A stretch of DNA of 62,855 nt, filler included, from Nemertoderma westbladi (taxonomy: Eukaryota; Animalia; Xenacoelomorpha), in the NCBI GenBank assembly GCA_032718475.1. It is 4 parts of 4 records of this genome, joined end to end, with 100 filler letters (N's around TTAATTAATTAA, not from the genome) between each part and the next. Parts side by side here need not be neighbours in the genome. Positions count along the whole stretch, not along the records: positions 18,739 to 32,434 come from JAUCBJ010006681.1; 3 more parts are not named here. One strand, 5' to 3'. Positions 1-62,855 of the stretch are shown piece by piece. Within the stretch, counting starts at the first letter, position 1; every line of letters starts with the position of its first letter. The notes under the pieces are model-generated. The model saw nothing but the letters and a program-made list of their open reading frames with translations, had not been told where the DNA came from and ran no database searches. A program made the translations under genes and the position numbers.

Positions 1-517
1 CGCGCCCATTCCAATCCGCTTCCTCGGATTTATTCCAACTCGCAGGTCGCCACTTCCTCGTATACTCGGACCGGCTATCGGGTTACCCCGTGGTAGTGGA
101 GTGGCAGAATGACCCAACCGCTCAACAATGCGTGAACGTAATCCGCCCATTCTTTGTTGACCTCGGAGTACCTAATATTCTCCGAACCGACGGCGGCCCA
201 CAATATGCTGCCGAAACATTCCAGAACTTCCTGAAGGACTGGGGTGTACGCTGGGAAGCTAGCACACCACACTTCCCCAGCAGTAATGGACACGCCGAAG
301 CCAGTGTCAAACAGGTGAAGACACTACTCCGGAAAATACGTCACCCCAGTGTCCGATCTGAGGAGTTCCAGCGGGGGCTATTAGAGCTCCGCAATACACC
401 GCGCGCCAATGGGCGGTCGCCCAACGAAATCGTATTTGGACGACGGCTGAGGACATCCCTCCCTGCACATCATAGCCACTATAAGCAGCAGTGGCAGACG
501 GACGCCGATGAGGCGGA

Positions 518-1240
518 TAGATAGATAGATTTATTTATACATTATGTAAAAACAATAACAAATACACCAAACAATGTACCGGTATAAAGGTATTGTCCAA
601 CATAACATATAGGATTACCCCTAAAGCTTTGCAGCTTATTTCCAAGGGGGTCCTTTATGTTACTTGGTTACAAATACAATATTACACTACGCTAACCTAA
701 AACCAATATAAAACGTAATTACACTATGTACATGTACAACTTTACCGAGAGCGTGACAATGCCCGACTCAACGATAAAGATGTAATGTACAGAACAATTT
801 ATTATAAAACGTAATTACAGTATAAATAGTAAATAATTAATAAACTAATAACTTACTGTAGGACTATTGTACCTATTTTTACATTGCACACGGAGATGAG
901 ATTTAACTGCAGATTTAAAAGAATGTTGATTATTTAGGTTTTTAATTTCATTAGGCAGAGCGTTCCAATTTTTAATGCCGTTAAAAAAGAAAGTATCAGA
1001 TTCAAAGGATTTACAATTCGGGAGGTAGAAGTTTGAAGCACTAGCTCTGGTACTGTAAGAGTGTGTATCGCGTACTCTGTTGAATTTTTGTTTTAGGTAA
1101 TTGGGACACTTACCATTATACACTTTATGCACATGGTTAAGGCGTAGCTGCTTAACTCTACTATCTAAGTTAAGTAGTCCAGATTCAGAAAAGTCATCTG
1201 GAGTTAGGTGGTGCCTAGGTTTGTAGTCTTTAATAAACAT
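518..1240 (-). mobile_element. 5'-truncated L2/CR1-group LINE (RT C-terminus, 3' UTR, (ATCT)n tail)
   Basis: ORF 845-1273 ends CPNYL...HSYSTRAS...FFFNGIKNWNALP...FKSAVK. The tail reads aataaatctatctatc on the minus strand. 5-bp TSD GCGGA at 513-517 and 1241-1245. Confidence 0.9.
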
Positions 1241-1715
1241 GCGGAAGCACGCGCGGCGATGCAACGAGACCAAGCTGTCCGAAACTATAACCAGACAGCC
1301 CGGAATCTACCGCCAATCCCAGTGGGAATCCGTGTCCAGGATCCAGTTACCAAACATTGGACCCACACCGGAACTACAGTGGAGGCAGGCTCGCGGCGAG
1401 ACTACAGAGTAAAGTTGGAGTCGGGCCGCACTTGGTGGAGAAACCGCCGTTTCCTCCGCCCATACCCCTCCATACCACCAGGTGGCGATAGCGAACCTCT
1501 ATGTCAGGACCAGGACAAACCGCTTATTTCTTGTACGGCTCCGGGTTCATTGACCCCAAAACCGAAACAACCCGACCACCCTACGATATCTGAAACTGAA
1601 AGTGAATTGAAAGTATACTGTACCACACACGTCCCAGCACCCTAGCTCAACGCAAGACGGTTACTTGGGAACTCGATCGCAAGCACATGGCTTGAGATCG
1701 CAGAGGAAAAGGGGG

Positions 1716-1991
1716 TGTGGTGAATTAATTATACTGTATAAATATATCAATATTACTATTGCATGCTTATATTGTGATGGCACTTTGGAATATATTCGGG
1801 GTACTGATTACTCTATATTGTACCAATATATGTAACATTACTGCTGTACTGCCTATGCAGGTACTGAGGTAGCATGACAGCACAGCAGCAGGACAGTGTA
1901 TTGCTGTACTTCAGTTGTACTCTTGAGAGACATTATACATATATTATATTATTATAAAACTCTTGTTTAATGGGCTCATTAGCTCACAACA
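1716..1991 (+). repeat. 3' LTR (~276 bp) of the Gypsy element
   Basis: Starts TGTGGTG right after the PPT and ends CACAACA (imperfect terminal inverted repeat). Confidence 0.75.
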
Positions 1992-2162
1992 GGGATCCTC
2001 TCTTCTTTGATTTATTCTTATTGGCGTTTTGGTTAAATTTTTTTAATTATTTATTTAAATTTCTTAAGTACCGATTTTGGGATAGAATTGCTCAATTTTA
2101 ATCTGTATCTAATAACTGAGCCTCGTCCTGCGCGATGGCCCCACGAACGTGTTACTTGATAG

Positions 2163-2359
2163 GTATCTACTACAACATAAATAAAGCCTTATGTTTATTA
2201 TTTTATGTAGCTGCAACTAAAACGGGATCAGTCTGTTTGTTTGAGAGAATGCTCACTTATGTAAAGTTTGGTTAAGTTAATTAATTAATTTATTTATGTT
2301 TGATATTGTCCATTTATTGATTGACTGTATAGAAGCTTGTGAACTACAAGGCTTTCTAG
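2163..2359 (+). mobile_element. Non-autonomous Helitron-like 3' end; inverted copy at 35073-35262
   Basis: ~190 bp dispersed repeat ending in a short hairpin (cttgt-gaact-acaag) followed by CTAG|T in both copies. Confidence 0.55.
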
Positions 2360-2834
2360 TACATTAGGAAGTATCGTACCAATACCAAATGCACGCCAAG
2401 GAAGAATAATACAGTACTACTGTACTGTACATAAAACATAATTGTTATTGCATTGCTAGAATGGGAGGGTTGCCCTTTCCCTGCACAGCACATCAACCTC
2501 CACTGGGCAACCTCAGACAGCAACTCAGATAGCCAGACAACCAATATAATCAACTCACCTTCACCATATTATTATTAGTTGTCTGGGTAGCTGCATAGTA
2601 GGCTAGGGTAGCCCAGTCATGGTAACATACAAAACACTTAGGTAACGTAACATTTCTCCTTATCTCAATGGCAATCCCTTATGAATTAATTGTGCAAAGT
2701 GTACAAGTATTTATTGAACAGCCAGAATTAATATAAATGAATAAGGTCAGATTGTGTTCGGTAAGTAAATCCCTACTTTCGGGCCCAGGCAGCGGACCCT
2801 GTTGCCCCCACCCCTGATAATTACCAGGGCCGTA

Positions 2835-2865
<31 letters not shown>

Positions 2866-3180
2866 ATGCCCCAGGCCCCCACCACGATCCCAGAACTATA
2901 GGGATCGACCGACCTATACAGGAGCCGAACCGGAACTGAACTAAAACCGAAAATGACAATTTTGAATTTTACCAATTATTTTTCCCAAAATATAACAGAA
3001 ACAAAAACTATTTGCTAAACTTTACTAAACTGCTTCAAATTTCTAATTTCCACGTCTAATACTACTACTAAGATTGGCATGCTGCATTGCAACTGCATTA
3101 TATATATATATTACATATATATTAACCCTATTCCACCTGGGCTCTTTTGTCGGAGATTCCACCTGGGGTTGGGCATAATG

Positions 3181-3277
3181 TTCATATTGGCATAATCGGC
3201 ATTTGTTGACAAGCCGGCACAGCATTCTTAAAAATGCAGCTGCAATGCAGCATGCCGATCCTAGTAGTAGTAGTAGT
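3181..3277 (+). mobile_element. Very short 3' end of an RTE-like LINE with (TAG)n tail
   Basis: Tail ...gcagctgcaatgcagcatgccgatcc(tag)n with 10-bp TSD GGGCATAATG (3171-3180, 3278-3287). Related pieces at 3056-3096(-), 16950-17000(+), 50480-50622(+), 56205-56500(-). Confidence 0.8.
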
Positions 3278-3790
3278 GGGCATAATGCCCAACCCTGGCA
3301 GCGGGCCCGGGGTTCCGTTTTATTGTATCCAAATCCTGGACAGGCTATTTAACCCTGCCCATGCCTTCCCCTTACGTATCCGAAGGTCTTCAGCACCTGA
3401 CTCTCTGATCCTGATCCATCCATGATCCAAGAAAGCCATCCTTAGAGCTCATGCCATTACGATCGTACATTTCTTGAGGGCTGTCTAGGTTGACTGTCAT
3501 GATTTTGGTCTTCTTGGAATTTACAAAAAGCCCCATTTACACCCCCACACACACAATATTTGGCGGTTGGTGCACGCATTAATAAAATAGGAAACTTCCG
3601 GAAAATGTATAGAAAATTTCCGGAAATTTTGAAACATTTCCTGACTCATATCTCTACTAATATATTTACATCTACATTCAGGTTTATTTGAAAGGTATTT
3701 GCAATACATAGTGCCTTTCAGTATACTGTAGTATAGTCCGTGAGAAGTGCTCGGCGGCGTATGTGCAAACACCATACAGTAGAGTTCAGG

Positions 3791-4296
3791 CCCCCACTAC
3801 TGACCCGGCCCCAGGCGACCCACTACTGACCCGGCCCCAGGCCACCCACTACTGACCCGGCCCCAGACCACCCACTACTGACCCGGCCCCAGGCCACCCA
3901 CTACTGACCCGGCCCCAGGCCACCCACTACTGACCCGGCCCCAGGCCCCCACCACTGACCCGGCCCCAGACCACCCACTACTGACCCGGCCCCAGGCCAC
4001 CCACCACTGACCCGGCCCCAGACCACCCACTACTGACCCGGCCCCAGGCCACCCACTACTGACAGACTGACCCGGCCCAGGCAACCCACTACTGACCCGG
4101 CCCCAGACCACCCACTACTGACCCAGCCCCAGGCCACCCACTATACTGACCCGGCCCCAGGCCACCCACTACTGACCCGGCCCCAGGCCACCCACTATAC
4201 TGACCCGGCCCCAGACCACCCACTACTGACCCGGCCCCAGGCCACCCACTACTGACTCGGCCCCAGGCCCAGACCACCCACTACTGACCCGGCCCC
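3791..4296. repeat. 26-bp GC-rich minisatellite (ctactgacccggccccaggccaccca), ~19 copies
   Basis: Direct tandem repeats read from the sequence. Confidence 0.95.
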
Positions 4297-4820
4297 ATGC
4301 CACCCACCACTCTAAATCCGGCCCTGATAATTACCCGAAATAGTGTTTTGGGGCGAGTGACAAGTAAGCGATCTTATCATACTGGTTCCTCTGTTTCAAA
4401 CTGTTGTTCTTCAGTCGGTCGGTCTGTGTCTGGTCTGTCAGATTACCCCAAAACCTCTGCGCTCTGGTCCGGTCAGCCGGTGGACGGTAGGCTTCGAGCT
4501 ACCATAGTGCTGTAGTGTTACCCATACGTTATGCCACAACACTTCAGCACTTACTTACTTCAACTGTTCAAAGGACCAAATGGTCAAATGAACGTGTTGT
4601 ATTGTTGATATTGAGAACGTTTACTTTATCTGTTTATGCTTTATTGCTTTACTTTGCTATTACCTAGGCAACCACTGTTGTTGAATTCAGTTGTTGAATT
4701 GGGTACCGTACTCAGAGAGTCATCTCTATCATATACCAGTACAGCAGTATACTGGTATACGGTAGAGTAGACCTACCCTTACTGCCTTACAGCCCTACCT
4801 GTACCAATTCCAATCCTATC

Positions 4821-7409
4821 ATGGATTTTCATCGATTGAAATACGAATGTCACCAGGACAAACTACCTAAATTACCTATACCCAAACTGACACAAACAGT
4901 TACTGGTTATCTGCGAGCTATCAAACCGATAACCGATAAAAAACAATGGGAGGAATTCTCCATCTTAGCTAGAAACTTTGCCAGGAGCCCCGATTCAGTG
5001 AAATTACAGAATCATCTGGAACTAATAAAAGGTTTACGTGACAGCTGGTTGGAAGACTACTGGTTGAGGGCCGCCTACCTTGAACCCCGGGTCCCAAAAC
5101 CGATATATGTGAGTCCCGCTTCTACGTTGGTTCGATTCCCGTTCCGTGATCTAGAGGGACAAATACAGGCGGCGGCGCGTGCGATAGTGGGCGTACAGAA
5201 CTACTACACTTCCGTACTGCAGTACTCGCTCGAGAACGAGCACAAACAAGGTGTTCCTCAGAGCATGGAACAGTTGTATAAACTTATTGGTAGTTCCTGT
5301 GTTCCGGGGGTTGGTTGTGATTTCTTACGAACTATAGACGATAGCCAACCCAAACCGAGGCATATCATAGTAGCTTATAAGAACCAGTTCTACTCAATAA
5401 ATCTATTTAATGAGAAGTTCGAACCTTTCTCGATAGACCAAATGTATTACCTTCTAAAGAAATTAACTAGCCATCCTATAGAACGTCCTGGAGAGGAGGT
5501 GGGAGTTCTTTCTAGTTTAGATCGAGACGATTGGGCCGGTATTTATAATAAACTTAAAGAGAACCCGACTAATTATTATTCTCTCGATAAAATTATGGGT
5601 TGCTTAGCTGTTGTTTGTTTGGATAACCCGCTACCCGGATGGGATACCGAGGGAATCGAGGAGTTACAAAGGCAGAGTTTCTTTAACTGTTTGTTCGGGA
5701 TTTCTGCCGAGGTGAACAGTTGTAACCGATGGTACGATGTTGGGATACAGATCGTTATAACCAGGTAGGTACCGGTACCGGCTGACCGGTTAGTAATGGA
5801 ACTAATGGAAGTATTGTTATTTAACGCTGGATTGTGGCAATTAAATTTTTTTGGTTTCCTAAATTTTCAATTTTCCTGAATTGAATTAATCTAACAAGTT
5901 ATTTTTTGCCTCTCATTTTGAGATAATTATAAAATATCGCTTTAATACCGCTTGCAGATTAGTAATGAGAACATCGCGACGTCACTTTTAAATTGATTAA
6001 ATAAAATGGGGCAAAAGTTTTCACCGTTAAAAACATAGAAGGCAGTTTGTACGTCTTTTAGGCAACTTATTTATATATCGGGTTTTGGCTGAGTTACCTT
6101 TCTATCTCATTACAGTTCGATTCTCTATGACCGGATAGCTGATATTGCGAATGGCATTAGGAACAATGCGACCCATTTTTTATTTTTGCTTACTAACTTT
6201 CTTTCGACACCAAGCCCCAGAGGTGTTTCCTTTACAGTTTCAAATTGGTTTCATCAAGGTAGATTAGAGATACATTGTGGAGAACTTTTGTACAGACTTA
6301 TTTGGACAGAGATTGAATGCAGTCCTGTTCTGCGCAAAATGATAGTAATTAATAGTCCTTCCTAGATAGGATATCATCTATCTGGAACTTCAACTTGCAC
6401 GGTTCGCTTCGTGTCTTATCTATATTTCATTACATTCTTATATTGCTAATAAGCAAGCACTCGCTTTCTACTACTAGAAGCTTTGTCTTACAGGGATGGG
6501 TGTCTGGGCCAGGTTCAGGAACACTCAGCTGCTGATGGGACAGCCTTCAGTCAGTTCTTTGCCTCTCTCAGAGACATCGGGATTTCGTACATGACGCACA
6601 ACTTCCGGGAGGATGGGGTCGACTGTGGTGATAACGATTCTGAGCATTTGGAATTCATAGTTGATGAACACGTGAAAGGAGAGATAGTTTGTGCGAAAAC
6701 GGAGATCCAACGGGCCGGTGATAACGTGGCGTTCACAACGTTTACTTTCCGGGATTATGGGAAGGAGTTGATTAAATCGTGGAATCTCGGCCCCGATTCC
6801 TGGTTGCAGGTCGCCTTTCAGCTCGCTTTCTACCGGATACACGGTGGGTTCCCGGCGACCTACGAGAGCTGCTCTACCCGTGGGTTCCTCCATGGACGCA
6901 CGGAGAATCTACGCACTTTGTCGGAGGAGTCAGCGGCGTTCGTTAGATCCGCAGTGGATGTGACGGAGGAGGGAGCGGGGTCGGAGGAGCGGCATAGACT
7001 GCGGGAGCTGCTGGTGAGAGCCTCCGCAAGGTACAGGGAGTGCCAAATCGCAGCCATTTCGGGCTTGGGCTTTGACCGGCATCTCCTGGGGTTGAACTCG
7101 GCCTCTAGAGATCTCGGTATCGATATTCCAATGTTCCGCGATCCGGTATTCCTGGACTCCATGCGGTTCCGATTGTCCACCAGTAAGGTGGACACCGGGG
7201 GCTTGGGATGGATTGTTGGATTCGGTCCGGTCTGCCCAGACGGCTACGGGGTCTGTTACGAGATTTATCCTGAGTTTCTTGTCGTTTCCGTCACTTCTTA
7301 CAAGGACTGCGGCATCACAGACGCATATCGTTATGCTGCAACACTGCAGCAATCCCTTCGCCATATGAAGCACATAGTTCTGACAACTAATTTAGCGCAC
7401 AAACTTTAG
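4821..7409 (+). CDS. Carnitine O-acyltransferase (CRAT-like), exons 4821-5764 and 6494-7409, 619 aa, PTS1-like C-terminus HKL
   Basis: Family motifs LPKLPIPKL, WLEDYW, NRWYD, catalytic EHSAADG, YESCSTRGFLHGRTE, DRHLLGL, LSTS, GFGPVCPDGYGVCY. The GT-AG phase-2 intron 5765-6493 joins the two ORFs in frame (AG+G=Arg). Confidence 0.95.
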
Positions 7410-9111
7410 GTAAAGGTTCTTCTTTCTTTTATTTACATTTAGTTGGATTTATTTTTTTAATTATTAATTTTTTATTCTTGGAATATGTAACTAAATCACT
7501 CATCCCATGTCTTACTATTAGATTAGATTTTTTTAATAATTATATCATTTTATTTATAATATGATTTCGAATCTCTAACTTTATTTATCATTACAACTTC
7601 ACAAATTATATTGGTACGTAGATTGCTTTTTTGATTAACACATACCATCGTGTAGCTCGCTAATTAGCCGACAATTTGTAGTCCATAGCTTTATCTGCTA
7701 GTCACCGGGTTGTGTTTAACAACGTAGCTGGAACTCCTTCATTCAAGAGTTTATACACTTTGAGACCAAAGTACTGGACGCTCTGATGGTGTGATAGCTT
7801 ACTTTTTGTATTTTAATTGGTAACATTGAGGAGTCGTGCCCTAGCGCACTTCACTTAATTAAAACTGCAAATAATGTTCCATCAAAGTATGGCTTATTAC
7901 TTCAATAATATACCATGTCCTGGAATATAGTACTTTAGATACGCGTTTCTAATGATGTCTAGATTACATTCCAAAGACGAAAAAAATAAAGCCAACAGAT
8001 GGTTAAATATTGAATAGGCATTTTTAATGACTTGTTGTAGCTAAATAATTTTAAAATTTGAAAATCTGGCCAGGCCAGCAATAAGTTGTCGAACTATCAT
8101 TATACCAAATTTCGTAGCGTTTAATTGAAATTTGAAAATTACTGGATGTCAGTAAACCATCCAGTAATGAAATATCGGGATAAATAAAATTAAAATCGTT
8201 AATTGAAGATGACATAAAATCGGGATCCCGAGAGTGATAATCCCGGTCCCGATCCCGAAAAGTCTGATCCGGTTTAAACACTAATCCGAACCACATTTTT
8301 GGGATTCTATATTTACCTCGTTAAATACCAAAAAACTACAAAATAAATTAATTGCCGAACATAAATATATTCAATGAAATTCTACCTAAATTTGCATAAG
8401 ACAAGTCAATCAAAAGGAACAAACAGTAGGGAAGAGTAAGTATCAAATTGGTGATGTTCCAGAATCCAGAATAATTTAATTAATTGCACAATATGATGCA
8501 ATTCAATAGGGAATGAATAAAATTTACTCTAACCTATCACCTAACCTGTCACACGGAAAGTGCTAAATCTCGGTAACTATAAGTCGCATCTAATTTTTAA
8601 ATATATCACAAATCTCACAATATATTAAGGTAACTTATACAACTCCACTGCAAGGAAATTTCATAATTTCAATTAATGTTAACAAAGATTTTTCACGTAA
8701 TAATAATTATTCTTTATTACATGGGAAAAAAGTAAAACTTTTTTTTCATTATTCTCGAGCCATTTTATTTACCGAGCGTCAGCGAGGTTAAACAGTGTCG
8801 AGGGAATATTGAAAAAAAATGTTCTGCGTTTTTTTCCTCGTTTTTTTTTCCGTGTTTTTCTATCTTTTAAGAAACTTTAGGAACCATCGTAAACATAAAT
8901 CGGGGAAAGAATACGTCGTGATTGCGCTGTATTAATAAAAAATTGCAATTGCTTTTGCATAAAATTTTCACACATTTTTATTGCATTCATTTATATATAA
9001 ATACCATTAGAAATTGTTTAAAAAATTTTGCTATTTTTTTTTGTTATGATAGCAAATTAATATGATATGCAGTATGATAGTGAGATAAAGTAGGCCTATG
9101 CAGGTCAGACA

Positions 9112-9925
9112 CAGGGTTCCACAAAATGCGGAAACCCGGAAACTAGGTTTCCGGAAGATTCTGAAAAATTCCGAAGATTTTTGACTCACTAAAAACCTGA
9201 GATGCAATGGAAATATAATTTATGCACCTAAACAATAATTTAAACCCCCAAAAGAGATCGATCGATTTACAAAATTATACCATATGTGGCAGTTCATATA
9301 GAAACCGACCAAAAAGGGATAAAGCATGTTCTGAGAAAGGTAAAAAACTAATGTTAGAAAAAATTGTGAAAAAAATTTTTGAACAAATTTACTATCAAAA
9401 TTTCTGAATTCCAAGGCAATATCTTAATGGCCAAGTGAATTAAAATGCTTCTGAATATCATTGATTTCCACAAAAAACGTTGGATTTTCTGTATCTTGTT
9501 TATATAATTTTGCTGAATAAAAATGCTTCGGAATATCAATCAACAGCTCACTATTAGTTGACTTTACCATTCAGTTGGACATTATCAGCGGCCGACTGCG
9601 GTATCCAGCGCACTTTTTAGATGGATTCCATACAGGGGCCGACTGCAGTGGTTTACACAATAATTAATTTAAGACGATCTTGAATATGGGGGAAAGTATT
9701 CAAATTCAAATATTCAAATTGATATAAATAAATAAAATAAGAATTAAAATCAGCTAACAAAGTGATGCAGCCCTTAAAACTCAACCATCCCCCAATATGC
9801 TCGCTTTCACTCTAGGAGATAGTGACACTGGAATCAATTATATACGGTAATTTTAATTAAAAATTCCGAAGTTTTTCAATTAAAAATTGTGGTTTCCGGA
9901 AGGTTTCAAATTTTGTGTAAGCCTG
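9112..9925. mobile_element. hAT MITE
   Basis: TIRs CAGGGTTCCACAAAAT / ATTTTGTGTAAGCCTG. Exact 8-bp TSD GTCAGACA at 9104-9111 and 9926-9933. Confidence 0.85.
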
Positions 9926-10446
9926 GTCAGACATTAACAATCCCAAAACGGCTGCTAAAGACCTTGGACTTGGTGATGCATATGATTTGTGGTGGATTAA
10001 CATGGATGATCGCGAACTGTTGTGTCAGCCGGCAATGCATGCTAGTGGCGTGGCCGATGGACAGGATGTTTGTTAATATTGTCATAAAGAACATTGACCG
10101 TAGGCGTACAGTGTGTTGACCTATAAAGTATAGGGGATCTGTGTTAAAACAAAGGGCTTGATAATGTTGTGTGTTATGTATATCACAACTATAATACACG
10201 AAGTGGGTCCTTTGCACAACACATGACATTGACATTAAACTTAACGTTAAGTGTCAACTCAAAACCACAAGGAAACAGCCAGTTGATTTTGTACATACAT
10301 GTTAACTTTCAGCTCAAGCGGATTAAATTCAAGGCAATGGTGGAATGTTTTCATTTTCAGATATTTCGCTCTCTCGTGGTATACTGCAGAGAACAGTGGA
10401 CCGATCATCTTCACAAAGACACAACATATGGTATAGTACATATATG

Positions 10447-12589
10447 GGGTAGGTGTAAAACGCTGATCCGGATTTAGGATCCGGATACGGATCAGGACCC
10501 GGATTTGCGAGTGTAAAAGGTGGATTCGGATTTACATACAATCCGTAACTGAGTGTAATATGCGGATTCTGAAATACGCAATCCGTATTGAAGTGTAAAA
10601 CGTGGATTCATATATTTTGTGAATCCGGGACGGAGTGTAAAACACGGATTTACGTTAATTACCAAGTTTTAATGGATCCGGGAAGGGGTGAATAACTCGG
10701 ATTCAATTTATTTACCAAGTTTTAATGGATCCGGGAAGGGGTGTAAAACGCGGATTCATATATTTTGTGAATCCGGGATGGAGTGTAAAACACGGATTTA
10801 CGTTAATTACCAAGTTTTAATGGATCCGGGAAGGGGTGTAAAACTCGGGTTCAATTTATTTACCAAGTTTTAATGGATCCGGGAAGGGGTGTAAAACCCA
10901 GATTCATGTTAATTACCAACTGTTACTGGATCCGGGAAGGGGTGTAAAACGCGGATTAAAGTTAATTACCAAGTTTTATTGGATCCGGGAATGGGTGTAA
11001 AACGCGGATTCAAGTTAATTACCAAGTTTTATTGGATCCGGGAAGGGGTGTAAAACACGGATTTACGTTAATTACCAAGTTTTAATGGATCCGGGAAGGG
11101 GTGTAAAACGCGGATCCACGTTAATTACCAGCTGTTACTGGATCCGGGAAGGGGTGTAAAACGCGGATTCCAGTTAATTACCAAGTTTTATTGGATCCGG
11201 AAGGGGTGTAAACACACGGATTTACGTTAAATACCAAGTTTTAATGGACCCGGGAAGGGGTGTAAAAGGCGGATCCATGTTTATTACCAGATGTTACTGG
11301 ATCCGGGAAGGGGTGTAAAACGCGGATTCAAGTTAATTACAAAGTTTTATTGGATCCGGGAATGGGTGTAAAACGCGGATTCATGTTAATTACCAAGTTT
11401 TATTGGATCCGGGAATGGGTGTAAAACGCGGATTCAAGTTAATTACCAAGTTTTATTGGATCCGGGAAGGTGTGTAAATCGCAGATTCAGGTTAATTATT
11501 ACAAAGTGCTACTGGATCCGGGAATGGGTGTAAAATGCGGATTCAATTCTTGGTAATTAACTTGAATCCGCGTTTTACACCTCTTCCCGGATCCAGTAAC
11601 ACTTTGTGATTAACCTGAATCCGTATTTTACACCCCTTCCCGGATCCAATATAACTTGGTAATTAACTTGAATCCGCGTTTTACACCCCTTCCCGGATCC
11701 AGTAACACTTGGTGATTAACCTGAATCCGCGAGTTTACACCCCTTCCCGGATCCAATAAAACTTGGTAATTCACTTGAATCCGCGCTTTACACCCCTTCC
11801 CGGATCCAATAAAACTTGGTAATTAACTTGAATCCGCGTTTTACACCCCTTCCCGGATCCAGTAACACTTGGTAATTAACTTGAATCGGCGTTTTACACC
11901 CCTTCCCGGATCCAATACAACTTGGTAATTAACTTTAATCCGCGTTTTACACCCCTTCCCGGATCCAATAAAACTTGGTAATTAACTTTAATCCCGTTTT
12001 ACGCCCCTTCCCGGATCCAATAAAACTTGGTGATTAACTTGAATCCGCGTTTTACACCCCTTCCCGGATCCAGTAACACTTGGTAAATAAATTGAATCCG
12101 CGTTTTACACCCCTTCCCGGATCCAATAAAACTTGGTAATTAAGTTGAATCCGCGTTTTACACCCCTTCCCGGATCCAATAAAACTTGTTAATTAACTTG
12201 AATCCGCGTTTTACACCCCTTCCCGGATCCAGTAACACTTAGTAAATAAATTGAATCCGCGTTTTACACCACTTCCCGGATCCAATAAAACTTTGTAATA
12301 AACCTGAATCCGTATTTTACACCCAATCCCGGATTCAGTAGAAATATGAATCCGCGTTTTACACTCCGTTCACGATTTAGCCTAAAACATGAATCCGCGA
12401 TTAACACTCCGTTCCGGATCTGAAAAAAAGTCAATCCGCGTTTTATACTCTGTTACGGATTCGGTAAATTTGTCAGTGCGCGGATCCGCAGATTACACCC
12501 TAAAAATGTAAATTCAGTCGACTTCCATAGGGGCAATGTTAAATGATAGAATCCGGATCCTGATCCGGATCCGCGTTTTACTCTGACCC
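10447..12589. mobile_element. Foldback / Mutator-like non-autonomous element built from two inverted arrays of a 53-bp unit
   Basis: TIRs GGGTAGGTGTAAAACGCTGATCCGGAT / ATCCGGATCCGCGTTTTACTCTGACCC and 9-bp TSD ACATATATG (10438-10446, 12590-12598). The unit ggatccgggaaggggtgtaaaacgcggattcaagttaattaccaagttttatt switches orientation near 11548. Confidence 0.9.
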
Positions 12590-15122
12590 ACATATATGCC
12601 AAGATTGAGCTTCAACCAAGTTAAAATCACGGAAATGGGAGAAGGATTTCACTTTCAGACATTGCACCCTCTAGCGACAGCCTGGAGAACTGCAGATGAA
12701 TTAGCCTCCTTTGAATAACACAGCTAATGGTGGCACCATTAGCTGTGTTATTCAAAGGTGTAGCACTAATCTGCTAAGTTTCACCTGGAACGGATTAAAA
12801 GTAAAGAAATGGGAGGAGGACATTTAATGTTTAGACATGTAGCTAAACATTACGCGGGCGCCTCTAGTGGGATACTGTTGAACTGATGGTGTCTAACTGA
12901 TACTTATTTCACTTAAAGAAAGGTACCCCTCCTAATACTTAATTAACTGAATGGGCTTATGTTAAAGTTAAGACGAACTTAGAGATAAGTCAGATTTATG
13001 CAACCGGCCCCAGGCATCTAACTATCTATGACTGGTAACTATGTAGCTAGCTGTCTTAAAAATAGACATGACAACGGAATTGATACAAATATCAGATTCA
13101 GAGAAAACTCGCCTAGAACTGTAAACGCATCGCTTCTATTTTAATTTATATAATTATAAATAATTGTCTTACTCGAATTCCGACGTCATGATTACATTAT
13201 GTATAGGGATTGTAAAAATCGGAAAGACGTAGATCATGGTGTATTGATTCATATATTTCATATATATTAAATTTTTATAAATCTCTGGTGAACGGCCCTT
13301 AATTAACTCCCAACATAACGGTTAACGTCATGATTGTAATTTTATACATGAAATTATTTCCTATAGGATTTCAATATTCCAGGAAAATGATAATCACAAC
13401 TGGGAAACTTAATTAAATTTTGCCTGTGAGTTATTACTTTTGTAATAAGCAATGACATTTATTGTTCCTCTGGGAAACTTCCAGTGTCCTTCATGGATTC
13501 TTCACAAGGAATATGAAACGGGAATGTAATAAAATCTGTAAGGAATTCTTCTTTGGGGATAAAGAAGCTTTGAATGAATGAATTCCGATATGTTTTCTGT
13601 CCACATTTAATTAGATTTTGCTTGAATAACTTACCTTGTATTTGTGTGCCGGCTGGTGGTAAAACACACTTCCGGCCTTTTTCTGGCCAAATCGTATGAC
13701 CAATGTTTTATGCTAAATAACAACTATATTGACCTTATATGGTCTCTCGTATCTGTGTGTTAGAGTGAGCATCCGTGCGCTAAATTGATCAAAGAAATTA
13801 TACTAACTCAGCAATATAGGAATTAAAAACGTACCCAACATTATTTGAACAGAGAGAAAACAGCTCATGTTTTGAAAAAGTATGTATGCTAGTGTGCTTT
13901 TGAAAAGGCTTTTACAAAATTAGAACTGGAACAAGTTCCCTATCTTCAATAACAATATCCTTACAGTAAAGTTTAATAATACCCCAAACCCGTACTTATT
14001 GTTCTTAAAAGTTTGTTACGTAACTAAAACCCAATAACGATTTTATTGGGTTCGTTACTACAGTTCCGTACTTACATTCTCGCACGTGGTCCAGTAAAAA
14101 ATTATACCGGTACCATAATTCTCCAACATTCGCCTCATGCCACTAAACCGTAGAAATAATGCAATTTTCCCTTATCGTATTCCCAACAGCATTGTATGAA
14201 GGGAATGAGCAATTCCGCCCTCCTCAGGTTGCCCTCCCTAGGGCCCAAATGGTTATGACTCACACAGAACAGGATGTCCTTGCCTAAGATCCTTGTCCGC
14301 ACGATCAAGTATTTGAGGAAAACACGGCTATATAGCAAAATAATGGATAAGAGTTGGAGAGTCGTATTCGGTGAGGTTGTTAGTGCCAGTGCAACCGCGG
14401 GCGAAAGATAAGTCCAGGTTTCGGTTGTGATGACTTGCGATTACCATACATCCCGATCCGCGCACTCTCTTTGGATTCGCAACACGTATACACCGGGATC
14501 GAATCACAATGGGTTTAGTTTAGCTTAGATGCGCAGTAATAGAAGGAGGTTTTTACCTATTCTTTAGCCGCACTCTCAATCTGATACCGGATTGTTACCG
14601 ACTGATATAATGAGATAGAAGAGAGGTGCGGGGCGGTAGGATTTCATTAACATTGTTGCGTATACTGCTTTGTTCGACTCACTTCTGTTGTAGTTGCAAC
14701 AATAATTGCTGGAGTTGTTGCAAAAAAGAGCGATGTGGGAATTACATGATGAGATTCTAAATACAGTATGTATGTAACTTTTCATGATAACTGCAGTGCC
14801 TGCCTAGCAATTAAAGGTTAATTGATAACTTTTGTGTTGAGCGATCGCTTTCAATTTATAGATTCTGCCCATGGCCGATGTACATTTAACTTGAACGAAC
14901 GGCAGATTAATTTATAACTTATGTGATGGCTTTCTTTATGCTTGTAATCACCGCTTAATTTATAAAAAATTATTGTAATATGTTATGAGCTGCTAATTTA
15001 TTGACTTAGACCGAACCATTTGGCCTTTCCCTATCCATTTTATGTTTGGGCCGACAGCCAAACAATTTATATCTCGTGCCATGACCGATCAATTTAACTT
15101 TAAACTCTTATATTATGCACAG

Positions 15123-15410
15123 CTTGGCGTAGTGGGTCATTGTCTTGATTTCGCATCTCTGGCTCCGGAGGGCGTGGGTTCGATCCTCGCAAGGGGGCCA
15201 CGGGATTTTTCGTTTCGGCATGAATGCTTTGAAGGAACTACTTGAAGGCGCATCTCTGCCTTGCATCGTTAAATGGTAGCTAAATGAGTACAAGTTACCT
15301 CTTTACACTGTAGAGTATAGTTATAGGACAACGCACTGCATATAAGACGTGAGACATAGCGTAATCCTTGGGTAAGAAAACCAATGCCGTAGAACACTTT
15401 ACTTTTACTT
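15123..15410 (+). mobile_element. tRNA-derived SINE with Meta-domain-like core
   Basis: A box TGGCGTAGTGG, B box GTTCGATCC, core gccttgcatcgttaaatggtagctaaatgagtac shared with 42679-42870, and a short ttttac tail. Confidence 0.75.
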
Positions 15411-16491
15411 GTTTTATTATGTTATTTTATTGTTTTGTTAAGAAGTTATCTCCTCTTATGACTTAAGTGAAAATATGTGTTGATCACAGGATAACAAAGA
15501 TAATTTTGATGTCAAGTTGGGGTCGAACTGCAACTGGTGAGCTCTTCTTTGGAAGCATAAAGGTCTAAACATTCCGATATCAGTTCTCGCAAAAGGTGGA
15601 CATGAACCTGAAATGAAAATGCCACTACAAAAGTAAGTTCTGGTTTATCTTAATAACTTATGTATTACTAATGTAAAAGTCAATGATGCCCCGGTCAATT
15701 TGTAACTCTGATTCACCTATTCTATACAAGTTAATATTATTATATAATGGGTTGAATTTTAGAGAATTATATAGGGATGAGTTTTGATTGCGTCAAAAGT
15801 GCCATCGCCTCCACCACCCTTATCTGCAATAACAATAATAATAAGTACCTTAACTAATTAACTAATTATGACCTTATTTTCTGGGCCCTCTGACATATTA
15901 GGAGTAGTAACTATACTTGTTTTCTATAGTTTGCAATCAGTCTCACGCTTTCACGTTTATGAGTCGACAGTGACATGCTGCGTTTGGTAGTAGTAAGAGG
16001 CCACAGTTTGCCCCATCCCCTTTCTATTGGTAGATGCCATCCCTAGTCGCCTAGTCAGTCACATTGGGCTTACGAACTCCATTCCAAGGAACCTGCAGGC
16101 TCTCCATGATTGCAGGAATCGTGATGAGGAATCGTATTTGAGCTGCCGCTATTGGTGGAATACAATCTTCCTTGCCCACATGCGCAGGTCGCTGCGGAGC
16201 AGGAATACATGACAAAGTTGGAATTGAAACGACGCATAGTTTATACAACACTGATCGACTGGTGAAGTTAGTTTGTTTGTAGACACACAAACACATACAG
16301 ATATTATATTCTCCAAAATATAATCTACTATTATATTTATTTATGTTTATGTGCCACCGAAAATGTGATTTATTTTTCTGTTAGATTTAGATGAGGTGAC
16401 ACATTTTCTGGTTTCTAGTATTTCTGGTTGGATTTTTCGATATTTTTCATATTTTCTACTGTTGTTTTATATCGCTTCACAGAAATCCACT

Positions 16492-17589
16492 ATGAATAAT
16501 AACGCGCCGTACTTCAATCAAGAATTCATACTGTTGGCGAATAACAATGAGAACAGGATAATCCAGGAACCTCCGCTCATAAGACTGCAAGCCCAGTCCT
16601 GGTCCATGGAGACCCTGCCAAACTGGAAGTCTTTCCTCAAGAGTCCGAAGCCTTGGGAACTGGGTCGTATGAGGCGTGTCTCTACGTCTCCTACTCTGAC
16701 GCCTACCTGTGGGTTCTGCGTGCAGCACACCCGTGCAGCCCGACTCACTCGCACAGGCGTGCTCTGGATCCTTCTATCAGCACTGACTACTTCCCTATCT
16801 ACTCTCGCATTCCTCTCTCCTTGCTGGATCCTGGAGTCTGGAACCAATGATGAGACAGGGTTTGGAGTTTTCTCATTTTGTACTAAAGGAGAAGATAATA
16901 TTGTTAACTGCAGGTAAATTAGACCTTTTGACTTTGTTTAATGTTGTTTAGCCGGTACAGCATTCTTAAAAATGCAGCTGCAATGCAGCATGCCGATCCT
17001 ATAACATCATTAACAATAACCTCATTAAACAACATTACTCTACAGTAATGTTGTTTAATGATGTTATTGTTTAACTAGGTAAGCGTTAAATCTCGTTGAA
17101 TTAAACTCCAAGAGTTATGATATTTTATAGGCCTATTAACTTACTACCTTAGATAATTTTTATAAGTGCCGTCCATACTAAGTAAGTATACAATTACGAA
17201 ACAACATGTTATTTATTACATTGCTTAAAAGATTTATTATTGATAGTAATAATGTATTTTTCGAGGTGTTTGTTATGATACATTTATTATAGGAAGGGAA
17301 AAGATTTAAGGCTGACTACTGGCGGTCTGGGCGAGTAACTTTACCTCTGGGGGATTACGTAACTATGTTGTTACTGTAAGCTATGTTCGCCTATGTTGCA
17401 GGGTGTATGGCGGGCGATATAACCTACTAGACATACCCACGGTTATATGGCAGGTTGTTTCCATTCTCTACGGCGGCGGCTGTTGTTTACTCATAGTCTG
17501 CACGATGGTTGCCATTAGCAACCTCTTCATTAAAGGCATTGTTGGGTCGAATTCTTCTATTCTCATTGGCTACATTCAGTGCGCTGCCC
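16492..17589 (+). CDS. LHFPL-family (lipoma HMGIC fusion partner-like) tetraspan membrane protein, partial: exons 16492-16913 and 17402-17589
   Basis: GVLWILLS...FLSPCW...FGVFSFC...C-R-VYGG...IPTVIWQ...LYGGGCCLL fits the LHFPL pattern. The phase-2 GT-AG intron 16914-17401 keeps frame and a donor GTAAG follows at 17590. Later exons were not found before the contig ends. Confidence 0.85.
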
Positions 17590-18638
17590 GTAAGTTTTAT
17601 GAAATATAAAATATTGGATTACATTACTGTTGCGACAGAAGTAAACTGATACTTCTTATTTCGGAAATATATTTAAATAATTTTGATGCACCATCATAAT
17701 TACTATCGAAAATAAGTAAAGGCAACATGGATTTAATGTGAGTCGACTTGATGTATCTTGACTTGATGTATCTTGACTTGATTCAATGAAATGATCATGC
17801 CATAGGGGAGTGGTAAGTAAGTATATCTGGGCTGTATATGTGGGCAGAGGCGGACATAACGGTTTGGATCTCTTAAGAGTCGAATTTAACATTTCAGTGC
17901 TGTATGGATTCTTGGGTAGAGTCCTCAATTTTGATAAATTATGACAAACATAATAACATATGTATAACATACGTATACAGCGAGTTTACCCGAATTATAT
18001 AGTGGGTTCGGTGTAAGAATGCAGTGGGTTTACATAGTAGGTTATAAGATATTCAATCATTACTATTACGGGAAGTAAGTACGATCTAGGCCTACATACT
18101 GCTTCGGCATTCGCAAATGTTCAATAATAAATCTCTATAAACGGGAGTAATTACTATAATGCATTCCTATTTGAGCTCTCCACACTACGGTTGTATACTT
18201 TTTTTTTACAGCGGTGATATAAAAATATATTACTACTTCCATTATGTCATTTAAAACAATCACCATTTAAAATCAAAATATTCAAAACTCAAAAAATTAT
18301 AATAAATAATTTTAATTTGTTGTGAATCCCTAGTGCGTATTACTTGGATATTGTCTGTACGGACTTGTGTTTGCTGATATCACTTTGTATTCCTATGCAG
18401 ATACTTTATGATTTTGCAAACAAAAGATTTCAGTACAAAAAGTATGATTATGTAACATACAATAATATGTAGTTTTTATATTTTTCTATTTGTTTGTAAA
18501 GTATTATAGTACCAACATTTTGGGAGTGAGATACGGGTCTAAATAAGTTATCATTCCTCATATACTACAGTAGAGAGGCTTCCGGAAAAATCGTGACGAA
18601 TTTTTTTGTGAGTAACTATGGGAATATAGATAGATGAC

Positions 18639-18738
18639 NNNNNNNNNNNNNNNNNNNNNNNNNNNNNNNNNNNNNNNNNNNNTTAATTAATTAANNNNNN
18701 NNNNNNNNNNNNNNNNNNNNNNNNNNNNNNNNNNNNNN
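18639..18738. other. Artificial contig linker (N44-TTAATTAATTAA-N44)
   Basis: Identical 100-bp spacer with six-frame stops occurs three times. Confidence 0.98.
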
Positions 18739-19966
18739 GCCAATGTCCCAAGAGCAGCTCGCGCGAGTTGGACTATAGAAAATTTGCTGCTCGATATATG
18801 CGGCGTAATGGTATGTATATGGGCTTCTTAACTACTGGTCATCCTATCGATTTACACAATACGGACTATGTCGACTATATATCCTGCCCAGCGGAGTCGG
18901 AACCATAAACGGAAATTCGAATGCAAAAATTCTATTCGAAATCGACTCGAAAGAAAAGACACTTAAGAAACAAATGGACGTGGTAACTCCAACGTATATT
19001 TGGAATTCTTGATAGAAGCATTGTAACAACAAATAAATATCACCCGCGTTTACCCTACCAGACGTGCGTCTTTGGTATTATTACGATAAATGCCCTAGAC
19101 CCAACTAATAAACGGAAAGACATAAACATCCACGTAAACCGAAACTTGTTGACGTATCACCTATGCTCACTCGGCTCGAACGATCCTGGAGTAAACCTAC
19201 GATCAGAGTCCCGGAATACTCGGTCAAACCTCCTCATTCCTTAGTTGGACCTCAGACCTGCGATCCTGGTGGTGTCGCGGATCCTCGCGGACTGTATTCA
19301 CTGTTCAAAGATCTAGTGCTACCCTAACAATTAATTGGTAACACTCCGACAGTGATTTCTAGCTAGCCGCCCATCTTACCTAGCCGGATTGTGACGCGGA
19401 CACCTAATATCACTATCCAACCGTATGGTCGTCCACGTTTAACGCGATACAACCCCTCATCAAGGTAAAGGAGAGCGTTGTACGAAACGAGTTAAACGCT
19501 ATTTTATAAAGATCAAAAAGGAAACCTGCGTTTGTTCAGATAAACGTAAGTTATAACAGTAAGTCCAATCGATAAACGAATTGGCCTTATCTCAATTCGA
19601 TTGGGAAATCCAGAATCTCTAAGAAGTTATCGAACTTGGACGATCCTATTCTCTGCGAGAGTTTTTGGATGAACGTATCCAGCTACGAGCGGAGGAAAAT
19701 CAGCTCGAGGAGAAGCATATCGAAACGGCAGATACCTCGACCACAATCCTACACCTTCTGATGCAATCATATTGCACCCTTCACCCAGGAGTTATGGCCC
19801 TCCTAGTAAAGTGGCTCCCCCCAAAGAGAAAAAGACTCTTGCTAGCCTCAAAAAACTGCGTAAACGCCGTCTGCGTAAGAAAGACTAACTGTTTAGAGTA
19901 TCTTTATGTTTTAGAAACTGTGATTTTTATATTTTATAGACTGAAAATCCCATTTTCTGGGAGCGG
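18739..19966 (+). pseudogene. Degenerate 3' internal region of a Gypsy element (integrase C-terminus, basic tail, 3' UTR, PPT)
   Basis: Manual translation gives RMQKFYSKS...NKYHPRLPY...INIHVNR (GPY/F-module-like) with stops and frameshifts. One frame ends KKLRKRRLRKKD* at ~19888. PPT-like gggagcgg lies directly before TGT at 19967. Confidence 0.6.
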
Positions 19967-21174
19967 TGTAAAAGCTTTTGCTGAATTGTCCGGTTATTTT
20001 TCCCGTAAAATACTCTGTAGTTGGTTTACCAGGCATAAAAAGGCCGTGTCCTTGCTGTACTGGTGTTTTAGCGGACATAAAAGCTATTTCTTCTGTATTT
20101 GTACTTTAGAGGACATAATCTGTAATTCCGTGACGTAAAAGCTCGATACTCTTGAAAACAGTGTCGCTACCATGACGACGGCTAGCAGCTGATATTGCCA
20201 CGTCGACGTTTCTTTGTCTCTTTGTTCTCTCGTTGTTCAGGTTGACCAATGAGAGCGTTTGTTGTCTCTGTGTTAGAGGTGTATACAGAAACTCAGTAGT
20301 TCAGTGTTATGTTTTGCCCAGAGCCTAAGAACCGGCTTTTGGCACCTCCGTGTTTTCAGTTTTTAGTCCTACACTAGTAGGCTTAATTATAAGGACATAT
20401 ATCCGTTATCTGATGTCTGATGACTGATGTCTGCATACTGCATACTGCATACTGCAGTACTGCATACACTGCATACTGTGTAACACTGTGCATACTTTTA
20501 TATTGTTATACTGCTATTTACTGTCAGTTCTTCATAATATGGTTGATGAATTATTATATTTTGAATAACGACAAATAACCCCAAAAACCCAATATTCTTG
20601 ATATACCGAAGGTAAGAGAGAAAGGTTACAGATAAATGATTGCGACCTATGTTGAGTGGTTTGAAGTGAATCTAATGTTATTTGATAGACCCTACATGAT
20701 TCGGTCCGTGTTCCTTTTATATGTGACTAAAATCAGTGAAGATCGGCAGATCAGTGTGCAGTATTGTGCAGCATTGTGTATGAGTGAGACTGATAACGAA
20801 GCATTTCCTAAAGAATGCGCCATATATGTAAATTGTAACTAAGCCATATCGTTGTGAGTAGTTTAAGTCATAACTCTGTTTGTATAGATAGAGCGCCACG
20901 TCCTAAAGGAACTGTTAATATTTCCCGAAGGTGAATAATATTGTCAGAGATTATATAATACTGCCAGTCGAATAATACATTAGGCTTACATAGCAATAAA
21001 ATTAAGCCGTCGAACCCAATCTCCCGGGTATATCCAGCGGGTGAATGATCGCGCACAGATTGGTTTCGACTAGTGTAGTGAATTAAATATTTGTCATAGA
21101 CTAAAGGTGATTTATTATCTAGAAGACATCCTAATTTGGCGGGTTAAACTGCCAAAGGTCTGAAAGCGCGAACA
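19967..21174 (+). repeat. 3' LTR copy A (~1.2 kb)
   Basis: Starts TGTAAAAGCTTT and ends AAAGCGCGAACA (imperfect TIR TGTnnnnGCTTT). Homology with copy B stops exactly at ACA. CCAAT at 20246. Confidence 0.8.
20500..21174 (+). ncRNA. Putative large structured cis-RNA in LTR copy A (family unassigned)
   Basis: Several helices with compensatory and G-U-consistent changes versus copy B (see findings). The 5' boundary is approximate. Confidence 0.65.
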
Positions 21175-21220
21175 GGCGTGGACTTTGAACGCAATCAAAA
21201 TTCATTCCTCTCTAGGGGAA

Positions 21221-22834
21221 CTATTAATACTAGGTCGAGCGAACTCGGACAGTGGAAATGAGATCCTTCCGGGCTTCCCGATTCTCCAAATACTAATAGG
21301 TCGAGTGAGCTCGGACAGTGGAAATGAGATCCTTCCAGGCTTCCCGATTCTCCATAGTTGTCGCAATTTCGTTTCTCCCAAGTTCAGTATCCCTTTCAAG
21401 TTGGTCTATATATGTTATGGCCGGTCGTCCACGACTACGCTTTCTATGAGTTGGTTGCCAGAGAAGTAGATCTGGTATGACCTCGTCTTTACTTCGCCAG
21501 CAGTGCCCACTGAATCTTAATCTGCGTTCACGGAGGGTGTTTGATACAGGTGGTATAGTACCATAGAGCTCGGTGTTTGTCATGTGTTGTCTCCAGCTGA
21601 TGTTTAGGGCTGCCCTTAGTAGTCTTGTGTAGCAACCATCAATTCGTTGTTCAAGTGATTTAGTCAGTGTCCAGGTCTCACCCCCGTATAAAAATACACT
21701 TTCCACTGTGGCTCGAAAGAACTTAGTCTTCAGGTGCCTGGAGAGATCTGATTTCCAGATGGTATCCATATTTGATAGAGCTACCCAAGCCTTTGCTTTC
21801 TTAATTTCTATGTCTTTTCTGCTACTCTCTCTATCCATAATAATATATTTATTTATCAGCGCCTATTCAAATTAATGAAAAAGTGCTCTAGGCGCACTAG
21901 CTAAAAAGTAAAAGCAGTAGTAAGTAATTAAAAGATCAGTTATATACACGGCTAAAATAATGAGTCTTGAGACAACGCTTAAATGAGTCCAGAGACCCAC
22001 AAGATTTAACCGAATCTGGGAGTGCGTTCCATATCATCGGAGCTGCAACCGAAAATGATCGACGTCCATAATGTTCAAGTCGGTACCTAGGTTGTACCAG
22101 GTTGTTTTGGTAAGCAGAACGAAGATCTCGTGCCGGTTGGTAAACTGAAACCAACTGTGATAGGTAGTTAGGAGCTGTCCCGTTCAGGCATTCATGATCC
22201 AAGGTACTGGAAATCGTCAACCTTCCTTGTTGATTATTATCGATTGTTGTCAAGTTTCCATCAACATTAAAAGTCATGAATTGAATTCGGTCTTGGTAGT
22301 ATTAATATGCAATCCAACCTCCTTAGCAGCCCTCTTGGTGGCAGCCCAAGCGAGTTGCTGAAGTGATCGTTCCATTAACCAACACGTTCTTCATGAATAC
22401 CAGCAAATAGGCGCCCCAAAGCTCAAGTAATTCCGCCAGATGCTTCATTATTGATTGTTGCTGGATGTGAGCAGTTGTTTTTTACTTTGTAGGCTATCCT
22501 TAAGATCTTCTCTATTAACATAGTAACCTAGTAACCAAGTAACCTAAGAGTCTTGCCATGGCACATAATGTTTTCATTTTGGTTTCTAGTAAATTGAATC
22601 GGTAGAATGGTCTTCATCCATTGAACCTCTCTGGAACTTCAAAGCGGTTTTGAACTTCTACTGTGTAAGCATCCTTTACTGCATTGTCAGTTATGAGTTT
22701 CTCCCAGTCATAGTTATTTCGCTTGCTTGTCCTGGGTTTACTGGCTCTTTAACTAAGTCTGTTCTTTGCAGTCACAATTCTGTGGTCCGATCTAATCAGG
22801 TTGAACGAGCTGCTGTATGCCTCGCAGTTAATCA
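21221..22834 (-). mobile_element. Internally deleted RTE-clade LINE with duplicated 3' end
   Basis: ORF 21293-21838 (KTKFFRATVESVFLYGGETWTL...RLRFSGHCWR...RGRP). Its APE-region pieces match 37400-37800. TSD TCTAGGGGAA (21211-21220) / TCTAAGGGAA (22835-22844). Confidence 0.85.
21840..22193 (-). mobile_element. L2/CR1-group LINE 3' end nested in the RTE
   Basis: APNYLSQL...P.RDLRS...GRRSFSVAAPMIWNALP...FKRCLKTHYF with an aataaat/att tail. It splits the RTE motif YLGS|WIESS. Confidence 0.85.
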
Positions 22835-23226
22835 TCTAAGGGAAAATTGACGCAAATAAGAGAAAATTACGCCCAAAATCCTGTTCTATTGACTTTAATT
22901 TATTGATAGTTTTGGTTTGGTTAACGTACCGCTGTAACCTGTTCCTTTCCCTTAATTATAATATAACATTGAGACTTGATATCGATTCGCCGAGATGGGG
23001 GTTTGCATTCAGTTCCCCCTCCAGCCACTTAATATTTGTGGTCCATCTAATCTCCATGAATAAGCACTGATCCCGATAGTTGAGTGCATTTCTGTCACTT
23101 TTTGCTGGTAATCCGCGGCTTACCAGATATACCAGACTTACCAGGGGTATTCATATTAAATATTGGGTAAATCTGGTTTAGAAAGAGTCTTTCACCATGT
23201 GGATATATTGAAAATGGTGGATTGTT

Positions 23227-23269
23227 TACCGTATGGCCATTTCACCCATCACGGGCGTCTTCAGCGGTA
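23227..23269 (-). ncRNA. Minimal type I hammerhead ribozyme
   Basis: Exact reverse complement of the 23849-23891 motif. Confidence 0.75.
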
Positions 23270-23348
23270 TATATACACAACAATAAAATAAATAATACCA
23301 TTTAAATCGAATTAGAGACCAACAAATTTAAAAGATTTCCAAGCAGGT

Positions 23349-23728
23349 TATTGTGCAGAGGTTGTGTTTGTTTTATTTTAATTTATATTGTGCAGAGGTT
23401 GTGTTTGTTTTATTTTAATTTATATTGTGCAGAGGTTGTGTTTGTTTTATTTTAATTTATATTGTGCAGAGGTTGTGTTTGTTTTATTTTAATTTATATT
23501 GTGCAGAGGTTGTGTTTGTTTTATTTTAATTTATATTGTGCAGAGGTTGTGTTTGTTTTATTTTAATTTATATTGTACAGAGGTTGTGTTTGTTTTATTT
23601 TAACTTATATTGTGCAGAGGTTGTGTTTGTTTTATTTTAATTTATATTGTACAGAGGTTGTGTTTGTTTTATTTTAATTTATATTGTACAGAGGTTGTGT
23701 TTGTTTTATTTTAATTTATATTGTACAG
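23349..23728. repeat. 37-bp tandem repeat (tattgtgcagaggttgtgtttgttttattttaattta), ~10 copies
   Basis: Direct tandem repeats between the inverted arms. Confidence 0.95.
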
Positions 23729-23848
23729 TACACCCTCTGCACACTATGCTGCTTGGAAATCTTTTAAAGGTTTCTAATGTCTAATCGAAATCTTGTTGGT
23801 CTCTAATTCGATTTAAATGGTTTTATTTATTTTATTGTTGTGTATATA

Positions 23849-23891
23849 TACCGCTGAAGACGCCCGTGATGGGTGAAATGGCCATACGGTA
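23849..23891 (+). ncRNA. Minimal type I hammerhead ribozyme
   Basis: TACCG-CTGAAGA-C-GCCC gtgat GGGT-GAAA-TGGCCA-TA-CGGTA: stem I TACCG/CGGTA, catalytic core, stem II, palindromic stem III ATGGCCAT and AUA cleavage triplet. Confidence 0.75.
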
Positions 23892-24249
23892 AACAATCCA
23901 CCATTTTCAATATATCCACATGGTGAAAAACCCTTTATCAACAAGATTTCCCTAACATTTGAGTTATGGATGTCCAAGAAGTCCGAAAAACAATGATTCT
24001 GGAGATGGAAGGGGTTAACGGATCCCCGGAGGAACTTAAAATATATCAATGTATCCATCAGAAAGCTGAATCGAATACAATGGATTCCTATCTTTCCAGA
24101 ATTAGCTCCAGCAAGGCGAGTTTACCTTTGCGGAAAACCATAATTTCCAGTTCTAACGTTGTTTAGTTGAAAAAGTGGCGGGAGTTGGGGGGGGGGGGGG
24201 GGGGTAATTTTGCCAGTTTCGTTTTACTTTGTCTTAACTTTTTCAACAG

Positions 24250-24490
24250 ATTTCGTTTGGGATTGAAACAATTCTTTTGTTGTTGCCGATCGTCTAACCG
24301 CCCTAACTACCAAGGCAATTCCATTCGGTTGACGTCAGTACAACATTCCAACATTTACCATGCCAACCAACAACCACTAAATGACGGACATTCTGAAGCA
24401 GTTGACCGGTATTTGTCCGAAACCGACAGATATGATGCGGATGAAATTAACTCGGAATTACGGAAAAGCAGTTCGAATCGGGATGTTTAA
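24250..24490 (+). CDS. Probable terminal exon of a class A (rhodopsin-like) GPCR: helix 8 and cytoplasmic tail
   Basis: Polypyrimidine tract and CAG acceptor at 24249, then (R)FRLGLKQFFCCCRSS..., like helix 8 with palmitoylation cysteines, and a Ser-rich tail to TAA. Upstream exons are not in this contig. Confidence 0.6.
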
Positions 24491-25213
24491 ATTAGACAAT
24501 CTGTTTGCGTGTTGCATGCTGAAGTTGTTATCAGATTCACTGAGTATACTAATAAGTAATTATATTGTGGTCCTACAATTAACAAATATAATAGATGTTT
24601 GTCAATGTGACTACAATGTGTACTAGAATAGGGTCTATCAGCAATTCAGTATAGAGCCTTCTCTATTTACTCTAAGTATGTAAAGCCTATTTTATATTTG
24701 TAAGTCCAATAAGTATGTGTAACCTTATCTAGTCCTTATGGTAAAATGAACTCTCACGTCCATTATTAGAAGTGAAAGCAGTAAAATTAGATATTTCCAA
24801 AATCTAATCATTTTCATTATTTAAAAAATTAAAAACTAATCGGTATCTGAATGTATAATATAGAGCAAATGTGAGGGTGAAGGTGAATCCGTTTGGACGA
24901 GACTTTTTGTACTAATCTGAATAATTAATCACTTAAAAGGTGGCGTCTACTCTCATTAAATAGATTATTGGGATTCGAATTCGCTAAACTTGAATCTGTA
25001 AGTTAATTTAAATCATTATTTTTTAATGAAATGACTACATCGCTTTCACGCTTTGATGTTGAATTAAACGATCCAACAGCACCTTCTTGTGGATTATCTC
25101 AAGAACTAATCTCTCTACTCGATGGTTCTGAATAAATCTATCCACCTACTAACTAAGTCGATCAACTCGGTTCGATAGAGCCAACAGACCAGCAAGTTGT
25201 TCATCATGAAAAT

Positions 25214-28200
25214 GTAGTATAAGTAATAGGCAGTCGCGTGTATTTGGTGCGAAATGTTGGAGTAGTATAAGTAATAGGTAGTCGCGTGTATTTGGTGCGA
25301 AATGTTGGAGTAGTATAAGTAATAGGCAGTCGCGTGTATTGGGTGCGAAATGTTGGAGTAGTATAAGTAATAGGTAGTCGCGTGTATTTGGTGCGAAATG
25401 TTGGAGTAGTATAAGTAATAGGCAGTCGCGTGTATTGGGTGCGAAATGTTGGAGTAGTATAAGTAATAGGTAGTCGCGTGTATTGGGTGCGAAATGTTGG
25501 AGTAGTATAAGTAATAGGCAGTCGCGTGTATTGGGTGCGAAATGTTGGAGTAGTATAAGTAATAGGTAGTCGCGTGTATTTGGTGCGAAATGTTGGAGTA
25601 GTATAAGTAATAGGCAGTCGGGTGTATTTGGTGCGAAATGTTGGAGTAGTATAAGTAATAGGCAGTCGCGTGTATTGGGTGCGAAATGTTGGAGTAGTAT
25701 AAGTAATAGGCAGTCGCGTGTATTGGGTGCGAAATGTTGGAGTAGTATAAGTAATAGGTAGTCGCGTGTATTTGGTGCGAAATGTTGGAGTAGTATAAGT
25801 AATAGGTAGTCGCGTCTATTTGGTGCGAAATGTTGGAGTAGTATAAGTAATAGGTAGTCGCGTGTATTTGGTGCGAAATGTTGGAGTAGTATAAGTAATA
25901 GGCAGTCGCGTGTATTGGGTGCGAAATGTTGGAGTAGTATAAGTAATAGGCAGTCGCGTGTATTTGGTGCGAAATGTTGGAGTAGTATAAGTAATAGGTA
26001 GTCGCGTGTATTGGGTGCGAAATGTTGGAGTAGTATAAGTAATAGGCAGTCGCGTGTATTTGGTGCGAAATGTTGGAGTAGTATAAGTAATAGGCAGTCG
26101 CGTGTATTTGGTGCGAAATGTTGGAGTAGTATAAGTAATAGGCAGTCGCGTGTATTTGGTGCGAAATGTTGGAGTAGTATAAGTAATAGGCAGTCGCGTG
26201 TATTTGGTGCGAAATGTTGGAGTAGTATAAGTAATAGGCAGTCGCGTGTATTGGGTGCGAAATGTTGGAGTAGTATAAGTAATAGGCAGTCGCGTGTATT
26301 TGGTGCGAAATGTTGGAGTAGTATAAGTAATAGGCAGTCGCGTGTATTTGGTGCGAAATGTTGGAGTAGTATAAGTAATAGGCAGTCGCGTGTATTGGGT
26401 GCGAAATGTTGGAGTAGTATAAGTAATAGGTAGTCGCGTGTATTGGTGCGAAATGTTGGAGTAGTATAAGTAATAGGCAGTCGCGTGTATTTGGTGCGAA
26501 ATGTTGGAGTAGTATAAGTAATAGGCAGTCGCGTGTATTTGGTGCGAAATGTTGGAGTAGTATAAGTAATAGGCAGTCGCGTGTATTTGGTGCGAAATGT
26601 TGGAGTAGTATAAGTAATAGGCAGTCGCGTGTATTTGGTGCGAAATGTTGGAGTAGTATAAGTAATAGGCAGTCGCGTGTATTTGGTGCGAAATGTTGGA
26701 GTAGTATAAGTAATAGGCAGTCGCGTGTATTGGGTGCGAAATGTTGGAGTAGTATAAGTAATAGGCAGTCGCGTGTATTGGGTGCGAAATGTTGGAGTAG
26801 TATAAGTAATAGGCAGTCGCGTGTATTTGGTGCGAAATGTTGGAGTAGTATAAGTAATAGGCAGTCGCGTGTATTTGGTGCGAAATGTTGGAGTAGTATA
26901 AGTAATAGGCAGTCGCGTGTATTGGGTGCGAAATGTTGGAGTAGTATAAGTAATAGGCAGTCGCGTGTATTTGGTGCGAAATGTTGGAGTAGTATAAGTA
27001 ATAGGCAGTCGCGTGTATTTGGTGCGAAATGTTGGAGTAGTATAAGTAATAGGCAGTCGCGTGTATTGGGTGCGAAATGTTGGAGTAGTATAAGTAATAG
27101 GCAGTCGCGTGTATTGGGTGCGAAATGTTGGAGTAGTATAAGTAATAGGCAGTCGCGTGTATTTGGTGCGAAATGTTGGAGTAGTATAAGTAATAGGCAG
27201 TCGCGTGTATTTGGTGCGAAATGTTGGAGTAGTATAAGTAATAGGCAGTCGCGTGTATTGGGTGCGAAATGTTGGAGTAGTATAAGTAATAGGTAGTCGC
27301 GTGTATTTGGTGCGAAATGTTGGAGTAGTATAAGTAATAGGCAGTCGCGTGTATTTGGTGCGAAATGTTGGAGTAGTATAAGTAATAGGTAGTCGCGTGT
27401 ATTGGGTGCGAAATGTTGGAGTAGTATAAGTAATAGGCAGTCGCGTGTATTGGGTGCGAAATGTTGGAGTAGTATAAGTAATAGGCAGTCGCGTGTATTT
27501 GGTGCGAAATGTTGGAGTAGTATAAGTAATAGGCAGTCGCGTGTATTTGGTGCGAAATGTTGGAGTAGTATAAGTAATAGGCAGTCGCGTGTATTGGGTG
27601 CGAAATGTTGGAGTAGTATAAGTAATAGGCAGTCGCGTGTATTTGGTGCGAAATGTTGGAGTAGTATAAGTAATAGGTAGTCGCGTGTATTTGGTGCGAA
27701 ATGTTGGAGTAGTATAAGTAATAGGTAGTCGCGTGTATTTGGTGCGAAATGTTGGAGTAGTATAAGTAATAGGCAGTCGCGTGTATTGGGTGCGAAATGT
27801 TGGAGTAGTATAAGTAATAGGTAGTCGCGTGTATTTGGTGCGAAATGTTGGAGTAGTATAAGTAATAGGCAGTCGCGTGTATTTGGTGCGAAATGTTGGA
27901 GTAGTATAAGTAATAGGTAGTCGCGTGTATTTGGTGCGAAATGTTGGAGTAGTATAAGTAATAGGCAGTCGCGTGTATTTGGTGCGAAATGTTGGAGTAG
28001 TATAAGTAATAGGTAGTCGCGTGTATTTGGTGCGAAATGTTGGAGTAGTATAAGTAATAGGTAGTCGCGTGTATTTGGTGCGAAATGTTGGAGTAGTATA
28101 AGTAATAGGCAGTCGCGTGTATTTGGTGCGAAATGTTGGAGTAGTATAAGTAATAGGCAGTCGCGTGTATTGGGTGCGAAATGTTGGAGTAGTATAAGTA

Positions 28201-31089
28201 ATAGGTAGTCGCGTGTATTTGGTGCGAAATGTTGGAGTAGTATAAGTAATAGGTAGTCGCGTGTATTTGGTGCGAAATGTTGGAGTAGTATAAGTAATAG
28301 GCAGTCGCGTGTATTTGGTGCGAAATGTTGGAGTAGTATAAGTAATAGGCAGTCGCGTGTATTTGGTGCGAAATGTTGGAGTAGTATAAGTAATAGGCAG
28401 TCGCGTGTATTTGGTGCGAAATGTTGGAGTAGTATAAGTAATAGGCAGTCGCGTGTATTTGGTGCGAAATGTTGGAGTAGTATAAGTAATAGGCAGTCGC
28501 GTGTATTTGGTGCGAAATGTTGGAGTAGTATAAGTAATAGGCAGTCGCGTGTATTTGGTGCGAAATGTTGGAGTAGTATAAGTAATAGGCAGTCGCGTGT
28601 ATTGGGTGCGAAATGTTGGAGTAGTATAAGTAATAGGCAGTCGCGTGTATTTGGTGCGAAATGTTGGAGTAGTATAAGTAATAGGCAGTCGCGTGTATTT
28701 GGTGCGAAATGTTGGAGTAGTATAAGTAATAGGCAGTCGCGTGTATTTGGTGCGAAATGTTGGAGTAGTATAAGTAATAGGTAGTCGCGTGTATTTGGTG
28801 CGAAATGTTGGAGTAGTATAAGTAATAGGTAGTCGCGTGTATTTGGTGCGAAATGTTGGAGTAGTATAAGTAATAGGCAGTCGCGTGTATTTGGTGCGAA
28901 ATGTTGGAGTAGTATAAGTAATAGGCAGTCGCGTGTATTTGGTGCGAAATGTTGGAGTAGTATAAGTAATAGGCAGTCGCGTGTATTTGGTGCGAAATGT
29001 TGGAGTAGTATAAGTAATAGGCAGTCGCGTGTATTTGGTGCGAAATGTTGGAGTAGTATAAGTAATAGGTAGTCGCGTGTATTTGGTGCGAAATGTTGGA
29101 GTAGTATAAGTAATAGGCAGTCGCGTGTATTTGGTGCGAAATGTTGGAGTAGTATAAGTAATAGGCAGTCGCGTGTATTTGGTGCGAAATGTTGGAGTAG
29201 TATAAGTAATAGGCAGTCGCGTGTATTTGGTGCGAAATGTTGGAGTAGTATAAGTAATAGGTAGTCGCGTGTATTTGGTGCGAAATGTTGGAGTAGTATA
29301 AGTAATAGGTAGTCGCGTGTATTTGGTGCGAAATGTTGGAGTAGTATAAGTAATAGGCAGTCGCGTGTATTTGGTGCGAAATGTTGGAGTAGTATAAGTA
29401 ATAGGCAGTCGCGTGTATTTGGTGCGAAATGTTGGAGTAGTATAAGTAATAGGCAGTCGCGTGTATTTGGTGCGAAATGTTGGAGTAGTATAAGTAATAG
29501 GCAGTCGCGTGTATTTGGTGCGAAATGTTGGAGTAGTATAAGTAATAGGCAGTCGCGTGTATTTGGTGCGAAATGTTGGAGTAGTATAAGTAATAGGCAG
29601 TCGCGTGTATTTGGTGCGAAATGTTGGAGTAGTATAAGTAATAGGCAGTCGCGTGTATTTGGTGCGAAATGTTGGAGTAGTATAAGTAATAGGCAGTCGC
29701 GTGTATTGGGTGCGAAATGTTGGAGTAGTATAAGTAATAGGTAGTCGCGTGTATTTGGTGCGAAATGTTGGAGTAGTATAAGTAATAGGCAGTCGCGTGT
29801 ATTTGGTGCGAAATGTTGGAGTAGTATAAGTAATAGGCAGTCGCGTGTATTTGGTGCGAAATGTTGGAGTAGTATAAGTAATAGGTAGTCGCGTGTATTT
29901 GGTGCGAAATGTTGGAGTAGTATAAGTAATAGGCAGTCGCGTGTATTTGGTGCGAAATGTTGGAGTAGTATAAGTAATAGGCAGTCGCGTGTATTTGGTG
30001 CGAAATGTTGGAGTAGTATAAGTAATAGGTAGTCGCGTGTATTTGGTGCGAAATGTTGGAGTAGTATAAGTAATAGGCAGTCGCGTGTATTTGGTGCGAA
30101 ATGTTGGAGTAGTATAAGTAATAGGCAGTCGCGTGTATTTGGTGCGAAATGTTGGAGTAGTATAAGTAATAGGCAGTCGCGTGTATTTGGTGCGAAATGT
30201 TGGAGTAGTATAAGTAATAGGTAGTCGCGTGTATTTGGTGCGAAATGTTGGAGTAGTATAAGTAATAGGCAGTCGCGTGTATTTGGTGCGAAATGTTGGA
30301 GTAGTATAAGTAATAGGCAGTCGCGTGTATTTGGTGCGAAATGTTGGAGTAGTATAAGTAATAGGCAGTCGCGTGTATTTGGTGCGAAATGTTGGAGTAG
30401 TATAAGTAATAGGCAGTCGCGTGTATTTGGTGCGAAATGTTGGAGTAGTATAAGTAATAGGCAGTCGCGTGTATTGGGTGCGAAATGTTGGAGTAGTATA
30501 AGTAATAGGTAGTCGCGTGTATTTGGTGCGAAATGTTGGAGTAGTATAAGTAATAGGCAGTCGCGTGTATTTGGTGCGAAATGTTGGAGTAGTATAAGTA
30601 ATAGGCAGTCGCGTGTATTTGGTGCGAAATGTTGGAGTAGTATAAGTAATAGGTAGTCGCGTGTATTTGGTGCGAAATGTTGGAGTAGTATAAGTAATAG
30701 GCAGTCGCGTGTATTTGGTGCGAAATGTTGGAGTAGTATAAGTAATAGGCAGTCGCGTGTATTTGGTGCGAAATGTTGGAGTAGTATAAGTAATAGGTAG
30801 TCGCGTGTATTTGGTGCGAAATGTTGGAGTAGTATAAGTAATAGGCAGTCGCGTGTATTTGGTGCGAAATGTTGGAGTAGTATAAGTAATAGGTAGTCGC
30901 GTGTATTGGGTGCGAAATGTTGGAGTAGTATAAGTAATAGGTAGTCGCGTGTATTTGGTGCGAAATGTTGGAGTAGTATAAGTAATAGGCAGTCGCGTGT
31001 ATTGGGTGCGAAATGTTGGAGTAGTATAAGTAATAGGCAGTCGCGTGTATTTGGTGCGAAATGTTGGAGTAGTATAAGTAATAGGTAGT
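25214..31089. repeat. 48-bp satellite array, ~122 copies (gtagtataagtaataggYagtcgcgtgtattKggtgcgaaatgttgga)
   Basis: Near-perfect tandem units with two recurrent SNPs, rare private SNPs (25621, 25816) and one 1-nt deletion near 26445. Confidence 0.98.
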
Positions 31090-31785
31090 TGTTCGCGCTT
31101 TTGAAGACCTTTAGCAGTTTAACCTGCCAAAATTTATATGTCTTTTAGTTAATTAAAACACCTTTAGCATACGACAATAATTTATGCTAATACGCAAAAC
31201 ATTAGCCGAAGGCAGCCCATGCGCGATCATTCACCCGATGGATCTACACCCGGGAGGCTGAATTCGGATGCTTAAATTGTATTATTACAGTGTAAGGTTG
31301 CAGTGTATACCTAATGTATTATTCGATAGATCGTTAATAATTAATCTCTGACAGATATTATTGGCTTTCGGGAAATATTAACAGTTCCTTTAGGACGTGG
31401 CGCTTTATCTATTTAAACAGAACTAAGACTTATACTAAAACGCAACGATACTGCTTATGATTAAAGTATAAAGCGTATTCTTTAGGAAATACTTTGTTAC
31501 CAATCACGATCATCCACACCATTCTGCCGACAGTCAGTACATTTGATCACACATAAAGAGAGCAGTAATTGACTCACGTAGGGTCTGCTAAATAACATTG
31601 GATTCAATACACACCACATTAATATAAATCGCAATTGTTATGTATAGCCGGTCTCTCTAACCTGTAGTGTTATCAAGAAAATTGGGAATTGGGTGATTTA
31701 TCCGTATTATCCAAATAGCAATATTTCCATCAACAAATAGGTACAATTAATAACTGACGGTAAAATAACAGTACAAACAATATGA
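31090..31785 (-). ncRNA. Putative large structured cis-RNA in LTR copy B (family unassigned)
   Basis: Invariant blocks shared with copy A (agcgccacgtcctaaaggaactgttaatatttcccgaa; tcgaataatacattagg; cgggtgaatgatcgcgca) plus covarying helices. Confidence 0.65.
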
Positions 31786-32316
31786 TTAATGCAATTAAAT
31801 TAAGTAAGTAAAGTATTATACGAGATGAGTTAGATGAGTTTCATTAGTTCGTTAAGTTAGGTAACAGTTTATACTTTCGATAATTTAAGCAGTTTTACTA
31901 GAGTTCTTCCCAAAAATGCCGGTGTTTCTGGCTTAGACAGCAATAACAACAACAGAATCATATAAAATCATATGACTACTAACACTATACGAGTATCTCA
32001 GAACTCTTATTCCACGAAGCCCCGTTCAACACAGAGGATGAGCAGTGAGATAGGATTTTCAGTTCAGTAGCTCTTGATAGGTCGAAAATCAACGCCTACT
32101 CAAATTCTATTGGCCGATACAGACAGCAGTGCTGAAGCAACCTCCCTAAGCTGGCTGGCCGATTAAACTGAGCCCAGATCCTTCCGTACAGCACATCAGC
32201 CAATAAGCTGGTAGCTTACACTATTCTAGCTAGGTATCCCTTTCGAGAGTATTCAGCGACAGGGGGTAACTGGTTGGCAAGGCAAACGAATCAGTTATCC
32301 CACAAAAGCTTTTACA
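31090..32316 (-). repeat. 3' LTR copy B (~1.23 kb) of the same Gypsy family
   Basis: Minus strand reads TGTAAAAGCTTTTG...CAAAAGCGCGAACA. It is preceded by the same gggagcgg PPT and by 32317-32434, which is highly similar to 19850-19966. Confidence 0.8.
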
Positions 32317-32434
32317 CCGCTCCCAGAAAATGGGGTTTAAGTCTATAAAATATACAAAATCACAGTTTCTAAAATATAAAAATACTCTAAACAGTTAGTC
32401 TTTCTTGCGCGGACGGCGTTTACGCAGTTTTTTA

Positions 32435-32534
32435 NNNNNNNNNNNNNNNNNNNNNNNNNNNNNNNNNNNNNNNNNNNNTTAATTAATTAANNNNNNNNNN
32501 NNNNNNNNNNNNNNNNNNNNNNNNNNNNNNNNNN
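32435..32534. other. Artificial contig linker
   Basis: N44-TTAATTAATTAA-N44. Confidence 0.98.
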
Positions 32535-35500
32535 ACACGTTGTGGGGTCTTCGAGCAGCACGTGTTAAAATGTTCAATGACTGAGCAGCGACTAATTAAC
32601 AAATTTATGAGGGATTCATTGACCAGCTACCGACAGATCAATATTGTGACATATATTTTAGTTTAATGTTTGATTCAATTAAAGGCACAAATTAAAAAGG
32701 CTACAAATATATAGGGTTGAATAATTAAATTAGTCACCCATTAAAAGGTAGGCAAATATAAGTTGAAATCTATATAAATTTTTAAATTCAGTAGTGTGCG
32801 TGTGTTGTGTATTGATTCCGTAGATTTCATGTTGAAATAGCGTTCATTAACTTAATTTCTATTTAATTATTCAGGCATACTAATACCCACTTTAAATTAG
32901 TTCGTGTGTGTTAAGTGTGTAAGATTTGATTGTTTTGGCACGAACCCATTAGGGCACAGAAACTGACGGATTCTTCGCGAATTTCGCAAACGTCGCAAAC
33001 TTCGGTAATATTTTCTACAATTTTGACTCCTTAAGCAAAAGTGTCCCGAATGAGTTTTTTAACTTTTATTTCTTTGTGATTTTGATTGCTTTTTTATATT
33101 AGTGAATGTTCTAGAACCTTAGTAGATTTTTTATGGTATATAGCTATTATTTTTTACTAGCTAGTAATTTTTGGAAATTATTTTGGTCATTAATATATTC
33201 TTCAACAGTTTAACCTGAAATATCATGGACTTTCACATTTTTTATAATTTCTAAAAATACTAGCTAGCAAAAAACACTACCGGTAGCTATCATAAAGAAC
33301 ATATCTACTAATGTTCTAGAACTTTCACCAATAACAAAAAAATTTAAAAACTCTAAAAAAGGATTGGTGAAAAATGGCTGGGGTATCGACAGGGCGAAGT
33401 AGGGACCGTGTTGCTTAACCCCTTAGAGCCTATGACGTCCAGTGCATGTCACCATGGACAACACTAAGACATGCAGTGGACGTCATGCTGCAATACATGT
33501 TTTATTGGAAGGCTCTTGGTCTAGGTATACTGGTGGATAGTATTAAAGACATTTATTGCTCTTCATGGCAAAAAATCCATTCTGTACTGTAGATAGGATA
33601 GGCTTTATTGTAGACTGTATTATCAATGTTAGGTATATGGCGTAATGCCAACCACAGTACAGTAGTACAGACTGACAGTAAGACCGACAGACAGACAGAC
33701 TGGATTTATGTAAACCTGAAAACTGACATCAGAAATGTAATCAGCACCCCTTAAAACCCCCACAGCGAGAATGTTAGCGACACGTTTTAATTATTAACCA
33801 TATTTCGTAAGATATATTTCATCATCGTGTCTGCACGGTATTTCACATAGCGCCCCATTTGGTGATCTCCAGTGAATGTTTGGATTTGACCTGACCAAAT
33901 TGGTTTACTACGGAAGATCCGCAGTGGGCACACCTGAGCGGGTGTGGGCCACTCGGACTAGGACTTTGTAATTATTTTGCAAATATTGGGACCATGCATT
34001 TTCTAACTTACAGGTTTCGTTGCATTGCTTGGATCAAACTTATCCTGTATTCTATAATGCATGGTATTTTACTCTCCGACATCGGTAGAGGTGAAGAGGT
34101 GTGTTGTTGGTCTGCCTCTGCGTCATTGGGGCAGGGGGGGGGGGGGGGGGTGTGTGTTGGGGCAAGTGTCAGATTCATCTATTCGTGTTGATGGTTGGTG
34201 AGGATTCTACTTCTGGCTAGGTCTGGCCTAGAGTAGAAGCAGTTCCGCGGCAATAATAACATTGCTCCTCAAAAGAGGGCCCTTACTGCATCAGGGACGC
34301 GTTTTTCGACAGAGCCCCGTCAGCTGAAACAGCCAGTGCCGCTAGTCGGTGGGGTTGACTTGTTGACGAGAGGCTATTATGAGGCGCAATGGGATACGCA
34401 TTGCGTATCTCCTTCTGTCAACCAATACTGGCCTAAGATATATTTTTAAACATTTATTTATTAATAATGCAATAACTGAATAACCAGATAACGGAAAGAC
34501 AAATCGAATTGAAACTTTTAATTACTAATAATAATTGTGGTGAGAGGTGATTGGAAATCAAGCATATATGTTATGTTATGGTAGGCACAGGCAAATGAAT
34601 TGATGTCTGTTGAGATGTATTGAAGGAGCACTATTCCTTCTACTAGACTACTACAGGTTAGGCCATGTCCTTGTGTGCTAGCCTAGGCACTGGCTTGGTC
34701 AATGACTTTAGCTTTAGCTGCCATTTTAGTAATGTACAACTTCAAGAAATATTATTGGGCACGGCTGCCCTTGTTCATGCCTTGTTGTCACACACACACA
34801 TACACACACAGAGACTTTTGAAAAACGGCCATAGTATAATTACAGTATATCAGTTCGCTGATGGCTCGCCATTCGTGTCTCGCCCCACACAAAATACGCA
34901 TTCACGCAAACAAACAAGTAAAATTAGCCTCGAGATAGCGATAGTTTATGTGGTCGGGAAGAGAGCTTTCGATCATTTGCTCAGATTGGTGCTCGTGTGT
35001 CGGAGCGTATAGCTTGGACAGACTCACAGACTCATAGACTCACAGACAGACAATGCATATTTATATATAACACTAGAAACCTTCTAGTTCACAAGCTTCT
35101 ATACAGTCAATCAATCAATGGACAATATCAAACATAAATAAATAAATTAATTAACTTAACAAAACTTTACATAAGTGAGCATTCTCTCAAACAAACAGAC
35201 TGATGCCGCTTTAGTTGCAGCTACATACAATAATAAACATAAGGCTTTATGTTGTAATAGATAAATAATAAAATGGGAAAAGGTTTAAACTGTGTGATAT
35301 TTTCCCCTTAGTGGAAAACTATATAACTGCAGAGTAGTGGTCAGCTTCCTCGCAAACAACCTGTAGTGCAGTAGGTCACTGCAGCAACTCTATCGTATTA
35401 AAATGGAAGGTTGTAATTTCAGACATTTCGCCCCCTAGTGACAGACTGCCTGCCAAGTGCCAAGTATCAGCAAAAAAGCATTCATAAACAACAAAATTGT

Positions 35501-36039
35501 AGGTTTCCTCATTCAGACATTTCATCCCCTAATAGCGGCAGACTGGGGAACTGTAGATTGGTCATCGTCTCCCCAAGCCCAAATACACACCCTTACGGTG
35601 TAGTATACTCTGCTTGGTATCAGCAAAAAAAACATCATAAACATATTGTGTAAAGGACCTAAGTATCAGCTAAAAATCATTATTAATAACAAAATAGGAT
35701 AAGATTTTCACTTTCAGACATTTCGCCTCCTAGTGGCAGACTGAAGAACCGCAAACTGGTCGGCGTCCTCCCAACACGCAGCTATGGTCTGGTAGAATTT
35801 ATTCTGCAAAGTGTCAGCAGAGTGGTTACGATGATGCTGTTATAATTTCCTGCTTGCTGATCAGTAATTTCTCAGATAACAAAACAACTGCAGAATAATG
35901 CAATTTTACCTCAAAGACGCATTCATGCAAGTATCAAGTAAATGTGTAAAATAATCAGCCTCGAGATAGCCTTTACAATTCATGTTCACGGGCTCAGGAT
36001 GGTCTGCATCATATAGATGAACGCACATGATAGAGTCAA

Positions 36040-36470
36040 GGGGCCGTCCAAGTATGACGTCAGCACTTTAGGGGGGGGAGGGGGGTTGGGAAAATCTGAT
36101 GACGTGCTGATGAGGGGAGGGGAGGGGGTCAGCCAAAATCTGACGTCAGCATGTTCATTTATAGGTGCTAGAAGAGATATAGAAAAAGAGTAAATAGCTT
36201 GCCTATTTTAATTGTTCGAAGCCCCCGAAGGCCCGTAGCACGACCTTCTGTTTCAGTTACCAGTCACCATGTTTCAGTGATTAGGACGATTTGAATGATT
36301 TACAAGTGATTATAAATAATCTTCATAATATAATAGTTTATTACAAAAATTTTTTTTAATCTGATTTAGGGGGGGGGGGGGGTCAACGCCTATCTGATGA
36401 CATCTGATTTAGGGGAGGGAGGGGGTCAACATTTTGGGGAAAAGTGCAGACGTCATACTTGGACGGCCCC
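36040..36470. mobile_element. PIF/Harbinger MITE
   Basis: TIR GGGGCCGTCCAAGTATGACGTC at both ends, 3-bp TSD CAA, and a second copy at 46225-47273. Confidence 0.85.
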
Positions 36471-36869
36471 CAAGATCCAACTTGTAGGATGACGGACTGA
36501 CGACCTGCTAGGCCTACCTCGCTAGCACCCATCCCGTACATTGCAAAATTGAATAATTGAATCATTTTGTGTTTATGATTATAAACAATATGTGAACTGA
36601 AAAAAGCTAATCTAAGATTCACTGCTGGTTCTTACCAATGTAAGTCAAGAACCAATCACAGTAGATCCTCTCCGCTCTCCTGCTGGGTCCTATTTATTGA
36701 GATTACTACTTAACCAACCCAGCCTGCTGCAGGCCACCTATGATTGGTCTGCAAGTAGCTAGCTGCCTTGCTAACCGATGTATCATTCGCTCAGATTGGT
36801 GCTCTTTAGCTGAATATATTAATTTAGATTATGGCTTCCGACATTTATGGCTACCGACACACACACACG

Positions 36870-36903
<34 letters not shown>

Positions 36904-36974
36904 TTTTGAAAAACGGCCATAGTATAATTATATCAGTTCGCTGATGGCTCGCCATACGTGTCTCGCCCCACAGC

Positions 36975-38465
36975 TCAGCAGTAAGAAACTCCGCCAATGC
37001 ATCAATTGGTGGAGTAGGAATTCTGCTAAGCCCATTTGCACTTAAGACCCTAAACAACATCGAATCTATAAATTCCAGGGTTATGATCAGCTGCTACAGT
37101 CCAACCAATGCCTCAGAGCCAGAACAAGCAGTCATGCTTTATGAAGAACTGACTGGACTTATTAAGGACATTCCGAAACACAATGTTAAAGTCATTGCTG
37201 GTGACCTGAAAGCACAAATTGGGTAACACCAGTTCTAACAGAATTGGGTACTTACTTTTAGACCTAATGGAAGAATGTGAATTGATACCAAAAAACAACA
37301 TATTCGAAAAGAGTAAGGGGAAGCTATGGACCTTTCAATACCCTAATGGAACCAAAGCACAACTGGATTACATCCTTATAAACAAAAAGTGGAGAAACAG
37401 CATGATCAACTGCGAGGCATACAACTCGTTCAACCTAATTGGTTCGGACCACAGAATTGTGACTGCAGAGATCAGACTCAGTTTGAGAGCCATCAAACCC
37501 AGGACAAGCAAGCAAATCAACTATGACTGGGAGAAACTCAGAACTGACAATGCTGTAAAGGATGCTTATACAGTAGAAGTTCAAAACCACTTTGAAGCAC
37601 TTCAGTCAATGGATGAAGACCAATCCACCGATTCAATATACCAGAATATAATAACAGCCCACAAGGAATCAGCTAAGAGGCATATCCCCCAGACACCCAA
37701 ACGAAAACAGTAAGTGCCATGGCAAAACTCTGAGGTTACTTGTAAGAGAGAAGATCGTAAGATAGCCTACAAAGTTAAAACCGAACAACCAACAACCGAA
37801 AAAAACATTAACAAGGTTGAGAAAGCTAAGGACGATCTTAAATTAACCTACAACATAAAGTTACCTACAACGAAAAGTACATACAGGATAAAATTGAAGC
37901 AATTACAACTGCTCACATACAGCAACAATCAAGACTTACCTGGCAAACTGTAAATTAGGTATCTGGTCGGAAATGTTGTGCAAAGGGGCGCCTTATAGCC
38001 GATAGTCCTGAAGAACGTGTTGGGAAGTGGAAAAATCACTTCAGCAACTTGCTTGGGCAGCCACCGAACATCGAGGTCAGCCCTACAAGGAAAATACTGT
38101 ATATGACAAGACACTACCTATAGAAACAGGGGACTTCGCACCTGCCGAACTCCAAAGAAGCATTAAAAGCATGTCCAATAATAAAGCGAGTGGATTACAT
38201 GAAATCCCAGCGGAGGTATGAAAAACCGGAGTGTTAAACAGACCATTACTGAATGTTTGCAACCGGATGTTAAAAGGGGAAAAGCCACCACCAATTTGGA
38301 CTAAAGGTCAACTAAAGCCTCTCCCCAAGAAAGGAGACCTCGGCATACCAACAAACTATCGTGGGATCGGTCTGCTTGTGGTAGCTGCCAAAATATACAA
38401 TAAAATGATTCTATATAGGATTAGGCCTCACATAGAGAAACTACTGCGTAAGAGCCAAAACGGAT
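36975..38465 (+). pseudogene. RTE-clade LINE fragment (APE endonuclease and RT N-terminus), frameshifted
   Basis: GVGILLS, CYSPT, IAGDL, WTFQYPNGTKAQLDYIL, SDHRIV, KASGLHEIPAE, PLPKKGDL...NYRGI motifs across ORFs 37219-38467. Confidence 0.9.
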
Positions 38466-41400
38466 AGCCAGCCCGAATGTTTGTAGGGGTAACAGTGCAG
38501 TTTATTGCTCGGTTATTAATTAACACATTTTCAGTAGATAATATTGGGTTGGATTTGTTGTATATAAACCGATATTCTGGGTATCATTTCTTCAGTTGCC
38601 TACGGAACCTCAGTCAAGCAGAAGGATGTTTTTTATTATTATTGGCTCATTCCAAAGTAAAGTACGGGACATTCGTACACAATTTTGAAATTTGATTGCC
38701 TGTACAATGTTATCCACAGCACATATGTGCACAAAATTGTGCTTGGATTAAACTTTCGAATATCAGCTTTGATTTCGCGAAGCTTATGGCGGGACTTAAG
38801 TCACTTTTGAGAAAACGCCAGCTTGTCCAATTAAGGTAAAGTACGGATTCGTACGAAATGTTTTTTTTATTTTATGATTTCAATTCTAAAATTTAGCGAA
38901 TTGTGAGCAGGTACGGTGTTGAGTTGATGTTTAGGATAAAGCTGTATTATTAAGCTTAAATAAAAATATAAATATAAGACGAATTGCTGCATTGCTAATT
39001 TTTTACAGTGTGGTTTGTGTGGTAATGTATGGGACATTGCTAAGTAAATAAAGTACGGGACCTGTACGAATTTTATGGTCAAAATGGTCTCTTACACTTA
39101 ACCTAACAGTAATTTCTGGATAATTAGTGATAAAAAAGTGCAACTAAGTATTCCCAACCAAGATATGGATACAAAATGTGGGGCGGCCCACAAATTGACC
39201 CGAAGTCTTAGCATATGGGTGCCCTTGAGGAGTTGTATGTCATCTGACTAATTTTAGATCGCTAATACTGTATATCTCGGTCATTTTTAGATGAAATTAA
39301 ACCAAACCTGGTACGTATGAAGTCTGTCAAAAGTTTGGAAAGAATCTGAAGTTTAAGGAATCAAAGGTCACATATCAGACAGTCTGTCTGTTGGTACCGA
39401 TAGTTTCAAAATTTTGATAAAAACCGAAATAAGTCCGCCAATCACTGGTGAAATATAACCAAAATTTGGTACACATGTAGTCTGTAAAAAGTTTAGAAAT
39501 TCTTTCCATTTTTCTGAAAATGTATCAATTACTGTACTTACCGATCTTCTTATCTGCTAAAAAACTAAATTTTTTGAAATTTGTTGTAAAGTACGGGACT
39601 TTACGCATAAACTCAAAGATTCGTTAACTGAGGAATGATTCTTAGTTCAAATACATACTTCTATGCTTCCCCCTACTATCACCCTAAAGCATTATAACAC
39701 TCCTGCCCTCCAGGTTTCATATATTACATTAATACAGTGCACTAAAATGTAATCGCCATTATAATGGTAAATTATGGGACAATTTTCAATTGGCCGTCAT
39801 GATGTTTCTGAGGGAGTAGATTATGAAACTACAGGTAATTGTTTCTTAAGATGACGCAACACAAACGTGCTTTGCATTCCACTGGGTGATTGGGCTTAGC
39901 ATATTAGACGGTTGACACTTTATCCAATATTGCCAAAGGAATGTTTTAAGGCATATATTTGGTGACCAGGTTGTATAGCACGAACGCAACAAGTTTTGTA
40001 GTGGATACAAGTATCCATCTTCTATAAAACGTGTTAAGGCAGGTTAAATACTCAAGTCAAGTTAAAAAGCGTGTAAGGTTAAACTGAAATGGACGTCTGT
40101 TTTTTACAACTAGTTTATGCATCACTGATTGATATCTTGGAAATGACGGTTTCCGTTTATCTAATAGAGATTAGTACACTTTCTTATAGACTTTCGTGCT
40201 GCGCGAAGGCCCCACAATGTGTCAATAAATGTTAGAAATAAATAAATAAATGTCATATGCCAACTTGCATTAGCGTCAATGTACTGTATGTGTACCGGCG
40301 TAGCCTATATGTACTGTAACAATATGTGTACTGGCGTATTATACTGTAACAATTCCATATCAGTATGTAACAAATAATATGAAAAATTGTCTAACCTTTA
40401 ATACATCTTAGAACGATTAATTTTCCCGATGGCATGTCTAGCGGTTTTTGCATATTTCTCGGCGAATGTGTTTCCATCCATCGTGCACAGATGGCAAAAC
40501 TCGCAGCCGATAGTGATTGTGAGAAGTTGGAGAATTCGTCAATCTACAAAGATTAGAAAAAACTCCTCGCTTACTAACATTTTAATGCTAAAATATATAA
40601 ACAATTACAGTATTACATTAATAAAAATTATTAATTACTGATCTAGAACAAATAATAAGAAATCAAAAGAATACGTTTCGAGAACGTATCGAGCAAAGCA
40701 AACAGTCGGCTGAAGCCGGAAGCGATCCGAAGGCTCTTCTTTCGATAGCTACTACCCGAAGGTAGTAATCTTCAACAATTCCTGATTCTGTTTTACACAA
40801 TTTGTTAAATAATTTAATGTCAAATTCGACTTCCCATATAGGATAAAAGGATAAAGATGCCATTATCATTCTCACCTTATACTTTGCCAGTGCATTATTC
40901 TCCTTTAGGGCCTTTTCCCATTTGGCTAAATCCTCAGGAGAAGACTACTGGCTGGTCGGGGAACAGGAACTCTGACTGAAGAGTCTCTCCTTCCTCCTTG
41001 AATCCATTCCATTATTTTTAAAGTTCCTTGGACACTCTTCAACTCCTCCTTCCTTCTTTATTTCCACCAAGGAGTGAACAATGTTATGTAGAGGTGGCAT
41101 GACAGGCAAAACACCCACCCCGCCCCCCTTTCGAAGTTTGTTTATTGTGCAAAAATTTTTTTAAACAATATTTAGATATTTACTTTACTGTAACTAAAAC
41201 GCAAGCGGCCTTTCGGATCTCGTGCGTGGTCTCTGTGGCACATGCCTTATTGGTCTCATTGACAACCGCACATTAGGACTGATATATCTGTAGGGGTTTA
41301 GGCCTACTGTAGGTATGGCTGTATGGAACCGTACTGAAAAACATCCATGTACTGTAAGTTACGGTCCAGGAAAACCAAAACATGAACACATTTGGTTCAT

Positions 41401-42678
41401 GTGGATGCACTGAGTAGGTGTGTTAAACAATCTGCACTGGCAAGGACTGGACAATAACGATAATGAAAACAATGGGGATTCACGTGCAAAGTTCTGTACC
41501 ACAGCAGGGCCTAATAAAGATGACATTAGGATAACATTAGAATAATATTGTCATTCAAAGCAGTTGAAGTATGACCCGCCAACATTCGAAAAACAACGTT
41601 AGAATAACCTTTTCGCATCATTGTTATAACAATGCTATGATTAATCCACAATGTAAATTCATTTCCAATGATAATATTCTGATTTGAACATTTCGATAAC
41701 ATTGGAAATACATTATAATATCAATAGTATGGAATATAGTATTAGAATATCATTCAAAATATGTTGCGATTATACTGTATGTGTTAAATAATAAACATTG
41801 CTGTTCGAATGTATTCTGAATGTCATTTCACTATCTGAATTTTAATATTAGTATTTAAATATTATTTTAGATTATTTCAATATTAAAATGTAAAATTTTG
41901 GGTTTTTCTCAAATAATTTGTCTCATTGCACTATTGCACAACATTTTAGCAGCATTAAATTTCAAATACAAAATTAATCCTCGGATACTTCTGGTTTGCA
42001 GGGTAGGTGCACGAAAAATAGCATCCACTTCAATTTTTGGAAATGGAATATAATCACAATCGATTCAGCGTCTTGAAAAACCTACTAAAGGTAGCCAACA
42101 CTGCCACACTATTAGTTTTTAGATAACGAAAAATTTTGTAATTGTGTCCTGGGACTACTTTTATTTTTCATCAAAATTATGAGTCCCTGCTTATGAAATT
42201 TTAACTTTTTAAGGTTTGAATTTCAGTTCATCTATAGTTGTTTCACCAACAGCCCAAATTTTGTAGGATTTCATTGGACGATTACAAAAATATAGTGGTT
42301 GGGCCGAATCGCCCCCCCACCCCCCCGTGGTGCTAAAGGTCAAAACACCCCAGTGGTAATAGGGTTAATTATTTATATTATATATAAATTATTGTATAAA
42401 TTAAAGACAAAATTATTGTCATAATATTTTTACTGAATGTAACATCGTATTGTAAACCATGATAACCTTAAGTACGTAAATATACAGAACTTTATATGAT
42501 TGTTTTATAACCTTATGTTTTTATAGCTTTATTTTATTGCCACACCATATTTATTTTACCTACATCCCTACCACTCTATTCTGTTAGACACTGTCAGCTA
42601 ACGGCCCTGCCTTTGTTGTCGGCCGATCTCGCTGGCGCCTCTGTAGTCCCCCACGTCCCCATCCTAACCAAAGTTCCA

Positions 42679-42870
42679 CCTTGGTGTAGTGGTTGCATTG
42701 AATTCACATCTCCTGTAGGTCATGGGTTCGATCCTCACATGGGCCAGGACAGTTTTCGTTTCGGTTTCGTTTAAAGGGACCAGCCAGGGCGCATCTCTGC
42801 CTTGCATCCTTAAGTGGTAGCTAAATGAGTACTGGAGTTTCCTCTGGGGAGTAAAGTTCTGGGGGGACCG
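42679..42870 (+). mobile_element. tRNA-derived SINE with Meta-domain-like core (second copy)
   Basis: A box TGGTGTAGTGG, B box GTTCGATCC and the core shared with the 15123 copy. Confidence 0.75.
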
Positions 42871-43364
42871 CAAATAAGTCCAGACTTTGTGCTTAATCCC
42901 TGGCTTAGCGGCCGAAGAAAAATTTATTTTATTTTATTTTTTTTTAAGTGTGGCTCTATAAACCTTACCATTACCCCCCAACCCCCACAAAGAATCCTCT
43001 TAGTTCACACCCCGCGATGTCGCGGGTTGTCGGCGTGTTTTAGCGCGCACACTTATGTATGTAAGGCTTTTAACCATTTGAGTGCTTTGAGTGTGAGGAA
43101 CAAAATGAATTTTTATTCACTTCAGAAATTGGCTTAGAAATTTTAGAAAAAGTGGGTCTTAAGTAAAAGGCCCATGGTGCTAAAGGATTTTAAATGAATT
43201 GGAGTTGAGCTATTAATGCAATTCAGTAATTACAGTATTAATGATGTGATGTAATATTATGGCTTTGTTTAGAAATGGAAAAAATAAGTTTGCACGTCAC
43301 CGGTTGAAGGAAGAGGTAGATTAGATGGGAGAGTTAGTGTCAGGGACAAGTGGCTGAACTGGTT

Positions 43365-43410
43365 AGCGCTACTGATGAGACCTGATAGGCCGAAACGTAC
43401 GTATAGCGCT
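43365..43410 (+). ncRNA. Minimal type I hammerhead ribozyme (Penelope type)
   Basis: AGCGCTA-CTGATGA-GACCT gat AGGCC-GAAA-CGTACG-TA-TAGCGCT: 7-bp stem I, intact core, stem II with one mismatch, palindromic stem III ACGTACGT and GUA triplet. Confidence 0.8.
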
Positions 43411-43717
43411 GGTTTAACCACTGTTTTCAACTATTGCCTACGTCTAATCGCCCTCTAGCGGGTGACTGGTTCCGCGCCATTAGGTCCTATGGATTAAGAC
43501 CTGGACATTTGGACCTGCGGCTTTAGGTCCTGCGGTGTCATATTCTTGCGTAGGCCTAGTTGAGAGATAGGAGCAGGTTGCAGTGACATGATATTCTAAC
43601 CAAAACAATAGCACAGAATAATAGTCATTTTTTTAAGTTTCATTTTTGCTAGTATATCACCTGTAAATATAAATAAAACTTCAGTATTTACGCAGAACCT
43701 AACGACACAGGAAGGTT

Positions 43718-44522
43718 GGGTGCAATCTTCACCCGCGTCCAACCTTCGCCCGGGGAAACCTTCGCCAGCAGGCAATCTTCGCCCGTGAGCAACCTTCGCC
43801 CAATATGATTTGTGTTACTGTAGTACTGTACCCAATTTGGCTCTCTTACAGTTTGCCGTGCCATATATTCAATTTAATTATATTTAGATTGTAATATACT
43901 CTACGTACAATTACATATTGTTACGTTTAAATTTTATATACTAGCTAGTTTTTCTTTATTTTTTTAAATGTTCTAGAACATATTATCTATTCATTTAATA
44001 TATCAATTTTGTTCTAGAACAAATATTTTTTGATTTAGAACAAAAAAAAGCACTAGCTAATTTGTTAATTTTTTTTAATTTTTTATTGTATGTTATCTTT
44101 GTATAAATTTTTTATACTAGCTAGTTTTTGTTACCTTTTTTTTTAAATGTTCTACAACATATTATCTATTAATTTAATATAAAAATAATTTTGTTCTAGA
44201 ACAAATATTTTAAGATCATTTTATTATATCAATAAATTGCTATTATGGCACGGCAAAGAGTAAGAGTCCCCAATTTAGGTACCAATTGAGGGAAAGGAGC
44301 AGGTTACAGAGGCGGCCTTTTCTAAGCAAAACAATAAACGATGGTTGTTACAAATTAATTGAGGTAAGGGAGCAGGTAACATAGACGGCTTTTTCTAACC
44401 AAAACAATAATTGTTTATTGGGTGGGGGAAGGTTGCTCGCGGGCGAAGATTGCCTGTGGGAGACGGTTTCCGCTGGGCGATAGTTGCTCATTTTGAAGGC
44501 GAAGTTTGCTGCGTGCGTACCC
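43718..44522. mobile_element. Nested MITE-like inverted-repeat elements
   Basis: Repeated (a)accttcgccc motifs on the left mirror gggcgaaggtt on the right. Inner inverted repeat ctcttac..tttgccgtgccata (~43843) / tatggcacggcaaa..gtaagag (~44265). TSDs are not clean. Confidence 0.5.
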
Positions 44523-45150
44523 ACAGGACCGAATGTCGCATGATGTAACGACGCAGGACCTAAAGATGCACGAACGATACATGACGCGTTAAAATTATAT
44601 TTCAGTCTTTGGACAGACTACAGGTGTACCAATGTTAGCTTAATTTTATCAAAGATTGACTGAGTTATTAGCCATCAAATCAAACATTTGCCGACAGACA
44701 GCGGTTGACAAAGCGATACCCGTACTGACAATACGCTGAACTCGCTTACTTCATTTCTTACCCGGCAACTGTTTCCTGGTAGACCTATAAAGTTCCGTTG
44801 TATTGTAACATAATACAATAGCCACCTCCCCAACCACCTCCTACTTTTAACTAATGGACAAGAACACATATTTACATCTTAAATTAATATATATATAACA
44901 TATAAATATGTTTCGGATGCCCGATATATATCTTATAATAAAATAATTAAATGATAATTTTCCGCTATTCTGTTTAACATCATTTATTAACAGACTATTA
45001 TTGGGACACAAGGAATAATAATTCATAACTTAAATTTCAACCGAATATTAAATATAAACTTAGTTAACCCAGTTTATACCCAGTTTCAGTTGTAAACATC
45101 TCCGTTAATGAAGGCCCCAGTCTACCAGTTTCCACCAGTCATCCGTTGGT

Positions 45151-45765
45151 CTACCGGAAGCGTTTCAGTGACAGAGTGTTCCTGCGTTTCCAGGCAGCCC
45201 TGCGTGAACCTCCTATCGTCTGGTTGAACTTGTGGCCCTTCCCAATTCCTCGGGATCGCTTCCCAGCCGAGGTTAGACCCCGCAGCTCCCTGTGTCTGTG
45301 CACCGGTTTACACAACCACTGGGTGTCGGGATTGCGTCTAACGGCCTGGTGGAATGGATCCACTAGGATCACTTCGTAGTACTTGTAGGTTGAGTCCTGG
45401 TTAACCCAGTAACTATTTAACACTCTCAACCCCCCACACTTTCTGCCCACTCTCTCCTCGGCTATAGACTGATTCGTTCTCCGAAACTTCAGCTGATTAA
45501 CCCCTTCGCACACGGGTTTACCGTAGGTCGCACCTTTCGGCACAGGCTTCTTCCTACCTCCTCTTCGCACACGAACTCGGTAAATGACGTAGCCTTGCTT
45601 CGCTTTGTACCCAAGCCGTCTCGCTTTCTCCGGACGTGTGGGTTTAGTCACGCGATGGACCCGCGAGAGCTGTCTGTAGTGCCAGCAACGAACACGGAGA
45701 AGAAAGTGCATCACATCGCTCTGTTTCTTCCGCCACAACTCCTGCATATATTTGTAGGCCCCCAT
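45151..45765 (-). CDS. RPL15: 60S ribosomal protein L15 (eL15), 204 aa, intronless CDS
   Basis: [19 protein letters not shown]...[11 protein letters not shown]...[25 protein letters not shown]...[10 protein letters not shown]; full length and intact. Confidence 0.98.
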
Positions 45766-46224
45766 ACTTAGGCAGATACCGGTACTGTTATACGATAATT
45801 TAACAGATTAATTTAGTCAGTTAGTGCTGTCTGGCTGTAGTGCAGTGTGCAGTAGTGGCGCTATCCTGCTATCGCAGTACAGCAGCAGTCAGGTAGTACA
45901 GTAGTATCTGAGTACTGGAGTATCCGCTATCCTTTTGTCTGTCTGTCCTTATGCCAGTATGCTGTTCTGCTGTTATGAGGTTACCTTTTATTTTATTTAA
46001 TATTACAGTATTATGTGTTATGCCTAGGCCTACCGGACAGCCGGACCGCACCCAATTCAGTAATCCGATGTAATCCAGTAATCACAGAATTATTTCAGTA
46101 CCTATTTCCTTACAGACTTAGGCCTACCTGACTGCCTGAGTACGTACCGGTTGCCAGTAGCCATAGAGCAGTAGTGGGCTCATGCCTTGCAGGTTGCAGC
46201 CTAGTTGAGTCAGCCAGTAGTTAA

Positions 46225-47273
46225 GGGGCCGTCCAAGTATGACGTCTGCACTTTTCCCGAAAATGTTGACCCCCTCCCTCCCCTAAATCAGATGTCATCA
46301 GATAGGCGTTGACCCCCCCCCCCCCCCCCCCCTAAATCAGATTAAAAAAAAATTTGTAATAAACTTAATAGTTTATTACAAAAATTTTTTTATTTTATTT
46401 TTTTTTATTATGAAGATGTTTCATTTTCAGGCGAACCCCAGTACCGCAGTACCCCAGTAGCACGCGTCCTAATCCTTGAAACATGGTGACTGGTAACTGA
46501 AACAGAAGGTTGTGCTAGGGGCCATTCTGCTAAGTAGGGCATGTACGCCGAACGCGTTCGGCGCACAATTTTTTCCAGAATTTGGAGCAGGCGCAGAAAA
46601 TTGAGAGCGCAGCGCCGCGCAGGCGCAGAAAATTTAGAGCGCGGCGCGACAGGCGCAGGCGCAGAAAATTGATAACACGGCTCAGACTTGCACTACAGCA
46701 CTAAGTCAGTCAGTCAGTACCGGTAAGTAGACCTACCCCTGGCAGTCTGCCGACTACCGGTAACAGGGTAGGCTAATGACAATACAGATAAGACTGTAAG
46801 AAATACTGAAATAATAAGCCTCCTACTTGCTACTTGGCTGCTTGGTGTGCTTTAGGCCAGTACAGCAGTAGGCAGGCAGGTACGTGGTAGGAGATTTCGC
46901 GCAGTATTTCTGCTGTGCGCGCCAATCTCGCGCAGAATTTCTGCTGCGCGCGCCAATCTCGCGCAGTTTTTCTGCCGCGCACGCGGATTTTGCACTGTTT
47001 TCGACTGCGCAGGCGCACATTTTTTTCTGCGCCGCGTCGCGTTCGGCGCACAAAAAAGTCACTTAGCATACGGGGCTAGGGGCCTTCGGGGGCTTCGAAC
47101 AATTAAAATAGCAAGCTATTTACTCTTCTGCTATATCTCTTCTAGCACCTATAAATGAACATGCTGACGTCAGATTTTGGCTGACCCCCTCCCCTCCCAT
47201 CATCAGCATGTCATCAGATTTTCCCAACCCCCCTCCCCCCCCTAAAGTGCTGACGTCATACTTGGACGGCCCC
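46225..47273. mobile_element. PIF/Harbinger MITE (inverted copy of 36040-36470) with nested insertion 46519-47076
   Basis: Same TIRs and TSD TAA. The extra 558 bp, absent from the other copy, is bounded by a TAG duplication and tgctaagt/acttagca inverted ends. Confidence 0.85.
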
Positions 47274-47415
47274 TAAGTAGGATGTACGTTTTTGAAATAT
47301 TATTTGTTGTGTGTGGGGGGGGGGGGGGGGGGGGTGATTGGCACTTGGGACAAAAATTTGGCCCTTTGCCCCCCCCCCCCCCCCCCCCTCCAGTGGAAAT
47401 GGTTAACGTAGGGCG

Positions 47416-50226
47416 TAATTTAACATTGAGGGGGGATATTAATTCGCCAAGGCGGGTTTTGCGTCCAGTTTCCCCCCCCTGTCTCCTAAAATTATATCCT
47501 CTTTCAGACGATTAAAAAGTTAATAGCTACAGTAGTTTTCGCGATATGAGGCATTCCTGGCACCCATACCATATCAACACCTTTCGGAATTGATAAAATT
47601 ACACAAAATACATCACCGTCCAAAGACTTTGGTTTAACCATTAAACCATACTATACTTTTTTGGTTTGTTGAATATTATTAGTAATCGAAAGCAAGATTA
47701 AAAACAAATTTTTCATTTTTTTATCCATATCCATATATACTAAAAGAGCACCAAAAGTGCAAGTAGCACTTTTTTCAAACGTGGTAAATTGGCCATACAG
47801 ATTGGCTACTGAGGTTTTAGAATGTGCTGATTTCATTGGGAAGGTTTATTCCTCTACATCAAACATATCGAAGAGTTGTGTCAATACGTGTCAATGTGCG
47901 GCACGAAAAAAACAAGTAGCACAAATTTCATAATGAAAAATCATTACCAAATCAACCTGATTTATAACATTTGGGTTTTTTTTTTGGGATGCTGATCACG
48001 AATATAACACTCATAAATATCGTATTATCCAACCAAATTTGATTTTTGCCGTTTGAAATTTTATGCTACTTGTATTTTTCGTCCCACTAGACAAAAACCA
48101 AAAACGATAGTTGCTTTACCAGGAATTATTTTTAACGATAGTTGTATCGTGATTAGCAGCCTTGAAAACCAGAATAGTTTCAGAATTACAAAACCAAAGG
48201 CAAAATTTAACAGTTTCAAATTTTTGCTACTTGTACTTTTCGTTCTGGGGCACCAGAATGGTACCAAAATTGGGATTGCACATACCATAAATATTCATAA
48301 CTAATTTCATCGTGATCAGCTACCTTGAAAACCCGTATACGTTTAGGAATATCAAACTAAACACAAAATGTTTAGTTTGACAATTTCAATTTGCTAGGGA
48401 TGTACAGGATGTACTAGGATGTACTGACTGACTGACTGACAGACTGGCTGATATCCAAAATAATTAGGCCTAACTACCGCGATACCGGTAAGACGCTAAA
48501 CTCGTTGGCCAGCGCCGACCCTCTGACCCTCCGCACAAACTGTTGACAAAATGACTCGATGGCAAGACGTAGGTGACGATATTCTGGATTCTTTCGAAAT
48601 CCGTCTCTCGCCGTCACGATATCTTAATTCATGCCATACCAGAAAACACCAACCCAGATGAAGAACGTTCTGTTGTCTTAATGATATCACAAATAAACTC
48701 GGAATTCCTCCTTCTATGATCGATGTGTTCCACAGGCTAGGCAAGAAAATCAAGGAAAAGGGCTGCTGGAGACGGTAAAGTTAAATGTCGCCCTATTATA
48801 ATACGCTTTCTAGACCATGCTTCTCGACTAAAAGCTATCTAGAATAAAAAATCGTTGCCAAATCCGTTATACGTAAAGTAAATGCGCTACGGTTACTCTA
48901 AAAGTCGCGTTACAGCAATTAATTGTTGCGTTATGGCTAATCTATTGTCTTGGTTTTACATAGGGAATCATTATCAATATTGTTCCAAGTCAAAAGAAGC
49001 CCGTAATCTTACATATATCTTATCTACTTGTGGCGGCTAACTTCAAAGTCGAAGTCCTACCAGTAGCGGTAAGTCCTAAATCCTATGTCATAATCGAATA
49101 AGTTTAGTTGAATTTCCGTTAGTTGGATCTACTGTAAACTGTCCAACAAAATGTACTGTAGATAGGCCTAACCCAATCGTGACATTCCACTAACATTAAA
49201 AGCAATAATACTAAGTGCCGAAGTAATGAACAATGAAGCTACAGTATTAGCAGGGGCGTAGGCTGGTAGACAGGGGGGTAGATACACCCTGATAACAATT
49301 GCATGTTATTTTAACGTTTATATCACATTTTTATTGAACATGGCAAACGTTTGAAAAAACGTTTGCGACACGTCCAGAAATAGGTAATTTTCATGTTATT
49401 TTGTCCAAGCGGGTGGCATGTAATAAACGTTTAGAAGTAAACGTGTAAATAGCATGAAACAAACGTTACTCAATCGCCGGTTCTTTATGACGTTTGAATT
49501 AAACGTGTGTCTAGCATGTGTAACTAACGTGAATCATGCGTCGGTTCTTTCGAAATTGCTTGGAAATATACGTTTTTTTAATGCAAAGAAAACGTTTGTT
49601 TTAAACGTTGTAAATCGTTATTCTCTACACTAATTTGGTCATCCATTGATTCGACCACCGGATTGTTCTCATGGTATGCAATTGTTCGAATTAAGAAGAT
49701 AATTTATGTGTAAAACATGAATATTATTAAGCACAAGGTAGTAGTAGCCAGTACAGCACAACTTAACCACCTAAAAACTAGTGTTATTGTTCACAATAAC
49801 AACAACACCTATTAAAAAAATGAACTGCATTGCACAAACTTTAAGTAAAATTGTACGGTATATACAAAAATGAAACAAAATTCCATTTGAACTGTAATAA
49901 TATAGACCAACCGCAGCCTTCTTTAACGCTATTTGGCCTGGGGGGGGGGGGGGGGGGGGGGGTGGGTGAGGGTCATTTAAATTTTTTTGAAATTAATCTG
50001 TATCTTTGAAACAGATATGTTGTGAAAACCGAGATTCTGTGACTTTTCCTAAAATTTTATGGGCTATCCATCAGAGCACAAAGGAAATTATTATCCAATA
50101 TTGAAATATAATAAATAGTTGCAAAAATTTCCCTGTTCACTTCAATGTTCCAAAATTGGAGACAAGGGGGGAAACTGGACGCAAATCTCATCTTGGCGAA
50201 TTAATATCCCGCCTCAATGTTAAATT
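47416..50226. repeat. Pair of ~75-bp inverted repeats (47416-47492 and 50152-50226), possible TE termini
   Basis: aatttaacattgagg.gggatattaattcgccaag...ttgcgtccagtttcccccc.tgtctcc and its reverse complement. No TSD found. Confidence 0.5.
48620..48790 (+). pseudogene. LINE ORF1 (CR1/L2-type) fragment
   Basis: Manual translation LIHAIPENTNPDEERSVVLNDITNKLGIPPSMIDVFHRLGKK fits the ORF1 pattern LII.GIPE...HRLGK. Confidence 0.55.
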
Positions 50227-50349
50227 CTCAATTTAGGGAAAGGAGCAGGTTACAGTGGCACATTATTTTAACCAAAACAATTAACTAAACACAATAGATT
50301 AGGTTACAGTTTTATTTTTGAGAGAAATCATCTGTTATTTGCGTCGAAT

Positions 50350-50449
50350 NNNNNNNNNNNNNNNNNNNNNNNNNNNNNNNNNNNNNNNNNNNNTTAATTA
50401 ATTAANNNNNNNNNNNNNNNNNNNNNNNNNNNNNNNNNNNNNNNNNNNN
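50350..50449. other. Artificial contig linker
   Basis: N44-TTAATTAATTAA-N44. Confidence 0.98.
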
Positions 50450-53400
50450 AATGTACGTTTATAGTTCAACCAGAAATCATCAATCTGATATCAATGGGGA
50501 TGATCTAACAAATGTCATGTATGATAGGGAATTGTGGAGCTGTGGTGGTGTAATTTTGTCAACAAGCCGGCACAGCAATCTTAAACATGCAGCTGCAATG
50601 CATCATGCTGATACTAGTAGTATCAAACTGATAAATGCAAATAAGTGCAAATCCAATTTAAGACAGAGTTGGTGCACTTAAAATTTTGGGGAACATCAAG
50701 TTTTTATCTCAATAGCGAATATGAAACCTGCATTTAAAAAAACTTTAGAGGTATGTTGTACACTTTAAAATTTTAAAAGTTTAAAATACTTATGTAGGCA
50801 GACGATGGATATTAATAATAATTCAGTTTTGACAAGTAGAATGTCAACAAAACAATAACAATTAAATTTGTAATTTGATTTTGACAAATTTCTTAATGAA
50901 GCCCTTAATTCTTAATGAAGTCCTTAATTGAATTTTTTTACAAAGAAAGATGGAGTCCCCATCAAGACAATCTGCAGGAAACTCAAAACTTATATGCTAA
51001 ATGTCATAAAATGATCCTCCAATATCCACCAACCAATCATGCTTATGGTATATAATGTCATTTGTTAGCAACAGTATCAGAGACAAAGTATTGTTCACTT
51101 TCAAATGCATGTGAAAGAAGTAAACTGACTGCATTTTTCTTGAGATGCAAATCGAAAAAAAAAGAAACTGCTTCATTGTTTATGAAAGTCTTTGTCTCTA
51201 AGTAGTATGTGACACATTTTGCTGATGATTGGTAATCATCGTTTTTATAGGATTCTTAAAGTTCTGGGCTTTGTGAATAGTTTTCTTGTAATACAGCATA
51301 CTGCCACAATGGACCGTACCCGAGTATGAGCTCTGTATAATGATCCAAAAAATAGTGCTTTAGCTTTATTGAAAGCAATGAATATAATGTAACTTATGGT
51401 CACGAATAAGTAATCAGTATTACAAGACTGGTTTGAAATGTATTAGATGCAAAACTCTCTCTGTAATTTATCTGTGTGACAAAATAACATACCATAATGG
51501 ACTTCTAATTTCGTCAATTTTCTGTTCAATAATTACTGAGAATAACTTCAATAATGTTCGAATCTTAGCTGCAGTACCTGACGATATGGTTGTAGTGGCT
51601 GTGAGTGATGATTAGGTTGTAGTGGCTGTGAGTGATGATTATGGTTTATTTCTTTTGTCATTTGTTTTGTATCTCAAGTTAGTTATCCATATCTTTTATT
51701 TCAACCAAGAAAACCCCATTCATAAGTCTTGCAATTGCCTTAAAAACTTCACTAAGTTCGAGTGGAGCAATTCCCTCCAGATTATCATGCATGGGGTCTG
51801 GATGAAGTGGTAGCATTAAAGATGAAAGTTTATTAAATGGACATTCAGATTTTACACCATAAGAGTCTGCATCTTATGCTACCTGTAGACTACATTCAGG
51901 CAGTAGCTCTGTAGCTATATAGTTAATTGCTAATACTATAATCCTAATACTAATCTATTACCCTACAAATAACTGAATAATGAACCGTAATGATGAATTA
52001 TCATAAGTGGGAATAACCCACGTATTTCGATTTTCAACAGTACGGGTACCGGTACTGATTCGGGTCGAGGTCATGGGCGTGGGTGGGGCCGCCGAGGGCG
52101 ATTCCACCCATACACTGTCCCCCTTGCCACAGGAAACGCTTCCGCCGACGTGGTACCCGCCACTCCTACCGGTGCCGCCAGCACCACCTCCACCAAAGGT
52201 GGACGCGCAGGAGAAGGAGAAACATACATTTCTACCTACAGTCCTGAACACAAAGCAGTACTTCTATCCTGAATATTCAGAATATCCTGAAAATTGCATG
52301 CCATGCAGTACCTGCAATCTGCATGGATATAGCACATTGGGACTAAAGCATTCATTAAAGCCACCAATCATGTGAGCTGAGCACCCAAATTATCTGAAGA
52401 AAAGTGAAGAAAATTTTAGATTTTTAAAAAAACCATTTTCAAGTTTTATTAGGTCATTGACAAGAGGTTCAAGAACACTTTACAAACCATACAGTTTAAT
52501 AAAGGTTGACCTGAATATGAGGCCAATCTGGATTGATTTCATAGTCGACTGAAACTGAGCATGTAAACTAAGTAAACACCAGTAAATGTATGTTGTTCCA
52601 AATGGATTTGTTGTACAAAATTCAAGATAATGGAGAGTGGCACTGAAAATATGCATTTTCATGCAAGTACATGCCTGTTTGAAAATTAAAAGGTTCAAAT
52701 GACACCCCCTTCGATGTTTTGTTATTGTTTTCCATCTGTTTCATCGCTTAGCAAATTAATTCATAAATCACCATATCCATATCAGAAATGTAACCACTAT
52801 GATATTTTGTTATATGAGAAGAACAATAGTTTTTGTCTTCACATCTGGGACTTCACTCGCCATTTGATGGCGAGTTCCTGGAGGTTGATGTTTTGTTGAC
52901 AGTTTTCAACTCTTAAATAACAGTTCTGAAGCAGCCAGCCAATCGCAATGAAGTTATCATGCAAGTTATCTAAGAAACTGGTTTGATTAAAAGTAATAAC
53001 AATTTATCATGAATAATTGATGGTGAAATTGACAAACACAGCATAACAATCTGCATAACTTATCTGTATTAATAGATGTGTTACACCATAATTAAAACAT
53101 GGTTAAATGAAATACGGTCAGTGGTAACAGTTGATTATTTACACATTTGTTTAAAGGCAAAATAATATATAATAATAATACTATTAATAATATATCTTAA
53201 TATCATTACTCAAATATTTTGGGGTTAAACAATTAATTTTAAAGGAACCATTTTTGATAATTCAGTAAAAATAATATATAAAAAGTAATACAATAAAAAA
53301 AATAAAAGTAAAACAATTTTGCCAAAAACCATTTAAATTTAACACGTTGTTAATATGGTGTATTCATGGCTTTTATTCTTTTTCAAAAAGCAAATTGAAG

Positions 53401-53589
53401 CAAATTTTTCATTTTTTTATAGAGTAAGTTTACAATGATTGTAAAAAAATATCTAATTGAGAAGTCAAATGCAAAATGGATGGACGGGTTTTTTTTATCA
53501 GTGAAAGCGAATGTATTGCTCCACCAACTACCCCACAATAATTCCCATATACTTCCTGTGCAATACTTCCCAAATAATCAGAACTGCTA

Positions 53590-54510
53590 ACTTTATCAGC
53601 CAAACGAAGTTTAGAGATCGATGAAGCTTCTGAAAGTACAAAGCATCATCGTGTGCAAGAAATTAAATCCAACTATGAAACTTCTGCATTATTTGCAGCC
53701 ACGGCATCTATTTACCAAAACGAAGGAATGAAACGAGCATCATTGACTATTAAATTCATCCCAGAAACTGAAGCATCTAATTGTGGTGAACAAACATCAT
53801 TGATATTATCGCCCAATGATCTAATCGCTCTTGCCTTAATTATGAATGGAAAACATAATTAATATGGGTTGGTTTTCATTAAATAATTTAATACCAATAA
53901 TAAATAATAATGAATAAAAATAAATCAATATATCAATTGCTGCATAATCAATCCATGTCAAAATCAGTAAACTTATATCCGGCTTACAAACACATTAAAA
54001 AAGCCAAAGAATTGTGCTATTCGGAAAATCGCCAAGTTGTAGACTACAATATATGTTATCTTGATGTGTGACTAAATCTATATTATTGTGTTTAATTCTG
54101 CAATCAAAAGTAGTTTTTGATGGCTGCAGCTCAGCTACAAGTAACTCCCAAGTAATAAAGATGATATGGAAGACTCAAGTTTATTTGTTATTTCAGCACC
54201 ACTCAAACTGATGGAAGACTCAAGTTTATTTGTTACTTGAATACCACTCAAACTGAGAGGCTATTGTGATTCATATTAGAAAGTAATTGTTTGGCACAAC
54301 AATCATCCACCATCATCTTAATACAAAAGTTAATGTTGATGGAGACATTTTGGGAATAAAACACTTTGTTTAAATGGAAAAATGTATATGAACTTATGAC
54401 TGAATCTTCTCAAAGCTGTACGTACTCTCTGTGGATCAATGCCATCCCATATCGCTTAATTACAAATTACGTTCACTAACATTATTTGACCTGGGCTTTC
54501 CACACTATCC
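53590..54510 (+). pseudogene. Degenerate Transib (RAG1-like) transposase
   Basis: Collinear fragments SESTKHHRVQEIK...ALFAA...EGMKRASLTIK, LSPNDLIALAL, LYPAYKHIKKAKELCY, FDGCS, EDSSLFVISAPLKL, IVWHN and GLSTL match Transib transposase motifs as I recall them. Confidence 0.7.
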
Positions 54511-56204
54511 CAGTGGGTTAGATTTTTCGAATACCTACTTATATATCTTATAATATTCCGATCAAGAAATGGTCCACAAAAACAAAGCATTATGATACGC
54601 AAAACACTAATGATTTAAGTTGCAACAAAGTTTTATTACGGTAAATAAATAATAGAAACAGTACTGGTGATTAGGTTCCATCGCTGTGATGGCTTACAAT
54701 GAGAGTGAAAATACCGTGTTGAGTGAGGATGAGTTACTGAGTTGGGCCTTAGAGGAAGATAGAAAGAAGGATATTGTGAGTAGATCAACCAGCAGGAAAG
54801 ATATGGAGAAACGGAGCCGAAAGAAACGGAAGGGAAGTAAGAAGGGAAAGAAGAAGGGAAAGTGGTGTAGGTCTAGGAGTTGCCGAGGTAAAGGAAGTCG
54901 GTCTGAAGTCGTTGAGGAAAGGGGAAGAAAGGAAAGAAGATGAAGGGAAGATCGAAAAGTCGGGGGAAGAAAGGAGTAGGAAAGTCTCGATCAAGGGGCC
55001 TTGGAGTAAGAGCCGAGGGGAAAAGTCTTGCCAGTCAGGGAAAACTTGATCCGTGCAGCAAGTTTATGAAGAAGTTGGTAAAGGAGGAGATGAAACTGAA
55101 CTAATTATTCCTCCTCGAGATAATTGATTTAAAAACAATTGTTTTTTTTAGCTATGGCCTATGGGCATGTAGGATTATATTTATATTTAATCATTGCTAG
55201 GGAGAGAGAGTAATTGACAGATTCAGTACAGTTACTAAGAAATATAATTTATTTACCCCGAGTGGGGGTGTATCTATAAAAAAAACAAAAAAAACAAAGC
55301 ATTAAAGAAGGCGGAAATGATTTTCACGGGAGAAGAGTTCAACAATAATTTCGTAGAAGACTCAGTCTTATAGATGATTGTTCAAATTCAGGGGGTCTTA
55401 AAACACCATTGATGGTAATAATTATCGTAGAATATTCCAGAATGAACCTTAATCTTGTGAGATATTACGAATAGTTGCATTATTGTTGTTAGTGTTTATT
55501 TATAAAGATATTATAAATAAACACTGGATATGTAATTAAACAAATTCAATAACAAAATATTAGTATTGGATTATTTATATATTCTAGAATATTAATTTGC
55601 TTTTTATCGATACTAATTAATAAAATAACACTTAATTACCATGTATATATTATAGATATGAAACTAATTAAACTAATTTGGGCAAACTATAGAGCCAATA
55701 AAACAACAACAAATTTGGACTAACTATGGACCTAAAAATAACAACAAAATTGGACAGACTATAGAACCGATAAAACAACATATTTTGACAAACATTATGT
55801 TCACTATTGTATCATTATAGAGAAAATAACAACAGAAAAAGCAACAATAAAATTGGACAAACTATATATTTTGACAAACTACAGCATACAGTATGTTCAC
55901 TATCGTAGCATTAAAAAGAAAACCACAACAGAATAGGACTACAACAATTTAGGAGAAACTAAAGAAAAACAAGTAGAGCAACAACATTTAGACGACAGTA
56001 AATCAGCAGTCTGGTCTAGAGTTGCCCTGTCTCTCCCTGTACGCCTCCATTTCGCCTAAGCCGAAAGATTCTGGCATGCGGAGGCATTGCTGATCTGAAC
56101 GCAGATCCAAATTCGTTGGGGAAATTCATTGGCACGTTTGTTTCCTGTGCTACTCTCAATGCGTCTACCAACCTCTCAGAGAAATGCCAAGGAGCATTGC
56201 CCAA

Positions 56205-56500
56205 TACTACTACTACTAGGATCGGCATGCTGCATTGCAGCTGCATTTCTAAGAATTTTGTGCCGGCTTGTTGACAAAATTGCACCGCCACAACTCCCTA
56301 TCACCCATGACATTTGCTAGATCATCCGCATCTTCAAGCCGTGTCCTTTAAGATGCGTCTCAAGAAAGCCATGGGCTGTCCACCATGCGTATTCACTCCA
56401 TGAGCCTGCCAAAGTACAAGATTATGCACTTGCTGGTCCTCACAGCGAAAGCGATGTCCTGCAAAGCAGAGGCGATTTTGTTCTAGTGTCAAGCTTGGGG
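56205..56500 (-). mobile_element. RTE-like LINE 3' end with (TAG)n tail
   Basis: Minus-strand ...FAGHRFR...DADDLANVMGDRELWR, followed by the tail family seen at 3181-3277. Confidence 0.75.
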
Positions 56501-56859
56501 GAACCAATGAGACACCTCCAATGCTATATAGTGTCTGGTTTTGTTTAATAGCCGTATATTTATTATTAAAGCTTGTAAAAACAGCTGATGCACATCAGAT
56601 CGCATAGCAACCACCACCAACAACCAGACAAATATACACTGTTAAATTAATACTACAGTTAGTATATGATACTGTCTGACTGTCCTCCAAACTTGGAGGG
56701 TTGTTATCCACAGTCGCCTACGCCGGGTTGCAGTCGGCATTGCTGTGGATGATCGGTCTGGTTGGAGATGTGTGCATTGTACTTGATACAATGAACCCGG
56801 CGTAGCATTCTTGTGAATGTGCCATCCAGAGATTTGGTGTCCTCAGCAGTTAGAGCCCA

Positions 56860-57612
56860 GCATGGACTCCCATAGAGGAGTACTGGAACTACTGCTGCTC
56901 TAAATAATCAGACCTTAAGTTTCTGATTAATCCGCAGCAAGGCAGATTTCATTGTTCTGCTAGCACGCAGACTAAGTCTTACCTTGGCCACAATAAGGTG
57001 GTGATCACTGGAGAAGGGTCGAAGTGTAAATGCATTACAGTCTTGTATTGAGCTCCTGTATTTCCTACGAAACAGGATATGGTCTCACACTTGGCTGTTG
57101 CAACAGAGAGGACCAGTCATGCCGCGGCAAGACAGATTTCGTTGTTCTGCTAGCATGCAGACTAAGTCTTACCTTGGCCAAAATAAGGCGGTGATCACTG
57201 GAGAAGGGTCGTAGTGTAAATGCATTACAGTCTTGTATAGAGCTCCTGTATTTCCTACGAAACAGGATATGGTCTATCTGGGACTTGTGACCACTGGGTC
57301 CACTATGAGTCCATAGCTTTCCAGTTCGCTTCTTGAACTGGGTTCCAGCCGAAAACAATCCATTTCCAGAGATAAAATCCTGAAGATGGACAGAATTTCG
57401 GTTAACACTATTGCTATAGACCCAGGGCGATGTAGGTGATTGATGCAGACTTGCATTAAAGTCTCCCATGAATGTTAAGAATGCATGCTGATCCATTCCA
57501 TCAGTAGCTGCTTGTAGATTCTGGTAGAAATTTTCCACCTCCTCTACAGGGGCAACACTAGTTGGAGAGTAGCACACAATCAGAACCACCTTAGGAAACT
57601 TCTTAGCCAGTA
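56860..57612 (-). pseudogene. RTE-like APE endonuclease fragment with internal duplication
   Basis: VCYSPT, MGDFNA, WTH...SQIDHIL, SDHRLI motifs; 56940-57085 duplicates 57132-57273. Confidence 0.8.
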
Positions 57613-57614
57613 CC

Positions 57615-57814
57615 AATACCCCCAGGGTTTCAAAAGCAACTGGTTGCACAATATAACTATAAGATAGCCCCTTGTACTTATCGAGCTTTCTAGCTTCTGC
57701 CAGGTCTGCAACTGAAGCTCCATCTAGTCCAGCAGAATATGAATAAGAGGTAGCCAATCTGTGTGTACACGTGAAGTCCCACACCCGGGGCTTCCCTCTA
57801 TTCCAATGCAGCAA
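57615..57814 (-). pseudogene. CRE-like non-LTR restriction-like endonuclease C-terminal fragment
   Basis: W.RGK..VWDFTC...LA.SY...AEARK..KY..L...PVAFETLG. Confidence 0.7.
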
Positions 57815-58159
57815 TGTAGAATTCCTGCCCCATTTTGGCTGTCCTGTCTGGGTTTTAACTATGATCTCTATGGGGAGTAATTGTCAATAAATAATAATAA
57901 TAATATGGGACAACGAAACCGAAATATTGTAACATGAACAAATTGTCACGGCTTCCACCGTAAACTATGACTTAACCACCACCCATTCCATGAACTATCG
58001 CCCAACTGTATCTGTAAATTCTGTGGAAACAGGTGTATCGACTGCTACCATGCACTGTCCTGTTCTGACACTCCTACACTATACATAATACACTACATTC
58101 ATGTTCTATACAATCATATTCTACAATCAAGTCCAATCAAGTCTACGTCGGGTATTTAC

Positions 58160-58395
58160 TGGTCCAGTTGGGTGTCTCCCAAGTCCAGATTGGGTGTTCC
58201 CAAGTCAGCATCAGGTATCCCCAAGTCCTTGTTGGGTATTTGCAAGTCCACATTGGGTGTCCCAAAGTCAATATCGTTTGCCCCAAGTCCACATGTTAGT
58301 GTCCCCAAGTCCAAGCCAGGTGTCCCCATGTCCACGTCAGGTATTCTCAATTCCATATTGGGAGTCGACCCAATATGGACTTGAGGTGTCCCCCC
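58160..58395. repeat. Degenerate ~21-bp minisatellite (ggtgtccccaagtc core)
   Basis: Periodic ccaagtc motif. Confidence 0.8.
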
Positions 58396-58997
58396 TGAAG
58401 TCTACCTCAGTGGGATGTTGGAGACAAATCGCTCCAGTGGAGTAGATAGTGTCCTCCCTGCGGTCTTTAAAATACTGTTTACAATACAAGTTTAAAATAC
58501 AAGTCAACATTAGGTGTCCCCAAGTCAAATCAGGAGTACCCTAGTCAGTGTCTGGGACATTTCTTGCATATTTTATATATATATATATACATATAAGCTT
58601 TATGTAGCATTATGCATAACAGTTTATAGTCCCAGTCCTAATATTTATGCAAAGAAAACGCATTATGTGTCATTGTTTTTTTTTTATTTATTTAAACTTA
58701 TATCTATATATATTGTTTGACATTCAGGTAATAATGAGTAATGTTAGAGACAATAAAATAATAGAGTACGATCAATTAATTTAAAGTAAATTAACAGTCA
58801 AATAATTATTAGGACCGTATAAAATAATAATAAAGTAATTCAACTACTGTAATACTGTATACCGCAATGAAGTAAATGAAGCAATAATGATGGATCCAAT
58901 AACGAGTTTAAAGAAAACAGGTAGAATGTGGGAACGTGCAATACAATAACATATCAAGAGAAATAACAAAAAATAAGTTACGTAAAGAAGGGGGGCT

Positions 58998-59860
58998 TTA
59001 ATGGTGAAGATTATGATGGGGGCCCAGATCTGGAATAAGCCGCGGGTCATCAATAGAAGATGGTGGCATAGCTTGAAGAAATCTATGTCCTCTCAGACAT
59101 ATGCCTAGTGATCTCACCAGACTACATGAGATCCTGCAACGCCCACAGTGCGATACAGCTGCATAAGTGGAGCCTCTCTTCTCCAAAAGGAGACCTGCCA
59201 GATGTGCCATGAAACAGCTGCACTCTGGCCCTGCTGCACCACCAGTCGAAAACACTAAAGGGGTAAAGGAGGCACGCTCGACATTTATAATTCTATCATT
59301 GTAGGACCGGCGCTTCTCCCCTTTGTGGCTCTTAAGAATAGAGTCTATAGGAGAGGAGAGATATGATGTTGCATTCGGGTAAAATACACGAACATCGAAA
59401 AAAGATTTGGAGAAGCATCCCCAAAACCCCCTTGCCGAAATATCCACACGAGCTTCACTGGATGTGTTAGCTGAACCTGGGAATAGGACCTCACCCGTTA
59501 TGGGTTGCAGTTTTGGCTCCAATGCTACGCTCCTCATGCAAGAGATTGGCCAGTAGATGGCGAACTTCATTGTGGCGTAATGCTATAAAGCTGCCTTTCT
59601 TGCAAGATAGAGCGTGGTTGGGTGTAAAAGAGGCAGAACAGACACAGGAGGATGGTATGCCAAATATAGGGAGGTTGTATCGTAGTGCGATTGCATCTGG
59701 AAAATCGGATTTGTTTAGGGCAAAACCTTCATACTCTAATGGAAGAGGGGTCAACCATGATGAAGTGCCCGGGCGCGATGCATGGTCAAGAGCACGTGCC
59801 ATTAGTGGATCACAAGAGTCCTTGATGATGGCTGCTTTGGTGTTCCAAAGCTGTATACTA
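58998..59860 (-). pseudogene. CRE-clade non-LTR retrotransposon C-terminus (CCHC region and restriction-like endonuclease), frameshifted
   Basis: SSWLTPLP...LRY...CVC...HALSCKKG...RHNEVR, then EPKLQP...ARVDISARGFW...FFDVRVF...EKRRSY...SFTPLVFS. Confidence 0.85.
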
Positions 59861-59865
59861 ACAAT

Positions 59866-60552
59866 TAGCTGACAATAAGCTATCCATCCATTACAGTAAG
59901 ACTGAAAGTATTTTATTTGGTTCCAAAAGAAAGTTAAAGAAGGTAACTAAGTTTGAAGTCACTAGTAATGGCATGAGATTGAAAATGAAAAGGAAGTTAA
60001 ATAGTTAGGTGCCACATTGGATAACTGCTTATCAGGAGACTTCAAACTTCTACCTCCCGAATTGTAAATCCTTCGAATCTGATACTTTCTTTTTTAACGG
60101 CATTAAAAATTGGAACGCTCTGCCTAATGAAATTAAAAACCTAGATAATCAACATTCTTTTAAATCTGCAGTTAAATCTCTCCTCCATGTGCAATGTAAA
60201 AATAGGTACAATAGTCCTACAGTAAGTTATTAGTTTATTAATTATTTACTATTTATACTGTAATTACGTTTTATAATAAATTGTTCTGTACATTACATCT
60301 TTATCGTTGAGTCGGGCATTGTCACGCTCTCAGTAAAGTTGTACATGTACATAGTGTTATTACGTTTTATATTGGTTTTAGGTTAGCGTAGTGTAATATT
60401 GTATTTGTAACCAAGTAACATAAAGGACCCCCTTGGAAATAAGCTGCAAAGCTTTAGGGGTAATCCTATATGTTATGTTGGACAATACCTTTATACCGGT
60501 ACATTGTTGGTGTATTTGTTATTGTTTTTTACATAATGTATAATTAAATCTA
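59866..60552 (+). mobile_element. Second copy of the L2/CR1-group LINE seen at 518-1240, internally deleted
   Basis: 60041-60552 is nearly identical to the reverse complement of 527-1037. Upstream is an RT fragment DNKLSIH.SKTESILFGSK. Confidence 0.9.
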
Positions 60553-60589
60553 GTATAGTTCTGGTTCGAACTACCGAAGTTATGGCTTT

Positions 60590-62855
60590 TGTTAAAACCA
60601 GTATTCAAAAAACCAATATTCAATGTGTGATTAATCATATATTATCTTATATTACTGGTTTACCGGTCAGTTGTGTTATTCAGTTCAGTCAGTGCAGACC
60701 AGTCATAGTTAATGACCGCCACCGCAATACCGGTAACAATTAACTTGTATTTTCTGCTTATTATCTACTGGCGTGCTATTATCATCCATATTAATCAATA
60801 TCGAGAGACAACAGAAACTCTTACTGTTTTTCCCCAACAGCCTCGGCCAAAGCTACTAGCACGATCCCCCAGCAGAACGGTGACGCGTACATTTCTAACC
60901 CGGTCGGAATCTCTGATCCTGTCACAGTCATTAACTTCCACCTGGCAATAAACTGTGACTGCAAGAACAGAGAGAAAGAAAGATGGTGGAACAAGGGACG
61001 CCCCGAGATCCAGAGGACGCCGCCGTGGACCCCGGACGATACCAACCAAACGATCCGTGAGGCGGCGACGAGACGGTATCGGCCTGCCACGCTAGATTCG
61101 CCAACGAGAGACGATCCGGCTGCCTAAGTGGAGGGCGGCTGTCAACCACGAGAGGGAGAGGAGTCGATGCACGATGGTGGTTGGAGTACCGATGTCGCCG
61201 GCCAGCCACAGGCCGAGGGCGATGGACGGCCCACTGGAACGGCGATGATGGGGCCGCCGGTATGACGCCGGACGAGGAGAGGAGGCAGAGTCGGCGAAGA
61301 GGACGTTGGGACGAGTGATTGGCTATGACGGGCCTACAACGCCACCAAGAAACTGCTTAAGGAGGCCAAAGAAGGGAGAAAGGTAGACCAGCCTAAACTA
61401 TATCAGAGGCTAGGTGAGTCGAATAAACACTTTCACTATTTAGTCCGTTTTGGACAGGGAGAACTGGCGAGTGAGAGAGTGAGGGGGGTCGCCACCGAAC
61501 TGTTTGAATTGTGGCGATCCAGGGTAATGGAGCCTGAAGTAGTGTACGTAGGGCCTTACTTAGTGGATGCTAGGGGAATCAAGTTAGTGGGTTGGGCGGA
61601 TCCGCACAATGGCAAACCCGAGGTTAACCCCGAGGATTCGGTGTCATCGGTTAGCGAGAGCCCCAGAAAGCGGGGGAAAGTTAGTAGGACAGAGAGGCGA
61701 CGGGAGTCCGTCGCGACCGATAAGTCCGCTACATCCTCCGCAAAAGCAAGAAGGGTGTTAGAGATAGATCTGGCGTGTCAACTAGACCTTGTGGCACTGG
61801 ATCAAAGGGAGCTGGAGAGGCAACTGGAAGAGGGAACCGCGTTATTAGAGAAAGAGAGAGAGAGTTAGCGAGAGAGAATAAAGAGAGGGCTGAGAGGGTG
61901 GCGAGAAACTTTAGAGAGTGTGAGAAATAAGGGAGGACAAAGAGCAAGAGGCGAGAGAGGCAACGAGGATTGAGAGAGAGACGAACGAGCGCAAAGGGCG
62001 CGAGGAGCGGGAGGCCGAGAGAATTGAGAGGGAAACGAACGAGCGCAAAAAAAAGATGAGGGTTGAGAGGATTGCAAGAGAGGCAGAGTTGGCTGACCAA
62101 AGTATGAGGGAGGATAGAGAGAGAGAGAGGACGGGGAGACGTATGCGGGATGATATGCATACCCGGTTGAGGGGACTTATGCAATACCAGGCGAAGCAAA
62201 AGCGCCGGTTAGAACTGGCAAAGTTGGGATTATCGGAGAGTGAGACTGGTTCGGGTAGTATTTACGAGGAGTCAGGAGTAATGGAAACGTTTGTTAATAC
62301 CCCACTTACAGGCACTGGACGACAGACCCAGGACTGGTGTAACCGTACGGGCGGGGGGGGGTATTAATAATACATTAGAAGGAATTAATATTAATAGTAC
62401 CGTAGTGAGACAACCCTAACCAAACCTTTGTTCCAGGAAATTATACCTTTTACCCGGTAATAATAATATTAATTTCAAACGCACAAAATAATCCAAATAA
62501 TAATATTAATTTAAACGAACAAGATAATCCAAATAATAATTATAATTTAAACGTGCAGAGTAATCCAAATAATAATTCTAATTTAAACGTGCAGAGTAAT
62601 CCAAATAATAATCCTGATTCCGAACAAAATAATTTAAATAATTTAGATAACTTAGATAACAATATTATTGATAATGGTGCTATTAATACGAACGTAGGGG
62701 ATACAGGTGGTCCGACCAGCGAGAGCCTGCAAGGCCACGTAATTATGCAGGGAGTAGCGGGGGTGAGTCAACCAGACGGGAGCCTGCAAGGCCACGTAGT
62801 TAGGCAGGGAGTAGCGGAGGTGAGTCAACCCGACGGGAGCCTGCAAGGCCACGTA
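60590..62855 (+). mobile_element. Probable 5' part of a BEL/Pao LTR retrotransposon (candidate LTR and degenerate gag-like coiled-coil ORF)
   Basis: TGTTAAAACC start; PEDSVSSVS...SSAKARR...RELE and E/R-rich coiled coil in ORFs 61479-62367; Asn-rich repeats at 62459-62640 and 54-bp repeats at 62720-62855. LTR end and PBS are not resolved. Confidence 0.55.

Follow-up and report, generated by a model that had tools for sequence, protein, structure and literature searches.

Why should two LTRs be unalignable in their promoter-side halves and keep several hundred nucleotides of non-coding sequence at their distal ends? The question was raised by an earlier note on the window, by which we mean the whole stretch of 62,855 nucleotides from Nemertoderma westbladi that was analysed here. 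The note proposed that a large, covarying, pseudoknotted RNA is encoded in the distal half of a Gypsy LTR, with one copy at 20500-21174 on the plus strand (copy A) and another at 31090-31785 on the minus strand (copy B). The coordinates of both copies were confirmed.

The LTRs and the element that carries them

The LTR of copy A spans 19967-21174 (+, 1208 nt) and that of copy B spans 31090-32316 (-, 1227 nt), and both run from TGT to ACA. At their distal ends, contig depth dropped steeply past 21175 (A) and contigs parted ways at 31089-31090 (B). Adjoining LTR A, a PPT-like purine tract (19959-19966, +) lies behind a T tract, and the T tract and purine tract upstream of the LTR are identical in the two copies. 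Both copies have a TG...CA terminal repeat preceded by a PPT, as LTR retrotransposons do. Of the internal region, copy A retains the 3' end (18739-19888, +), which on translation gives broken reading frames with a Pro-rich basic tail and which had contig coverage in all four of four runs. Copy B retains the final ~120 nt together with the purine tract (32317-32434, -), 94% identical to A by BLASTN. The upstream parts of both elements are missing at gaps, and the 5' part of the internal region of copy A is lost. Since both elements are cut upstream by gaps, both LTRs are 3' LTRs, and the window has no 5' LTR or primer site. The gaps at 18639-18738, 32435-32534, and 50350-50449 each consist of 44 N, a 12-nt palindromic spacer, and 44 N, and their flanks may not be contiguous.

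The element is numerous. In run X1, 19,580 contigs matched a 2.5-kb stretch of A, and 1,871 contigs matched 279 nt of B, these being counts of contigs and not copy numbers. Single contigs on A and on B run beyond the LTR end into sequence with a common 8-nt word; indirectly, the same repeat appears to stand also at the 5' end of the element, followed by a common internal sequence. Judged from sequence, A and B are 3' LTRs of an abundant and diverse LTR retroelement of an invertebrate.

The Gypsy label of the earlier note could not be upheld. Searches of the remaining 1.1 kb, where frames are broken, and of flanking sequence gave no reverse transcriptase (RT) or integrase domain and no RNase H gene, and the three frames before the PPT, broken as they are and with no integrase recognised either, gave no match to a chromodomain. 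The 1.1-kb internal remnant had no homologue in Pfam, in representative or longer proteins, or in the PDB, and its predicted protein model was of low confidence (pLDDT 44). Its protein end presumably resembles an integrase GPY/F tail. The label, which draws on the LTR ends and this resemblance, is unproven.

Identity between A and B varies sharply along the LTR. By BLASTN, ~130 nt around the LTR start were 94% identical, the next ~530 nt (the U3-like half) had no match, and the last ~680 nt were 70.5% identical over 721 columns. The earlier note had described the U3-like halves as barely alignable and the distal part as conserved, which agrees with these values. The coding end before the LTR (19853-19980 and 32430-32303) is 94% identical as against 70% for the RNA domain, and U3 is unalignable. 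This difference between pre-LTR and LTR identity suggests recombination between subfamilies or a far quicker turnover of the LTR. A promoter-side hairpin common to A 20305-20342 and B 31948-31910 did not stand out significantly from shuffled sequence (138 of 500).

Several other features were seen in the window. A 48-bp unit is repeated 122 times at 98% identity in an array (25214-31089) that starts at the base next to the end of LTR B. None of the three minus-strand frames of this array contains a stop codon (1764-2009 aa), which is probably an artefact of the unit. At 10623-12334, a large imperfect palindrome is formed by two arrays of a 53-bp unit in head-to-head orientation. An inverted pair of 469 nt at 570-1038 and 60040-60508 (99% identity) is likely to be two recent copies of another repeat. 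Two long open frames at 4698-5768 and 6453-7409 (+) each match one half of a choline/carnitine acyltransferase (Pfam PF00755), a frame at 16369-16917 (+) ends in a match to LHFPL (PF10242), and an intron-less ribosomal protein L15 frame (RPL15; 45151-45807, -) is at most 81% identical to its 86 matches, which fits a bilaterian-type invertebrate host with no close relative among the proteins searched. Fragments at 21293-21862 (-), 36945-37713 (+), and 57065-57883 (-) resemble what we take to be LINE endonuclease/RT tails; two of these LINE-like fragments were scanned and gave only a weak DUF6451 match.

A predicted structured RNA in the distal LTR

The alignment, open reading frame check, and fold tests mark 20500-21174 (+) of copy A as a conserved non-coding structured RNA, and the alignment, contigs, and fold model do so for 31090-31785 (-) of copy B. 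A conserved open reading frame, which the earlier note had named as a competing explanation of the conservation, was looked for, and no frame on either strand was open in both copies; the longest stop-free stretch had 91 aa in copy A and 46 aa in copy B. A search against Rfam 15, also proposed in the note, gave no match over the whole window at the gathering score, and relaxed searches on either LTR gave only weak spurious matches (best E 0.18, antisense). Searches with exact patterns gave 0, 0, and 3 matches in viral contigs, the three by chance, with none found by protein; 120 loci in metagenomes, none with BLASTN similarity; and one chance match in prokaryote genomes. The distal LTR contains an invariant block of 38 nt between A and B. 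The CYAAAG motif occurs four times in each copy, as the note had reported, in the middle as well as the 3' domain and never in the proximal LTR halves (1 of 5000 shuffles for each copy). Twelve degenerate 6-mers had four occurrences in both copies, the only ones not AT-rich being the overlapping CYAAAG/CTAAAR. The third CYAAAG copy is variable at 21106 in contigs.

All six helices named in the note are present in both copies, with covariation of unequal quality. Helix 1 does show the three double changes and the change from U-A to U-G that had been claimed for it, but one of its pairs is broken in both copies and one more in B. Helices 4, 5, and 6 show only one-sided (G-U) changes. The candidate pseudoknot, 21049-21054 with 21166-21171, is a 6-bp complementarity found in both copies; since it is invariant between A and B, the window gives no covariation for it. 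It belongs to a 3' domain (20977-21174, +) together with helix 6, helix 1, an inner hairpin, a UGUC/GACA helix, and a terminal hairpin. In the hand-built model, a middle domain (20701-20855, +) consists of helices 20701-06/20788-93, 20794-97/20851-54, 20801-06/20813-18, and 20824-28/20845-49. RNAalifold gave a possible long-range helix of 20687-20691 with 21157-21161 (+), which is invariant and so offers no covariation. A small hairpin at 20743-20750 / 31530-31523 has an invariant GGCA loop in both copies and a lower stem that differs.

The domains were scored separately by an alignment-fold shuffle test that preserves the pattern of conservation. For the 3' domain, the sense strand gave a z of -5.05 with 0 of 100 shuffles as good, and the antisense strand a z of -1.58 with 9 of 100. 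The preference for the sense strand of the element, which the note had read from the G-U pattern, was thus confirmed for the 3' domain. The middle domain had a z of 0.24, with 6 double changes against 3.3 expected and as many in 7 of 60 shuffles, and the 5' part of the distal LTR had a z of 0.05. Folds of the single sequences were unremarkable (z of -2.13 for A and +0.40 for B), and local folding energies in 120-nt windows gave no consistent signal, the best z being -2.7 on the sense strand of A and -2.5 on the antisense strand of B. A fold across 600-650 nt, as the note had claimed, was not borne out by these tests. Of the 91 pairs in the hand-built model, 7 show double changes, 10 are changed on one side, and 2 do not form in one copy or in both; four of the double changes fall among the 21 pairs of the middle domain. 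As the model was fitted to the same two rows, it is descriptive only, and for the same reason the two-row shuffle control (4 of 500) was not counted as independent proof.

Variants independent of the two copies came from contigs, those of run X6, possibly an RNA run, serving as sequence evidence only; no RNA run was listed as containing the stretch. The contigs show at least 22 substitutions in the 3' domain of B, which are not independent since many come from two contigs; 3 of the 22 lie on the 93 of 251 positions that are paired (P 0.012), and all three keep or restore the pair. At 31212, pair 7 of helix 1, broken in the window copy of B, is restored in most of the B-type contig depth; it reads U-A there and C-G in A, which makes a fourth double change. 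At 31257, contigs show a U-G intermediate between the U-A of A and the C-G of B. One contig with a shortened inner hairpin retains its 3-bp base, and in another most of the sequence inside the UGUC/GACA helix is replaced and the helix and CUAAAG are retained. The first base of the pseudoknot loop strand (31217) changes from U to A in one X5 contig, and its partner (31099) from A to U in two X1 contigs; these variants are complementary but unlinked, and come from different runs. In the middle domain, where 40 of 280 variants are listed, the majority variants at 20703 and 20707 improve and lengthen helix 20701/20793, and that at 20707 gives U-A against A-U in B.

The selection on a large RNA fold that the note had proposed therefore has to be divided. 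The sequence comparisons support selection on a sense-strand RNA fold in the 3' ~200 nt, hint at it in the middle domain, and give no support for it in the 5' third of the distal LTR. Could only the last ~200 nt be functional, as an ordinary structure on the U5/PBS side, with the upstream 480 nt conserved for other reasons and their helices due to chance? The z values near 0 in the 5' and middle parts and the fitting of the model to two sequences favour this, as does the AU-rich sequence, which yields many chance helices (of at least six pairs, the sense strand has 95 and the antisense strand 50). The double changes speak against it, as four of them cluster in one nested middle domain, and so do the majority variants at 20703 and 20707 and the presence of CYAAAG outside the 3' domain. 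We regard this explanation as unlikely. It is compatible with the self-priming considered below.

Complementarity beyond the LTR end

Among the roles that the earlier note had suggested was a scaffold for priming, and this one was strongly supported. In the B lineage, the 13 nt right after the LTR end are the exact reverse complement of 31873-31861 within the LTR (13 of 13). The match begins at the first base after the terminal CA, and none of 2000 shuffles reached it. The post-LTR sequence of B was read from one X6 contig, and an X1 cell of 14 contigs agrees with it. We infer that 31861-31873 (-) is the self-primer of copy B and that the homologous place, 20398-20409 (+), is that of copy A. 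The post-LTR sequence in an A-type X6 contig differs from that of B; its best match in A, 20397-20409, reached 10 of 13, which is not significant alone (622 of 2000 shuffles), and it also fits B at 31473 with 11 of 13. A third post-LTR variant matched A or B at no more than 10 of 13. The evidence on the primer site consists of 30-letter contig ends from other insertions, including 5' LTRs. No TGG tRNA site was found among the loose ends listed, 24 of 696 for A (including those at 21174) and 15 of 40 for B (31086-31090). In the accessible text of PMC6317226, a screen for self-primers asks for 10 nt or more of complementarity that begins 0-5 nt past the LTR, which is what B shows.

What lies around the putative primer is also alike in the two LTRs. 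The predicted cut would fall at 20409/20410 in A and 31861/31860 in B. In both copies a tract of short duplications follows the putative primer end, in A as a hypervariable tract of short tandem duplications (20410-20499, +), and contig joints depart at 20408-20413 with differing inserts, at the predicted cut. At the other end, the 3' strand of the pseudoknot stops 3 nt short of where the primer site would begin in a 5' LTR. In both copies the last 12 nt of the LTR pair best with the pseudoknot loop (8 of 100 and 2 of 100 shuffles did equally well), and the best partners for the sequence beyond the primer site lie at non-homologous places in A and B. A 12-nt word just past the primer site (~18-30 nt beyond the LTR end) is self-complementary with two G-U pairs; it was seen in an X6 loose end at 21174, with 8 nt of it in B contigs, and, read by hand, it resembles a retroviral dimer-initiation palindrome.

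Taken alone, self-priming of the element's reverse transcription is, on this sequence evidence, quite probable. Since the post-LTR bases complement a segment inside the LTR, the structured RNA sits in the loop of the self-priming duplex. The loop of Tf1 is far smaller, so self-priming alone leaves the 680 nt without an explanation. In the text available to us, yeast Tf1 is the only element for which experiments have shown self-priming, and its RNA structure is small (PMC4600332, PMC7175516). There the primer site is paired with the first 11 bases, and RNase H cleaves between bases 11 and 12 (PMC7175516, PMC4600332). Tf1 is also described as requiring two duplexes that flank the primer duplex and form a 'pretzel' (bioRxiv 10.1101/2022.12.06.519325, partial text). 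As the best partner of the last 12 nt of the LTR is the pseudoknot loop, the pseudoknot would occupy the place of the upstream pretzel duplex in both copies; a downstream partner falls at non-homologous places.

The primer could instead be the processed 3' end of the RNA itself, with transcription starting further upstream and the 3' end forming at the matched segment of the 3' LTR; the fold would then be pure U5 and would regulate 3'-end formation or packaging. The matched segment of B opens with TATAAA, which is like a poly(A) signal, and the two LTRs have no AATAAA in common, both of which would fit. The A segment lacks a word of this kind, however, a poly(A) tail would need trimming, and no such primer is described for Tf1/sushi in the portions of the literature seen. 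We consider this reading quite improbable.

A catalytic role was also considered. The fold could be an undescribed large ribozyme that clamps the primer duplex by the pseudoknot and cuts the RNA to leave a 3'-OH primer, replacing RNase H. To our knowledge, only the chemistry of large ribozymes leaves a 3'-OH. The size, the multi-domain layout, the 38-nt invariant block, and a pseudoknot beside a substrate-like duplex would suit such an activity, and A as well as B contains, in order, words resembling the group I R and J8/7. At motif level, however, the 3' strand of a group I P7 is absent after the R-like word, as are a group II domain 5, a hammerhead core shared by the two copies, and the CR-I of RNase P. 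Moreover, no ribozyme or intron of Rfam matched even with E allowed up to 10, hypervariable sequence follows the cut, and Tf1 performs its primer cut by RNase H (PMC7175516, partial text). If true, this reading would mean that a retrotransposon produces its own primer through a catalytic RNA belonging to a new class of large ribozyme, but we hold it to be very unlikely.

A proposed self-priming scaffold and the closest known systems

The explanation that we favour by a little, reasoning from the likeness to Tf1, is that of an enlarged scaffold, in which the fold would display the self-primer duplex and serve as a packaging mark on the genome. Transcription would start at or upstream of the primer segment. 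In the genomic RNA, a 12-13-nt segment in the middle of the 5' LTR would pair with the bases directly after the LTR, a complementarity observed with its position in the B lineage, and this pairing would close a loop of ~770 nt between the self-primer and the primer site. The loop would fold into several domains, of which the 3' one is well supported by covariation and the middle one suggested. The fold may fix the primer duplex at the LTR end, with the predicted pseudoknot, 3 nt before the primer site, standing where Tf1 has a PBS-adjacent duplex. If the element follows Tf1, its RT/RNase H would make the cut behind the paired segment, the 3'-OH left there would be extended, and minus-strand DNA would begin at the terminal CA of the LTR. 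The CYAAAG loops and invariant blocks may be contacts for Gag/RT or tertiary contacts.

The same loop is a leader with 14 AUGs in A and 12 in B between the primer end and the LTR end, numbers that disfavour plain scanning. The fold might therefore be mainly a translation device, an IRES or a ribosome shunt that brings ribosomes past the AUG-rich leader of ~770 nt to gag, with self-priming as a separate matter. A pseudoknot at the 3' end of the leader would fit such a device, and the 600-nt leader of CaMV, which lies before the primer site, is shunted and carries a packaging signal (PMC5902531, partial text). On the other side, neither LTR matched an IRES of Rfam, no gag start was seen, ribosomes might avoid the leader altogether on a spliced or internal transcript, and the loop motifs of the dicistrovirus IGR (type 6) IRES, a hairpin UAUUUA and CAGCC, were found in B only. 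The translation device is a serious rival, partly compatible with the self-priming scaffold, though as the main role we think it unlikely.

How does the proposed scaffold compare with known systems? Its closest likeness is to Tf1/sushi. Like Tf1/Tf2/Tj1 and Tf1/sushi, Ty3/Gypsy chromoviruses in the partial texts available, the element has no tRNA site among the contig ends listed, and, like them, it has an LTR segment complementary to the first bases past the LTR-terminal CA (13 of 13 in B; weak for A). Again as described there, a PBS-adjacent duplex with LTR sequence downstream of the primer is predicted, here the pseudoknot, and the TG...CA ends and the T tract before the PPT are also shared. 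Unlike Tf1/sushi, with a short U5 and, in the texts seen, hosts among fungi, vertebrates, and non-seed plants, the element has a loop of ~770 nt with a multi-domain fold and pseudoknot and an invertebrate host. RT and chromodomain gave no match here, in a comparison drawn from the broken 1.1-kb remnant alone. The element likely works like Tf1/sushi, the likeness being its self-priming signature. LTRs average 572 nt in Sushi and 695 nt in rGmr1 according to the accessible part of PMC3601003. Skipper lacks a complementary LTR segment according to the available text (PMC5006619), and self-priming is not mentioned in the parts seen of the Odin and errantivirus papers, that on Odin giving no primer data.

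Other systems share single traits. The 600-nt pregenomic leader of the caulimoviruses CaMV and RTBV is likewise long, structured, and rich in upstream AUGs, and is placed between the 5' end of the RNA and the primer site; it combines translation and packaging roles (PMC5902531, partial text). CaMV, compared here by description, differs from the element in its Met-tRNA primer, its one long stem-loop, and its lack of LTRs and integrase. The self-primers predicted for plant TAR (Houba/Osr-1) Copia and Tcn1 Gypsy elements have the same sequence signature (PMC6317226), but there the hosts are plants, and a large conserved fold is not mentioned in the text available. Retrozymes and ribozyme-carrying retroelements also have structured RNA inside repeats. 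The retrozymes carry small hammerheads, whereas a shared hammerhead core is absent here and Rfam gave no match.

Several candidates were tried and rejected. Troyka has CG...CG termini and LTRs of 100-400 bp in the seen part of PMC12440569, as against TGT...ACA and 1208/1227 nt here. A group I intron or GIR1 was set aside on the absence of a P7 3' strand after J8/7, and a group II intron on finding no domain 5 candidate with catalytic triad and 2-nt bulge in either copy; Rfam matched neither. For the dicistrovirus IGR IRES, the SL-IV UAUUUA and SL-V CAGCC loops were not common to both copies, and Rfam again gave no match. The hammerhead and RNase P cores were also rejected at the level of motifs.

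The self-priming mechanism is already known, and the large folded loop is the new part. No published description of such an LTR RNA was found in the literature searched, a body outside which most subscription journals and Repbase lie. The reading proposed here would give an abundant invertebrate LTR family that combines a self-priming signature with a pseudoknotted fold of several hundred nucleotides absent from Rfam. It would add to the large structured RNAs a new one whose position in a replication cycle is defined, and it would bring with it a cut site predicted to the nucleotide.
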